A stretch of 63,207 nucleotides of DNA, the filler included, from Dugesia japonica (lineage: Eukaryota): NCBI GenBank assembly GCA_001938525.1. It is 6 parts of 6 records of this genome, joined end to end, with 100 filler letters (N's around TTAATTAATTAA, not from the genome) between each part and the next. Parts side by side here need not be neighbours in the genome. Positions count along the whole stretch, not along the records: positions 10,817 to 21,743 come from MQRL01615993.1; 5 more parts are not named here. One strand, 5' to 3'. How positions within the stretch are numbered: position 1 is the stretch's first letter; each line of letters begins with the position of its first letter. A model generated the notes under the pieces. The model was not told the origin of the DNA. It worked only from the letters and a program-made list of their open reading frames with translations, and did not search any database. Of this stretch, positions 1 through 63,207 are shown in pieces. Position numbers and translations under genes: made by a program.

Positions 1-725
1 GGCGGGCTCGCCATTCATAAAATCGAAGGCGGCCTCATCGTCATCACTATTCCACCTAGTCCAAGAGCCTAGTTCTAATTGGGTGGAAAAATCAGTAATG
101 TATCTATTTAATAAATTAATTATATTCTCCAACATCTGCTTGGTTCGTTCCGCCAACTCCTCTGGTTTTTTAATTATGACGCCTAGTTTTTTAATTAGCT
201 TATTTCTTTGGATGAGATGCCGTTGAAGAGCCCATTTGTTTTGACGCTTAATGTGTCTGTCAAGAAAAAGCTTTTGGATGAGGCGATGACATCGGCGGAG
301 ACTTGTTGGTAGTTGAATTCGTGGCACTAAAATTAAAGAGATGATGAATTTACATAACAAGATTAAATAATCAAGATATCGAAGTATTTATAGTAAGATG
401 TATTTAAAGCAAAACATAAAAATATTTCGCATTTCCAGCAGATCAGATACCAGGTTATTTTCACGGTCTTGGAGGGACCGGATAATATCTGCAAATGACT
501 CCACCTGGCTTTTCCAAATACGCTAATGAGCATCGGAGGCCTCCGCTTCTATTCGGTGACTACGGCATATGTTCTGACAACGCTTTACTTTGGCGTTTGT
601 GGTGGTTGTTTCGGCCTCCCAGTTCCATTTTGCTAATTTATAAAGGTCCCAGGACATATCTATGTCCTCGCTATCTTCTCGGACTTTTTTCGTGGGCGCA
701 ACTAAACGGTGTAGTGCGGAATGCA
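1..725 (-). pseudogene. Two short ORFs of an unknown repeated family (copy A), decayed
   Basis: Manual translation: from 725, HSALHRLVAPTKKVREDSEDIDMSWDLYKLAKWNWEAE...RIWKSQVESFADIIRSLQDRENNLV; from 326, PRIQLPTSLRRCHRLIQKLFLDRHIKRQTKWALQRHLIQRNKLIKKL. Both align with 34686-35557 (+). Confidence 0.7.
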
Positions 726-985
726 CTAGAATTAATTACTAATTAATTTAATTATAGAAAAATTAATTAGATGGCAACAAAAGAAAAATCAGGGGTAAAC
801 TCATTTACTCGATTAAATCAAAAAGGGAAACAAAAGAAAAATGGTAAAAGTGTTTTAACACTCATTTCTAGATACACTTAATTTATTAACAAAAACACCA
901 ACAAGAAAAAAACACTGATTAATTAATTAATCTTAGACAACACCGGTTTAAATATGGATGGGCACCAGAATAGTACCATTAGAAA

Positions 986-1204
986 TTAGCCCCATTGTAG
1001 GCTTACTAATAATACTAATGCTAACAAGGACAAAACCATTGGCAATAGCCACCAGTCAAGTATCAATACTGATCGATACTGGTAAATGATAACAACGCTG
1101 ACCAATATAATAACGATAATTGTGGTAACTAACATTGATAAAATAGATGGGAAGTTAATAGGTAATGAAAATGGTGATGCCCTCCACTTATTATGGATTA
1201 GCAC
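986..1204 (-). CDS. Small putative two-TM membrane protein ORF or exon
   Basis: Two hydrophobic stretches; begins at the same TAG|TGC context as the two downstream ORFs. Confidence 0.35.
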   Translation of the reverse strand: MLIHNKWRASPFSLPINFPSILSMLVTTIIVIILVSVVIIYQYRSVLILDWWLLPMVLSLLALVLLVSLQWG

Positions 1205-2989
1205 TAATATTACATAACAATAAAAACATTAATAAATAATGAAAAATTTTTTTTTTCAATGAATAAAATTTAATAGACAAAATATGTTATTGCTAACAAA
1301 TGACAATAGTGCTGATAATTTTAAACATTGTAGTTACCATGAAATACCAAATCTATTGAAAGAAAGAAAAAATGAAAANNNNNNNNNNNNNNNNNNNNNN
1401 NNNNNNNNNNNNNNNNNNNNNNNNNNNNNNNNNNNNNNNNNNNNNNNNNNNNNNNNNNNNNNNNNNNNNNNNNNNNNNNNNNNNNNNNNNNNNNNNNNNN
1501 NNNNNNNNNNNNNNNNNNNNNNNNNNNNNNNNNNNNNNNNNNNNNNNNNNTAACAAAGTTGCAATTCTAAATTTCTGGAAAAAAATAGATGGTTCATAAC
1601 TGGCTGCAATTAATTCCATCAACTGAACAAGTTTCATAGTTTAATGATGATTATCGTTGTAGTAGGCATGCATGTGAAAACTTCTCTAGCCGATGAGTAG
1701 AATAAAGTGACGTCATCATCATGGGAAGAGAATCGTTTGAATTTTCATTTATGTCAATGACAATGGTAACAATTCGTCTTACACTGGCATGGATGGTTGG
1801 AATATTTAAATAATGATGACTATGCCAAAGCAGCAAATAATAACATAGATTATGATGATATAGCTTAACATGCCCTCCGGCAGAACAAACTAATGTCTAC
1901 TTTATCCTTATGAAAGATAGATAGTGTTAACAACTGGAAACAAATACAATCAATCGAATCGTTAGTGTTTAATTATTTATTGATTTAATACAAAACAACA
2001 TTAAAATGTTAACGTAAGCAATACTCACTATTAATCAATTTTTTCTACAACAGGGATGATCAATAATACTGAATAGCTTTTTCTTCTTTTGTAGATGTTA
2101 TGAGTTGATTATCGCACGTATTCTTCAAATGATTACGTAAAAATTTAAAGTTTTTTTAACTACGCTGTTCTGCTAGAAATAATCAAAATTTTTAGGGTCA
2201 TTTTGCTAAGTTTTCGGCGGGCTTTTATAGGTTTTTATTCACAACTTGATTCTCTTTACATTGGATAATATTTTTAGTTTCTGGTTTGCGGCTTCCTATT
2301 GGACCAGGCCTAAATTTTCTAAACTTTTCATGATTTTTAACTTCCTGATTGGTGCCTATTTTTAGGACACCGGCTGAATTTTGGTTCTTTATTCTTCGTT
2401 TATTTCCTGGCCTGCCATTGGCCGAATCTTGGAGTTCTTTTAATGAGCCTTCCGTTGGTTTTACAGTTTGCTTGCTACCGAATTTAGTTGCCCCGTGACT
2501 TTCTCTTTTCAAATTTTTTGTTAGGATTTTCTGTGATCTTCCAGAGTGAAGATATTTACCAAATACAGATTTTCACCTGATTTAATTTCTTTTTTGAAAC
2601 AAATTAATTAATTTTTTCCCATATTTTCTTATTTTAATTAATACCCATTTTCTCGTTTTTAATGAGGAAACAATTTTTTTTAATTAATTTTATTAAATCT
2701 TCATTATATTGTGGCAGCGTATTCATCCGTTTAATACTTTATCGATTTCAGCTCCTTCGCATTATTTAATATTAATTTATCTTTGACATACACTTTCTAT
2801 TAATCAATATGATTCGAATAATTTCTTCTTCTTCTTTGCCTATGTTTGAGGCCCTTGCAAATTATTATTTCCATAATTAGGTGTTTCACCCCAACAAAAT
2901 TCATAAAAAATTTAAATAAAAATTATAGTTTAAATAATCTTAATAAAAAATATTTCAAATTTTTTGCATACTTCATGAGATGATTGAAT

Positions 2990-3670
2990 TCATTTTTGGT
3001 TGGGAATTTATTCAGTGAGGTCAATTTTTGATTGGTTCAGGTAAATTTGGTTGATAATTTCTCAGTGATGTCGAATTAGGTGAATTTTTGACTTGTTTAG
3101 AGTAATTTTTGAGTTATTCGATCGAATGTTTTCTCCAAAAGTGTTAAGTTGGATAATTTTTGGGCGATTCGGTCAATTATTTATTCGGTTTAGGTAATAT
3201 TGGTCAATTATTTTCTCGGGTGTGATAATTTTTGAGTAGTATTTGAGTGATTGTGTCGAATATTTCCTAGTGAATGGTTAAGTTGGTTAATTTTTGGGTA
3301 ATTCGGTCAATTATTTTCTCGGGTTTAGTTAATTTGAGTAATTTTTGGGTGATTTGGTCGAATATTTTATCGTGAATAGTCAATTTGGGTTAGTTTTGGA
3401 CAATTTATTCAATTATTTATTCGGTTTAGAAAATATTGGTCAATTATTTACTCAAGATTAGCAAATTTTGCGTGATTGGGCTGAATATTTTCTCTGGTTT
3501 GGTAATTTTGAGTGATTGAATCGAATATTTCCTTGGGATTGTCAATTTTGGTAAAATAGGGTGAAATCAGTCAAATTTTTACTCAAGAATGGTCAGTTTT
3601 TTTAATTTTTGGATAATCTTTGTCAATTATTTACTCACAAGGGAAAAGTTTTAGGTGAATTTGAGTGATA
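2990..3670. repeat. Degenerate G/T-rich tandem repeat
   Basis: Recurrent variants of ttttgggtgattcggtcaattattt(a/t)ttctcgg. Confidence 0.65.
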
Positions 3671-5696
3671 ATTTCCTCGGCCTGCTGAGTTATGGAAGAA
3701 TTTTAAGAAAATTCATGTGAAAAGTAGAATTTGTTTAAATTTTCATGCTTTTTAAAATTTTTTTATGGAATCCGGGTGAGCAGCCTATGTTGGTTAAATA
3801 ATATGAAAGTTTTTAAAGTTTTCAAATGAATTTTTATGGGAATCCTGAAACTCCAAAATTTTGAAAATTTTTGAAAAACAAAAAAAATTTTGTCGAAATT
3901 TTTACATCAATCAATGCAGAATTCGACGGAGATTATTTTTCACAAATAAAAATTTTTCGAAAAAATTATTTCTGGTTTTTTCATAAAATAACCATGTGTG
4001 TTAGAGAAATTTTCGCTGATTTCAAATACATAAACCTAAAATCACTAAAGTTTATCTGAGATGAAATAAATCTATTTTTGTAAGGTTTTGACTATTTTAG
4101 ACGATAATTTCATTTTCATTGATCTTTTTTCTCATCTTATTGAATATTTCGCTGTTTGCTGGTCTTCAGTGAATTGGATTTCAGTAATCTAATCACAGTG
4201 GACTGGATTTCAGTGTTTTGATCACAGAGCACTGGATTTTAACCATCACTCTTCTGCCCATTGTGTACTGGTTTTCTCACTCTTTGCCAGTCTTCACTCT
4301 TTATTAGTGGTAAATATACTGTTTAATTAGTATTTAATTATTTAACCTGTTCTATATTTTTTACTTTTAAATTGAAATTAAATTAGATTTAGTGTTTTTT
4401 TAATAAACTGTTCTTTTTTTTAATCGTACAAATCTAATTAAAATTTAATTTATTATATGAAACTTTTATTAATATTGATTCATTGAAATAATTTCTAAAC
4501 ACTCATCAAACATAATCCATATAATTGATTGAATAAATTAATTATCATAAATTGATTAATTTTCAATGTGTAATTTGATTAAAACTTTTCTTCTGGGGGT
4601 AAATTGAATTATGTTTTGAATAAATTTTTAAAGGTAATTCTGAAAATAAATTTAAAATTTTTATGGATAAATTAAAATTATAATAGCAAATTTATTAAGT
4701 ATTGAAAATTTGAATAAATTTTTAATGGTGATTTGAAAATATATTAGATTTAATGTATATATTTTTATGAATAAATTTTTAATTTTTACGGTTAAATTAA
4801 AATTATAATAAAAAAAATGTTTATTAAGTATTGATGAAATTTTGAAATGCTTTTAAATCAAATTAGATTTTGCATGTATTTTTAAATTAATGTTTAATTT
4901 ATAATAGAAAACTTTTATTAAGCATTAGATAATTGGAAATAATTTGAAATAATTATTTATATCCATATAATTGAATGAATAAATAATCTTCAAATAATTA
5001 CGAGAAAAGTATCTAAAACATTAATTTGAAGTGTAAACTACAGTCACTTTAGACTTTTTACAATAAGAAGTGAAATTTAAGGTTTTACAGTTATAAAGAG
5101 GAAAAAACGTTTACAATTTTTTATTTTAATTTGGATATTACAATAAATAAGGATAATTTTAAAATTAAATTCTATGAATCAAATTAGTTACTCAAATAGT
5201 TATTGATTTGATTTTAATTTTACTTTGAATAAATTAATTGATTTGAAAGGTTAATTGTTTAAAATTTTAATTAATAAAAGAATAAATTTATATTAAAAGT
5301 TGACGATTATTTGTATGTTTATATAAATGTTTAATGGATTTTACTATATTAAGGTGAAAAATTAATCGGTTTATTCGAATTATTAGTTGTAAGGTATATA
5401 TTCAGTGTGAATTATAGAGTTGACTATATTAAATTAGCGATGAACAGATTAAACCATTAACTGAAAAATCAATAGGTAAATGATGATAGCGAGTATCTTG
5501 TATGTTAATATTTGGTGATAACGAGCTTTGTATATGTTATGAGCTGTTAATAGCGATTGTTGTGTATTAAGACTTGATGAAAGCGAATATTGTACTGTTT
5601 TTATGATAAGATTTGATGATAGTGAGAGATGTGTCATTTTTCAGTGATGATACAAAAGATTGTGTAATATTTCATGGATTCAAAAAAGGTTCATGT

Positions 5697-6380
5697 AAAT
5701 TTCAGATTAAATTTCATGACTTCAAGAAAATTAGATAATACTATCTCGCTATTTTTACCTTCTCATTCTTGAACTATCGCACTTACTCTTTCTCACTTGG
5801 TCCTTCTCAATCTTGTTCCTTTCTCTAACTTAAAACAAAGAAACATATTTAGAATGAAGTGAAACCTGATTTAAATAAGAAATAATTGAACAGGTATTAC
5901 TTTTTTGTCAATATGTTGTTCTAAATAATAATAAATTATAATGTAGTGAGACTACTTACAACAATTGGTTTATTGAATGTATCTGGTTTAATGGTATTAT
6001 ATTTAATTATATAAACCTATATTTTCAAGACTGAAACCAGTATTTCATTATAAACCTCGTATTTTCAATGATGAAACCATAACTTTATCTATTGGAACTA
6101 ATTTTTTTAATGTTGAGATCAATATTTTTAATGAGAAGATCCATATTTTCTATGTTAAACTCTTATTTTCTAACAATGTATCTGAATATTGGCTATAAAA
6201 AAAAGAATCCCAGAAAACCAACGAGCAAGCAAAATTGTCAAGGTGCAAGCATAGAAGCAGAAGGATAATCAGATGATTTAAATATGCTGAAATAGTTATA
6301 TTATTTTAAATAAAAAGTATGTCATATCAACTTTTACTGACTATTACTCATTCTACATGTCTTCTTTTCTCACTATATGA
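5697..6380 (+). repeat. Dispersed non-coding repeat; inverted homolog at 49720-50492
   Basis: Shared blocks such as agaatgaagtgaaacct...aatatgttgttctaaataata and cagaaggataatcagatgat occur in both places in opposite orientation. Confidence 0.8.
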
Positions 6381-6610
6381 CAGTCTATTAAGATTTTTGA
6401 AGCGAGATCTTTGAAAATATGAAGAGTACATATGCAATAAAACCAATTGAAAATAGAGAAAATATGGTTAAATAGTTTAAATATAGCTAAATATAGCTAT
6501 AAAATCATAGAAAAACCATAGAATCCGGTGGCTTTCGGTAGGAATATTAATCAAAAGGTATTGCCAGTGTTATAAACAACTTAATATTATTTATCTATTT
6601 TAAATAAAAA

Positions 6611-6874
6611 ATGAATTTACAAAGAAGTCAACCATTCCTTACATCATTAATACATTCTCCAACTATGAAGAGAATGAAAATTTTGCAAGTATTTCCATCA
6701 TTTGTTATTGATGATTTACTCGAGATTATTGTAAATATTGTTCTTGGAAATGTAACTTTAGGCAAAGAGCAAAGAAAAGCATTTGAAAAACATGGAAATT
6801 CATTGTTGTCAATTGTTAATACCAAGAATAAGAAAATAATGAAAAAAGTACTCTATGAACCTGGTGTTTATTAA
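6611..6874 (+). CDS. Polinton/Maverick conserved small protein (EIIVNIVLGNV family), truncated
   Basis: Pattern LEIIVNIVLGNVTL..EQRKAFEKH is typical of a small Maverick ORF; homologs at 49400-49665 (-) and 54305-54627 (+). Confidence 0.65.
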   Translation: MNLQRSQPFLTSLIHSPTMKRMKILQVFPSFVIDDLLEIIVNIVLGNVTLGKEQRKAFEKHGNSLLSIVNTKNKKIMKKVLYEPGVY

Positions 6875-6899
6875 CTTAAAGAAATATCTAGTAAATTCA

Positions 6900-7330
6900 A
6901 AGATCATGAAATTTAAATTGTTTCAGATCTTTCAACAACAAAATGTACTTTAACAAAATAACATTTCTTCAAGTTTAATAAAAAATATTTTTTTCATATT
7001 ATCTTAGGTTTTTTACCTAAAGAATACTTACCAGGAAAATATTATTCAGAAAATAAAGTTGATATTTTAACAATTAATATGATAAATATAACTTGTAATT
7101 TAGTTAAAGGTAATTATATCAACAACTCTCCAATTTATTTATTATATTCTTTTCCTGTAAATACTGTAGGTTTTTGTTATAAAAGTGGAGAAAGACCTTC
7201 AACTCCTATTTAATCAAGATTAAACTCCAAATGTATTGATTCTTTAACATTTAATATTATAGATGAAAATAATAATCCTATAGATTTTGATGGTGAAACT
7301 TTTTCTTTATAAGTTCATATAAGAAAATGT
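6900..7330 (+). pseudogene. Polinton minor capsid (penton-like) protein, C-terminal half
   Basis: INMINITCNLVKGNYIN..LLYSFPVNTVGF...ERPST..IDSLTFNIIDENNNPIDFDGE; closely parallels 17710-18144. Confidence 0.7.
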
Positions 7331-7520
7331 CTAACTTAATATTAGATTTTCTAAAACCTTTTGAAATAAATACTAAAACTAATTTTGATTTATATTGTAT
7401 TGCAGATTTTTTAAATTTAGATGTTGAAATTTTAATAAAAGATGAGATACCAGATGAGAAAGTCATTGGGTTGCTTTTTAATGTGGTTATTATTTTGATT
7501 CATATGGATTAAAACCTTTG
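7327..7520 (+). pseudogene. Adenain-like cysteine protease, internally deleted
   Basis: N-terminus nearly matches the 17674 ORF (TNFDLY.IADFL); HWVA and YFDSYG occur in shifted frames. Confidence 0.7.
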
Positions 7521-7599
7521 GATTAAATCCCAACGAGTCCCATAAAAATATTTATTTAAATATAAATAAATATATTTACAAAGATCATAAATATACTAT

Positions 7600-8150
7600 T
7601 CAAGATCTCAAGTCTAAATTATCAAATTTAAGAATAGTAGATTTTGAATCAGATTTATATTTATTGATGATAAAATTAATGATTATAAAAATTTTATAAA
7701 AGATGATCAAGGTTAGATACTTCAATAAGATTAACAGAAATATTTATTGGAACAATTGTTGGAATAACTGAAACTGTTTAAAATTTCTTTAGGAACTTTT
7801 GGAATAGGAACAAATTTAATTCCTATCATCTTAACTACAACAGTTTCTTGTATTCTTATAATCAGAACTTTAAATTCATCCTTAATTTAAATCAAAAAAT
7901 AAGAAATATCAAAAATTAATTCACGAATTAGAAACCGTTAAAATAAATTATTTTTATTTCAACAAAAAGCTTTATCTGATGATATACTAACTGATGATGA
8001 AATTTCTACAAGTAAAAATATGGTAAAAAAAATTAAAGAATTTATTTCACATGAAAATAAAAAAGATTTACAAGTTAAAATTGATATTTTAAAAAAACCT
8101 GAAAATCAAATTATTGAACAACAGAAAGTAATTGATAAATTAAAGAAATA
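7600..8150 (+). pseudogene. Decayed Maverick membrane-associated ORF (hydrophobic segment followed by KALSDDILTDDE)
   Basis: A hydrophobic stretch plus KALxDxxxxxxE resembles a recurrent Maverick/adintovirus ORF; many stops. Confidence 0.35.
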
Positions 8151-8349
8151 AATTTGTGGACCGCGGGGCACACTTTTTTATTTTTAGAGATTGCAATTTA
8201 TCGTCCTGCAGAATGACATTTTTATTTTTTAGATTTTTAATTTAAAATTTTAGAAATTGGTGACCGCGGTCACAATATTTTTTATTTTAGAGATTTTTAT
8301 TTTAATTTTAGAAAAAGTGAGCTCGCTTTCGCTTTGCTCACATTAAACC

Positions 8350-10716
8350 ACATTTTAATTTTTCTTTTAATTTATCCAACCTTAAATGCCATTGTGTATG
8401 GACTTTACAATAGAATTTATTTGTGGCCAAGTTCTTACACCGTTATCTTGAATTAATCTTTTATCCTCGTAACCAGTTAAAACTATTTTTTTGTTCAACC
8501 AATTCATCTTCCTGTTTAAGGGATTTTAAACTATGATTAGTTCCATAAATTATTTCTTTCTGATTATTTAAAACTTTATCATATTCTTTCATTCCTATTT
8601 TATTAATTTTTGAAACTCCTTTGTGTTTAGTTTCTATATTTTTGTTGCAATCTTCAATTATATTACTCTTTGCTTTTATAAAATTACATTTAGTTATTTC
8701 TGAATCTGGTTTCTCATCTTTCATTTTGAAATAATTCATTACCAAGTCAACTTTCAACTTTNGCTAAATTTTCTTGTCCAATTATTTCTACAAATACAGA
8801 GTCTGTATCACTATTATGAATTTGTATTTATTTGGAATTTTATTTTCTTACTGATTATAAATAAAATCATAAATTAATTTTGCATTTTCCAAAATAGTAA
8901 AACCTATATATCGAAATTTATTATATTTCAAATTGGTTTTTCTCATGTGCATAGCAGCTGACTCTGTTTCACCTGTTTCTTTATAACTAAATATTTCACT
9001 AGATCTGAAATTTATTTTTTATGCAAACTTCTGATAATCTCTATCTGTATCTATAATTTCTACATTGCATCTCTTTCTAATATTTTCTAAAGTTTTTCTA
9101 TAAAATGCATAAATCATTAATTTATAAATGTAATCACCAAAAACATTGCTATTTCTATTTGCTTTTCTATGAATTTTTTTTATTTTCATTCCTAAAGATT
9201 TTTATAAATCTAAAGTACTTCCTAGAATAATATAATTTTGTTTGTCAAATTGATTTAGAGTTAATTTAGGATTTTTCTTGCTCAACTTTTTCTGAAATGA
9301 TAATTGATAAAAAGCTAACATTTCTTCAGTTATATTAATTCTATCTGGTGCTAAAGGAAAGTATTTTGTCTTTTCATAAACTTCTGGTGGATATTCCAAA
9401 TCAACTTCATAAATATAATTCATTTTGTCTGTTGATTGAGTATAAGTTAAGTCTTTGTATTCTTAAGTTTCACCTGTTGGTAAAAGCTATGTCATACAAG
9501 ATGCATCTAATGAATTGTCATCTAAATATTTTATAAATGTATCTTCAAAATAATCAAGTGGAATTTCCTCATTTGAATTCATCATTTTTATTAAATCATC
9601 AAATTGGGCTTTATTTACTTGTTTAGTGTATGGATTTTTATTATTGTTATGGCTAAATACTTGTCTCTCACCACAAACATCTGAAAATCCACATCTAATT
9701 CCTTTTTCTATTTTTAATAAAATATCATAAGTTTCTTTTTTGCATATTTTAATTTTACATTTGCATAATTCATACCTGTTATCCAACTATATCCTGGTGC
9801 AGAATATAAATAACATGGATCTAATTGAAGTATATTATTTAAACATTTATCTCTAAAGTTTCCAAAAAATTTGCTAGAATAATTACATCTAATTTCATGT
9901 AATGTAACATGTATTCGAATAAATTATTAAAATTATTTCCACCTTTGGCTTGAGCTCCGCGAAAATCTTGTAAAAATTCATTATAATCTTGGTAAGTTAT
10001 TTTGTGTTGTTTTAATGTATTTAAAAAATCTTCTTTTGTTGGAATATTATTTGATTTTAATTAACTAATCACCTCATTTATATTTTTTCCTTTTACATAT
10101 TCACAAGGAAATGATATTCTCTTTGGTTCCAAATTAAAAAATTTCAAATGATTATATTTTTTAGATTGTAATAATAATTTACCCATTATTTCAATTGATA
10201 TAATAGAACCTAATCTTGCTGAATCTAAAAATTGAATATTTTCATATTGAAATTAAATGTAAACTTCTTCTGTATGAGAAATTATTTTTTTTAACTTTAC
10301 TTGATTATTTTGCTAATAATTCTTTGAAAAGAAAATTATTAAATGATGCATTGTGAAAGTAAAATGGAATAAATAAATACTTTATAGATTTATCTTGTAA
10401 ATTACACTTTGAATGAGCATAACCTCTAAATTCTCCATTGAAATGATCATGATCAATTACTGGATTTGCAGTTGAAATTATATTTTTTTCACAATATCTA
10501 CATTTATTTTGACTTTGAGCTTGCTCACCTTTTCTAAGATCAGGAACTTCACTCAAAAACCTTGTTATTAATTTATTTTCTTTTATATCCTTTAAGTTCA
10601 ATTTTTATAGAGTTGGTTACTTCAAATACATTTATTTTCCAGTCATTTAATTTTTTTAAAATTTTCAATATTTATTGGAAATTTAATTCCGTTTGTTTTA
10701 AATTCATTTAAATAAG
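8350..10716 (-). pseudogene. Polinton protein-primed family B DNA polymerase with EndoVII-like domain, intein-free
   Basis: CRYC...DHDHFNGEFRGYAHSKCNL (EndoVII-like), motif A YLDDNSL, motif B KLMIYAFYRKTLENIRKR, motif C IHNSDTDSVFVEI, C-terminal DKRLIQDNGVRTWP; several frameshifts and stops. Confidence 0.92.
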
Positions 10717-10816
10717 NNNNNNNNNNNNNNNNNNNNNNNNNNNNNNNNNNNNNNNNNNNNTTAATTAATTAANNNNNNNNNNNNNNNNNNNNNNNNNNNN
10801 NNNNNNNNNNNNNNNN
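10717..10816. other. Artificial scaffold-joining spacer (44N-TTAATTAATTAA-44N)
   Basis: Six-frame-stop linker; repeated with cores at 21788, 33082, 42445 and 53434. Confidence 0.97.
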
Positions 10817-11719
10817 AACTCAAGTGTTAATTTTTATGGAACCAAATAACAAAATAGAAGATTCTGAGGAAACTACTTACAGAGGACATTTGCATAACTT
10901 ATTTTGAGTGGTGGACAGTGATACATCTTGGCTATGCTGAATTTTGAATAGTAGAAATAGATGTTGTTCAAATATAAATGAGATAAAAGACATTATTGAT
11001 GTGTTTAGGTAATCTTCAAAGGTAATCCTGAAATATAATATTTCAATAATAAAACAAAACCCTTTGACCTTAATTTTAAATTTACAAAGTTAAATTAGGT
11101 ATCATTCTATGTATATATACATTCAGAATAAATATTTGCATATTTTGTAACTAAGTCTTTCGGGGAACAACTTATGATTCATAGCTTCATATTGTTAATC
11201 TCATTTCACATTTAATACTCTTAATTTTAGAGTCTAAACTCTACCAGACAATCAAATAAACACAGAAAACTTTGCCACTCATTGGGTTGCCAGTTAACAT
11301 TGCTCCAATGTACTGCTAATTTTTTAGCAAAAAAAAATTGGCACAGTGGAAAANNNNNNNNNNNNNNNNNNNNNNNNNNNNNNNNNNNNNNNNNNNNNNN
11401 NNNNNNNNNNNNNNNNNNGCACTATCTACCTACTGAAGTAGATTAGAAAACTGTAAATATTTATATATAGAAATTTAAATCAGGTCTAGTAATAATCAAT
11501 ATCGTTTTTAATGTTAAAGATGATCGATTAAATAAAAGATTTTCTTATTAACTAAAATTGTGAATAAAGAAAAAATTTAAGTGTTAAAATACATTTTTGT
11601 TTAAGTTATTATAATACGACCTCTAGATAATGGTGCATGAAATGCATGTTAGACATTATTTACTATATGAATTTCAGTTGGAAAGAAAATCAGTGGATGC
11701 AGCTAAATTTATTTGCTAT

Positions 11720-12430
11720 GCACTTGGTAAAGACGTTAGCAATCGTAAATGCCAAGAAAAAGATATATATGTCCATAATAGATAAATTTAGCAGATACAT
11801 ATGCTTAACAGCCCTAGTTAAACAAGATGAGGAATCAATAAAGAAAACGATTATGGATAAATGGATACTAAAATTCGGTGCTCCAAAAGAGATACATGAA
11901 TATTGTAGAAAGGTCTGCGAATCGAAAGCCTTCAAAGAAATGACAGATTCAATGAATATAACGATTTGCTTTTCAAGTCCCTATCATCATAATAAAAACG
12001 GAATAGTTGAACGTCAATTCAGAATGATCAAAGATTATATCAATGCAACATTAAAAGATAAAAAAATAAAAATTAGGCAGTGTTAATACCAGAAATAGAA
12101 TATACTCTAAATGCAACAAGCCAGAAGACTTTGGGCATATGTCCAGCAGAAGTGATATTCGGTAAGAAGATACATAGAGNACGATGGTTCAATAATGGAG
12201 AAAAGAAGGAAGAATCTGAATAGTTGACACCAACAAACAGTCGTTTTCAAGTTGGAGACGAGGTGCTAATCAAGGCAAAAACCCGATCAAAAGACAAAGA
12301 AAAGACATACATGTCTGTATGAGGTGATAAAACATATTTATGAAAGACGATACCTGCTGAAGAGTTCAGAAGGCAAGATGATTGAAAGAAATGTGGAAAA
12401 AATTAAAAAATGTTTAAAGAGGGGGATGTA
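11720..12430 (+). mobile_element. Ty3/Gypsy integrase fragment with polypurine tract and start of 3' LTR
   Basis: IIDKFSRY...WILKFGAPKEIH...SSPYHHNKNGIVERQFR; PPT AAAGAGGGGGA followed by TGTAAG at 12427. Confidence 0.9.
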
Positions 12431-12913
12431 AGATGATTCATGAATTTCGCATGTCTGAGATTTTTGAATTTTTCTATATAATATTAAAATTGGTTTTTTA
12501 AAACTTTTAAAATATAAAACACGTTTTTTTAAAATGCAAACTATTTGAATAAATTCTTTATATTATATTATGCAAAATTATGAAATTATAAAAATTATTT
12601 TGTGAAATTATGTTTAAAAATAATTAAATATATTTGTAAAAAAATGTTATTTCAAAATTAAAGTCGATATTTTATATAATGTTGAATTATAAAATTATAA
12701 AAATTATTTTATAAAATTAGGTTTAAAAATAATTAAAGATACAGGTAAAATAAATAAAAGTATTTTGGAATTTAAAAAATCAATATTTTTGAAAAATATT
12801 TTAGTAAAATTTCTCAGATTATTTGTTTGAAAATTGTGAATTGTTAATTGTTTTCATTTTAATAAAAGACTTGTAATAATCAATTAAAAATTTTTGGAGA
12901 TTTTGAATTTAAC

Positions 12914-12962
<49 letters not shown>
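12914..12962. repeat. (AAT)n microsatellite
   Basis: Direct inspection. Confidence 0.95.
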
Positions 12963-14587
12963 CAATGATTGTATTTATCATAATTAATTACCATATTTAC
13001 GAAATAAAATGTAAGATAATATTTCTATTATTTTTCACAACTTTAGAGTAAGTATTTATACTTAATTTTACAATTTTTTGTAATATTTTGACAAAGTTAA
13101 AACTCAAAATACTAAAAAAATGGAAAAAATTAAATATCAACTATATAAAATAGATATACAAAATATTCTCATTACATAACTAGTAAAAAAATCCAATTTA
13201 ATCGATTTACATTTAGATATTCAATATATTATCGATCTTTGTTTAAATGTATNTACTATATATGAATAATGATTATTGAAACAAAATATCAAACTAAGTA
13301 ATATTATTAGGCAAACAATTTAAACATTTTTCAGAGTGAGAGTAATACTTTCTTGTTTTATTTATTTATTTTTAATTAATAATTTATAATAGAATGAAAA
13401 ATTTATTCATTATTCTGAACATCTTTAATGGATTCATTGTTTAAATAAAAAAGATTATTTTCAATTGAAATTATTTAAAATAACTTTCCAAAAAACATCA
13501 ACGTAAATTATTTTAATTTTACTTTAAATAATAAATTAAAATCTGCATTCAATTTTTAGAATTTATATTGTACTGAGCAGAAATTATATAATTGGACATA
13601 AGTCATCCATTACGGAAATTTTCAAAAGTCAATAAACATTAATTATACTTATGCTTTTATTAACAATACGATTAGTATGAATTACTTAATTTAGTGTTCT
13701 CGTAAAAAATGAAATATATTAGAAAAATCAAAACAAATAATCATATCTTTATTTCGAGTAATTTTTAATTACCTAAAATAGTAAATAAAAATTTGTTAAA
13801 ATATGGTCTGAAGTAATTTTTTTTAGAAGTATTAAAATGAACTGTTTTTCTGTTTTAATGGATAGATATTTGGATAAAATAATCTTTATTGGAAAACAAA
13901 ATCAATTTAATATAGATTTTTACAATTTTAATTATTGCGAGAATAATTTTTGAACTTAANNNNNNNNNNNNNNNNNNNNNNNNNNNNNGTCGATCAAAAT
14001 GTTGTTTTTTTTATACTTAGTTGTTTTTAATATTGATATAGATTTTGTAATTTATTTTAAGTTAATCTTAATCAATAAAATTTGTTGGATTATTTTATTA
14101 TTGTACCGATAATAATATGATCAATGTACTGAAAATAATGATCGTTGAAATAATAATTCAATAAATTGGTTTTCACAGCGGAATTATATAACGATACCAA
14201 CTATACAGTTCCCGTGACTCACTAAGTACCCAAAAAAAGCTGGCTGCAAAGAAACTCAAAGAATAGAAAAATATCGGAATAAATAAAGGTTAAATCTATA
14301 TTAAATAAGAAATCAAGTAAAAAAGAAAATGAAAATATATTTATTTACGATAAAACAAAGTAAAGATCAAACCATTATAATAAAAACAATATAAAAAGTT
14401 GGTTATACGGGAAAAAAGAAATACAATACAATTCGTTTAATATTACATTTAGTCGATGCAATTTATTTATCTATCGACTTCTATGGAATTTCATGGAATA
14501 TTTAGTTATGTCTATACAATTTCTATAAATTATATGATACTTCTATGTAAAACAAATCTAAACTGTTCTCGTGAGCACTTATCCATC

Positions 14588-14590
<3 letters not shown>

Positions 14591-14627
<37 letters not shown>
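14591..14627. repeat. (TA)n microsatellite
   Basis: Direct inspection. Confidence 0.95.
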
Positions 14628-14634
<7 letters not shown>

Positions 14635-15557
14635 ATTATAATTATCATTACAAAATAATACAATTCTCTATTATTAGAATTCAATTCTTACAATGTCCAT
14701 CAGTCATTGGTTAGTCTTATGATCTTTATCTTATTATTTTCGATATAAAATAAAATTTTTATTTATTATAAATATGTATTTATGCTTGTAACGATTGCTA
14801 GAGATTCTGTTATAACTCCTTAGAGTTTAGATATCTTTAAAATGTTTCTTTTTAATAAATGTACTACTACTGTTTAACGATCAATATTAATAAATCTATG
14901 TAAAAATATTTTTAATAAATTTATTAAATTAAAAGATTCAATTAAAATGTTGTTTCTTTTATATTTTTTATAATTTTTTAGTTGTGGTTAATATTTCAAA
15001 TTTTCGACTTTATAGTCGAACTTAAAACAATATTTTGATCGAATCTTGTAATTTAATGGAATTTCAAATGCAATCAATGTTTAAGTCAAACAATTATTCT
15101 CTCAATAATTGTAATTGTAAAACGTTTAGTAAATTTAATCTAAATATTAATAAAAAAAAACTGAGAACTTTGAATTAATGAAAAGCATTAAATATAAATT
15201 TTTAAATTTATAATACTAAGTTATACTTCTAGTTTTGTTATGTAAATTTCTTATTGAAATAATTCACCGATTATTAATAATTAACAATAAGAGTTTATTT
15301 AATGAAACAATACTAAAATAACTTTTTATAGATACATATATTTACCTTAACATATGAAGCTATTCAATTAAAACTGTGTTTATCTTATTTATCAAGCAAA
15401 AATATATCATAAAATCTATTTTATCCAGCCCAATTGTTTCTAAATGATCTTTTATAATTAATAAGCAATTTGAAATATTATAATAATATTTCAATATATA
15501 TAAGTAGTGGGAAAAAGACGAATATAATTCAAGGGGGTATGCTAGCCTAACATGTAA

Positions 15558-15800
15558 AAATTTGACACTTTACATTTTTTATGAAAAAATTTTACATTAA
15601 AAAGTGTTTTCCTAAAGACATTATTTTTTTATTTTTAATGTCACAAATATCAAATTTTCACAATGAAAAAGTTTTCTTCAAAAACTTTGTCATCAAAGAA
15701 AATTTGATATGTGACATTAAAATTAAAAAATAATATCAAACAAAACACTTTATTTAAAGTAACAAAAATTTTTTCATAAAAAATCTAAAGTGTCAAAAAT
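15558..15800. repeat. ~240-bp imperfect palindrome near the element end
   Basis: Arm pairs tttgacactttacattttttatgaaaaa / ttttcataaaaaatctaaagtgtcaaa and ttaatgtcacaaatatcaaattttc / gaaaatttgatatgtgacattaa; centre aaagtttt-cttca-aaaacttt. Confidence 0.85.
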
Positions 15801-15969
15801 GCGCGAGTGAAATCTAAACATGTCAAATTAAAAATATCCTTTTCGCGCAAAAAAAATGTGCGAGACTTTTAAGAGGAAACATGAAAGAGGAATAATATAA
15901 AATGTAAAATGTTAAATGGAAAATCTAACTCCTTTTAGTGGGTGTATGATTAAATTATTTCTTTAGAAA

Positions 15970-16530
15970 ATGAGTGCTATAATAAGATGTGAAAACTGTG
16001 GAAAGGTGTTTAAGAATTTAGGAGGTAAAATGGGACATGCAAGATCTCGAACTTGTAATAGAAATGAAATAGTATTTCAATGTGAAAAATGTCGTTGAAC
16101 ATTTAGAACAGAAAATGGTTTACGAGAACATTTAAATTCATCAGTTTGTGGAAATTCAATTAATGTACCATTAAAATGTGAGATTTGTAATAAAACATTT
16201 ACAAGACAAAATCTNNNNNNNNNNNNNNNNNNNNNNNNNNNNNNNNNNNNNNNNNNNNNNNNNNTTTTATTTAGAGAATTACCACAAGAAGAAGCAATTG
16301 ATTATAATCCAGAAATTAGAGATATTTTTAGAATGTACAAAGATTATGAAATTGAATATTTTAAAGAAAGTAAAGTGGTAATGAGAAAAAATGTGGAACC
16401 AATTATTAGAGATATTAAAACATTTCAAAATCAAGTTAAAGAAATTATTACAAAGTATTTTAGATATGGAAAAAAGATTTTTATAAGTATGCCAGTAAAA
16501 TGTAGATATACAAAAGATATAAAAAAATTC
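15970..16530 (+). pseudogene. Truncated ORF with tandem zinc fingers, probably a pPolB N-terminus
   Basis: MSAIIRCENCGKVFKNLGGKMGH...FQCEKCR*TFRTENGLREHL...LKCEICNKTFTRQN. Polinton pPolBs often begin with C2H2-type fingers. Confidence 0.6.
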
Positions 16531-17228
16531 AATTCAATTCTATCAATATATATTTTATGTTGTCTTGATGTTACTCTTTCAATTTCTTCAGTTAATTTAA
16601 AAATTATAGGTTTAAATTTTTCTATATCTAATTTAATTTTATCAATATAAGCCATATGATTGTCAAAAGTTTTCTTATTTAAATCTTTATGTAAAATCTT
16701 AATTTTAGTGTATAATATTTCAATTTCTTTTTTAATTTTTTTAGGTAAATCATCATCAACTAATCTTTTAAAATTAATTAATAAATCACTTCTTTTAAAT
16801 GGAAAACCTTCTAACCTAATTGTTTTAATCTCAGAATCTATTTTATCAAATGTTTCTTGATTACACTTCTTTGTTAAATTTTTAATTTTCTCATTTATAC
16901 TTTTAACATTAACATTCAAATCTTATAATTCATCAGCCTTAGATTGTAAATAAAGTTTGTTAGATGTAAAATTATCAATCTTTAATATTTTAATAAAAAT
17001 TAATTCATGTTTTTCTATTTTATTTTCTAATTGTTTAATGTATTGTAAATTAACTGCATCATGTAAATCTTTAGGCTCTTCTGTTATTTTTAAACATGTT
17101 ATTGTGTCACCTGTTTCATCTACAAATTTATTTTCATTTGTTGCATCTGACATTCTAATTTTAGCATCAACATGTTTTAATACTTGTGAATTATTTACAT
17201 TGAATATACTTTCTCCAAACTTATTCAT
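16431..17228 (-). pseudogene. Fibre-like/coiled-coil Maverick protein (two in-frame ORFs split by one TAA)
   Basis: MNKFG start; FVDETGDTIT...EPKDLHDAVNLQY resembles a tail-fibre-type motif; ORFs 16923-17228 and 16431-16919 share a frame. Confidence 0.5.
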
Positions 17229-17674
17229 TGTCCTTTTATTAATCTTAAATTATCATATAAAATTTTCATCTCTGAAATTATTTCATCAAATTTGACATGA
17301 GACATTTTATATAAATAATAAATACACAAGATACCACAAATTTTAGTATCAAAATGTTGAACTTGAATTTTATTTTATTTCGTGGTGACTCTTGCGAGTC
17401 TTTCTAAAGATTTTAAACCAAAAGAGTCAAAATAGACTGCTTTGGTTTGTGCTTTGCCGTAATAACCGTTGGTGTAACAAACCCAATGTGTTCCTTTTTG
17501 ATTTGTATTTTGATAATTAAAAATATAATTTTTTCTGGAACCCTGAAAGATTCCTGGTATTTCATTTTTCAAATAAATTTCTAAATCCATTTGTAAAAAG
17601 TCTGCAATTGAATATAAATCAAAATTTGTTGTTGTGTTAATTCCAAATGTTTTCAAGAAATCAATCAATGACAT
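17225..17674 (-). pseudogene. Adenain-like (adenovirus-type) cysteine protease
   Basis: GTHWVCY...YFDSFG; after one in-frame TAA, QVQHFDTKICGILC supplies the oxyanion Gln and catalytic Cys. Confidence 0.9.
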
Positions 17675-17709
17675 TTTCTTAAATCTAAAAAATGGGTCAC
17701 GCCGTGGCT

Positions 17710-18460
17710 CTATAATTGATATTTTCTTAAATGAACTAAAATAGAAATCATCTCTTGGTTAAAATCAATTCTGTTAAAATTTTCATCCACAATGTTAAAT
17801 TTTATAATATCAATATATTTTGTATTAATTTTAGAATAAATTGTTACAGATGGTCTTTCAAGAATTTTAAATCCAAAAAGAACTGTGTTAATTGGAAATG
17901 AATACAATAAATTTATTTGTTTGGTATTTCCTTCTGGAGATTTTACATAATTACCTTTAACAATATTACAAGTTATATTTATCATGTTAATAAGTGTAAT
18001 GTAAAATTCTTTTTCTGAATAATTTTTTCCTGTTTGATAAGGTTTTACTTCAAAACCTAACATTTTATGAAAAAAAGATTTATCATCAAAAGTTAAAATG
18101 TTTTCTGTTTTCATATTACATTTTGTGGTTGAAGTGTCGGGCAAAACTTCTATTCCATATTTTTCTAATTTATTTGATATTTATTTTATTTCATATGCAC
18201 CAGGTTCAATTTTATTTTCTCCATGTTCAATTTTAATTTTCTTTGCAACAGGTTCAATTTTATTTGCAACAGGTACAATTTTATTTGCAACAGGTACATG
18301 TTAAATTTATTATTTAAATCTGTTATGTTAAAAATAATATTGTAACATGTAAAACAAATTAATCCAAGTTCATACTCTAAATCTAATTCTATAGGAAATT
18401 TTAAATCTAATTTTAAATCCTGTTCTTTTCCAACTACTAAGAATTGATGTGATATTCTTT
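17710..18460 (-). pseudogene. Polinton minor capsid (penton-like) protein
   Basis: N-terminus LKFPIELDLEYELGLICFTCYNIIFNI..NNKF..IEPGAYEI; C-terminus ITCNIVKGNY..LLYSFP..IKFNIVDENFNRIDFNQEMISILVHLR. Confidence 0.8.
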
Positions 18461-18549
18461 TCTTAAGAGAAATATTTAGATTTATATTTTTTATAAATCT
18501 TATCAGATATTAAACCCTTCACCTTTAATTTTTTACATATTGTTTTAAT

Positions 18550-19473
18550 TTATTCATGTAAATTATGATGTCCTGATTTTGCTGCTGAAATTAATAATGT
18601 TAACTTTTCAAATAAACCTATTATTCCTTTTCCTTCAGCTTTGTTTTTTGGTCTACCTATTTTAGATTTTAATATTTCTCTTAAAAATTTACAGTATTCA
18701 TCATCAATAGTTTCTTTTACCATTTTTAAATAAATCTCAATAAAATATTTTATTGTTTTATTTTTCTTTATATTCCCTTTATTTCCTAAAATTATATGCA
18801 CTAAAATAACATTATACGCATGAGTTTCTTCACCGATAACAAAATATTTAAGATTTCCCCTTTTATATAAAAATAACTCTTCATCATTTCCTGAAAATTT
18901 TATTGTTATGAATTTTTTATCAGGTTCTCCTTTAGTAGCAACATTTGTAAAAAATATTTTTGGTGTTGNNNNNNNNNNNNNNNNNNNNNNNNNNNNNNNN
19001 NNNNNNNNNNNNNNNNNNTCAGGTTCTCCTTTAGTAGCAACATTTGTAAAAAATATTTTTGGTGTTGTTAATTCTGTTAATGCATTTTCATTTATTTTTA
19101 AATCATCCTTGAAAGAAATTGGTTGTATTTCATCTTTCCTTAATATTTCAATTTTTTTATCTTCATCTTTAATAGGTTCATCTTTAATTTTTTCAATTTC
19201 CTTTTGAATAGGATCATTAAAAACGGTTGGAATATTTGAAGTAAATGTTGGTTTAATTTGATTTTGATTTTGGCTTCGGGTTAATGCCGAAATTAATGGT
19301 TGTTGTAAAATTGATAATTCACTTTGTAAGTTTCTTGTTTGAATATTATTTTTACAGAAAAAATTATTATATTCTTCTTGAGCCGCAATTTGTTTTCTTA
19401 TTTCTATAATTCTTTTTTCAACTTGTTTCGTATTCATCTTCTTCTTCTTCTTCAGTATCTTCTTCTTCTTCAC
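18550..19473 (-). CDS. Maverick conserved core-like protein
   Basis: C-terminal GKGIIGLFEKLTLLISAAKSGHHNLHE matches the recurrent Maverick (R/K)LxLLxxxxxAG(N/H) motif; contains an assembly gap with duplicated flanks. Confidence 0.55.
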   Translation of the reverse strand: MKKKKILKKKKKMNTKQVEKRIIEIRKQIAAQEEYNNFFCKNNIQTRNLQSELSILQQPLISALTRSQNQNQIKPTFTSNIPTVFNDPIQKEIEKIKDEPIKDEDKKIEILRKDEIQPISFKDDLKINENALTELTTPKIFFTNVATKGEPXXXXXXXXXXXXXXXXXXTPKIFFTNVATKGEPDKKFITIKFSGNDEELFLYKRGNLKYFVIGEETHAYNVILVHIILGNKGNIKKNKTIKYFIEIYLKMVKETIDDEYCKFLREILKSKIGRPKNKAEGKGIIGLFEKLTLLISAAKSGHHNLHE

Positions 19474-19499
19474 TATTTTCTATATAATTATTTTGACTT

Positions 19500-19945
19500 A
19501 CTCCTTTCCAAGGGTTTAAATATAAACCTTTTCCTTTGTGAACTACACGAATTCCTTCTTTAAATTTTTTTGTTACACCTTTTAATTTAGGATTAATATT
19601 TTTTAAATATTTATGAATTGCAGAACCTTGCCATGGATTTAAATATAAAACTTCTCCTTTGTTTTCAAGTTATTCGGTTTCTTTTTGTGTTTTAATTGCT
19701 TCTCTAGAACTTGCCACGGTTGATGCAACTCCAGATGCAATGCTTGCAGCTCCAGATAATGCTCCAATAATTTCAGGAATTGCAGCAAGAAATGCAAATC
19801 CTCCCTCTTTTGGTTGCTTTTTAATTTCATCTTTTACTTTTTTACTAATATAATAATTTTTACCATCAATCTTTACAGATTTACATTTCTTTGAATTTAT
19901 TATCTTTTCTAATTCTTCTTCTGTTGGATTCGTTGCACTCGTCAT
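19500..19945 (-). pseudogene. pX/Mu-like adenain substrate with amphipathic helix
   Basis: EGGFAFLAAIPEIIGALSGAASIASGVASTV resembles adenovirus pX (GGFLPALIPIIAAAIGA); continues past a stop into GEVLYLNPW. Confidence 0.7.
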
Positions 19946-19948
19946 TTT

Positions 19949-21743
19949 CTATATTAAAAATATACATGTTAATGTTTTATTTATTAAGTGCAATCTTAAA
20001 TGCCAAATTTGACAATTTTCACATTCAAACTTATTTCCATGTGGCCAGGTTTTTGCAGCATTATCTTCAATAATTCTTTTATCATCATATCCCATTAATG
20101 CAATCTTTTTTTGTTTTACAATTTCAATTTCGTGTAAGTTGGATGTTAAAGAATAATTTGTTCCATAAATTATTTTACTAGGATTTTTTAAAACTTCATC
20201 AAAATCTTTCATTAATAATTTATTATTTCTTTTAACACCTTTATTTCTTAAATCAAATATTGTTTGATTTCTGTCAATATTACCCAGAGGGACCCATGAA
20301 TATCCATAAGAATTTGCTTTTATAAAATCTCCTTGAATTATTTCAGATTCAGGAATTTCATCTTTCATCTGAAATGATTCATTTCCTAGTAAGCTTTCTA
20401 ATTTTATTAAATTATCTCTACCTTTTATCTCTATAAAGATACAATCGGTATTTTTTATAATTAATGGAAATTCACAATTAAATGATCCATCTTCGGTTTC
20501 AATATCATAAACATCTTCAATGCCTTTTCTTAAGAATCTAACTGTTTGCACATTAGTTGAAATTTCTGATTTTGTTTGCATTGCACTAAAACAATTTGGT
20601 TTATCTTTTCTTTCTGAAACAACTAAATTAATTCCTAAAGATGTTGTTAAATAATACAACTGTGTAAAAAATTCTTTTCCTTTTTGTGTAAAACCAATTG
20701 TTTTATAACTATTTTTTCCATTGAAACTTTTAGTTCCATCTGCTGCATAAAATCATGTAAAGAATCAACATCTAACATCAAATGATGCATTTAAAATATA
20801 TTCAGGAATTTATTTAGTTCTTTCAAATTCATTATAATAATTTTTAGAATAATACTTTGCATGTTTTATAGGATTTTGTAAATGAAGTTTATAAACATGC
20901 GATGATTTCATTGTATCGTATATCATTGTTTCTTTATTATAAACTTCTTTATGAAAGCTTTTTATTTTATTTAATAAATATAAATCTTGATTATTAAATG
21001 TACAACAATATCTTACTCCTGATTTATAATTATAAATTCCTGCTGATCCATTTCCAAGAAAGAAACCATCTATAAAAGCCGCCTTTAATTTTAAATCATT
21101 AGGTTCATTCTCATAAATATCAGATAAAATTTTATAAACATTTATTTCATTATTTGCTTCAAATAATTTATTGTGAAGTAATTTCGTTTCATTTGTTAAA
21201 TCTGTTGGTTTTGATTTGTTCACCTTTATCATTTAATAATGAATGATCTTGTGTTACATCTACAATTCCCATTTTAGTTCTTACTCTNTAAATCTTTTTA
21301 TTTGTNGTNTGNTTAATTACTTTATTTAATTTNACCCANTTACTTTTNGTCCATATTTCATAATTCTCTGGATAAGAATAATATTTTCCATCAAAGTTTT
21401 TTGTATAAGATTGATCTATTTCTGAAATCTTTTTTATTTAAACTTTATTATTTTTTCGTAGTATTATTGGAGTGTCAGATGTTACACTATCTGAATAATG
21501 AATTTTATAATTATTTTATCCAATTAAAGGTTGCATTTGTTCATATATAAAATTATACATTACTTGTTTTGCATGTTCAAGTATTGTGAATCTTATATAA
21601 GGAAATTTATTATATTTTAATTTTCCTTTTACCATATGCATTGCTGCAACATTGGCTTCGTTATTATCGTTTGTTGTGAAGATTTTACTTGATTTAAAAT
21701 TTATTTTAGATGCGAACTTTTGATAATCTCTGTCATTATCTAC
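19949..21743 (-). pseudogene. Polinton protein-primed PolB C-terminal half interrupted by an intein
   Basis: N-extein ..AAMHMVKGKLKYNKFPYIRFTILEHAK..KIHYSD; C-extein TDCIFIEIKG...KKIALMGYDDKRIIEDNAAKTWPHG. Highly similar to the pPolB at 8350-9100. Confidence 0.93.
20450..21488 (-). mobile_element. Intein with LAGLIDADG homing endonuclease (~346 aa) in PolB motif C
   Basis: Block A SVTSDTPIILR, block B GIVDVTQDHSLL, block C DGFFLGNGS, block E FYAADG, block F VYDIETEDGSF, block G IIKN|T. This copy has one +1 frameshift near 21210 and four stops. Confidence 0.93.
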
Positions 21744-22807
21744 NNNNNNNNNNNNNNNNNNNNNNNNNNNNNNNNNNNNNNNNNNNNTTAATTAATTAAN
21801 NNNNNNNNNNNNNNNNNNNNNNNNNNNNNNNNNNNNNNNNNNNGATGAAGTAATGCCTGACACAAGTACAAATACGGATATGATTGATGAGGAAATGATT
21901 GATTTACACTCTTTATGTAAAGTTCTCTATCAGATAGTAAATTGCATTGATTATAAAAATGTTAACTTTCTGTCTATAATAAGATGTGTACTTTTCATGT
22001 TTTTTGACCAAACCATAAGATATTATTTGATAATGTAAATTAATAAATAGTAGGTTTGTACGGGATAAATAAAACAAAAAACTCAGATTTACTCGGAGTT
22101 TCAATTTTAAAGGTCAGTTTTTGACATTTTTTTCTATTTAAAAGAGAACTATGAGAAATAGAGCAATGAAGTAATTATAGTAAATGTTTGTCTTAAAGAT
22201 TCCAATTGATACATGCATCATGATGATCGACTAAATGGATTGCTAAAATTAATTCTTTTGCCGGTCCTCTTTCCTTTGCCTGGTAATGACACTAACTTCT
22301 ATATGGTCACTTGTTCGATTTTGTATTTCAAAATTAGACATTATCAAAGTTTATTAAAATTAAATAAATCAATAATGTTTAAACAAATATGTTTAAATAT
22401 TATATCTAACAATATTTAAATATATTTCCTAGATAGGTTGGTCATTTTAAAAATTACATTTTTATAGTAAATTAATTATTAATCCAGAAAATGAGGATAA
22501 TAAATGTTTCTTTCGGTGTTCGTTAAAATCTTTTGAAACGATGGCATATATTTAATAAATCATTTCAAACATCATTTTAAAATAGATTTTATTACTTCAT
22601 GTTTTGACAGATTAGATTTCATTGTCAGTCAAAATTTTTAATCGAAATATAGAGCTTATTAAAGTACTAATAATATAATCAATTGCATTATCTCGTTAAC
22701 AAATCAAATTAATTTAAAATATTTAATAAAGATTTTTATGGATGCACTGCATATTTGACTTGGTAATCAAAACGTTTGTCTATTTTTCAAATTTGAGTTG
22801 TTCACCC

Positions 22808-23908
22808 TAAAATTGAATGCAAAGAGATTACTCAAGTACTCATAGACCAAGCAATAACAAGAGATATATCAGGGAGACATAGAATTTGCCCATATCCAAA
22901 ATTTAAGTTCAAGGAAAAGATAATAAATCTGGACGAACACAAAGAATTACTCTATACGTCATATTATGTGTGAAAAGTGTAAAGCACTAATATTTAAGCT
23001 TGACAATGAAGAAAACTTTAGAGAATCAATTCCCATGACATAAGTAGTATTTTAAAATTGTAACCGATTAATTCATTTGAACCCCGGGAAAATACAAATA
23101 TATCAAGAACTCATAGTCAAATGACCTAAGAGTTAGTAAAAGTGAGTATCCGTAGATTAGCATGCAATGAAAAACTCAATTAATGTTCATACCTATGTAA
23201 ATTCAAAGGAACCCGGATGTAAGTAAATGAACATATGTTCGACAAAGTAAAGAAATATGCAGGCTGTCACTTCCAATTTAGAACAGAGAATGGACCAACT
23301 GGAAGAAAATCTAAAGAATTATACTATCCAATTGATAAACGACTTATGCATAAAAATTCACAAAACAGAAAACAAATTATGGAGAGCTTTTAAAGAGAAA
23401 CCACATCAAACAACCCTATCTATGCCTACAACTACCCCAGATATCAAGTACTCGGTATTTCCTTACATATTATAAGTAGAAGTGTTTGCAGCCAAACTCG
23501 CTATTGCAAGTAATTACCAGACGAAAAGGATGGGCGTTGTACCAGCCCACCATTCAACTTATTTAAAGAAGGTTATATTGCGTCTCTCAGATTTTATCCT
23601 CATGAGGATGGGGCAGGAAACGGAAATTACCCAAGTGTTTTTTTTATAATCAGAAAAGGAAAATATTAGGATAAACTAAAATGGCCCATGTCAAACAATT
23701 TCAATATTAGAATAATCCCGGGATACAACAAAGGGTCTGAGGGACACGAAGAAACATTTAAAGGAAAATAAAACAAGATCTCCTATTAGAAACCTACATC
23801 TGATATGAACTTGGCTCAGGATGCTCAACATTCCTACAAATTAAAAAGCTGCTATCAGACTTCGTACAAAATGTTAGCATATTCATTGAGATAAGAAAAG
23901 CGAATTAG
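22808..23908 (+). pseudogene. Intronless TRAF-like pseudogene (zinc-finger remnants, coiled coil, MATH domain)
   Basis: MATH: SPPFNLFKEGYIASLRFYPHEDGAGNGNYPSVFFIIRKGKY*DKLKWP...KPTSDMNLA..FVQNVSIFIEI. Upstream DQAITRDI..ICPYP and CKFKGTR..NEHM; coiled coil at 23257-23400. Confidence 0.8.
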
Positions 23909-24839
23909 ATAAGTTTAATAGATGAGTAAATAGAGTTGTAAATTGTAAAAATTAAAAAAGTTTTAAAAATACAATGACTGTAAAAGTAGTAAATATCGAA
24001 TAAAAATACCAAATATATATATATATATAACGAAAATGAAGTTGCAAATGAAGTTACTAATTGCAAATTTGTGCTAAGTAACCTCGTTATCCGGAAGATA
24101 AAAGAAATTAGAGTCGAGATTCGAGAATCGACTAGAGATGAAATCTAATAAATTTAAATTGCTTTTAAGAAATTATTAAACACATCAACAAAACGGTATA
24201 ATGATCTAGCTAATATCAAATTATTAAACAAATTAAATGAATTATCAAAGAAGAATTAAGCGAGTTAATAGTTAGAGTTGTCAAACGCAAATAATTAATC
24301 GAATTAATAATTGATAATATATTGTTAAGCAAATCCATAATCAAATAAAGTGTCGAATTATTAAACGAGTTTACACTTTACCAAATCATGAAACTATGAA
24401 TCGACAAGGTATTATAATGATAATCAGTTTATCATTACTATTGATATAAATTATTAAGCGAACTAATAATGTTNNNNNNNNNNNNNNNNNNNNNNNNNNN
24501 NNNNNNNNNNNNNNNNTAATCGATTTAATAATTATTCATAATAAATAATCATAACAAATGATAATCTCTTTATCATTTAGTTGCAGAAATTATCAAACAA
24601 TGAATTCGTGCTATGAGAACAGGCAAGACGAAATAAATTATATGCAGAAGAGCCCTTACGAGAAGAGAGCTTAAAAAGAACCTCTTGTAGTAAAATACAA
24701 CACCATAGAGATTAAACAATCAAACAGTCTGGCCCAGAAGTGAAAATTAGAGTAAGTAACTACAAAAACCAGAAATTATTTATTAATAAAGATAATAAAT
24801 GATCAAAGAAACCAGATAGAAGACAAAAAATCAAAGCAA

Positions 24840-25505
24840 ATGAGTGCTCATGTAGTGTTTTCCTGACTGAAGAGGAAATTATCCGAACTCAGATAAGTAA
24901 AGCATGCTAACAGAAACATCATTAAAAAATCCAAACATTGGAAAAAAATGGCTATTCTTAGGGGTTGCAATAAAAACCAAGCTGTGAATACCAACAAAAG
25001 AAAGTATCAGGTGGAAGACCTCAAAACAAAGTTGAAGGCGGCTAAAGAAAAACTAAGTTGACAAAAGTCTAGTACTGACCAATTAAAGAACGCAAAAATG
25101 GAAATATTTGAGATGCAAATGGAAACGGATATCCAAAGTAAAATGATAACTGCAACCGAAGAAAATAAAAGGCTAGATGCTATAGTAGCTCGCCAAATTA
25201 TGCAGAGTTCCACCAAAAACTTACGAAAAAATATCAAGCTAAACAAACAACTCGAAGAGATTAAAGAATGGTGCAATAGAAGAGAAATGGATATCCAGAT
25301 GCAGAACAGAAAAATCAAGGATCTATCACATAAAGGAGCAAACTTAATGAGGGAGCTGCATGAAAAAGAGGAGGAAATAAGGTATCTCGAATACCTTCAA
25401 GATTCATTATATCAAACAATCAAACAGCTTCCAGACAGTTTAACAACTAGTCAGGATGATTATCATCAATCCAATCTACCCATCCATCAAACAACCGCTA
25501 TTTAA
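24840..25505 (+). pseudogene. Decayed coiled-coil ORF of unknown family
   Basis: Heptad-rich 135-aa ORF extends upstream through in-frame stops. Confidence 0.4.
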
Positions 25506-26430
25506 TGTATCTACTATGGAAAAACGTTCGTTTAAAACTTATATTATCTGACTAAAAACAAAAAACATTGAGAATTATACATATGCTTGTATTTATATAT
25601 TTTTCTTAACCTTACCTTGCTTAATCATAATTCCTTCTATCTTACTGCATGTTATTCCTATCATTATATATTATGTAAACATTCAAATTTTACCTTTTTA
25701 TATTTTTTTTGATTGATAACTGCAGACAAAGAACAAAAGAGATCAGTCCAGTTAAAATCCCCAAAGAAAATATCATAAAAATAGATTCGGTGACCGAATC
25801 TAAGTGACCCCAGAAATAATCTGTTAGGACGAAACCCAACCAGTAAATTACAAAAAAGAACACTACAAAAAACAAAATGAAAGGAAAACATAAACATAAA
25901 TAATAAAAGCTTTATTTAACAATTAAAAAATAATAAAAATATAATGTCCTCTAATTGTCGAAATATTCCCGAATTAATGCATAAATCTACCAAGAAGCAA
26001 AATTAAATGGAATACATTTATAAAAACGAAATAGGACAATTAATAAACAATTAAAATTCCCTAGAAAGATGACCTTTTTCCAGAATATCTAGAACAATAT
26101 GAGGGAAATGATTTCGAATTTTGGTCGAGAACAGCCAATGTAAAAGCAACTTAGATGAGAAATTAGTATAACAAGGCTCAAAAAAATATAAAACTTATCC
26201 TTAACAATCTTTTCATCTGGCATAACGATCTAGGATCAACAGTTGAATTACGAGAAACAATTTGGCATCCAAGTCGAAGAGCAGATCAAAAATCATAAAA
26301 AATCAATTTAAATTGGAACAAGAAAATGCTTACGAATTCCTCAATCAGATCAATAATTAAAATGCTGAATTTTTCTGAAAATACATATTAAAATTTAAAA
26401 TAAAAATTTTTATATTCCAAACTTACATCC

Positions 26431-26986
26431 TGTAATGGACATTAAAATTGAGAAACGACATTCGCCGATCAAAAGACATCATCTTGCGGTCTCATTATCC
26501 CAGACAATTTCAAATCAAAATTTTTTATTGTTATACGATCCCCGTATGAGACAGGAAATCATATTCAAATATCTAATCGCAATTATTGTACGATCACCAT
26601 TGTGAAGCAGGAATTAATCTATCATTTAGTCGAATCGCTGCACTACAGGAATCCTATAAATAGTCGACTATTCTGAACTAGCGGATAAATTAAAATTCGC
26701 AGATTTTCCTTTAACTATGAATTTTTGTCGAAGCAATTAGATCTATTTGTTGCCACAATCAAAGTCAATTATCCAGTATCCAGTTGGATCAAATTTCTTT
26801 TCAAGTCCAACCGTAGTTATCGATCAAGTATGCTGTATCTTTATTTTATTATTTAATTATTTGTATTCCTATGTCGTTAATTAATTAATTATATGTTTTC
26901 ATACAATACAGACTTGAGTTTAAAATTTTGTTTTAAAATTTTTGTCTCACAAATAAAACTTTATAGAATTAATAAGATTATTTACA
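26431..26986 (+). repeat. Possible solo LTR
   Basis: TGTAA...TTACA ends, internal TATAAAT (~26655) and AATAAA (~26952); no target-site duplication found. Confidence 0.3.
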
Positions 26987-27196
26987 TTACTAGTTTTAGG
27001 ATTATCGGTTTACTAGCCATCAAGATTGCTATTGCTGTTTTATTATTATCTACTATCATTATTATATAATTAATATCATTGTTATCACCTCAATGGAAAT
27101 CATCGGCATTATTTACTCTNNNNNNNNNNNNNNNNNNNNNNNNNNNNNNNNNNNNNNNNNNNNNNNNNNNNNNNNNNNNNNNNNNNNNNNNNNNNN

Positions 27197-27210
27197 TATT
27201 ATTATTATTA

Positions 27211-27263
<53 letters not shown>
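27197..27263. repeat. (ATT)n microsatellite
   Basis: Direct inspection. Confidence 0.95.
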
Positions 27264-30231
27264 GATAATATTTGCAGGTTACTGTTTTTATGATTGTTGG
27301 AAGATTTTTTATAATGAAAATTTTACTATTATTGATTATAGAAATTATTTTCAGTGATTTTCCGTAACTGACTGAAATTAGAGAGAAAAATATTAAATAT
27401 AATTTATATGCTTGTTTGTTTTTTTTTTAATATTTTATTTGAAAATGTTTAATTAAACGTTATTGATTTTGTTTTATTAATTTTTTGTAAAATTTATTTA
27501 TTTTTTCATATGGAAAATTGATTAATTAGTAATATGATTATAAATTCATTTTTCTTTGATTTTATCTGTTTATTTTAGAAAAATATTGACATAAAGATTA
27601 AATATTTTCGGCGATTTTTTTTATTTAACGAATTTATTTTTAAAAAGTAATTTTAATGTAATTTTTATTCCTATTACTTTATAATATATATGCAATAATT
27701 AAATTGTTTAAAAATATGTTTCGGTTGATTGTTCATTTGCTTTTATCAGTACTAGATGCGATATCAAATCTATATCCTAATATACTTAATTAATAGGAAT
27801 TAACTTTTATATTTTGTTCATTCTTTTGATGTATCAATTAATTTAGCTTACAAATTACATTTTTAAAAAATTTATATTTTTTTCTTTTTTATCTTTTCAA
27901 AGGCATTTGAATAAGCTAAAGGATTTAGATACTTTGTGAAATGGGGAATCCAGTGCTCCGCAACGTCCTTCCACGTTGAATTATTTGAATAAGAGTAACA
28001 TTTAGTCAGAGTAATATATCCCGATTATAAGAAGCTTTATGTTCCAGTCAAATAAAATGTCAAAACATTAAACTCCTATCAGAGAAAGTCATGGAAGAAC
28101 AGATAAAAACCGACAAAAAGTTGTTAGAAATAATTAAGCATAGAGAAGCATTTTACAAACAACTAACGAAACAGCAAAAGAACAGGAAAAAATACTAATA
28201 AATCCTATTGAACTAATAATTGAAGAAAGAGAAAATAAATTAAATGAATTAATTAATAAAAGAAACACGACAAACTTAAATTAATTTCAGATCAGAAAAC
28301 GAAAAAATGAACATCAAATTATTAATTAAGAAATAAAATAAATAATTTATTTAAATAAAATAAATCCTTCAAATCAAAATTATTTATTAAAAAAATTAAA
28401 TTTATATGATAAAATGGCAAAAAATGAAAACTTCCCATGTTGAAAAGATTAGCAATTAAAAAAATTATGGTCAAGAAAAAATCGGAGATTTCAAAAATTT
28501 AAGTTAAAATAGTAAGACTAAGAAGATATAGGGGTTTTAAGATTAACCAATTGAGTTCCAGTAATTTTGGAATTCCAAAATTTGAGTCAATAAGAACTCA
28601 GGTGACAATCAAGCCAATAGGAACGTTAGAAAAATTGTACGATGCCCAGATATCAATAAGAAGAACAGGGGTGTAAAGAGAAACTATTATAAATACCGTT
28701 TCAATTTCGACGAAACTAACTGAAAATTAAATCAAAACGCTAGTAAAAGTTCATCGAAAAATTCCTGAAGTAAAACTTGAACAAAACTCAAACATAAAAT
28801 TAAATACTTGAAGGTAAACACTCATTAACGATTTTCGACTAAAAATGTTCTACAGAATATGGTCAAAGTATTATCAATCAGGTGATTCCGATGTGCTTGC
28901 TCCAGATAGAGATGCAGTCCATGTTAGTTTTTTGTTTGATTGATGTAATTTTAATTTAATGTGTAAGTGATGTAACAGTATTATAATTTTCAATAACCAC
29001 ATTTCTTTTATTTATTGATAAGGTGAACTTTCACCAGTATTAAAGCTAAAAAAAACTTACCTTTTGGTAACTAAGTAAAATAATCAATTAAAAAAACGTT
29101 CATACTAGGAGCAGCTAACTAGCGTACTATGGTTCTTCACTCATGATAAATTAAAATAAAGATTTTTCAATTAAAGTAACTTCTCATTTCAAGTACGCAG
29201 TGCTTCCCATGGAGTGTTGTTGACTCGAAATAATGAAATTTGGCAGGAACGGGTGAGATTAATTAATAACGGACTTAGTGATAAATCGTGCTGATATAGT
29301 TTACAGATTATTAGCAATATTTAATTAACTACAAGATGATGATTTTTCCGTTATAAAATCAGTGCGTCAGGATAATAATAAGCTCACATAGCACTTAACA
29401 TTCACTTATGACTTTTATAGTTAACATTAATAATCATCACCTTAACTACTCGAGCATTCATCAAATTTTAATTTCTATTAATAGTTATCATATTTCTCTA
29501 TATAATATTTGACAACGCTGATTAATTTTCTTTGATGATGAAATTTTATAATAATCTTTATTTTTTTTGATTTCATGATTTTGTTACTTCTATAACAATA
29601 ATATAATTATAAATAAATCTCCACATTTCTTATTTCAAGCCTTCGTGTTCCAATTCAACATGATAAAATTTGATATTAATAAGTAATTATTTTTCGACAA
29701 ATAATTAAAAGAGGATAATATGATATTTTTGAATAATTACATTTTAGTTTAATAGTAATTTCAAAGTGAATACCTATTTAAAGTACTCAACGCATGAGAG
29801 ACCCCTTCACCATTCGATACGCAACAGAACAAAAATTTACAAACATTTAGAAAAATTCTTTTTAACTACAAAAATTTATTTAGTAAATACGTTTTGAACA
29901 AAAAAAATTTTTAACAGGCAACGATCAAAATTCAAGTTCTTCTATTTTCAATATTTCGACCCACCCTTCTTCAAGAACTATTCAATTTGTCATTAAAAAT
30001 CCAATCAAACTATCTTCTTTATTATCTTTGACTAATCAAAAGCAAATGTTACGAATTTCATAAACACACAGTCGCATGCAGTCATTTTGATAAAATCCAC
30101 CAATACTTTTAGAGATCGAAGATCTTTTTAATAACAAATATCCAAATCATTCAATAAAATTTCAATTTCCACACTTTTCTTTTATCAAAAGAAACCCAAA
30201 CATACAGAAAAAAAAATCACCAAATTTATTA

Positions 30232-31921
30232 TCAATTCAAATCAGATGTTAAAATTTCCAAATTTTTCGGAGCGGGTTTAATAATGATATCAAAGTGTTT
30301 TGCTAACGCTTTCAAAGCATCCATNNNNNNNNNNNNNNNNNNNNNNNNNNNNNNNNNNNNNNNNNNNNNNNNNNNNNNNNNNNNNNNNNNNNNNNNNNNN
30401 NNNNNNTTATTGATAAATTTCTTATTGTTCAAATCGACCGGCACATCATAATTAATAACAAGATTCACTGTGTGCACATCAATACCTCTTGCCCAAACAT
30501 CTGTACAGATCAATACTCGAGTTTCCATTGATCGGAATTGTTGCATTAATCGTTCTCTTTCTTTTTGTTCGATTTTCCCATGAACACACGAAACAGTGAA
30601 TCCGTCACCACGCATTTTCTCAGTTAACCAATCAACTTTCTGTCGAGTATTAACAAATATAATCGTCTGATGAATTGTATTGTTTGCATAAAGATCTGAT
30701 AATGTACTGAATTTGTTTTCTTCATTTTGAACATTAATATAATATTGCTTCAATGTTTTCACTGATAAATCTTTGTTTTTAACTAATATTTTTACGGCAT
30801 CAGTTTGGAAATTTTCAGTTAAATCCAAACAAGCTTTCGGTAATGTAGCACTGACTATGACTACTTGGATTGCTTGAGAAATTCGACGGTATATTGCTTC
30901 CAATTGTTGATTTAAACCTTGTGCCATCATTTCATCGGCTTCGTCGATTATTAGCATAGTCAAATGTTCAGTATTCAAATGACCATGTTTAATCATATCT
31001 GAATATGAAAATATACAAAAGTAAAATTTACCATATCANNNNNNNNNNNNNNNNNNNNNNNNNNNNNNNCTTATTTATCAAGATTAATTTAACAGTAAAA
31101 TATTTATTAATTAAAAATGGGAAATCAATATATTAATTCATGTCAAATTTATTATACTACTTTTATACATAAATAGACTATGTATAATACTTGATTTATT
31201 ATGAAAAAAATTTTTAAATGTCATGAAAATTACAAAATGAATATAGTTAAAAATTTCATATATTGCGAATATTTTAAGAAATATTGGGTATTAAAATCTT
31301 AATTAAACTCAATCAATAAAAAGTATGTGACATTATAACAATTTCAGAACAAAGATTAGCATACCAATAACTCGCCCCGGAGTTCCTACTACTACATGTT
31401 GACCTTCTTTTAATTTTTTTGTTAAAAGTCCAACTTCTTTCCCGGTAGTTCCACCATAACAAGCCGTTCCTTTTACATTCATAAAGTCACTAAGAGAATC
31501 AAAAACTGTACATATTTGTTGTGCTAATTCTCGAGTTGGAGCTAAAACNAAGGCTTGTGTATGCGGTGCATCAGATTTATTGGATAAATCCAGGCTTTGT
31601 AATATACCAATACAAAATGTTGCGGTTTTACCTGATCCTGATTTTGCTCTACATTATGTTAACAAACCACCAATTAATTAAACTCTTACTGAATTACTAC
31701 ATCATCACCGTCAATTATTGGCATAATTCCTTTTTGTTGAATGGGAGATGGATCGATAAAACCTGTTAAAAAAATTATTTCGTTAGATGTTTAAAGCAAA
31801 GCAAACCATGGTTTGTAATGCCTTTTAGTAATTCAGGTAATAATCCCATTGACTTGAATGTGGAATAACTTTTAATGTTATCTTGCTTATTAATAACTGA
31901 TTTCTTTTTAACATTGTTCAT
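30232..31921 (-). CDS. eIF4A3: eIF4A-family DEAD-box RNA helicase, most like eIF4AIII; exons 31921-31807, 31762-31690, 31648-31365, 30998-30232
   Basis: Q motif, [50 protein letters not shown] introns of 44 and 41 bp restore the frame; motif VI falls in a gap. Paralog assignment rests on the VWARG signature. Confidence 0.85.
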
Positions 31922-32673
31922 AGTGCTCAAAAACTATAAAATTAATATTATTTAAACAAAAAATCAACGAATATAATTTAGACAATATCTAAGAGCAAAA
32001 ATTGGCTTTTAAAAACATTATAAACGATCTAAACAATATAAATGAAAATATTATTTAAGTGTTTTTGAAAAAATATATATATATATTTAAGTATTATCAT
32101 AATTTGTATTTAAAAAATTATTAATCATACATTAAAAATTTTTATTGCAATTACTTTCAGGTAATTCATTTCACTATAATCTTTGTGGTATTATTTACTG
32201 TATAAATTTCATTTAAAACCACTAGGTTCATGCAATCTCATCGATATAACATTTTATGTCAAATCTTGNTCATATTTTTATTTAAATAATAAAAATATTT
32301 AAAATTTCCTTTCTATGTAAAAATTGGAATATAAATAATAATAATTCGAAAATTCTTGATTTTAATGTTTTCATTAAAATTTTGTGCAACTTCAATATTT
32401 TAAATTAAAACATTAGTTTTAATAATTGTTATATTTAAATTTTTTAAACAGCAAAAATATAATATTATAGCGTAATATTAATCTTAAGTTATGAAATAAT
32501 TTGTGTAATTAATTATATCGTAATTTAAGTATTATAATAATTACAAATTTTGACAATATAAATAGAAAAAAAATTGTAACGTAAATATATTTGAACTTTT
32601 AATATTATATTTAAATTGTAATACTAAAAGTATTTAATTTTTTAGTTGCATTTTTATTTGATATTAAATTGAG

Positions 32674-33037
32674 ATGTTTGCGTCAACAATGAAATCTTTT
32701 AATTATTGGCCTCGATATGTTGCTAGAGTATTAGAAATCAATGCTGTTTATCGAGGGCCATATATGGATTGGAAAGTCGAATCTAAATATGAAGATTCTC
32801 CAACTGCTAAAGATTATGAAGTAGAATATCTTATTTTCCATTTTTAAATCTCACAATTTAATAGCAAAGTGAAAAACGAAATTATCCTCTTTGGGAATAT
32901 TCAGAGCAATACCCATGGAATATGGCAAATAGATTATCTTCATTTCCATATTCAAATATATTTTGGACTATTAAATATCCTGACGGTCGAAAAGTTAAGT
33001 CTAAATTATCATTTAGCAATGAAAATGATGCGTACAT
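32674..33037 (+). CDS. 5' part of an unknown host gene (exons 32674-32820 and 32865-33037)
   Basis: ATG-initiated exon, 44-bp GT-AG intron, then a frame open to the scaffold end (QSEKRNYPLWEYSEQYPWNMANRL...); head-to-head with the helicase gene. Confidence 0.65.
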
Positions 33038-33818
33038 NNNNNNNNNNNNNNNNNNNNNNNNNNNNNNNNNNNNNNNNNNNNTTAATTAATTAANNNNNNN
33101 NNNNNNNNNNNNNNNNNNNNNNNNNNNNNNNNNNNNNTTGAATTTGTGTTTAACCTTGTGTAAAATATAATCTTTGTATGCAATGCAATTCAAATTCCTG
33201 ATTTTAACATGTAATAATATTAATGAATTTTTAAAGAAAACGAGAGCCGTATAGAAAGAAATTGGACCTAAGACGGGATACAGCATAGTCCCGCTGAATC
33301 CGGGAAAAGGGGGATCGTGTTACTNNNNNNNNNNNNNNNNNNNNNNNNNNNNNNNNNNNNNNNNNNNNNNNNNNNNNNNNNNNNNNNNNNNNNNNNNNNN
33401 TTCTGATTCAGTGAAGGAAATTAAAAGCAGTAAAGTCAAATATTAAAACAACATCAAAAGCCTAGCAACCCAACATTAGTATCATTAATTTTATTATTAG
33501 CCCTGTTGGTGTTGTCATTAGGCTAAAGTCATCATTCTTAACGTTATGATTTCCGTCATTACTACAGCGAATATGGGCACTATGATTTTATCTAGTACTC
33601 ATAAAATGTTGAATAATATCGTCAAGGTCCCTATTTTTTGTCTACTCTACTCCCTGATCATGTGCTCATAATTCCGAAGACACTGTTCATAAAATTATAT
33701 ATAGAACCCGCCAGTGTCTTAATACCAAAGGGTGTCGTCATTAATAATCATTCCCTTTTAGATGGTTCCGGAGAACCGAATCATGAATTAAATTTATACC
33801 TATTTATTTATCTTCTAG

Positions 33819-35557
33819 CTAATGCCGGCAAAATTGCGAAATGTCCTGAGATTGATAAGGAAGCAACGCCAGACCACTCGGCTGAAGCAACTGATAGCCC
33901 ATTTCTTGACTCGGGGTAAAATTGAACATCCCGACGAAACAGATCTGCAGTGTTTCGTTGAGATGTTCCCCCTAGAGAGAGAAGCAGGTTTGGATGAAGA
34001 ATGATAAAAGGAATTGTGTGTTGTGTTAAGTGGGGCAGAATAAATCTTATATGCTATGTCTTTTCATTTCGTAAAAAATTTTTTAAATATTGCTTATTTA
34101 ATTAGATGGAATATAAATGGGAGGTGAGTCTCGACATTAATTCAGGACGCAAAGTGTTTAAAAAAATATCAAAACCCATACGACCGTGACGCAGGAGTTT
34201 TGGTAGAAAGATCGAACTTGCCGATTGACCATGCCATAACAGAGAGACACTGGGATGCAACCGAGAGACAAGCATACTACGACTGGACCGGACTTAAAAG
34301 AGACCGAGTTGCTTTTCCCCCGGCGCCGCTTTCTTTTGAGAGAGATCTAGAAACACCACAAGTAGAACNTATGTGGCATGATGGACCTTCTTTAATAGGC
34401 ATCACTACTAGTAGCCTGCCCTCAGGAACACAACTGACATCATTCGTTCAGAACTATTTATGGAGCGCCTGTAATGATATGTCTAGCAATAACAACGAAA
34501 ACGCCGAGGAGGAAACCTCAAATGTGTTAGTGTAACCTGGCTAATTAAAAACAAAGATTGAGTTAGAAATTTGTTTTTCTCTGTTTTTTTATTATTTGAT
34601 TTGTTAAGACCCCATACTGCTTTTGCTGTTTGAACCATAGACAGTCTTATTTAGATTACATTATTTTATTGTATTTATGTTATAGTGCATTCATCATTAA
34701 ACCGGCCATCGGCCCCTAATAAGTAGATGAGAGACTCCAGCGAGGACATCGAAATGTCCTGGGAGTAATATCGGCTGGCAAAACGTCATTTCGAAGCTGA
34801 GATATCCACTGCGAACGCCGAAGTGAAGCGTTATAGGAATAAATGCGTTAACGTACGCAAAGAGATGAAAGCTGCAAACGACCAAGAAAGAATTTGGAAA
34901 TCTTAGGTAGAGTCGTTCGCCGAGATCATCCGGTCCAGCCATGACCGTGAAAATAAGCTGGTCAAGGATATCCTGCATCCTAAGGAAAAATCCTACCTCG
35001 AACCTCTCATGGTTGATAAGAGCACTCAGACAAAATCCATACAGCGTGACTAACTTTCTGTTTCTGTAAATAAAAATTTGAGTGTGTTAATCTTTGCCTT
35101 AGAGTGTATCACCTAAATTTTGATTAGACGAGTTTGATATAGATAATACTAATTATTTCTTCCCTATTATTAATGCTTAATTATTTAGTGCCACGAATTG
35201 TATTTCCAACGAGTTTACGGAGGTGTCATCGGATTATGCGTCGCTTGTTGTTAGAACGACATTTAAAACGTAAGACCGAACGGGCTCTTCTAAGACATCT
35301 CACCCAGCGGGATTGATTAATAAAGAAATTAGATTTAGTGGTTAAAAAACAGAATGATTTGGCTGCACAAACCAGGGCTCTTGAAGCACAAAACAAACAG
35401 TTGTTACAACGAAAAGTAGATTTCTTAAAACAATATATAGCCGACCTGTCAAGTCAAATGGGAAATCCTGCTTGGGTACAGTAGGATGACAGCGATGACA
35501 TAGCCGCGTTTGACTTTTTGGAGACAGACCCAGACCAGTGGTTAGATCCTGGTGTAT
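33819..35557 (+). pseudogene. Array of short unknown ORFs (copy B of the family at 1-725)
   Basis: 34686: HSSLNRPSAPNK*MRDSSEDIEMSWE*YRLAKRHFEAE...RIWKS*VESFAEIIRSSHDRENKLV; 35189: PRIVFPTSLRRCHRIMRRLLLERHLKRKTERALLRHL; further ORFs at 33822 and 34106-34535. Confidence 0.7.
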
Positions 35558-35964
35558 NNNNNNNNNNNNNNNNNNNNNNNNNNNNNNNNNNNNNNNNNNN
35601 NNNNNNNTAGATCCTGGTGTATTGGAAGACCTATAATTTGTAATGTTAATAGATGTTTTTTGATAACTTTTGGCTACTTTTAGATCTATGTCTATAAAGG
35701 AAATTAATGAACCCAAATTAAAGGTGTACGAATGTGAACCTCCCGTAAAGGTTGAAAGTCAACCGCTCTGCAATAAATATCCAACTGAGGGGCATTGGAT
35801 TTAAATTCTTGAATAGGTCTCCCTGAGGGCTGTTTTTCCCAACCTTTGTTTTTATTACCAACTCAGGTGGGACCCCAACAGATTTAGTAAAAAGATTATT
35901 TACAAATAAAGATTTTGCTAAGGGAAAAATGGTAGCAAAGATGCTAGTATATTGTTCAGATANC

Positions 35965-37999
35965 AAAAAAGTTGAAGAAGAAGTGATGTTGCGGAAACGA
36001 GAGAATATAGAAGAAATTGAAGAAATAATGACGTTAGTAGATCGATTAGAGAAAAACAGAAATTGAGTTGATGCAGTTAGAAGTTACGCGAGGGTTACAA
36101 ATCGAAATTATCAGAAACTTTTAAATCATAGACAAGTGGAGCAAAGTAAGGAAAAATAAAATATCCAATGTTGATCATGTCATAAGATCGGTAATATTAA
36201 AGCAAATTGTCCTACAAAAAAGTGGTAGAATTCTGGAATTGTCATAAAACAGGACATAGAAGTCGAGATTGTCCAAATAAAAAACCAACAAAATGTTTTG
36301 GTTGTGGAAAGATTGGCCATATTAGAAAGTCATGTCAAGAAGTGAGGTGTAAACGATGTGTTCATGGTGGACATAGAGCAGAAGAGTGCTACACAAATTT
36401 AAAAATAAAAAGAAGAAGTGAGAAATTTATGACTGCAGAAAGATCAAGAAACCGATATAATCGAATACATGCGATTGAAGATGAAGATGTCAGTACAAAC
36501 GATGGATATGAGGAAGTATATGAAAGTGATGCCAAAAGGCAGTACCCAAAAGGCATGGCTCCACTAGTAGAGGAGTTGGTTGGAGCCACCCATTGTTAAA
36601 TGAAGTGAGTAATTATCCTCAAGGAGTCGAAAAGTGGGATGATATAAGAAAAGTTACAGAAAANNNNNNNNNNNNNNNNNNNNNNNNNNNNNNNNNNNNN
36701 NNNNNNNNNNNNNCCTCAAGGAGTCGAAAAGTGGGATGATATAAGAAAAGTTACAGAAAAAGTATACAGGTTCTTAAAGAGGAAAAAGTTTGTGGATGAT
36801 AGAAAAGTATAATGGGTTGGAACAGTATAAGCAGAAAAGAAAACAAATATTTCGTACCATAAATTGCAAGGCAGACCAAGTGTTACGGTATTAATTCAAG
36901 GAAATAAAGTAGAATGTCTATTAGATATGAGGGCTCGAATTAAAGTAATGAGTTTGAGTTGTTTTAATAAAGTACGAGAAGTAAATTTAGAAATGAGTTA
37001 TGAAAGATTGCGTTGTGCAAATAATAGTACACTTGAAATCGTTGGGAAAGTTAGAACTCGAGTGATAATTGATGACATTTGCAAAGAGATTACTTTCTTA
37101 GTTGCTGAAAGAGTAACACCTGATCTGATAGGAGGAATAAATATGCAGAAGATTTTTAGATACCAGCTTATGCGAAAAGTCGATAGCAAAAGGAATGAAA
37201 AAGTCGAAAATTGCATTTGCAATATTGAAGCGAAATTTGGAAGACAAATTAAAAAAGGAGAGCGATTGAAAAGAGCCTTAAATATTTTGAAGATTAAAAA
37301 GGATCAACGGTTATTGAAAATAATTGGAAGTAAAGAATATGCTTTTATGACGGATAAATGGGATGTAGGACGCACACATCTGAAAAGACACAAAATAATC
37401 ACAAGTGGTGAACCAATCAATGTCTAAAATTGAAGAACCTATCTAAAACCTTTTCGAGAATAATATTATCCGGAAATGCAACTCTCCATGAAATACCCCA
37501 CTGATCTGTGTTTGGTAAAAGGAAAATAAAGACATAAGAATATGTTTGGATTTCAGACAATGCAGTAACAAAAAGACAAGCCTTTCCGATGCCTAATGTC
37601 GATGAAATGCTGGACAAGTTAGATGGAGCCAAATATTTCAGTTCAATAGATTTGGGAAATGCATACTATTAGCTAGAGCTCGCAGAAAATTCTCAAGAAA
37701 AAACGGCGTTTTCAACAAACCATGGACAATATTTTTTAAATGGAATTCCATTTAGCATGGTTGCGGCACCAAAGACATTTCAAGCGATGATGGCGAAAGT
37801 GATATGCGGAATCAGTGGAGCCCTGGTTTATCTTGATGACATCCTGATATTTACGAACAATAAAGATCAACACTATGAAGTAATTGAAAGAGCATTGACA
37901 GGAATAATGAAGGCTGGTCTAAGAAATAATCCGGAAAAGTCTCAGTTTCTTCAAAGCGAAATCAAGTTTCTTGGACACATAATTAGCAGGGATGGTGTT
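35965..37999 (+). mobile_element. Ty3/Gypsy gag (multiple CCHC knuckles), protease and RT, decayed
   Basis: CHKTGHRSRDC, CFGCGKIGHIRKSC, CKRCVHGGHRAEEC; protease LLDMRA; RT YLDDILI and FLGHIIS. Confidence 0.93.
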
Positions 38000-38220
38000 T
38001 GTTAGCCGCTGTTATACTTTCTGCAGTTTCCATCTATAAATATTTATTAATAAGTTACAATTAAGTCTAGTGAAACATTTATTCTAACAAAATAGCAATA
38101 TTAAAACAATTAATTGTTTTAATTATTATTTTTTTATCGAAATTTCTTCAATTATTATGCAATAAAATTTTATGAAACTTTTCATAAAATTTTTATGTAT
38201 AATATTAAAACATTCTAACA
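38000..38220 (-). repeat. 221-bp 3' LTR of a Gypsy element
   Basis: TGTTAG...CTAACA inverted termini; preceded on the minus strand by PPT GAAAGAAAGGGGA (38221-38233). Confidence 0.8.
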
Positions 38221-39466
38221 TCCCCTTTCTTTCAAAAATTTCAAATTTTCCACATTTCTGTATATTACTCTTTCTTGCATGTCTTCTAGCTTGTACCTTC
38301 TTTCATGGATCTTTTCCTTTATCTTGTATGGGCCATCGTAACTTTCTTTGTCCTTTGACCCTACTTCGTTTTTTACCTATACTTTCTGACCAATTTTGAA
38401 AGGTCTGCGAGTTGGGTATAATTCTCCACTGATCAATTTCTCTTCTACGTCTTCATCATCGATCCATCTTTCTCTTCGAATCTTCCTGTGACTCAACCAA
38501 GCCATTTCTCGGGTGATGGTATGTGCTCGAGTAACATAGGTCTATGTCCATTCTGTAAGCCATATCCTTGAACGCCTTTGATTCGAAGGTCTTCCCGCAA
38601 TCCGTATGTATCTCTTTTGGGGCTCCACATCGTAGGATCCATTTTTCCATGATTATCTTGCATATGGTTTCCTTGTCCTGTCTTCCTATGGCTGACAATG
38701 ATATATATTTACTATAGTGATCTATTATGGCTAGAATGTATTTCTTTCTCCGCAGTGTCTCTTTGAACGGTCCACATACATCGATATAGATCTTTTCAAA
38801 TACATAGTTAGCTTGCATTGTTATTTTCTCTTCTTTTTTTATTGATGTGTACACTTTATTCTTTCGGCAATCTTCCCATGTTNGTGTTGTCTCTGTCACT
38901 ATTTCGCGCATATTCAGCATATCATATGTACTTGTAATATAATGTAACATCTTTTCTTGACCCACGTGCATTAGTATGGTGTGAATTTTTTCATCCATTC
39001 TGATCGTTTCTCTTTTGGAATCCATATTTTGTAGCTTTTTGTTCTGACTATCCCTTTTTTTATAATATATTCTGAACTTCTGCATTTGTTTATGTTCCTT
39101 ATAATATTCTTTATTTCAACATTATCTTTCTTCCATTTGAACTCCGTATCCGTTGTCATCATACACAATTTTGCTGTTTTAATCTTACCTGTCATCGCCT
39201 ATTTATGCTGCATTTCACATTGTACACAAGTTTCGCACTCTATTCTGGAAAGCATGTCCGCTTTGGAATGCTCTTCTCCTTTTCTGTATTGAATATCCAT
39301 TGAAGTAGTATGTATTGAAGTAGTTTATCCAGTTCTGAAACTGCTTTGTTATTGGTTTCTTTGCCTTTATCATGAAGGTTATCGCCTTATGATCAGTTCT
39401 TAGGACGAATCTTCTATTATATAGATAATGTCGGAAACTATTACAAAAGTAGTATATTGCCAACAT
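38221..39466 (-). mobile_element. Ty3/Gypsy RNase H and integrase fragment
   Basis: FRHYLYNRRFVLRTDHKA; HHCC remnant; IDVCGP..IIDHYSKY..GAPKEIHTDCGKTFES. Confidence 0.92.
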
Positions 39467-40535
39467 ATTAATTTAAATTGTGTTTTTATTTTAAAGTTTG
39501 TAATCAGAATTTACTGAACATTAGTTCCTGAAGAAGGCATAATCGAAATATTGAACAATATATAAAAATAGAAAAACAACAATTTTTGCTTTTTAAAAAT
39601 TTTAATAAAAATTTTTTATCAATAAAAATTTAGTAATTTAACATTTTTGTTATTTATTTATGGTTTAATTTCTCTTGTTATGCGTATTCACATTTGCAAG
39701 TTCTGTCATTATATTATTTGTTGTCTAGTTCTTATCCTTTTCTTTGCTTTTTGTTTAATTATTCGTTTTCTTGTTACTCATACTTAAAGTCATCACTCAT
39801 TTAATTAAGGGCCATCCATTAATTTTTTCAACTAAATTGGGAAGAGCGTTAAAGAAGTTTGACAATTGTTGACTAGCAGGATGTGGGTGTCCAAAATAAA
39901 TTTTTTATGATAAGTTAATAAATCAAAAAAATAGTCCAAATATTGTTATACAATTGCAATTATGGCGAGAATAATTGTTGAACATAACCATTGATCGTTT
40001 TATAGAATTCATTTAAAATAAAAGCTTCTATCAAAATTTTTTTTGTTTTTTTTATTGATATTTGATAACAATTCGATATTTTGCCTTTGTCTTCGTCAGG
40101 AATTGACTTTTTCCTTACAAAATATTGTTAATTTGTAAGAAAGAGGTAAAAAAATTGTTGAAATAATTTTTTTAAGGTGTCACTGAAAGTTTAGCAGTTG
40201 TTAAAGCGGGTGGGGTTAAAAATATTGAAATAATTAATGTACAGTCTCTTATTTCAATAATTCACTGATCATTCTTTTATGTGTTATGTTTTTTGATTTA
40301 TTTTTGTAAAGTTCATTATATATATTTTAACTTGCTTTATTATCTGGTGTGTTCTATTTCAACAATTGTACTAATAAAATTTCAAATATTTAGGTTTTAT
40401 TGATGTTGATAATTATGTGTGATTACTAACGAATAAATTGATTAATTATCTATTTTAAAATTGTATCTTGTATACAGTAATTAATTTATGCAGCATTGTT
40501 GTTATTTTCAAATTATTATTGAAATACATTCGTAA

Positions 40536-41468
40536 ATGAGCTCAGTGCAATGTGAAGAGTACTTTTTAAAACATTCTGATTATGGAGATCACATCAAAAT
40601 AATTCACGATAGATCAGTATCAACTATTAGCGATTGTTACAGCAGTGATGATGATTACAAAGAAGGTATTTTACACGATTATTTATTGAACCAGTCAACC
40701 ATTTTATTGTCAAATGAAGAAATTGCATTCAATAATGATCAGAAAAAGGTTGAGGAAAATTTAATCCCAGATAAAGAAAATAAGGAAAGCGAAGTAAAAA
40801 TTGATGAAGACTTTTGGAAAACCGAATATAATCAGAAATTATCTAAAAGTAGTTCTAATATTAATATAAATACTTCACCAGTCAATGAAATATCACCAGA
40901 TTATTTATTTGATAAGTGCATTTCTGAATTTTATCGGCCTCCTTCACGGCCAAAAGATAGTTTTATTGGAACAAAGAAAAACTATGAAGACGACACATCG
41001 ATTTTAGTACACCATTTTACAGAATTTGATCAACAAAATAATTATCACAAATCTTCTCAATTAATAAATAATGGTGTTAATAAAGAATGTGGTGACAATG
41101 ATATGTCTGCTTCTTTATTCGACTCTAACAAACCGTTTAAGGAGTGCAGAAATAATGTTTGTGATGATTCTACTATTAAATTATTGAGTACTGGATCTCT
41201 CAATAGTCACACTCAATCAGATTCAATTGACAATATGTTTAAATTACCAAATTCTGACAATAACTTATTTCTTGATTATGAATTTGAGAATTTTTCTCAA
41301 TCAGAATCTTTAAGAAAATCGAAAACTGCACCGATAATAAAATCAACGACTACGCAGTTTTCATCCAATGACTTGCATGAAGAAATCAACAAAGAAAGCG
41401 TAGAAATAACACGTACAGAAAAATGTGTTGGGACCAATTTAATATATGAGGTAATTCTTTTATATTAA
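40536..41468 (+). CDS. Large low-complexity (S/N/D/E-rich) host exon, product unknown
   Basis: 310-codon uninterrupted ORF in AT-rich DNA; possible degenerate zinc finger CEEYF...HIKIIH; candidate donor GAG|GTAATT at 41451. Confidence 0.65.
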   Translation: MSSVQCEEYFLKHSDYGDHIKIIHDRSVSTISDCYSSDDDYKEGILHDYLLNQSTILLSNEEIAFNNDQKKVEENLIPDKENKESEVKIDEDFWKTEYNQKLSKSSSNININTSPVNEISPDYLFDKCISEFYRPPSRPKDSFIGTKKNYEDDTSILVHHFTEFDQQNNYHKSSQLINNGVNKECGDNDMSASLFDSNKPFKECRNNVCDDSTIKLLSTGSLNSHTQSDSIDNMFKLPNSDNNLFLDYEFENFSQSESLRKSKTAPIIKSTTTQFSSNDLHEEINKESVEITRTEKCVGTNLIYEVILLY

Positions 41469-41740
41469 TTTTTTAAGTGAAAACCAATGTTCCTTTTAAT
41501 TTCTTGACTGACTGTGTCCGGAAAAAATCAACCTGGGCGGAAACTGCATAATAAATTCATTCTTTTTCACAGTTACTGCTACTGTGCAGATTTTACATGA
41601 ACTGGTCAAAAGTTTTTTAATAGCTGCTTGAAATATTAAAAGGGAACGTGATAAGAATTTTTTAACATTTCGAATTTAAAATAAAAAGTAGATTCGTTTA
41701 AATAAGTTTATTTATATTTGGATTTGAATAGCTTCTAATA

Positions 41741-42400
41741 TACTATCTTTCCGAAAAGTTCCTAGCCTAATTAAACAAAATCATTTATTTTATTCAACAT
41801 GTAGGTCAAAACAACGATTCCAGCGATTCTCAAGTTTTTTTATGCCTTCTTAAAAATATGTTGACTGTAATCCTCCAAAATATGCTTCCGTTTCCTGTTT
41901 TACTTCCTTATTTGAATTGAATATCATGCCAGAAAGAAATCGTTTGAAATGTGGAAATAAAATAAGTTACAAGCTGCCAAATCCAGAGAATATGGAGGTG
42001 GAGAAAGCAATTTGAATCTTAATTCATGTAATTTTGGTTTAGCAACAAATGATCTGTGAGAGGGTGTGTTGTCATGACGAAACAGCATTTTTTCTTCATT
42101 AAATGTGTTCGGTTTCTCTTCATTTCATCCTTCAAACGATCAGGCAAATCTGCATAATGAGGTCGTGCTATAGTTATCCCTTTCTTGAGGTAGTCAATAA
42201 GTATTATACCTTTGGCATCCAAGAAAATGGTAGCCACAACCTTGTCAACCGTTTTTGTGTTATAGGTCGATTCGATGCACTTTCTCAAGGTGAAATCAAC
42301 TACTTCGGTAGTTGAGTTGACTCTGGTGTGTAATAATGGATACATGTTTCATCGACTGTGATATATCGATGCAAAAAATTAGTTTGGAGTTTATTGAAAC
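41741..42400 (-). mobile_element. Mariner (DD34D-type) transposon, 3' part, decayed
   Basis: ITVDETCIHYY, VVATIFLDAKGIILIDYLKKG, HDNTPSH, PPYSLDLAACNLFLF, GIKKLENRWNRC; candidate TIR TACTATCTTTCCGAAAAGTTCC next to TA. Confidence 0.9.
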
Positions 42401-43037
42401 NNNNNNNNNNNNNNNNNNNNNNNNNNNNNNNNNNNNNNNNNNNNTTAATTAATTAANNNNNNNNNNNNNNNNNNNNNNNNNNNNNNNNNNNNNNNNNNNN
42501 CTTTGGTTAAAAATTAAACATATAACCGGAGTGAATTTGATTGATGTTCAAGATTCATTTTTCAAATATCAAGAAAGTCATAATGAAGAAAGGTTCAATT
42601 TGAAACGCAAATTGACTGATTTATCGATTGATGTTACAAAGAAAAAACATTGTATTATAATAAACCATATTTTTGAAAACACTTTTTTTAAAATTTTATC
42701 AGAACATTGATTGTGTTACAATTGAAATGCAAATTAAATAAAGAAAATACAATTTGAAAGCATATAATACAAAGACATTAAGCATAACATAAACGATGAA
42801 TATGTGGAGTCGAAACGAAGCTTTTTTCAAGCATAGTACTTTAGACAATGTATAGGTAATTTTTAATATTAAGACGATTGGTAAAAAAAAAATTTTAAAA
42901 TTTAAATTGAAATTCAAATATTTTATTGATTCGATCATATTTTTCAAAAATTAATTACAGAACATTGCGACGCAAAAAAATTTGACGAAAAAAAATTTTC
43001 TGGCTGGGGGGGGGTGCGACAGTGCGGACATATCTCA

Positions 43038-45170
43038 CTACTTCATGACATTTTTGCTTTCACCTTTTGTTTTCATACCTCTGGTTAATTCTAATAATGG
43101 TGCTGATATTTTTGCAAAATCTTGTATGAATCTCCGATAATATCCCACTAACCCATTAAATCCTTATAATTGTTGTACGCTTTTTGGCACGGGAAAATCT
43201 TAGACCACTTTTACCTTTTCTGGATTTAGCTCTAATCCATTTTGATGATACAATATGTCCGAGAAATAAACACTTTCCTCTGCCCATTTACACTTTGTGG
43301 GTTTTAGTTTAATATTGGGTTTTCTAATTCTAGATAGTACATTTTCTATATTAATTAAATGCTGTGCAAATGTTTCAGACGCTATAAGTATATCATCCAT
43401 ATACACAACTACATGTTCCACACCTGTTAATACTGTGTTCATTAGTCTCTGAAACATAGCTGGTGCATTGCATAGCCCAAACGGCAATCTGACAAATTCA
43501 TATGATCCATCATCAGTACAGAATGCTGTTTTTTCTCGATCCTCTTCTTGTACTGGGATTACATTATAACCTTTATTAGCATCTAAACTTGCAAACTATT
43601 TTGCATTCATTAACTTATTGAATTGTTCATGTATCCTTGGAAATAGGTGTGTATCTTTTTTTGAAACTTCATTAAGTTTTCTGTAACCAATGCACATTCT
43701 AATCTCGCCGTCTTTCTTTTTAACTGGTACTATTGACAATGCCCATTGAGAAAATGATTCCATTTGCTTTTTGTTCCGTAACTTGTCTTTTCATTTCTGG
43801 TCTAAACGCATATATTTCTGTCCGACACTGTTATCTACAGTTCTTCATTTATTTTATACATATGGTCAAGAATGTTACTGCATTTTTCAATCACTTTTGG
43901 TTGATAATGTTTATCCGTTAAAATCCTTGTTATTGGGAGCAAAAACCCTTTTTCTCCTTTATAAATTACTGGTAGTTCATTAGTTCATTTCTCATGATCT
44001 GTGAGCGTAACGGCTACTGGTTTGGATTGAAAACTCACCAAAGTTTCTCCCACTATTCTTCCAAATGTTCCTCTTTTCTCGAACAAAAGTGGTGCTACCA
44101 GATCCGGATTCATGACTACCATTGCCATTTTTACTCTTAATAGATCCAATTTATCAATTTCTAGCCTAGCATCTTTTATTTCTTTTACTGATAAATACAG
44201 TCCATTATAATTTTTTACTATTACTTCCACTCCACATTTGATATCTACTCCTTTCTCAATAAGCCTTAATGCTTCTTGTGTTGAATTTGATATATAAATT
44301 ATACTGTTGGTGTTGCCTTTTCATCAATTACTGTTGCTTTCTTTTTGCATCTCTTATGTTAGGTGGATTATCTGTTGGTAATGTTCCACTGACTTCTCTC
44401 ATAGCCACTGTCCTTAATTTTGTAAGTTTACATTCAAATGGATTTACTTTTTACACCATCATTGATCCTCCAATATCACAACTTGTGTCTTTAAGGCTTC
44501 AAAATGGGTGTGTCATCATTTTCCCTGTAGCAGCATCAAACGTTATCTTTATTTTCTTTAATTCAACATGATATTGTCTTCTAACTAAAATGTCAGATTT
44601 CACTTGTCCCATATTCTATATTTTCCTTTTCCACAATATCCATCTGCTGTTGACTATCCCACAACATCTACTCTTTGTTTCATTCTCGCCCCAATTCTTG
44701 CTTGTAATTCGTGCCCATGTACTTTCAACACTTTTGTTTTAAAGGCCTCTCACAATCACTCACATCTACTACCACTATGTCTGGAGACCAAGCTGGTATT
44801 AGTGGTATACTTTGTGTAGTATCACAATATGAAATTTTTTCTTTCAATTTCAAACTACATTCATATGCTTCTGCATGCTCAAAATCAGACTCTTGATATA
44901 AATGCATGATTATTGGATTCGATATTTTTATTTATGTAGGATGCGCCTCTGAGCTATTTTCTACATCCAATAATGAATACTTTTCCCCCCATTTTGGAGT
45001 ATTACAATCATATGCTACCATCGCATTTGCTCCTCTTGCTAATTCTGAAAACATTATTATAATTTTTATTATTGTATCCATTAGTGTTCAACTTGATATT
45101 TTAGTTTCTTTATTTCATCTTCTTGTTCTGCTTATTGAATTTTTGTTTACTATTATTTGTTGGATATAAC
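43038..45170 (-). mobile_element. Ty3/Gypsy gag knuckle, protease and RT of a second family, decayed
   Basis: PFGLCNAPAMFQRLMNTVL, YMDDILI, GFNGLVGYYRRFIQDFAKI; protease-like and knuckle remnants upstream. Confidence 0.88.
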
Positions 45171-45929
45171 GTGAGATATAATTCCCAACATTCTTCTTGC
45201 GTGATCCACGAGTTAATTCCCTTATTCAAAAATTGATTAACTATTCGTTCTACAAATTCTATCAAATTTTACGTGTTATTAAAACAACACTGCATTTTAA
45301 GGAAACAGCGTTCTTATCATAAAAAACATAATTTCTGATTTACATAAAATCTTTTTTTCATTATTATTTATTATTATTATTTTTATTATTATTTCAAATT
45401 AATTAACTAAAAAATTAAACTTAAAAGATTTAACTTCTTAAAATTAAAAAAAATAAATAATAATCGACCAAATAATACTTTTCATAAACATGTTCATATT
45501 GTTAGGGTCCATCGCAGTCATCGGGCTAATATTAAAAGCATGGATCATTCGGCTCGCATTACCAACATTTGACGATGAGCATTGATCCGCAGCATTCAGT
45601 TTCATATTGGTTCGTAAAAGTTGTATAAACTACAATAATGAAAATATTAATAATTACAATCAAATATTTTGATAATAATAGATTTACTTTTTTTTACATA
45701 CTTTCGGTAGCAGCTGTTCCATAATCTTGTTCCACTGGGTTTATAGCGTAAAATATAAATTTAAATCATTACCTATTAAATTATAAATAATCTTACGTCT
45801 TCATATAATCTTGTTCTGGAAATTGAATTCATTTTCTTTTCGTTATTCATTTTATACAAAATTAAAATAAGATTNNNNNNNNNNNNNNNNNNNNNNNNNN
45901 NAAACATAAGTATTTTTAAAGTTTAATAG

Positions 45930-46440
45930 AAGTATAAGATATTAAATAGAAATTACTATAAGTCATGGAAATTTATCTGAAATTTACTATAAAACTTTAA
46001 AATATTTCATAAATTGCATAGAAGTCATCAATAAGTTTCAAAAGTTTCATAGAAGTCAATTGTAACTTTCATAAATGACATAGAAGTCAATAAAAGTTTT
46101 CAAAGATTTACTAGATGTCAATGAAAATAATTAAATATTTACTATGTCAATAAAACATTTCAAATATGACAAGAAAGTCAACAAAACCTTACAAACATTT
46201 TAGTGAAGTCATTGAAATTTTCATTATTTACATAGTAGTTGACAAAACCTTCAAGCAAGAAGTAAATAAGAACTATCTAAAAATTCCTGAACGTCACTGA
46301 AATATTTCTAAAGTTTACTAGTAGTATAAGAACTTAAACAGAAATTTGCTAGACGTCATGAAAATTTATTAGAAAAAGTTTAGAAGTCATAGAAAATTGT
46401 TTGAGAATTACTAGAAGTATATGAAATGTATTAAAAAATT
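45930..46440. repeat. Degenerate ~30-bp minisatellite with TAGAAGTCA core
   Basis: Core recurs about every 30 bp; related units at 50520-50650 and, reversed, at 14470-14550. Confidence 0.7.
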
Positions 46441-46959
46441 ATGATACATATACACAATGAGTACAATACATGTATAAGACGACTGCATGACATATGAAAC
46501 AGAACAAGTGCTCACCGCATAGTTATCAAATATCAATATTTAACTGAGGATATTTCTAATCTACAATAATATGATTCCTTCAACATGGAAAATAGTTACT
46601 TTGTCATAGAAAACCCATACTTCAAAATAGAAAATAACACTGCATCATGGAAAATATACACTTCATAATAGAAAATATTGGATTCTTCACGTAACATGTA
46701 TGACTTGCCATTGAAAATAAACATTTACGACATAGTAAATATACACTTCATCTCAGAAATAAAAGGTTCCATCATGGTAAATTCAGGGTTCAACATTGCA
46801 AATACAAGACNNNNNNNNNNNNNNNNNNNNNNNNNNNNNNNNNNNNNNNNNNNNNNNNNAGATTAAGCAGGTTTCGTCATTGTAAATATACACATCAACA
46901 TGGAAAATACAGCGTTCATCATAAAACTCAAATAAACAACATATAAAATAAGTTTTAGC

Positions 46960-48100
46960 GGTCAAGGTAATACGACGATAGTTTGGTCTTTAGAGTTATC
47001 AGATATGTTTAAAAAAATGAAGAAAGCGTTAATTTCTACACCAATTTTAGGATAGCCAAATTTGCATTAGTAGTTTATTCTAGACACCGATGCTAGCTTC
47101 GGAACGATTGGTGCTGTGCTGTCGCAGAGGGATGAAGACGGGAACAAAAGAGTGATAGCGTACGGGTCTCACGCAATGTCTACCCACGAACAAGGATAGT
47201 GCATAACTCGTAAGAAACTCTTGACAGTATATTACTTTTGTTTAAACTTTAAACATTATTTATATGATTGACGATTTATTTTAAAAAAGGATCAAAAAGC
47301 GATAACGAAATGTTGCATACAAAAAAACCAATCACAGCGCAGTTCCAAACCTGGATTAATTTCCTAAGTTGGTTGGACATGGAATTGGAATTCAGGAAAG
47401 ATGAGAATTACGACAATGCTGATGCATTAAGTAGATTGAACTGTTAGAAATGCATACAGTACAAATTGATACATAAAGAAGCGAAGATGAAAAAATCAAG
47501 ACTAGGAGACTAGGAGACACTGAGGGAATAAACGAGTGGGATATTGACATGTCGTAGAAAAATTGTCTATAAGAAGAGACAATGGAGCAGAAGATTGTGA
47601 AAATTCATAAATCATTATGTCATGCAGGTATAGAGAAATCGGATAAATATATCTGCTCAAGATACGAATGAGGACAGTTAAGATCAAGAATTAAAGAGAT
47701 TATAAAAAGCTGTGTTTTCTGTTAAAAAGCCAATATTTTGAGAAGTACAAGACGCAAAATAACTAAAAAATCAAACAGTTACGCTTCGTTTGAAGTGATG
47801 TTTATAAATATTTGTAGCCTATTAAAGGAGACTAAGAATAGGAAGAAATACATGCTTAGTATGATCGACCAATGTGGGAAGTTTGTAGTTTTATTGAGAA
47901 TGAAGGTACGATTCGATATTGTATTTGGAAGCACTGGATTCTGAAATTCGGATGTCCAAGAGTGATACGTTCTGATAGCGGGAGGGTCTTTGAAAAGAAT
48001 TGAAAGAGTTTGCAGGTAAAGCAAAGAATACGTGGCAATTCTTGAGTCCATATCATCATAGGACAAACTGTCAAATCGAACGCCAATTTCTGACGATAAT
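46960..48100 (+). mobile_element. Ty3/Gypsy RNase H and integrase fragment
   Basis: FILDTDASFGTIGAVLSQ, TRKKLLTVYYFC, WILKFGCPRVIRSDSGRVF, SPYHHRTNCQIERQF. Confidence 0.9.
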
Positions 48101-48907
48101 TCAAAAACCACAAAATAATTTTTTTAACTATTTTGTGTTTTTTGAATTATTTGAAAAAGCTCAATTACTCAGTTTTTCATATATTTTGGTCACTCTTTAG
48201 TTTGTCTAACAGCTTGTAGTCATTCCGGTATTGATCAAGGTAAATTTAATTTTACAGTTTTGTTGATTTTCTCCAATTCTTTCAAAATAACTAGAGTTTC
48301 TGCCCGAGAAATTCTTTCTCCAAAATTTTGAGATTTTTTTCGAATTTTGAGATTTAAAATATTTTAATTTTAGCGTCTGGTTTATTGTTGACTGTTTTTT
48401 AATCATCCATCTTGATTAATTATTCTTCATAGTGTTTAATTAAAATAACGTCTACCACTTCATTCTTGATATTAATAACTTTCGGTTCTTCTATCCATAT
48501 TTTCTTATTTGGTACGTCTAATTACATATTAATAAACTCCCTATCTAGAATTGTTTTTTAATAAACTTTATTTATTTTTCGTAAAACTAGATAAACGGTT
48601 TCAAAGGTTCTTAAAAAACTTTATATAGTCACCTAATACCAATGTCGTACAATTATGATATATAAAGTAATTTTTCTAATAAAACTATTGGTTATTGTAT
48701 CTTTCCATGATAATATGACAATTACCATTATGACTCACATTTGTGTAACGGTTTTTTATACAATTTACATTGTCCTGAAATAATTATGATTTCAGTATTA
48801 TAAGATAACGATACTTTTAATGACGTATTAATTTAATTAACATTGTTAATAATATTTTTAATTACAAACCAGAAAAGAACTTAATCTACATCAAAAAGTG
48901 TGTTATT

Positions 48908-49152
48908 TTAATTGGTTTTCTTTGAACATTTAAACACTTCACATCGTGACCATCTTGGTTCAGTTGTATCAGAATTATAGCACCAAGTTGTATTATAATC
49001 TATGTCTCTACAATATCTATTATTAACCACATCATAGTTAGTATGTATTTTATTTGGTCTGTTGGTATTCCACATTTGACAAGCTACACCTCTAATATTT
49101 TTAGTTAATAAACCTTCGTATTTGATGTTTTCTCCTTCTTTGCACCGATATC
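48908..49152 (-). CDS. Terminal exon encoding a kringle domain
   Basis: After acceptor ttttatAG: YRCKEGENIKYEG...GVACQMWNTNRPNKIH...NRYCRDIDYNTTWCYNSDTTEPRWSRCEVFKC*, six Cys in kringle spacing with no internal stop. Confidence 0.85.
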
Positions 49153-49399
49153 CTATAAAAAAATTACAATAAATTTTTAAAGTATTTTATTGAAAATATA
49201 AATTTAAAAAATAATTTCATTGTTTTAATTAATATTTTGAAAGTCACTGGACTATTGATATTGGCTTGTAACTTGTAACACAATTTTCTTTAATTTTTTA
49301 ATAATAATTTGATGCATTCATTAAAAAACTTTCTTCTCACAAAAATAATTAGTTAATCAATAATACAATCTTACTATTGAATTGTTGTTCATCTTTTAG

Positions 49400-49665
49400 G
49401 CCAATTCTTACATGCCTGACAGCCACCTCCTTAATTATTCATTATTACTCGTTTCATAAATTTCCTATTTTCTTTATTTACAAGCGTTAATAATGTTCTA
49501 TGTTTTTTTAATGAAACCGTTTTAGCTTTGCTAAAATTTAAATTACCGTGAACAATATTTTCATTTGAATCATAACAAAGAATGAACATGATTGCAAAAC
49601 TTTTAATTTTGAAAATATTTAATCAAGGCAATAAAAAACTGAATACTTCTTTCTAATTTCATTTT
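49400..49665 (-). pseudogene. Decayed homolog of the Polinton small protein at 6611
   Basis: RSIQFFIALI..KVLQS..NIVHGNLNFSKAK..LKKH..RKFMKRVIMNN*GGG, read across frameshifts. Confidence 0.65.
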
Positions 49666-49719
49666 TATTTCAATAAAGCATACATACAAGCAAAATCATC
49701 ATTTACTCTATTTATCTAT

Positions 49720-50492
49720 ATTTTACTCTACGTTCTATTGAATCTTAATCTTTAAAAAGTAACAGTAAGAGATAAAAGAAAACAATACGACCGAGTGATA
49801 GTGAGTAACACTTGATATGTCATATTTCTTATTTAAAATAATTTAACTATTTCAGTATGTTTGCATCATCTGATTATCCTTCTGGTTCTTTGCTTGCTAT
49901 TTGCTTTAATGCGTTTACCTTTGGTTTTATGTATTTCATTTTCTTTTAAATGTCAAATTACCAGTAACTTTCTTGGAAAATAAAAGTTTAACATAGGAAG
50001 TACAGGTTTTGTCATTATAAATACATGATTCAACATTGAAAATATAGGTTAAGTGGAAAGTATATGTTTAATGACAAATGTGGGTATTCTCATGAAAATA
50101 TTGGTTTAATTTAAAATTTTATCATGTAAAAATAGGAATTATCATGAAAATATTGGTTTGAACAATGCAATATAAATTTTAATATGACACATATAGGTTT
50201 TTTATAATTAAATAGAAGGATATTAAACAAGAAACATTCAATAGACTAATTTTTGTAAGAAGCCCCACTACATTATAATTTATTATTTAGAACAACATAT
50301 TAACAAACAAGTAATACATATTCAATTATTTCTTATCCAAATAAGGTTTCACTTCATTCTTAGTATGTGTCTTTTCTTAAAACACTGATAAGTTAGAACA
50401 AGAGTATGGCGAAGCTAATGTAAATGAGGTCAAGAAAGTGCAAAATAGTATTATCTAATTTACTTGAAGTCAAATAATTTTATCTGAAATTA
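49720..50492 (-). repeat. Second copy of the dispersed repeat at 5697-6380
   Basis: Reverse-complement matches over several blocks. Confidence 0.8.
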
Positions 50493-51489
50493 TATAGTAG
50501 TTGAAAAAATAATCATAAATTTCATAGAAGTCTATAATTCCTTCAAAATCATATTTTAGAAAGTAAATCTAAAAATGACTAGAAGTCACTACATATTTTA
50601 TTAAATTGGATAGAAGTCATAAATTAATTTATGAAATTATATAAAAGTATCAAAACATTTTTTTGAAATTTACATGATGTATTAATACGCAATTTGTTGC
50701 ATTACATACATAGTATGTGTACAATACACGTGTTAAAATCGGGCAATATGAATTCTACTGNCATGACATTCTTATATTATTCAAGGAACAGATTACATAG
50801 AAGTTATTGATTTATTGTTAAATAGGTATGAATTTTCACATCTTTGTCACCAATTTTCACATCTTAATGTAAAAATTGGAAATTTATACACAAGATGTGA
50901 AAATTCACACTTTTTAAATAAAAAATTACCTTAGGTGCTAAATTTCACACTTCAATTGACCTCAAATTATTTTCTTTGTTTGAATTAACAATAAAAAATT
51001 TTACACATTATGTATTTTATAAAAAATTAAAAGCGATGCGCATTAGGCATTTAAGAAATTCAAAAAAGTTTATTTTACTGTTTGAATTGACATGATAAAC
51101 TTATTTAACATAATTTTTATGTGAATTTTCAGACCTCATTGTAAACAATGATTTTATTTATCGACATGTAAATTTTCTCAAATTATTTATTATTATTATA
51201 ATTATTATTATTATAACTATTATTATTATTATTACTATTATTAATATTATAAAAACCTTATTATTAAAAAACATTATTATTACTATTCTTTTAACAATAA
51301 AATAGAAATTCAATAAATAAAATACAAGTCTTTAGAAATATTTATTTCAATCATAATAAAAAAAACATATTTCATTGTCAAATAGGCTTTCCTTCTCTGT
51401 AACAATCTAAATGCAGTAATGGAATTGGTTGACATCGAAACAAAATAACGATTATTTATTTGATCATGGCCATAGGCCATACTCTTATT

Positions 51490-52300
51490 TTTTCCTTCCA
51501 AAAGAGCTTATCGTCCATATATTATAACGCGTATTTCTTAGTTTCTATTGTATAAGTCTGATGATTAAGTGACCTGAATNNNNNNNNNNNNNNNNNNNNN
51601 NNTTCTTCTGCGTCGGTATAGACGACCAAATAGTCATCATGGCGAATATAAGTTTGTTTCAAACCAACTCTTATAGCCTGCATAGTTGTGCTGCCATCTT
51701 CCTTATTCATGCTTTAGCATTTAGGTCTTAAAAATACCCATTTCAGATAATCTTTTCCTTGACCCTCATTTTTAAATGACCCCATTTTGTTGGTTACATT
51801 ACTAGAGTATAATGGGTGATCCTTTGAAAAGTTTCTTATATTCAGCAGACCATTAAACTTAATTTCTCTCAAGAGTNCGTCTTTGTCCACTCCAGTGCAT
51901 GACAAGAAAATGCTATCTGTGTCACCTGTAATATGGATTTTACAACCAAATTGATTTCGATATTTTCCAACTCTTCACTGTAACTTGTACATGCGTAGCT
52001 TGGTAAGATCCAGCATCGTCTGTCTAATGTAACTTGNCCTATCAAGACATATACAATCCTTCTTCACTGCTTGATAATAATTACTTTTGGTATAATTCTT
52101 CCAACTGATCTTCCGCTATAAACTCAAAGTCTCTATATGTTAAAGGCTGTTTTAAGGCCGAACCGTATAGATTATTTATATCGATATATAGCAGTGAGGT
52201 ATTCTCATCTACCCGAACGTAATGTGTATTTACAAATGTCATGCCACCTCTAATTCCTGATAAAAATAACCGATGCATTCCTGGGTCCTGTAGAGTAGGT
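51490..52300 (-). pseudogene. Third Polinton pPolB fragment (divergent family), intein-free, motif B region deleted
   Basis: SGIRGGMTFV, motif A YIDINNLYG, motif C ITGDTDSIF, DHPLYSS..MGSFKNE, FLRPKC, FRSLNHQTYTIETKKYAL..DDK. Confidence 0.88.
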
Positions 52301-54304
52301 AGATATATCCCCCCCGATGAGTCACAGCCCCACCCATTTTTAGCCTCGCCCACTTTTCTTTGGCCATGCTCACTTTTTTAGGCCACGCACAATTTTTTTT
52401 GACTACATCTTTTTGAAAAAAAAATTTTTTTAAAATTTTTTTTCAATTTTGTTTTAAATTTTTTAAAACTTTTTTATTTGATGAGTAATACTTTTTGTTT
52501 GAACAAGGACCTCCTACCCACTACCCAAACTCTCTAACCCCTTCCTCCAGACATTTAGAATTTTTTTTGATGAGTGATACTTTTTTTTGAAAAGACATCA
52601 TAAAATCGAAAATCATCTATACATAACCTAAAAGACTTAAAGGCAAAAATGCTTTCTTTATATAGAAAAGTGAAGTACAATAGAGTAGTTATGTCAGCAG
52701 TAAACCACCTAAAATCACCACTTTTAAAATAAAGACTAAATCAAGTACATACACGCTATGATGACAACCTTGGTATTGTTGAACATAACTGCTATCTCGA
52801 AATTTTAATCTGATGTATTGGTGTCGAGTTATTAAATTTTTGAAATGTTAATTTTTAAAAAGCGCGCACAGACTCAAATTTGATACTATCAAATAGAGAA
52901 TTAAAGTCTACCTATACATTGTCTTAAAGATAAGTATGATAAAATGCATACGAGAAAATCAAATAAGAAAGAACAAAGGACTTTTAAAATTTTTATATAG
53001 GAACCTGTAAAGATACAACAATCTATGTATAGTGTGTTGATATCCGATATCGGTTCCAAAGACATGAATACATTGAATTTATTAGTACAAAGAATTGAAC
53101 CAACGATTACAATTAAGGATACAGTTTTCATCAATTACAATGAATTAAAATTGATTGTATTCGAAAATTCCCAACAATATATGATCCAGGTGGAAATACA
53201 AGGATTCAAGAAAAATGGAGACAACATTAACTCAATTAATACAAAAGTTATTATAATAAATGTTATTTATTTATTTGACTTTTTTTTAATTAACTATATA
53301 TAAATCACAATATTTATAAAGATTGAGAAAAGCATTCAGCAGACCAATCTCAAGAATGAGAGATATCCAAGAAATGATGGCTTACGAAANNNNNNNNNNN
53401 NNNNNNNNNNNNNNNNNNNNNNNNNNNNNNNNNTTAATTAATTAANNNNNNNNNNNNNNNNNNNNNNNNNNNNNNNNNNNNNNNNNNNNAAATTAAAGTA
53501 GGTTAGGTGAATGTGGTGTGTGTGTAAGAGGAAAATTAGACTCGAGGGAGGTGTGGAGATCTTGGGTTTTTATTTTTTGTAGATTTTATGATATAGACGT
53601 GTTGGAATGAAATTACTGTCTATACATTGACTAAAAAACTTATGAAGTAGAATGGATGGTTTGGTCTACAAGGGGTGGTGGTGCACTAGCACAGCGTATT
53701 GAATCTTTTAAGTGGTATAGGGTTGTTGGAAGTTAATGGATTTTGGTGGGTGATGGCTGGTTGAAAAGGTGATGTGATGGGGAGTATGATGGTGTAGGGG
53801 TGGTAGTGAGTTGAAAAATATTTGTTTGATAATTTGATTGGTTAATTTGTTTAAGCAGTATAATGAAATTAAAAATGTTTTCCTTCAGAGGAAACTGGTA
53901 TGGGTGTAAAGGTAATTAATCATTGTTGATTTTAAGATTTAAATAAATTTTTGTTTTCTGTGGGGTGTGGGTGGCGTAATAATGTTTAGAAAAAGGTTGA
54001 TTTTTAAAAAAATTTTGAATCCATTGAAAATGATGTTTTATGAAAAATATATTTTTGAGCAGATTTGATATTTATGTATGGGATTACTGATAGCGTTTTT
54101 AAACAACGAAAAAAGCCGGCTGTGATTAAAATGAGGAAAGAATCATAAAAAAATCAAATAAGAAGCAATCACATAAGAAAAAATTTGAAAATAAGACAAA
54201 GCAATTAAGTATGTTTAAAAAACTGGCAAAAAGTACAGGAAATAAAATAAAAAATGACAAACGGAAAATGGATATCATTATAAACAATTAACGGGTATAT
54301 CTTT

Positions 54305-54627
54305 GTTATTTAAATTATAAAGAAGTATTCCGTTTTTCACAGCCTTGATTAAATCATCAAAATAAAAAAAGATTTTGCAATCTTTTTGACCATATGTTTT
54401 AGATGATTAACTCGAGATTATTGTAAAAGTTGTTCGAGGTTATGCAAATCTGAGAGAAGCTAAAAAGGAAGCATTAAAAAAACATAAAAATACCTTAGTA
54501 CCGCTTTTTAATAAAACATATCGAAAATTGATGAGACGAGTAGTAATGAATAATCAAGGAAGTAGTTTTATAGAAGCATTACTACCAATTGCATTAGCAG
54601 CATTAGGCTTAATTAATTTCAAATAAA
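54305..54627 (+). pseudogene. Polinton small protein ending in a QGSSF-hydrophobic tail
   Basis: RSIPFFTALI..LEIIVKVVRGYANL..LKKHK..RKLMRRVVMNNQGSSFIEALLPIALAALG. Confidence 0.7.
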
Positions 54628-54729
54628 CAATGAACGATTTTGAACAATATTTAAATAAACGTTGAGATGATTGCAATCATTACCTAATTTCTACCAGAAA
54701 TTTGCATCAAATTGTTGTAATGAGAAAAC

Positions 54730-55715
54730 TCAAGATAATATGAACAAATCCAAAATGACTAGCAGGTTTTCAAGGGGTAGGAAAATTGATGAGATCAGTT
54801 CAAAAAAAGAAAAGAAAGATTAAAAAGTGGTTGTCAAAATAGCTGAACAAGCCAATGTTAAAAATATTTTCAGAGCATATAAAACAGATGGTATTGATGA
54901 TTTATGGCAAATGGATCTAAAGAAGATGTTTACATATTCAAAAATTAATAAAGGGTACAAGTCTATTTTGACATGCATAGATGTATTTAGTAGATTTGCA
55001 AGAGCTGTTCCAGTTAAATCAAAATCTGTTAATGATATGAAAGTGGCAATCAAGTCAATGTTTAAAAATGGATATCCATATAATTTACAAACGAATTTGG
55101 ATAAGGAATTTTACAATTCTAAAGTGAAACAACTTACAAATTATCTAAAGTTAAACCATCATAATGTATTCTCTCAGTATAAAGCTGCATATTTAAAAAG
55201 ATTTAACAATACATTGAGAGATATTAGAAAATTGACTTTGTACATGTAGATAATAAGACTTGGATAAATGTTTTACCAAAACTTATTCATAGTTATAATC
55301 ATTCTGGCTATAAGGAATTAAATGGAACAAGGCCGCTTGATGTAAGTACAATAAATTAAAGTTGTGATTAGTGCAAAAACATCAAAAAGCAGATAAAAAA
55401 CCAAAGAATAAAATTCATGATAAAGTAAAAATCTCGAAAATATCAAGAATTACAAAAGTTATTGGAATAATGAAGTGTTTTAAATAATAAAAATAAACAC
55501 AAAACTAAATCAAGTCATGTATGTTATTAAAGATTATGAAGATAATATTGTACAACAAAGATTCTATGAACAGGAATTACAATTTATTCCACCACCAAAG
55601 ATATTTAGAATAGAAACAATCATCAAATCAAAATGAACAGGAAAATAAAACAATACTATGTAATGTGGAATGAAATATAAAAAACAAGTGGTATATTAGC
55701 ATCACAAATAGTCAA
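54730..55715 (+). pseudogene. Polinton retroviral-like c-integrase with C-terminal chromodomain remnant
   Basis: GIDDLWQMDL..ILTCIDVFSRFARAVPVKSK..LQTNLDKEF..KRFNNTLR; FYEQELQ; FRIETII..YYVMW. Confidence 0.9.
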
Positions 55716-55739
55716 TCATGAAACAAATTCATATGAAAT

Positions 55740-56050
55740 CAAGTAATTTCTATCACTTTTACCAAGTAATAACTGTTTTCTTAATCAACCGGATAATAAT
55801 GCTAGTAAATTCATTGTTGAATTTCAAAATCCAATTTATATGGATGGTTAGTATTAAGTAAAACCTTTAGATTTTACCTTTTTATATCAAACATTTCGGT
55901 TATATAGCAATTCTAAAATTCAATATATGACATCTAAAAATATAGTAAATGAAATAACTGTTTCACTTAATCACAAAGTAAAAGTGATAAAACATGAGTT
56001 ATCTTTAGTTTCTATGTTACGTATTAAATGCTCACGGGAATATTAACAAT
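55740..56050 (+). pseudogene. Polinton minor capsid protein N-terminus
   Basis: LPSNNCFLNQPDNNASKFIVEFQNPIYMDG matches the LPSN...PxN...F...PI.L.G pattern. Confidence 0.65.
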
Positions 56051-56329
56051 ACTATTAAATTATTGAGCTTAGCAACCATCATTTTGTATGATCCAATCAG
56101 AACAGCCTCATTATTCATTAACCTTTCTTTCTACTGTGGTCTTTTCTCATTTTCTATTGGTTTTCTCTTTTCTTTTATTTTACTAATCTACTCTCACTCT
56201 TTAATGTAACATAGAAACTAAAGACGATTCATGTTTTATCACAATGTGTAGTAGGTCACATGTTGTGTGTAATGATTATGTATTATTCATAATTTTAATA
56301 AATAATTAATCCAGGTTTGAAACTTTGAT

Positions 56330-58000
56330 GTGATTAGTTTCTTGGTATTTAGCATAAAAGTGATGGCTTTATGGTCTGTTCTGAGTATAAATCATTTCCC
56401 ATATAAGTAATGTTTAAAATAAATACAAAAGTAGTAAATTGCTAGCATCTTCTTAACGCATTTTGGTTAACCAAAGTTCTTAATTGCTTCTATTTTAGTT
56501 AGATCTGTTTTGAAACCTTTTTACTGATAACGTGTCCCAAGAATTTGATCTTCTTTCGCATGAATTGACATTTTCTAGGATTAACTCTTAGAGCAGCCTT
56601 CTTAATTTCTGTTAATACTTTATTGATTATTTCATAGAGTTGCTCTTTTGTTTCGGTAAATATAGAATATCATCTAGATAAACCATTGCTTCTTTTATTT
56701 TTCCGATTATTTTATTCATCATTTCTTAGACCGTACCTGGTGCTGCTGCAATTTCAAAAGACATTATATTGAAACAAAATTGCCCTTGTTTAGTCGAAAA
56801 AGCCATCTTTTCTTGAGAATCTTCACTGAATTCTACTTGATAATATGTATTTCCCAAATCTATGGAGCTAAAATACTGAGTACCTTCCAAAGCATCAAGC
56901 ATTTCGGCCACATTTGACATAGGAAAAGCTTGTCTTTCTGTTATTGGATTGAGCTGTCTAAAGTCTAGGCACAATTGTATATCCTTTTTTTCCTTTTTCC
57001 AAACGCACATTAATAACGTATTCCATTGCAAATCACACTTCCGGATGATACCATTATCATAAAGATTCTTGATGGCCTCTTCAATCTTCTCCTTTAGATT
57101 CATTGGTTGGCGATATGGTTTTATGTTGATTGGACCTTCTTTAGTGATTATTCGATGCTTCGTTAAGTGTGTGCATCCAATGTCCCATTTATCCGCCATA
57201 AATACATCCTCATTATTCTGAATAATCGCAGTCAATCTATGATCTTTGTTAATTTCTAGAATCTCCATTGCATGTCTCAATTGTTCACCTGTCTATATCT
57301 GTCTTCCAAATTCTTGCCTCGATATTGCAAAAAAACCTTTCTCGATGATTATTGATACATACGCTTCACGTTTTTTGAAGATAATATCCAAAAGTATTCT
57401 GAAATTCCCCTCCACCAATTAAATCTGCTAATAATGTTTTTACTTTTATAAATGTTACTTCCTTGCACACCTCTGAAACTACAACTTCCACACGAATCTT
57501 TCCAATTGTTTCCAAAGAGCTGTTATTCGCGCAATGCAATCGTTCCTCGCTTTTTTCTATTAAATTAAATTAGTCTATTAAATCCTTTTATGCTCATCAC
57601 ATTTATTCTTGCTCTAGTATCCAACAAACCATCAAACTGCCCACCCTTGATCATCACTGAAATGCTAGGTCTCCCTTGCATTTAGCATAAGAAATTTCTG
57701 CATTCTGTTTTTTTTCAATTATTACTCTCACTTCTGCTTTGTTAACTTCCGCATTATTGAAACTTTCTCTTTTTAGGAATCTGTAAAACTTTTCTCTCAC
57801 TTTATTCGTCTCATCCAATTTCTCGGCCTCTTGAGGATATTCAAACAGTATCTCGTTTAATGAATGGTTTCGACCAACTCTTCTACTGATGGAGCCCTGC
57901 CTTTTGGTATTTTCTTATCAAATCTTCATTTTCTATTATGTTCTCAGAAAATCTCTCTTCATTCTCATCATAAAATTCTACTCGAATGACATGAATTGGT
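56330..58000 (-). mobile_element. Ty3/Gypsy gag end, protease, RT and partial RNase H; same family as 35965-37999
   Basis: QGRPS, LLDTRA, FMADKWDIG, LCLDFRQLN, YLDD, LRTDHKAITFM. Confidence 0.92.
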
Positions 58001-58299
58001 TTTTTCCTACTCAAATCTTTTCGTTTTCCTAAAATTTTCATAAAATTTTCAAAACAAAATCTCTTGCTATTAAATTAATCATTTTAAAATTTTCTGAACT
58101 TGCAAAACTAAATTGACATTTTCAAAAATTCTAATTTATTTTAATTTCTTAATTAATTTGTGATTTTGAATTTTTTGTAAAAAAAGATTTTTTAAAACAT
58201 AATCTCCAACCAGAGCATAAAAATTTTTAACTTGCTTCTAAACTACTCAAAAAAGACATGAAAAATCTTATATGAAAAATTAAATAACACTTTGGAAAT

Positions 58300-58980
58300 A
58301 TTTTAAAATACCAACAGAGTCAAAAATATCTATAAATAAAAAATTAAATGCTACTGAGAAAACCTCTAAAATAAACCGATGAAAATCTTATATAAAAATT
58401 TTAACTATTTAAAAATTAACTGCATAAACTTAACAGATTAAAATACTACTAATGAAAAATTTTAAAATAGTAAAAATTAAAAACAAATACACTAAAGAAT
58501 TAACCTATGTGAAAATACTACAAAGTAAAATTCATATAATAAAAATTTTAAATTAACTTCTAAAATTTAACTACCTAAAATCAATTGTAAAATACTGCCG
58601 GTGAAAGTCTTTAAAAACATTTAATTCTACGAAAAATTGCTCTATGTAAAAATTAAAGACTTGACTACTTGAAAATTACTCCAAGTAAAAATTAACCAAT
58701 GTAAACTTACTCTATGTTAAAGTTCTAAAATAAACTACTAAAATCAATTGTAAAAATATTATCGGCTAAAGTCTTTTATAAAAAATTTAATTCTAAAATT
58801 AACTGCTAAAACTAAACCTATTAAAATTATAGAGGGAAAAATTACTCTATTTTAAAATTCTAAAATAAACTATCAAAATATTATTTAGAAAATTTAATAC
58901 CTGTAAAATTTAACTAATAATTTATCTGTTAAAATTATCCTAGTAAAATTAACTATAAAATATTATTCGAGCAAAATTAT
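58300..58980. repeat. Degenerate A-rich tandem repeat (AAAATTAACT core)
   Basis: Recurrent aaaattaact/aaaattactc units. Confidence 0.5.
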
Positions 58981-60273
58981 TATATAATACTATATTGAAA
59001 TTTCTTATTTATTGTTATTATTATTATGTATTTGTAATTATTATTATTATTAGTATAATTTATTATGTATTTATCATTATGTATGCATTATACGTATAAT
59101 TTATTATGTATTTATTATTATGTTCAGATGGTCTCTTATTGCTATTCATTAAATTTTTTATTCATTTCTTTTAAAACGGATATATCCTTTTTCCTAAATA
59201 CATTTGAATTCGTAATTCGTTGCTTGCTTTTACCTTTTCTTTACAGCTCACCCTTGCTATTTCATTTTATACAGGTTGCGTTCTTCAAAGCTACATTATG
59301 ATGTTAATTTACAATGTAAACACGAAGAATTCAAAAACCCTTTATTGGAAATAAGTTCATCATCTGAATCAATCAGTAATTTGATAAATACTAGTAATAT
59401 TATTTATCAATCAGCACATTTTGACACATAAAACTTTGAAATATATTGAATACAAATAATAGCAAAAGATAAATAAGTTTAGAAAACAAACTCTTTTCAA
59501 AACCTTTTGGAAAACAAATGCTTAAAACTAGGAAGAAAAAAAGTGAAATTTATAACTAATCCAGAATCGATGTTTACAGAGTTAAATATGGTAACGACAT
59601 AAGCAGCATGTATAAAAGAATATGCTGAACTTCTAAAATAAATATTTGACATTGTAACCTAAAAACCTTTGGATGAAAAATATTAATCACGTATATTTAA
59701 TTAAAATTAAAATGAATTATTAAAGTCGGAGATAAATGTAATTTTTATTTAAAGTATGATTAAATAAAATGCAAACGTTGAAAAAAAAAGTTCTTCACTG
59801 ATCAAAATTATATTTCATTTCATTAATATTAAAAAAAATAAATAACATCAATTCATCTAGAATAGCGCTCTATTGTTATTACGATGTCATTTTAAATTAA
59901 ACTAATTAATCCACATCATTGCTTGTTTTAAAGTTATTTGTACAATGGTATTAAAATAAATGTTATTGAAAAGTGGTTGTATTATTGTATTTTATGTGTA
60001 AAAAATTATATTCTTTAATAAATTTACATATCCTATACAATTTTGCACACAACTATAAGATGTGAATCAATTTCTCTCGTACAAAGCGGTACGTCAATCA
60101 TTTCGTTAAATATTTTTTATACTTGTTGTAAATCAATCTCAAATGTATTGAATAATTATTGAGTTGTACTTTCATTGTTTAAAGTCAGTTATTTTATATT
60201 GTTGTTTTTCTACATTCTTTATCGTCATTTTAATTAATTAATTTAGTATCAAATTACATATATTTTTGTAACA

Positions 60274-60338
<65 letters not shown>

Positions 60339-60449
60339 NNNNNNNNNNNNNNNNNNNNNNNNNNNNNNNNNNNNNNNNNNNNNNNNNNNNNNNNNNNNNN
60401 NNNNNNNNNNNNNNNNNNNNNNNNNNNNNNNNNNNNNNNNNNNNNNNNN

Positions 60450-60516
<67 letters not shown>
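60274..60516. repeat. (ATT)n microsatellite spanning a gap
   Basis: Direct inspection. Confidence 0.95.
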
Positions 60517-60518
<2 letters not shown>

Positions 60519-63207
60519 ATTTTGATTATACATTAAACATGTTTGATTAAATATTTCTACGGATCATTAATTATTTAATAAAGATAATTAATCTCAATAA
60601 AACATATATGTTTCATCGGCGGTAAAAAAAAGTAACGATATAAAAGTGATAAAATTGAAACAATTGAACGGTTTAACTAAAAATGAATAAAACAATAGAA
60701 AATGACGTAAAGAAAAATACAGGTGTTATACAGAATGTTTAAGTATTTAAATTGAAAATTAAATTTTCTCAATTGACACTTCGTAAATTAAATAGAAAAA
60801 TTATCAAATAAATGTCGGAAATTTAGTTATAAAAATGAAAAAGATATAAAATTGCTAGCAAAAATAGACATAAAACAAACAACTCATTCCTATTTATATT
60901 ACAGAAGCGCCAAGTTTTGACGACATATTTGTCAAGTTCAAGTAGCTATAATTATCAATTGACGATGTGTAATAATACGAAAAATACCATTTAGATTATT
61001 TATTAATTTACAGAACAAATAAAATATTAGATAAAATATTTGCATATTTTGATATATTTTTAAAAAATAAAGAAATTTAGTTAAAAAAAATAAGTAAAGC
61101 TATTTAAAATAAAACTTTAAAGTTATATATTTTGACAGACCACTCGTCATCATGAGACAAAAATGAAAAAAATGAGTTTATTCAGTCTTAATTATTTAAA
61201 CAAAGATTAATGCCATTATACTGAATATAAGACGGCGATAATTTTAAAAAATCTTAATTTTTAAATTTTTTTTGAAAGTTTTAAACATTTATTAAAGTTA
61301 CTACAAGCAAATGGATATAATAAACAATTTTTAAATTCATTGACTTCGCAGACTATTGACAAAATATTGGTTGGTAATAATATTGATTTCGATAAAAAAG
61401 ACTGAAACTGGATTGACTAATCCTGAACCTGATAACACTTTATCAAACTGTATTGGAACATTTGTTTTATCGATTCCTTATTCTGAAGGATTTAAAAAGT
61501 TTAAGAATTCGATTCTGTAAGCTGCTAAGGATCTTCCTTTATTGAAATTTGTTTCTACTTCACATAAGATTGTTAATAGCTTTGTTAATAAATCCCATAC
61601 AGCANTTTGTTTGTGTTCTAACCTTGTTTATCAATTTAAATGTTATTTGTGTGTGAAATCATATACATTAAAGAGACTGCTCGTCATCTTTATATAAGAG
61701 TTCAAGAGCATAATCATTTTGGCGGTGATAGTAATATTGATGAGCATTAAAATAAAAATCAAAGTAAATGTAATGCGAATTTTGAAATTTGAAATTTCAA
61801 AATTTTGTCTAAGTAATTAAATATTACTGGGAGAGAGTGTTGTATGAGACGTTAATGATTAGATTTCATAATGCCAGTCTTAATGTATAGATAGCTCTTT
61901 CGACTAAATTGATTAAAAAATTTTGAATTTCAATATATTTTCATACATTATGTGTTTCGTATTGTAGTTTCTAAAATATTTTTCAATTTTTTTTATTATT
62001 TTTTAGGTCTTGAAAAGACTTTAAAGAAAACTTTTTTTAAAATAATTTAAAATTAAAAAGTTTTACATATTTTTTTGAAAATTTTCTTTGATTTTATAGG
62101 TGTTAAACAGTAATTTTAATAAAATATTATTATAGAGAATTAAAGTTTCTTTGAAAAATTGTTAAAATTTAAAAATTAAGAATTTTTTAATTTAAAAATT
62201 ATAACCATCATATATTCACTATAATTGCATGAATCTTTGCATAAATAATAAAGGCTGAATAAACTCATTTTTTCATTTTTGTCTGATGATGACACCAGGC
62301 TGATCTGTCGAAAAATATAACAATAAAGTTTTATTTTAAATGGCGTTATTTATTTTTTATAAAACATGTTCCATCGTTTTTTACAAATTTAGTTATTTCG
62401 AATGAATTTTGAATTAAATTTATAAAAATATTTGGTTTCAACAAATTGAAAGTGTTTTGTTTTAATATTTTTTAAAAACTTTAAAGTTATTTATGTATTA
62501 TTTTAATATAAGATTTTTTAATTTAATTTAAATAATATGTTAAAAAATAAATTATTTTTAAATTTTTATTATTATAGTAAACTGTATTTTTCTAGATTTT
62601 CTTTAATTAAAAATGATAAATTTTCAAAATTTATTTTTAATTTTTAATATTAAGTTATTTCAATGTGTGAATATCTTTGTATTTAATATAATAAATCAAC
62701 CTTATTTTGGAATTTTCTTTTGAAATTCAATCATAATTGTTATAATCATTTTTTTTTGGAAGAAAATTTCGAAAGTAAAGTTGGACTTAACCATTGATAG
62801 TATTTGAGAATCTCTTTAATTATAAGCTTGAATCAAAAAATATTATTTTGCTCTTTTTTTTTAATTTTAGTTCTTGATAGTTTAATACGTTAATGTATTA
62901 ATTTTTTTATAAAAAAATTTGAAAGATTTTCAATCAAACTTAATTAAAAAAACTTTTTTGAGATTTAATTTTAAAATAAAAAAATTATATTTTAAATAGA
63001 CCAATAGAATTTTGATAAAAAAAATAAAGAATTTTACAGCAAAGATCTATTGTCGTTTTGAATCTATCAAAAGGTCATTTCATTCCTGAAGAAGAAAAGT
63101 GTCAAAAATTTTAATTTCTATAAAAACACATTCCATTTTGATGGAAGCTTTTTCTTTATTTTAATGAAATATAAAAATTATAATTTTTTATTTAACTCAC
63201 TTTTTAT

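Follow-up and report, generated by a model that had tools for sequence, protein, structure and literature searches.

An empty motif C site and its intein-bearing counterpart

The window, by which we mean the whole stretch of 63,207 nucleotides analysed here (Dugesia japonica, assembly GCA_001938525.1), consists of six unrelated contigs joined by artificial spacers at 10717-10816, 21744-21843, 33038-33137, 42401-42500, and 53390-53489, all of the identical form N44-TTAATTAATTAA-N44. On the minus strand of the first contig, a family B DNA polymerase of the protein-primed type (pPolB) has an empty pol-c (motif C) site at 8792..8821, where IHNSD (8821-8807) directly abuts TDSVF (8806-8792) in one frame (IHNSD/TDSVF, the slash marking the junction at 8807/8806). 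The site belongs to a decayed Polinton pPolB without an intein, which tblastn with an open-frame relative traces over 8350..10668 (minus strand) and which extends to the contig end at 10716. This copy is a pseudogene: it is recovered in six tblastn pieces with changing frames and 10 stops within the pieces, the identity to L063 being 44-72% in pieces, and one frame change lies immediately upstream of IHNSD. An alternative nuclear code with TGA read as Trp was considered as the cause of the stops and rejected, as TAA/TAG stops and frame changes persist and relatives have open frames of 1,000-1,559 aa in the standard code. In sequencing run X1, possibly the source sample, a 171-nt contig spans the empty junction (8772-8942) with no differences. 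The same contig of the window holds further decayed Polinton genes on the plus strand, namely a homolog of a 225-aa ORF (6815-7327), a protease (7339-7520), and a homolog of a 241-aa ORF (7819-8130); no retroviral-type integrase was seen on it.

The occupied copy, also on the minus strand, comprises an N-extein that ends in IHYSD and is truncated by the contig end (21489..21743), an intein of full-length type running from Ser1 to Asn with a LAGLIDADG domain, now decayed (20450..21488), and a C-extein that begins with TDCIF, thus with Thr at +1 (19964..20449). The intein reads SVTSDTP...LIIKN from 21488 to 20450, with IHYSD up to 21489 and TDCIF from 20449. It is broken: its 1,039 nt are no multiple of 3, it contains a frameshift and stops, and its first LAGLIDADG motif reads GNG, with Asn replacing Asp. 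Polinton genes adjoin this copy at 16524..19924 (minus strand), comprising homologs of 192-aa, 242-aa, 225-aa, and 451-aa ORFs and a protease at 17246-17686. The N-terminal part of another pPolB, with C2H2 zinc fingers, lies at 15928-16650 on the plus strand; it faces and overlaps the end of the occupied element's genes, as a nested or adjacent second element would.

The preliminary description had set the empty junction against an intein-filled sister, and the contiguous frame in one copy and the exact intein boundaries in the other confirm this. The flank motifs DRDYQKFA, AAMHM, and KYNKF, which it had listed, lie upstream in both copies. The two polymerases align as homologs on either side of the junction, with 69% agreement upstream (170 of 245 aligned bases) and 73% downstream (312 of 429); the upstream alignment scores 243, whereas none of 30 shuffles exceeded 146. 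A third, distant pPolB fragment at 51474..52332 (minus strand) is also empty, as had been noted (ITGD/TDSIF, 51921/51920). It is 22-45% identical to public pPolBs and was not matched by tblastn with a main-family query. All three copies are decayed, and because each lies on a separate spacer-joined contig, they are not neighbours in the genome.

Elsewhere in the window, a Polinton-type integrase fragment lies on a separate contig (54869..55222, plus strand). Fragments resembling Gypsy-like LTR retroelements are found at 11631-12086, 36201-39121, 43200-43595, and 56726-57292; they represent integrase, gag zinc knuckle, protease, and reverse transcriptase, with Pfam confirmation for the integrase at 11631 only. 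One or more exons of an eIF4A3-like DEAD-box helicase, unusually divergent at 52-57% to all homologs listed, lie at 30232-31035 (minus strand) on a contig of its own (21844-33037).

Polinton/Maverick identity of the elements

Predicted domains identify the elements as Polintons/Mavericks whose pPolB includes an Endonuclease VII domain (PF02945). The protein-primed family B polymerase domain (PF03175) is above cut-off in L062, L063, and L070. Contig C529426 carries, besides a pPolB, a double jelly-roll capsid protein (PF21738, E 2e-14), a PLA2-integrase with a retroviral-type integrase domain (PF00665, 43 bits), an A32 ATPase (PF04665, E 1e-11), and a weak match to adenain-like protease (PF00770, E 0.035). 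Its terminal inverted repeats of 149 nt (88.6% inverted match) stand about 16 kb apart, with unrelated DNA outside both; a scaffold gap and simple repeats adjoin the element ends. Several of these genes have homologs beside both the empty and the occupied polymerase of the window. At L340:3130-4497, a phospholipase A2-like domain and the integrase of this Polinton family are fused in one frame.

The D. japonica assembly comprises 854 Mb in 648,594 contigs and contains 34 Wnt-family matches. In its COX1 copies, AAA stands at positions suited to Asn, and ATA reads as Ile with table 9, which indicates the flatworm/echinoderm mitochondrial code. One COX1 copy (L338, C623876:11526-12848) has 5' stops and lies on a nuclear-sized contig, and it is likely a nuclear mitochondrial insertion.

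Intein architecture and the endonuclease domain

Across an alignment of 34, the pPolB inteins keep Ser1, block B VDVT[EQ]DH, and the terminal Asn; the residue after the intein is Thr or Ser, and the penultimate residue is Lys rather than His. Three forms share the same ends: full inteins of about 347 aa, partial ones of about 303 aa, and minis of 191-211 aa; a derived linker is common to most of the mini-inteins aligned. In a sample of 50 loci that match the occupied pattern, all 14 with both intein ends are minis of 565-633 nt, as are all five in a further sample. Both LAGLIDADG motifs with their acidic residues (F[IV][DE]GFFLGDG and GFYAADG) are present in many loci and absent from minis; the first with its Asp was found at only 28 sites genome-wide, a lower bound because the pattern was strict. 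In L070, PF14528 scores 31 bits and Pfam Intein_splicing stays below cut-off. A predicted model of a mini-intein (pLDDT 85.9) gave 30 Foldseek matches at E ≤ 0.001, all of them inteins, and the pPolB insert is accordingly predicted to have a Hint fold.

In 43 endonuclease-bearing loci, the ratio of non-synonymous to synonymous changes in the endonuclease region is 0.25 for shared variants versus 0.72 for private ones; for the splicing parts, the values are 0.12-0.16 and 0.45-0.51. The contrast between shared and private variants fits selection during replication, then decay after integration. The LAGLIDADG domain shows purifying selection, yet most of the inteins are endonuclease-less minis.

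Several individual loci may be mentioned here. L062 and L078 have partial inteins of 302-305 aa in open frames with both LAGLIDADG motifs eroded, intermediate towards minis. In L080 (C587693), a scaffold gap lies between two intein N-termini spaced 245 nt apart, which probably reflects duplication during assembly. L249 (C550894) belongs to a distant pPolB subfamily with the C-extein TDSWVLNIKSNDLY; its intein is of full-length type, and it has an apparent internal assembly duplication.

Three poly-A/cDNA RNA libraries gave no sign of current element expression: on a 7.8-kb stretch, 16, 112, and 28 partly matching reads were counted, with 6-25% of each run read. When the intein stretch was compared with sequencing runs, no RNA run was among the matches listed.

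Occupancy across the genome and the subfamily of the window copy

Pattern searches built on the prefix KIHY[ST]D identify at least 514 occupied sites next to 1,115 empty ones, with no hits in reversed controls, so that occupied and empty sites do coexist among related elements, as the preliminary description had it. Occupancy is thus 32% among intact-looking sites with this prefix. Irrespective of flank, 681 intein N-termini were counted genome-wide.

The subfamily of the window's empty copy looks different. A DNA search across its junction, a search that favours empty sites, scored 40 full-span relatives at 78-87% besides the window copy. The subfamily pattern PNKYK..HY[ST]D, which is unbiased for occupancy, matches 114 empty sites; four apparent occupied matches all proved on inspection to be decayed empties, and the genome pattern search found no true occupied member. 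On a tree of N-exteins with 92 rows (47 empty and 45 occupied), the window copy falls in a starred all-empty clade of seven rows, among further empty rows and outside the intein-bearing clades, the root of the tree being midpoint only. Left out were duplicate loci of one contig and rows scored 'none', whose junctions are too decayed for the regular expression, including 18 of 30 loci from the DNA search, and, for the tree, rows with fewer than 400 upstream bases. Probably the window's subfamily was never invaded, being older, not exposed, or not recognised. Of the empty sites compared over 30 nt, 53 of 82 have three or fewer mismatches to some occupied flank.

Decoupled histories of exteins and inteins

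When intein presence is scored on the N-extein tree, empty and occupied copies are interleaved, with 21 state changes, at least 12 of them forced by starred branches; such counts do not distinguish gain from loss. One pair of sisters, L141 and L173, is empty and occupied at branch lengths of about 0.04 each. Occupancy is also clustered on the tree (21 changes versus 31 when shuffled), and a sub-lineage of the intein is particular to one clade. Both features fit vertical inheritance, as read from the tree.

Among 36 occupied copies, distances between N- and C-exteins correlate with a rho of 0.76 and those between the two intein ends with 0.53, whereas the intein correlates with the N-extein at 0.19 and with the C-extein at 0.10. 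At synonymous sites, the correlations separate weakly (0.39 for N- and C-extein, 0.25 for N-extein and intein, 0.29 for C-extein and intein). In AU tests with fast trees and 5,000 replicates, the intein alignment rejects the extein trees (deltaL 259-291) and the exteins reject the intein tree (996-1305). The exteins reject each other's tree too, less strongly (deltaL 108-127), which indicates that ordinary recombination occurs. In a tree of the N-terminal splicing region, mini- and full-length inteins are intermixed despite the linker that minis share, which points to intein-internal recombination between occupied copies. By this evidence, some of the decoupling is explained by such recombination and does not require homing.

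The window intein itself is 93% identical to the inteins of L161 and L006, with exteins that differ by 25-31%. In its three closest cross-clade pairs, synonymous third-position differences are 0.06-0.09 in the intein and 0.18-0.38 in the exteins, and similarity falls off at the junction: the first 36 bases of the intein agree at 0.75-1.0, the 9 scorable flank bases next to them at 0.56-0.78.

Related inteins in other polymerases

A mini-intein profile matched 2,041 representatives in a 50%-representative library. The best 150 of these are non-pPolB by junction context where parsed, mostly PolB with YGD/SVT and some topoisomerase II; that none of the 150 is a pPolB intein is a weak blank, as the library search missed P0001. 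In IMG/VR, the parsed loci among 80 kept of 577 qualifying ones likewise included no pPolB intein, with 64 YGD flanks, five topoisomerase-type flanks, and 11 unparsed, and many of the close matches are GVMAG giant-virus contigs. A 90% collection yielded inteins in other pPolBs (P0001, P0311, P0343, P0378, and the fragments P0306, P0307, P0323, and P0373). The same intein family is also seen in topoisomerase II of probable giant viruses (P0148, P0151, P0167, and others), where the site is an acidic D/TDG similar to motif C of the polymerases.

A quick tree unites 14 pPolB inteins in a single clade (SH-aLRT 99). When the alignment is restricted to the splicing ends, 11 PolB inteins of similar C-terminal block fall together with them (SH 97); with full-length inteins in a quick tree, nesting within giant-virus inteins is replaced by a sister position without resolution. 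Full-length identity to non-pPolB pol-c inteins is 31-40%. Taken together, these trees and alignments show the pPolB inteins as one clade allied to the pol-c inteins of giant-virus PolB.

The P0001 intein is 54% identical to the D. japonica inteins and sister to them. Its exteins are almost unalignable to the main family and 44% identical to another D. japonica pPolB family, in which four examined loci with a readable site are all empty. The presence of the intein in very distant pPolB types (P0001, L249) would be in line with homing. The cluster of P0378 holds seven occupied and six empty members among 15 listed of 136. Occupied and empty proteins listed there (1,537 and about 1,191 aa; ENA contigs up to 1 Mb) agree at about 99% of 1,041 residues in the N-extein, and their fixed differences, 10 in number, are all confined to the stretch from -7 to +44 aa around the site. 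In the P0306 cluster, an empty member has identical flanks. Closer pairs of occupied and empty sites than that of the window exist, both elsewhere in the D. japonica genome and in public clusters. Co-conversion tracts, which the preliminary description had proposed as a sign to look for, were absent from the D. japonica assembly, where the flanks of 15 pairs with similar inteins are no more alike than background; the tract in P0378 is co-conversion-like and fits a young homing event in another genome.

Discussion

We consider past homing among co-replicating elements the best explanation of these sequence patterns, with a probability of roughly 0.7. The intein occupies about a third of the sites in the sister subfamilies, and it likely spread between elements by endonuclease-driven homing. 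A single old capture may have brought an intein of giant-virus PolB into a pPolB. Because the intein parts the two halves of motif C (..D/TD..), it would have to splice out, and the splicing residues would remain under selection. The LAGLIDADG domain would then have cut empty motif C sites, with an occupied element serving as the template from which repair copied the intein, most likely during joint extrachromosomal replication of several elements. Endonuclease-less minis presumably arose and became the majority, moving by recombination and possibly also by repair of cuts made in trans. Integrated copies, the window's empty copy included, would have decayed afterwards. It is conceivable, if rather doubtful, that the roughly 4% of copies with endonuclease motifs are a shared supply from which minis spread in trans into the more than 1,100 empty sites. 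If so, the genome would contain an entire intein life cycle in the form of a population, and the intein would be a natural gene drive in an animal's virus-like transposons, common across Polinton lineages and hosts and perhaps with an endonuclease still able to cut integrated copies.

The main competitor, which we regard as unlikely, posits one ancestral gain followed by vertical inheritance, repeated precise loss, and shuffling through ordinary recombination of co-replicating elements, with the endonuclease of minor importance after capture. The intein-internal mosaicism and the mutual incongruence of the exteins speak for it, as do the lack of co-conversion within the assembly, the dominance of minis in both samples, and the clade-specific intein sub-lineage. 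However, purifying selection on an idle endonuclease would be unexpected. In addition, the exteins are linked to each other across an intein that is decoupled from them, and recombination would need paired breakpoints to produce this. The tract in P0378 and the jump between unalignable pPolB types also fit homing. Homing in the past, with recombination alongside it, remains our preferred reading for the family.

It is a different question whether the window's empty copy is itself a usable target for the window intein or its close relatives, as the preliminary description had proposed in calling it a natural homing target. The homing part of that proposal is likely at the level of the family; its application to this copy we think very unlikely. 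The site is homologous and in the same genome, and other pairs with similar inteins have flanks of about 70%, so that divergence alone is no bar to transfer. Yet the copy is a poor target because of its stops and frameshifts, its flanks that are just 69-73% identical, and its uninvaded subfamily, an all-empty clade with no true occupied site against 114 empty ones. Its 30-nt site has at least five mismatches to each of 43 occupied flanks, a frame change sits beside it, and the window's own intein is broken. The empty copy is better viewed as belonging to an uninvaded comparison group, and therein mainly lies its value.

That the elements, or the contrast between empty and occupied sites, come from a contaminant, a symbiont, or misassembly rather than from animal chromosomes is the least credible of the alternatives, although the assembly is in so many contigs and has scaffold gaps inside several inteins, and the organism labels of the runs are coded. 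Against it, there are more than 1,600 diverged and mostly decayed copies, and the DNA outside the terminal inverted repeats of one element is unrelated at either end. In three studies, DNA-type runs, all labelled organism A, contain 0.29-0.41 of the intein-stretch words, contigs of run X2 skip 602-605 nt at the intein, and the X1 contig bridges the window's empty junction. The X8 runs, labelled organism B, contain 0.13 of the intein-stretch words and gave short contigs on the empty copy; organism B is possibly a related species with related elements.

One model has homing endonucleases pass through a cycle of invasion, degeneration, and loss. The more than 1,600 alleles described here, dated by decay, are empty or have a full, a partial, or a mini intein, and with these four states the cycle becomes testable within one genome. 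The findings also point to exchange of DNA between giant viruses and Polintons and imply that several Polinton lineages replicated together.

Comparison with known systems

The elements resemble known Polintons/Mavericks (polintovirus, adintovirus-like) in combining PF03175 with PF02945, in the fusion of an rve integrase with a PLA2-like domain, and in the double jelly-roll capsid protein, the A32 ATPase, the weak adenain match, and the terminal inverted repeats. Polinton pPolBs with HNH or VSR nuclease insertions have been described (10.1101/2023.08.22.554363), and such insertions have been speculated to derive from intein invasions (PMC11071308). In the portions of these two articles available to us, the nuclease insertions are fixed domains, whereas the insert considered here is a polymorphic, complete intein of predicted Hint fold, with splicing residues, within catalytic motif C.

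We found no report of inteins spreading in Polintons in the searchable literature, which excludes Repbase Reports, InBase, subscription journals, and supplements. The accessible text of PMC12220804, PMC13768754, PMC5718144, and PMC3671162 contains no Polinton intein, the word 'intein' has zero occurrences in that of PMC8502044, PMC8097293, PMC10120064, and PMC11131425, and 'polinton', 'animal', and 'metazoa' are absent from the main text of PMC10710043 as available.

Eukaryotic inteins are recorded from fungi, algae, and Nucleocytoviricota (PMC5784728), and on nuclear scaffolds of algae and protists they occur in viral-like DNA polymerases as well (PMC10710043). With the nuclear examples covered in the consulted parts of these two sources, namely fungal VMA1 and Prp8, Anaeramoeba, and the viral-like polymerases of Klebsormidium, Tetrabaena, and Hondaea, the D. 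japonica inteins share a probable virus-borne entry into nuclear DNA, intragenomic spread, and full and mini forms. They differ in their animal host and in that a single allele recurs at least 681 times in the gene of a mobile element, not in host genes. Relative to surveys that, in the parts consulted, cover fungi, algae, protists, and giant viruses, the range of inteins thereby gains a new class of element and another kingdom of hosts.

The closest known counterparts are the pol-c inteins of giant-virus and archaeal PolB, of which the Mimivirus intein, at YGD/TDS with Ser, Asn, and Thr at its splice junctions, is an example (PMC549080, as far as its available text describes them). Common to both are the position in motif C, Ser1, the terminal Asn, Thr+1, the Thr/His of block B, the LAGLIDADG domain, and a length of about 350 aa (PMC549080, same portion). 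Unlike those inteins, the ones described here lie in a protein-primed PolB of Polintons with the flank HY[ST]D/TD[SC], in hundreds of integrated copies; they have a penultimate Lys and the C-terminal sequence FNCGFPLIIKN, and their empty, full, partial, and mini alleles occur together in one genome. A pol-c intein in Polinton polymerases, polymorphic within an animal genome, is thus an extension of a known kind of intein.

Follow-up and report, generated by a model that had tools for sequence, protein, structure and literature searches.

The window, i.e., the whole stretch of 63,207 nucleotides that was analysed, is made up of six short scaffolds with five identical artificial linkers between them; it has a G+C content of 26% and contains 1,444 Ns. 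It is a draft of a repeat-rich eukaryotic genome, and two of its 50-N gaps are flanked by 47-49 duplicated bases, a feature that we take to be typical of ABySS-family drafts. The intein that is the subject of this work was found on the second scaffold (10817-21743), whose end falls inside a polymerase gene. On the remaining scaffolds there are LTR retroelements, a fragment of a mariner element, a helicase like eIF4A and an exon with a kringle domain (Table 1). The host is likely an animal; the kringle exon is the best hint in this direction, together with the mariner and LTR elements and a penton-like gene that is close to mollusc and nematode clusters. The imperfect palindrome and the dispersed inverted repeat pairs are probably small transposons.

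The exteins of the interrupted gene match, among the fetched proteins, Polinton-type polymerases only, and the Pfam family PF03175 was detected on the relatives P0004 and P0186. The small genes directly behind the polymerase showed no Pfam match; presumably they resemble Polinton core or membrane-active virion proteins. Further along the scaffold, the likely minor capsid gene gave Atlas matches to clusters from Mollusca, Nematoda and Preplasmiviricota (0.98) and to the Sputnik minor capsid protein V18/19 (0.93), with a recognition score below threshold. The gene that follows had no Pfam match to any protease family; from its motifs we assume that it encodes an adenain-like protease, and it is related to the gene located behind the polymerase in the metagenome loci L032 and L039 (E 2e-10 and 3e-08, respectively). 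A six-frame Pfam scan of 10817-19950 revealed no assignable major capsid protein, packaging ATPase or Polinton integrase on this scaffold, which is truncated in the polymerase; likewise, no terminal repeats were found on it, and one end of the element lies beyond the scaffold end. An integrase at 11637-12086, approx. 4 kb away and on the other strand, resembles the retroelement integrase at 38456-39085. As a whole, the neighbouring genes fit a Polinton, with the penton-like gene as a lead.

Two other polymerase copies are present in the window. The paralogue on the first scaffold carries an empty site, S-D/T-D-S, between 8807 and 8806, and therefore the boundaries of the intein are fixed. The third copy is apparently intein-free as well, since a tblastn search with the intein-free protein P0056 crosses its site without a gap (E 3e-06). 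These two copies belong to decayed Polinton fragments on other scaffolds (6856-10560 and 51474-52332), where an integrase was also seen (54827-55249). Scaffold 1 has its penton-like and protease genes facing the polymerase, an arrangement opposite to that of scaffold 2.

Table 1. Features of the window, with positions counted along the whole stretch
Feature	Position	Strand	Remarks
Inverted repeat pairs, dispersed	6245-6395/49747-49897 and 5830-6015/50199-50381		
Intein-free paralogous Polinton polymerase, first scaffold	8350..10560	-	68-71% nucleotide identity to both exteins; endonuclease VII insert; broken
Imperfect palindrome, 237 bp	15561-15797		
Adenain-like cysteine protease gene (presumed)	17375..17650	-	G-T-H-W and F-D-S-F-G motifs
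Likely minor capsid (penton) gene	17710..18180	-	Atlas recognition score below threshold; a lead
Small genes directly behind the polymerase	19418-19948	-	G-G-F start to Ala/Gly/Ser-rich helix; repeated L-Y-L-N-P-W motifs
C-extein of the Polinton polymerase, from T-D	19952..20449	-	Open to its end
Intein, broken	20450..21488	-	1039 nt (346 codons plus one base); Ser first, T-x-x-H, two-motif LAGLIDADG core, Lys-Asn end, then Thr
LAGLIDADG-like endonuclease domain, second motif region	20546..20773	-	Pfam PF14528, E 6.5e-08, 33.2 bits versus cut-off 22.5
Breaks in the intein	20753..21440	-	Stops 21438-21440, 20810-20812, 20765-20767, 20753-20755; frameshift near 21209-21213
Seven single-N ambiguities, all at codon position 3	21288..21348	-	Conserved N-terminal splicing region of the intein
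N-extein, protein-primed polymerase to Y-S-D of motif C	21489..21743	-	Cut by scaffold end; one stop, 21516-21518
Artificial linker	21744..21843	.	44 N, 12-base stop palindrome, 44 N; ends the intein-bearing scaffold
Divergent eIF4A-like DEAD-box helicase	30232-31653	-	At least two open stretches; closest match 79% identical
Kringle domain of plasminogen type, apparently a single exon	48911-49186	-	Pfam E 1e-07, slightly below cut-off; PDB matches of plasminogen type
Third Polinton polymerase fragment, apparently intein-free	51474..52332	-	PF03175, E 5.6e-04

The intein in polymerase motif C

The insertion site is located between Y-S-D and T-D of polymerase motif C. The residues expected for splicing are recognizable, i.e., S as the first residue, T-Q-D-H in block B, K-N at the end and T at +1; the usual penultimate His is replaced by Lys, both here and in many giant-virus-type relatives. 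No Pfam match was obtained for the N-terminal piece of the window intein, and the Hint fold was detected in its relatives: P0186 passes the Pfam model Intein_splicing (37.7 versus 35.8 bits), and the unbroken relative P0070 folds with a mean pLDDT of 88 and matches endonuclease-bearing inteins of the PDB, with a best E of 3.6e-16. The pol-c junction pattern (Y-x-D / T-D-S) is present in 166 of the 294 fetched proteins, and filled and empty relatives differ by exactly 346 residues. Judged by its sequence, this appears to be a real intein of the class 1 type with a LAGLIDADG endonuclease, belonging to the pol-c allele, for which splicing and cleavage are predicted. The earlier note was concerned with the Ns and gave too little weight to the intein itself, the part of this stretch that is out of the ordinary.

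The copy in the window is dead, i.e., an intein pseudogene. There is one stop in the N-extein, and four more in the intein, plus a frameshift, leave no open frame through the latter; the endonuclease domain is broken by stops, and its first LAGLIDADG motif departs from the form seen in the relatives. An alternative genetic code was considered as an explanation for the stops and rejected: both TAA and TGA occur, there is a frameshift in addition, other copies have different letters at these sites, and the standard code gives open host-type frames of 196 and 106 residues.

Abundance of related copies, the seven ambiguous bases and past selection

The seven single Ns of the intein were found where the earlier note had placed them (21288, 21306, 21309, 21312, 21333, 21339 and 21348), and on the minus strand each is the third base of its codon (ACN, AAN, GTN, AAN, CAN, ACN and TAN). 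The frame was fixed independently by tblastn, in which five of six related polymerases assign position 3 to all seven; therefore the probability of 1/2187 that had been given, (1/3)^7, is the right figure under random, independent errors. The Ns are also strongly clustered, given that 7 of the 19 single Ns of the window fall in 61 bp, compared with a maximum of three among 20,000 random placements. Since they are spaced by 3-21 bp, they probably stem from one event and not from seven. The clustering, the phase, and the fact that the adjoining bins are among the deepest in related contigs (see below) leave hardly any room for the idea that the Ns are low-quality bases or random errors that share a phase by chance, even though single Ns elsewhere in coding-like frames also occupy positions other than 3. 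Three such Ns lie in Polinton polymerase frames, at 8762 (position 3), 51877 (position 2) and 52037 (position 1), from which it follows that the third-position bias is local.

How far the Ns represent silent differences depends on the codon. Three of the seven codons are four-fold degenerate, and the other four (K/N twice, H/Q and Y/stop) are silent for transitions only. The proposal that the merged copies differ mainly at silent sites thus stands for three codons, where silence is certain, and it is certain for none of the four split-box codons.

The abundance of related copies was followed in public sequencing runs. Seven runs from three studies share 0.32-0.36 of the words of the stretch; five further runs with the same species label contain next to none of them and are uninformative either way. 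In four runs, contigs were compared at an 80% cut-off with 19950-21287, which adjoins the Ns without including them, and 2,931, 4,391, 4,362 and 4,317 contigs of all likeness grades were aligned, most of them 90-95% or under 90% alike. Summed contig depth was 15,000-24,000 at both splice ends, a value that comes from another sample than the window and is not a copy number; the same reading applies to the 14,600-19,000 of the adjoining extein bin and to the conserved extein bins, which reach up to 49,660. Among the contigs listed, most single ones had a depth of 4-26. These data show a very large Polinton family in which a large share of the copies have at least the intein ends. Over the endonuclease core (20535-21209) the summed depth was approx. 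500-8,000 versus the figure at the splice ends, so that mini-inteins may make up most of the copies, or else the divergence of the core exceeds what the 80% cut-off admits; among the rows listed for the four runs no joint across the core was found, and smaller deletions inside the core were listed. The letter of the window was absent at 20755 and 20769, where all depth in the four runs carries another letter. Because of this, and because the runs share only 0.34-0.36 of the words, the exact window copy is probably absent from the four runs sampled, and the depth therefore belongs to another sample and gives no copy number.

The collapse of several copies during assembly, which had been suggested from the Ns, is well supported by the thousands of related contigs seen in each of the four runs. 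When ABySS-family assemblers merge alternative paths, the result is written with ambiguity codes (PMC4515008). Given so many related contigs on the neighbouring stretch, the Ns are most likely one assembly bubble between diverged copies, and the duplicated bases at the 50-N gaps would fit a draft of that kind. A different origin would be that the Ns represent two alleles of one heterozygous locus, one of which acquired a short tract by gene conversion with a related copy; the historical cause discussed below would then account for the third-position bias as well. The presence of seven differences in 61 bp, with no N for approx. 390 bp above or 8 kb below, would agree with a short tract, and related donors are plentiful. 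Nevertheless, with thousands of related contigs, shared words flanking a conserved block arise easily without conversion, and we consider two such alleles improbable. Overall, it seems quite probable to us that the Ns mark one bubble between two diverged, high-copy Polinton copies, and that this bubble lies within a broken intein at polymerase motif C with predicted splicing and likely homing when unbroken.

What the phase of the Ns says about selection was evaluated with the best 40 of 264 differences, 37 of them with depth in run X1. Position 3 accounts for 20 of the 40. At sites that vary among copies it accounts for 12 of 18, and position 2 for 0 of 18 (P 0.004); at sites where the window copy is nearly alone it accounts for 7 of 19 (P 0.46). 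For the local codons and a dN/dS of 0.05-0.2, the expected probability of seven out of seven at position 3 is 0.03-0.32. The observed phase is thus unremarkable under ordinary selection, and it is what copies that had diverged under selection prior to their insertion would normally show. Since the differences between lineages are biased and the private changes are not, the Ns are no sign of current selection; purifying selection, which had been read from them, holds as history and not as a present condition. The pattern is a record of past selection on active elements and not of a living copy: the lineages of the two merged paths probably diverged while active and under selection, and the window copy would have decayed neutrally afterwards.

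It could also be argued that the Ns reveal an intact second copy under present selection, either an active element or a gene adopted by the host. At the three stop sites sampled (20812, 20765 and 20755), most or all depth in the four runs carries another letter, so the stops are not common to most of the depth, and unbroken full-length relatives exist elsewhere, as in 7 of the 15 listed members of the P0186 cluster. On the other hand, a third-position bias lasts in dead copies, none of the contigs listed spans the stretch, and no RNA run is among the matching runs of the search, which was of the DNA kind. An intact, selected copy as the source of the Ns is therefore very improbable in our opinion, even if an intact copy may exist in this organism, and the pattern of the Ns alone is of little weight, being the assembly signature of repeated DNA.

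Relatives and probable spread of the intein

Protein searches revealed the same intein in other Polinton-type polymerases and in many giant-virus-type PolBs, and an Atlas search with P0007 produced only matches below 0.9, to viral and archaeal PolB-intein clusters. Closely related inteins were also seen at D/T-D-like sites of ADP-ribosylglycohydrolase, thymidylate synthase and topoisomerase II (P0085, P0087, P0005 and P0012); homing into unrelated genes is possible in these cases.

An intein tree was obtained from the endonuclease and C-terminal part of 65 rows (18 Polinton-type, 45 best PolB and 2 others), with three near-copies and rows of less than 200 aligned residues left out; it is a quick tree without bootstrap, and the label "Polinton-type" was assigned from extein similarity and Pfam content. 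All 18 Polinton inteins fall on one side of a branch with respect to these 45 best PolB rows (SH-aLRT 100), the window intein pairs with that of P0004 (SH-aLRT 99), and the sister branch includes a PolB named Mimiviridae sp. ChoanoV1 (P0242). The window and P0004 are 54-65% identical in the intein (52-56% by BLAST) and 28-29% in the exteins. P0004 is likewise distant from the other Polinton-type rows, with 21-24% identity over 300 N-extein residues versus 41-49% in the intein, and it had no match to the first-scaffold paralogue, which the other five queries do match. Homing is thus suggested, since the intein nearest to that of the window resides in a Polinton polymerase of a very different kind. 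For other Polinton pairs the identities of intein (45-77%) and extein (39-86%) are alike, as vertical descent would give. A C-extein tree of 158 columns, with long branches, did not reject the pairing of the window with P0004 (p-AU 0.449), and therefore transfer between polymerase classes rests on the identities. The C-extein tree comprises 37 rows, 15 filled and 22 empty; the filled polymerases are dispersed among the empty ones, with 8 changes, and a single filled clade is rejected (p-AU 7.7e-05). Such a scatter may result from gains as well as from repeated losses.

Metagenomes provided a further view of how frequent the intein is. No loci were found by single-protein locus searches, and an alignment search gave 57 loci plus one giant-virus contig. 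Among the loci that span the site, 47 of 48 are empty, which makes the intein infrequent overall; of the 57 loci, L002 alone has a Polinton polymerase with the intein (3070-4089), and this one contains two stops.

Filled and empty alleles coexist within 90% clusters, with N-exteins that are 98-99% identical. The P0186 cluster has 136 members (contigs of up to 1 Mb), and the 15 members listed comprise 7 full-length filled, 4 empty and 4 fragments. Of the 150 C-extein residues, filled copies have just 1-5 that are unlike P0186. Three of the empty alleles, with 10-18 differences in 1,041 N-extein residues in total, share changes relative to P0186 at -6, -5, -3 and -1, as well as nine more between +3 and +44. 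In the empty alleles P0303, P0304, P0305 and P0307 a tract from about -6 to +44 surrounds the site and the rest is approx. 99% alike; after the site three of the empty alleles of this cluster read T-D-A and one reads C-D-S. As far as can be judged from sequence, a tract of this kind would fit co-conversion or targets resistant to cleavage. The empty member P0056 of the P0007 cluster (121 members) lacks such a tract. P0064, filed under the genome of a bacterial symbiont from a clam, appears to be host DNA.

From these comparisons, a single entry of the intein into Polintons is likely, with a PolB intein of giant-virus type at the same site as its source; thereafter it would have been inherited, lost and sometimes moved between Polinton lineages. 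Since the insertion splits the catalytic Y-x-D-T-D, an active element would need splicing to replicate, and the splicing domain would be kept under selection; cleavage of polymerase genes that lack the intein would be the role of the LAGLIDADG domain, after which repair would copy the intein into them. Splicing, homing and the direction of origin are what established intein biology, the trees and the identities would lead one to expect.

The history of the intein, as distinct from the origin of the Ns, could also be explained by an ancient intein of the Polinton polymerase that was inherited vertically and lost often, with little or no recent homing. For most rows the subgroups of the inteins parallel those of the exteins, the identities of intein and extein are similar within the endonuclease VII class, and P0056 is empty with no changes around its site, as a precise loss would give. 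Nevertheless, the scatter of intein-bearing polymerases among empty ones and the rejection of one filled clade speak against it, the empty metagenome loci would demand very many exact losses, and both the contrast between the N-exteins and the inteins of P0004 and the local tract of differences in the P0186 cluster are at odds with purely vertical descent, which we regard as rather unlikely. One entry followed by descent, loss and some transfer is the history that we favour.

Comparison with known systems and significance

The closest known counterpart is the pol-c intein of the Mimivirus (APMV) PolB, for which the sections consulted of PMC549080 describe the same motif C site (YGD/TDS there versus YSD/TD here) and 351 codons versus the 346 of the window. 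Both inteins begin with Ser, end with Asn before Thr, have Thr and His in N3, and carry a LAGLIDADG core. In contrast with Mimivirus, the host gene in the window is a protein-primed Polinton polymerase and not an RNA-primed giant-virus PolB; the chromosomal copies are very many, the Polinton inteins are on a branch of their own, and the window copy is broken. Among solved structures, the best sequence match to the N-terminal piece is the split PolB intein of Nanoarchaeum equitans (PDB 5oxx, E 0.0013), in an alignment that crosses the same Y-x-D/S junction; unlike the window intein, that one is archaeal, naturally split, and has no endonuclease.

The surrounding genes have their counterpart in adintoviruses and Polintons (PMC8502044, main text and one supplement), in which small genes likewise come after a protein-primed polymerase, and to whose penton and adenain genes the presumed capsid and protease genes of the window would correspond; decayed copies in a eukaryotic genome are a further point of likeness. 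That text, which contains no mention of an intein, defines Alpha and Beta classes and describes the virion proteins as restricted to animals. The polymerase of the window looks like members of the class, likely Beta, whose PF03175 scores are weak and which carry an endonuclease VII insert, and P0004 scores strongly for PF03175 and is likely Alpha, both labels being derived from these features.

Endonuclease domains inside Polinton polymerases have been reported before, in the form of HNH and VSR inserts in pPolB (10.1101/2023.08.22.554363), and it was suggested in 2024 that these came from intein invasions (PMC11161782). In the portions of both sources that were consulted, the inserts sit elsewhere in the polymerase and come with no described splicing domain; the window intein differs in having a complete splicing domain plus LAGLIDADG within the catalytic motif, and in the existence of exact empty alleles. 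Inteins are also found in endogenous giant-virus polymerases of two algae and one labyrinthulomycete (PMC10710043), which, like the window, place intein-bearing viral DNA polymerases on eukaryotic nuclear scaffolds; the hosts there are not animals, and the words Polinton and Maverick are absent from that text and two of its supplements. A survey of eukaryotic inteins, as far as consulted, counted zero in Metazoa and presented this as an argument for developing intein inhibitors into antimicrobials (PMC5784728). No description of a splicing-domain intein in a Polinton polymerase was found in the literature covered, with subscription journals, Repbase, InBase and bioRxiv supplements outside the search, and term searches of the accessible text of PMC5718144, PMC12220804, PMC3671162, PMC13768754 and PMC13215967 gave nothing further.

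Polinton polymerases are likely a new host class for a known intein allele, in what is likely an animal genome and with signs of homing. The more specific proposal, that a giant-virus pol-c intein jumped into Polintons and has been homing in animal genomes across both deep polymerase classes at very high copy number, is put forward tentatively, at somewhat less than an even chance. If it is true, there would be true inteins in animal chromosomes, and the replication of Polintons there would depend on protein splicing. A clade of Polinton inteins with filled and empty alleles would show exchange of DNA between giant viruses and Polintons in shared cells, and would serve as a marker for recombination between Polinton lineages; moreover, it would offer a multi-copy system in which the invasion, resistance and decay of an intein could be counted.

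What the first reader, a model, noticed from the sequence alone, without database searches (positions are those of the whole stretch)
20450..21488. Giant-virus-type homing-endonuclease intein inside the protein-primed PolB of an animal Polinton/Maverick
Seen: the catalytic motif is split as ...KIHYSD | SVTSDTPIILR ... GIVDVTQDHSLL ... DGFFLGNGS ... IPEYILNA ... FYAADG ... VYDIETEDGSFNCEFPLIIKN | TDCIFIEI. All intein blocks are present, with Ser1, a terminal Lys-Asn and a Thr+1 nucleophile, over about 346 codons. Established: YxD|TD (the pol-c site) is the insertion site of archaeal and Mimivirus PolB inteins. From recall, the Mimivirus intein also starts SVTGDTP, contains DVTEDHSLL, NNQDL, DTMKSS.VYKL and YAADG, and ends IVKN, all mirrored here. 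Those known hosts are RNA-primed polymerases, and true inteins are generally considered absent from animal nuclear genomes. Inference: the intein moved between a large DNA virus and a Polinton-class virus during co-infection and entered an animal genome with the element. I know of no description of this, but could not search.
Basis: partly seen in the sequence, partly recalled or inferred. Interest (0 to 1): 0.96.

Follow-up and report, generated by a model that had tools for sequence, protein, structure and literature searches.

The report
Dead giant-virus-type intein in Polinton polymerase
A broken copy of a self-splicing, self-copying protein insert (an intein) of the kind known from giant-virus DNA polymerases sits exactly inside the catalytic motif of the protein-primed DNA polymerase of a Polinton-like integrated virus, so this genetic parasite has crossed between two very different virus groups.

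Summary
On the minus strand, 20450-21488 (1039 nt) is a full-length intein with a LAGLIDADG homing endonuclease. It starts with Ser after ..HYSD and ends Lys-Asn before Thr-Asp. It sits between the D and T of polymerase motif C.

- **Intein family.** Searched apart, every stop-free stretch matches, in the same order, inteins at the same site (YGD|SVT..TP ... KN|TDS) in dozens of PF00136-type PolBs, one in a giant-virus MAG. A modelled relative matches solved inteins and DNA polymerases of phycodna-, pandora-, mega-, marseille- and pithoviruses.
- **Host gene.** The exteins are protein-primed PolB. A profile built from PF03175-type Polinton polymerases hits both flanks (E 3e-15 and 3e-17).
- **Other copies.** At least six other public sequences carry the intein in non-PF00136 polymerases, four of them confirmed pPolB. 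Intein-less relatives exist.
- **State.** This copy is dead: four in-frame stops and one frameshift in the intein, one stop in the N-extein.

An animal host and transfer by co-infection could not be tested. I found no published description, but Kapitonov & Jurka 2006 could not be read.

The finding is a new host context for a known intein family, of moderate to high interest.

The parts
19949..21743 (-). [quoted passage not shown] Broken: 5 in-frame stops (3 TAA, 2 TGA) and 1 frameshift in all.
   Evidence: Translations. Counts. A pPolB profile built from P0067 and 119 relatives (many carrying PF03175) hits the N-extein at E 3e-15 and the C-extein at E 3e-17.
21489..21743 (-). N-extein fragment, running from after motif B up to the Y-x-D of motif C. 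It contains 1 in-frame stop.
   Evidence: It matches profile states 224-289 of the pPolB profile. The motif TDTDS lies at states 300-304. It is 43% identical to P0067 over 47 residues.
20450..21488 (-). Intein with LAGLIDADG homing endonuclease, 1039 nt. Ser is the first residue, Lys-Asn are the last two, and Thr follows as +1. Broken: 4 in-frame stops, 1 frameshift and 7 N.
   Evidence: TIGR01445 intein_Nterm scores E 0.0068. LAGLIDADG_3 scores E 0.075 and 0.0013.
21234..21488 (-). N-terminal splicing (Hint) part of the intein, blocks A to B. Bounds are set by motifs.
   Evidence: Ser1-x-x-x-D-T-P lies at the start and T-x-x-H in block B. Profile states 1-14 and 45-105 are covered.
20513..21233 (-). 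Homing-endonuclease part with two LAGLIDADG-type motifs. Bounds are set by motifs and are approximate.
   Evidence: Pfam LAGLIDADG_3 hits twice below threshold. There is a weak sequence match to I-PanMI. It is 57% identical to the L002 relative over 138 residues. Relatives score above the Pfam threshold. The model of a relative matches I-DmoI.
20450..20512 (-). C-terminal splicing part of the intein (blocks F and G), ending Lys-Asn.
   Evidence: Profile states up to 358 end on the Asn. The junction ..IVKN|TDS is shared with the relatives.
19949..20449 (-). C-extein: T-D of motif C through the thumb region to the stop codon (166 codons plus stop). The reading frame is uninterrupted.
   Evidence: It aligns with intein-less pPolB C-termini P0041, P0049, P0060, P0067, P0068 and P0070. 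The profile hit covers states 348-454. It is 44% identical to P0007.
17225..17674 (-). Possible adenain/Ulp1-type cysteine protease gene of the element. It contains 1 in-frame stop.
   Evidence: The only evidence is the order of His, Asp, Gln and Cys motifs read by eye in the translation. There is no Pfam or PDB sequence hit. Unconfirmed.
11637..12086 (+). Fragment of a retroviral-type (rve) integrase core, probably the element's integrase.
   Evidence: Pfam rve scores E 1.2e-06 at 29.2 bits, below the 32.6 cut-off.
16431..19945 (-). Run of closely packed minus-strand ORFs downstream of the polymerase (91, 307, 144, 101 and 162 aa, plus the protease-like gene). Functions are unknown, but the layout is compact and virus-like.
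   Evidence: ORF lists. No family hits. A homologue search with the 144-aa ORF found nothing.

Best explanation
The region is the decayed remnant of a class-1 intein carrying a LAGLIDADG homing endonuclease. [quoted passage not shown] The following steps are inferred from what is established for inteins of this type. In an intact ancestor the insert was translated as part of the polymerase. Ser1 started an N-O acyl shift, Thr+1 took over the N-extein, and the terminal Asn cyclised to release the intein. The ligated exteins restored Y-x-D-T-D and so gave an active polymerase. The endonuclease cut intein-less polymerase alleles at the DNA encoding that motif, and repair copied the intein in. Multi-copy Polintons and co-replicating viruses offer many such targets. 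The intein belongs to the family that lives at the same motif of RNA-primed PolBs of giant viruses, so it has crossed between two polymerase families that share little beyond the motif. It then spread among divergent polymerases outside the PF00136 type, several of them confirmed pPolB. The window's copy no longer works: both the intein and its host gene carry stops, and the intein also carries a frameshift.
For: Shown:
- The boundaries, nucleophiles and blocks are present.
- An intein-family profile covers the insert from its first to its last residue.
- TIGR01445 and LAGLIDADG_3 give hits in the right order, below threshold.
- 76 library hits include more than 30 PF00136/PF03104 PolBs split by Intein_splicing plus LAGLIDADG domains at YGD|S...N|TDS.
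- One intact example lies in a giant-virus MAG.
- An AF2 model of relative P0011 (pLDDT 82.6) matches solved inteins (TliVMA, PhoVMA, PI-TkoII, PI-PfuI, PI-SceI), I-DmoI, and DNA polymerases of phycodna-, pandora-, mega-, marseille-, pitho- and Heterosigma viruses.
- The exteins match a pPolB profile.
- Intein-less relatives have an uninterrupted D-T-D-S.
- The same intein at the same site sits in the pPolB of L003, and also in P0002, P0006 and P0029.
- Window versus L002: the intein is 71% identical in DNA and 64% in protein, while the C-exteins cannot be aligned.
- The non-PF00136-hosted inteins group together (78% bootstrap).
Against: - No single curated model reaches its threshold on the window itself, because each stretch is short.
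- Splicing and cleavage were never tested for any member hosted outside PF00136.
- All four such copies whose DNA I could read are broken or partial, so an active version has not been seen.
- The penultimate residue is Lys, not the usual His, although Lys is the commonest residue at that place in this family.
- The first endonuclease motif does not keep the acidic residue its relatives have.
- The single-group result has weak support on the C-terminal part (29-38%).
- The Polinton assignment rests on the polymerase and an integrase fragment. No capsid or ATPase gene was found in the piece.
Confidence: 0.88

Rival explanations
1. The host gene is an RNA-primed PolB from an endogenous giant-virus fragment, not a Polinton pPolB. 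The intein would then be in its usual home.
For: All the closest full-length intein carriers are PF00136/PF03104 polymerases. The piece is as AT-rich as the giant-virus MAG contig L009.
Against: Both exteins hit a profile of PF03175-type polymerases (E 3e-15 and 3e-17) and give no PF00136 hit. The C-extein is only 166 residues, whereas the PF00136 profile alone spans about 230 positions after the motif. An rve integrase fragment lies nearby.
Confidence: 0.03
2. The direction was the reverse, or the intein is old in both hosts. It would then be ancestral in pPolBs and have moved to giant viruses, or both inherited it independently from a third source such as archaea or phages.
For: The trees are unrooted and weakly supported. 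Archaeal pol-c inteins exist at the same site (PMC549080; PI-TkoII is among the fold matches).
Against: PF00136-hosted members are far more numerous and diverse in the library, with more than 45 of the hits against about 10 others. The others form one small nested group. Most pPolB relatives lack the intein.
Confidence: 0.2
3. It is a plain nuclease-domain insertion, like the HNH and VSR domains already described in Polinton pPolB2, and not a protein-splicing element.
For: Nuclease inserts in pPolBs are known (PMC10748475). L003 and P0207 carry such an HNH insert.
Against: Hint blocks A, B, F and G flank the endonuclease. The ends coincide with those of bona fide inteins. The insert sits inside the catalytic motif, where a non-splicing insert would be expected to destroy the enzyme.
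Confidence: 0.02
4. It is an assembly artefact or contaminant: a chimeric join of a giant-virus intein with a Polinton polymerase.
For: The piece has assembly gaps, scattered N, and a 49-nt duplication on both sides of one gap.
Against: The same junctions occur independently in L001, L002 and L003, from three different data sets. Base composition is uniform across the junctions. The junctions fall exactly at codon boundaries of the motif.
Confidence: 0.04
5. The gene is intact under a non-standard genetic code, so the intein could still be active.
For: The DNA is very AT-rich, as in ciliates that reassign TAA/TAG.
Against: The in-frame stops are of two kinds (3 TAA, 2 TGA). All three stop codons end neighbouring ORFs. 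A frameshift remains whatever the code.
Confidence: 0.02

Closest known systems
Pol-c allele inteins of giant-virus (Nucleocytoviricota) family B DNA polymerases, e.g. the 351-residue Mimivirus PolB intein (PMC549080) and those of phycodnaviruses
   Same: The insertion point is the same, between D and T of Y-x-D-T-D. The first residue is Ser, the last is Asn, and Thr is +1. A LAGLIDADG endonuclease is present and the size is similar (about 346 codons against 283-446 in the hits). Each stretch is 35-55% identical to many such inteins.
   Different: The host here is a protein-primed PolB (PF03175 type), not an RNA-primed PF00136 polymerase. The copy is a pseudogene. No hit named Acanthamoeba polyphaga mimivirus came back. 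The nearest named link is at fold level, from a relative's model to Megavirus courdo11 and other giant-virus polymerases.
Archaeal pol-c inteins such as PI-TkoII (PDB 2cw7) and Tsp-GE8 Pol-2
   Same: The same allele site and the same two-domain architecture. 2cw7 is among the best fold matches of the family model.
   Different: Sequence identity is much lower (15% in the fold match). The archaeal motif is Y-x-D-T-D-G and the hosts are cellular replicative polymerases (PMC549080).
HNH and VSR nuclease domains inserted in Polinton pPolB2 of nematodes, oomycetes and molluscs (PMC10748475), read as possible intein invasions in PMC11161782
   Same: A selfish nuclease inside a Polinton polymerase. 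The relatives L003 and P0207 carry that HNH insert as well.
   Different: Those are bare nuclease domains at other positions, without Hint splicing blocks. Here a complete Hint plus LAGLIDADG intein sits in motif C.
Intein-bearing viral-like DNA polymerases on nuclear scaffolds of Klebsormidium, Tetrabaena and Hondaea (PMC10710043)
   Same: An intein reaches a eukaryotic nuclear genome as a passenger of an integrated viral polymerase gene.
   Different: Those hosts are giant-virus-type polymerases in algae and labyrinthulids. No Polinton or protein-primed polymerase is mentioned in that paper.

Membership tests
Intein (class 1, Hint splicing domain) | Nucleophilic first residue (Cys/Ser/Thr) at the N-terminal junction | tested here: met
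   Ser at 21488-21486, aligned to state 1 of the intein profile. Ser is first in 27 of 27 relatives counted.
Intein (class 1, Hint splicing domain) | Block B with T-x-x-H | tested here: met
   Present within GIVDVTQDHSLL. TIGR01445 covers profile positions 16-82 at E 0.0068, below the cut-off.
Intein (class 1, Hint splicing domain) | C-terminal Asn followed by Cys/Ser/Thr as +1 | tested here: met
   Asn at 20452-20450, then Thr. The relatives have the same N|TDS junction.
Intein (class 1, Hint splicing domain) | Penultimate His | tested here: not met
   Lys stands in this place. This is a family trait and not a defect of this copy: Lys in 25 and His in 12 of 40 junctions counted.
Intein (class 1, Hint splicing domain) | In-frame insertion in a conserved host motif that is continuous in intein-less relatives | tested here: met
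   Relatives P0041, P0060, P0067 and P0070 read ..D-T-D-S.. without interruption. L004 covers profile states 190-307 in one stretch. The flanks were compared apart and never joined.
Intein (class 1, Hint splicing domain) | Open reading frame continuous with the host protein, so able to be made and to splice | tested here: not met
   4 in-frame stops and 1 frameshift in the intein, and 1 stop in the N-extein. No alternative genetic code rescues it.
Intein (class 1, Hint splicing domain) | Protein splicing activity | not testable with these tools
   No experimental data exist for any member of the non-PF00136-hosted group.
LAGLIDADG homing endonuclease (two-motif, intein-borne) | Two dodecapeptide motifs in one chain | tested here: met
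   Two motifs lie at 21070-21044 and 20752-20735. LAGLIDADG_3 scores E 0.075 and 0.0013 on the window. Relatives score above threshold. The family model matches I-DmoI at TM 0.65-0.73 by target.
LAGLIDADG homing endonuclease (two-motif, intein-borne) | Conserved acidic residue in each motif | tested here: not met
   One of the two motifs lacks the acidic residue that L002, L003 and the other relatives keep. This fits with decay.
Pol-c allele PolB inteins of giant viruses | Homology to inteins in Nucleocytoviricota PolB at the Y-G-D|T-D-S site | tested here: met
   An intact example lies in a giant-virus MAG with a PF00136/PF03104 host. Named giant-virus polymerases are matched by the relative's model.
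Pol-c allele PolB inteins of giant viruses | Host is an RNA-primed family B polymerase (PF00136) | tested here: not met
   The exteins match a PF03175-type profile, and Pfam gave no polymerase-family hit on the extein-bearing stretches.
No hit named Acanthamoeba polyphaga mimivirus was returned. The paper gives only the type: 351 residues, Ser/Asn/Thr, pol-c.
Polinton/Maverick | Protein-primed family B polymerase | tested here: met
   A profile built from P0067 and 119 relatives, many carrying PF03175 and named DNA-directed DNA polymerase in animal genomes, hits both exteins. Pfam itself gives no hit on the short fragments.
Polinton/Maverick | Retroviral-type integrase | tested here: inconclusive
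   An rve fragment lies at 11637-12086 on the other strand, at E 1.2e-06 but below the cut-off. Its link to the element is assumed.
Polinton/Maverick | Adenain/Ulp1-type protease, double jelly-roll capsid, penton and packaging ATPase | tested here: inconclusive
   A protease-like motif order was seen by eye only. No hits came from Pfam, PDB sequences or the homologue search. Genes of the relatives L003 and L005 find only the polymerase in the window.
Polinton/Maverick | Terminal inverted repeats and 6-bp target duplication | not testable with these tools
   The piece ends inside the polymerase gene. No long inverted repeat was found within it.
   No host gene lies in the piece. The closest relatives come from unnamed metagenome or draft assemblies.

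The most novel reading that the evidence does not exclude
The piece comes from an animal nuclear genome. It would then be the first bona fide intein sequence, though a relic, found in a metazoan. It arrived as the passenger of a Polinton whose polymerase picked it up from a giant virus. The non-PF00136-hosted intein group would be, or recently was, an active homing element spreading among Polinton copies and Polinton-like viruses.
Probability: 0.2. Interest if true: 0.85.

Novelty: new variant of a known kind. Interest (0 to 1): 0.62.

Why it matters
Inteins usually stay at one site of one protein family, because homing needs a similar target and similar flanks. Here one intein family occupies the same catalytic motif in two polymerase families (RNA-primed PF00136 and protein-primed PF03175) that share little else. 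It is also better conserved than its hosts: 71% DNA identity between two copies whose exteins cannot be aligned. That makes the question of how an intein jumps between distant hosts directly open to study with natural sequences.

The finding also supplies the complete intein that was missing behind the published idea that nuclease inserts in Polinton polymerases are remnants of intein invasions. It links the mobile elements of giant viruses with those of Polinton-like viruses, which are known to replicate in the same cells in protists.

If the source proves to be an animal, the common statement that metazoan genomes hold no inteins (PMC5784728) would need a footnote.

Tried and rejected
- **Curated models on the window's own stretches.** Pfam and NCBIfam gave only sub-threshold hits. 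PDB sequence searches gave nothing useful.
- **Word-indexed protein search.** It found nothing with the 267-residue stretch or the 144-aa neighbour ORF.
- **Exact-protein look-up** of a window ORF found no record.
- **Viral-contig scans** with single window stretches found nothing. A scan with an alignment of relatives found one giant-virus MAG.
- **Alternative genetic code.** Considered because of the AT-richness and rejected.
- **Host organism.** Paper searches for the accessions of the relatives' assemblies found nothing. The cluster look-ups gave no organism names.
- **Capsid, ATPase and protease genes.** Proteins of the relatives L003 and L005 match only the polymerase in the window. My guesses that the 144-aa ORF is a penton and that the L002 neighbour is a packaging ATPase got no support.
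- **Prior description.** Searches for intein with Polinton, Maverick, pPolB, protein-primed and Entamoeba gave only the general remark in PMC11161782. Kapitonov & Jurka 2006 is not held. I have an unverified memory that it mentions an intein in a Polinton polymerase.
- **First tree script** timed out and was replaced.
Full report
**What is in the piece.** The usable piece is 10817-21743. It is very AT-rich (16-33% GC in 500-nt windows) and holds four N runs plus scattered single N. The gene of the finding lies on the minus strand. The piece edge at 21743 cuts off most of the polymerase, so only the stretch from after motif B to the stop codon (19949-19951) can be seen.

**Check of the observation.**
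- The insert begins with Ser (21488-21486) right after ..HYSD. It ends with Lys-Asn (Asn at 20452-20450) right before Thr-Asp-Cys.
- It spans 1039 nt, which is not a multiple of three.
- Reading it needs two frames and passes four in-frame stops. The N-extein fragment has one more stop. The five stops are 3 TAA and 2 TGA.
- Neighbouring ORFs end with TAA, TAG and TGA alike. No alternative code would open the gene, and the frameshift would remain in any case.
- Seven bases in the insert are N.

**Is it an intein?** I searched the stop-free stretches apart and never joined them.
- On the window itself the curated models are weak but fall in the right order: TIGR01445 intein_Nterm at E 0.0068, and LAGLIDADG_3 at E 0.075 and 0.0013.
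- The exhaustive library search used the stretch holding the last 101 intein residues plus the C-extein. It returned 76 hits.
- The long hits (1200-2150 aa) are PF00136/PF03104 family B polymerases split by Intein_splicing, LAGLIDADG_3 and Hom_end domains.
- Each of the window's four intein stretches matches these inteins in the same order, at 35-55% identity.
- Their junctions read Y-G-D|S-V-T-x-x-T-P ... K-N|T-D-S. That gives the same Ser1 and Thr+1 as the window, and the same unusual penultimate Lys.
- A profile of 26 whole natural inteins of this family (358 states) is covered by the window's stretches from state 1, which falls on the Ser, to state 358, which falls on the Asn. E values are 4e-18, 5e-23 and 5e-19 for a nominal million sequences.

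**Is the family 'giant-virus type'?**
- The hosts of the long hits have Y-G-D-T-D-S, the eukaryotic and giant-virus form of the motif. Archaeal polymerases have Y-x-D-T-D-G (PMC549080).
- One host sits on a 35-kb contig of closely packed, intron-less genes with a giant-virus-like mix of domains. Others sit on contigs of 128-386 kb.
- A scan of IMG/VR found an intact copy, V-Y-G-D|S-V-T ... I-V-K-N|T-D-S, in a 1708-residue PF00136/PF03104 polymerase of a giant-virus MAG.
- An AlphaFold model of relative P0011 (pLDDT 82.6, pTM 0.82) matches solved inteins: TliVMA, PhoVMA, PI-TkoII, PI-PfuI and PI-SceI. It also matches the LAGLIDADG enzyme I-DmoI.
- Among viral models it matches DNA polymerases of an unknown phycodnavirus (37% identity), Pandoravirus, Megavirus courdo11, Marseillevirus, Heterosigma akashiwo virus 01, Klosneuvirus and Pithovirus.
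The published description of that intein (351 residues, Ser first, Asn last, Thr +1, pol-c allele; PMC549080) is of the same type.

**What is the host gene?** It is not the same polymerase family.
- The C-extein is only 166 residues. It aligns with short polymerase C-termini that read ..D-T-D-S.. without interruption: P0041, P0049, P0060, P0067, P0068 and P0070.
- P0067's relatives carry PF03175, the organellar and viral (protein-primed) type. Many are annotated as DNA-directed DNA polymerase or uncharacterised LOC proteins in snails, bees, ants, wasps and aphids.
- A profile built from 120 of them hits the window's N-extein (E 3e-15, states 224-289) and C-extein (E 3e-17, states 348-454). Motif T-D-T-D-S lies at states 300-304, between the two.
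- P0049 lies in a 22-kb element with a weak double jelly-roll hit and an rve integrase.
- In the window an rve integrase fragment lies at 11637-12086 on the plus strand. A run of compact minus-strand ORFs follows the polymerase.
- One of these ORFs shows the His, Asp, Gln, Cys order of an adenain-type protease, with one stop, but no tool confirmed it.
- No capsid or ATPase gene was found.
- 'Polinton-like' is therefore well supported for the polymerase and only suggested for the rest.

**The same arrangement elsewhere.**
- L003 is an 86-kb ENA contig. It holds a Polinton-type polymerase whose N-extein ends at profile state 301 (..H-Y-V-D) and whose C-extein resumes after ..R-N|T-D-S. A full intein between them matches all the window's stretches. 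That copy is also interrupted by stops and a frameshift.
- L004, from the same assembly, covers states 190-307 in one stretch, so it is an intein-less allele.
- L003 and the 1231-residue relative P0207 also carry an Endonuclease_7/HNH insert. That insert is the feature described for pPolB2 of terrestrial nematodes and oomycetes (PMC10748475).
- P0002 (L001, from NCBI assembly GCA_044232415.1), P0006 and P0029 join the intein's C-terminal part to a pPolB-type C-extein.
- L002 (ENA) has the closest intein: 71% DNA identity over 806 nt, ending at the intein's C-terminal junction, and 57-64% protein identity. Its 174-residue C-extein cannot be aligned with the window's. It matches neither PF00136 nor my pPolB profile.
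- The intein is thus better conserved than its hosts, as expected for an element that moves between them.

**Trees.** I made neighbour-joining trees for each stretch separately.
- On the middle stretch, window plus L002 has 100% bootstrap, and adding L003 gives 78%. The group is nested among PF00136-hosted inteins.
- On the C-terminal stretch, the non-PF00136-hosted inteins again form one group, but with 29-38% support.
- One entry into pPolBs followed by spread among them is the simplest reading. The direction of transfer and the route remain inferences.
- The DNA on each side of the insertion point, compared apart, keeps the pattern TAT-NNN-GAY before and ACN-GAY after, in the window, L003, a PF00136 host (L008) and, from the paper, Mimivirus. 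That is a short shared target and gives little flank homology.

**Literature.**
- Reviews state that inteins are absent from metazoan genomes and list viral DNA-polymerase inteins only for Phycodnaviridae, Iridoviridae and Mimiviridae (PMC5784728).
- Intein-bearing viral-like polymerases on nuclear scaffolds are reported for three protists or algae, with no mention of Polintons (PMC10710043).
- PMC11161782 notes nuclease inserts in Polinton pPolBs and suggests intein invasions.
- I found no description of a complete intein in a pPolB.
- Kapitonov & Jurka 2006 is not held. I have an unverified memory that it mentions one, and this lowers my novelty estimate.

**Host organism.** I could not name it. 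The closest relatives are unnamed metagenome or draft-assembly sequences. None of the contigs fetched looked human.

- I built no mended, joined or consensus sequence, and I used no consensus line printed by an alignment tool.
- Possible slip 1: the ranges of the stop-free stretches used as queries appear in my tool calls and in my three notes, and their ends lie next to breaks.
- Possible slip 2: searches printed plain three-frame translations, of the window and of L003, in which stops are visible.
- Possible slip 3: while reading alignments I noticed which residues the relatives carry opposite the stops.
- None of this is listed in this report.

Noticed in passing
window 18920-19067: An exact 49-nt duplicate lies on both sides of the N run 18969-19018, inside the 307-aa ORF. 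It looks like an assembly-gap artefact and not biology.
   Followed up: no
window 18184-18311: A tandem repeat with a 21-nt period (about 4 copies) lies between two minus-strand ORFs. It encodes a short repeated peptide in one minus frame.
   Followed up: no
window 12100-16100: About 4 kb at 16-21% GC has no ORF of 60 aa or more. It contains a (TAA)16 run, a (TA)22 run, a 95-nt direct repeat pair (12550/12659) and a 33-nt, 97% inverted repeat (15561-15593 / 15765-15797). It is either decayed element genes or unrelated AT-rich filler between the integrase fragment and the rest.
   Followed up: partly
L003 7294-7929 and protein P0207 residues 477-524: Relatives of this polymerase carry an Endonuclease_7/HNH domain further upstream. 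One polymerase gene (L003) therefore holds two different selfish nuclease inserts, an HNH domain and the LAGLIDADG intein.
   Followed up: partly
L003 and L004 (both from ENA assembly ERZ26859043): An intein-bearing and an intein-less pPolB occur in the same assembly. This is the kind of presence/absence pair that homing would act on. I did not establish whether they belong to the same organism or element family.
   Followed up: partly
L001 1071-1574: Next to the AT-rich polymerase fragment, this short NCBI contig has a GC-rich repeat of about 130 nt. It gives near-identical ORFs on both strands. Its nature is unknown.
   Followed up: no
L002 1343-1687 (minus strand): The gene beside the intein-bearing polymerase looked to me like a packaging ATPase fragment, but Pfam gave no supporting hit.
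   Followed up: partly
L009 (giant-virus MAG contig, 22.5% GC): The intact giant-virus polymerase intein there matches the window's N- and C-terminal splicing stretches but not its middle endonuclease stretch. The endonuclease part may have been exchanged or have diverged separately from the splicing part.
   Followed up: no
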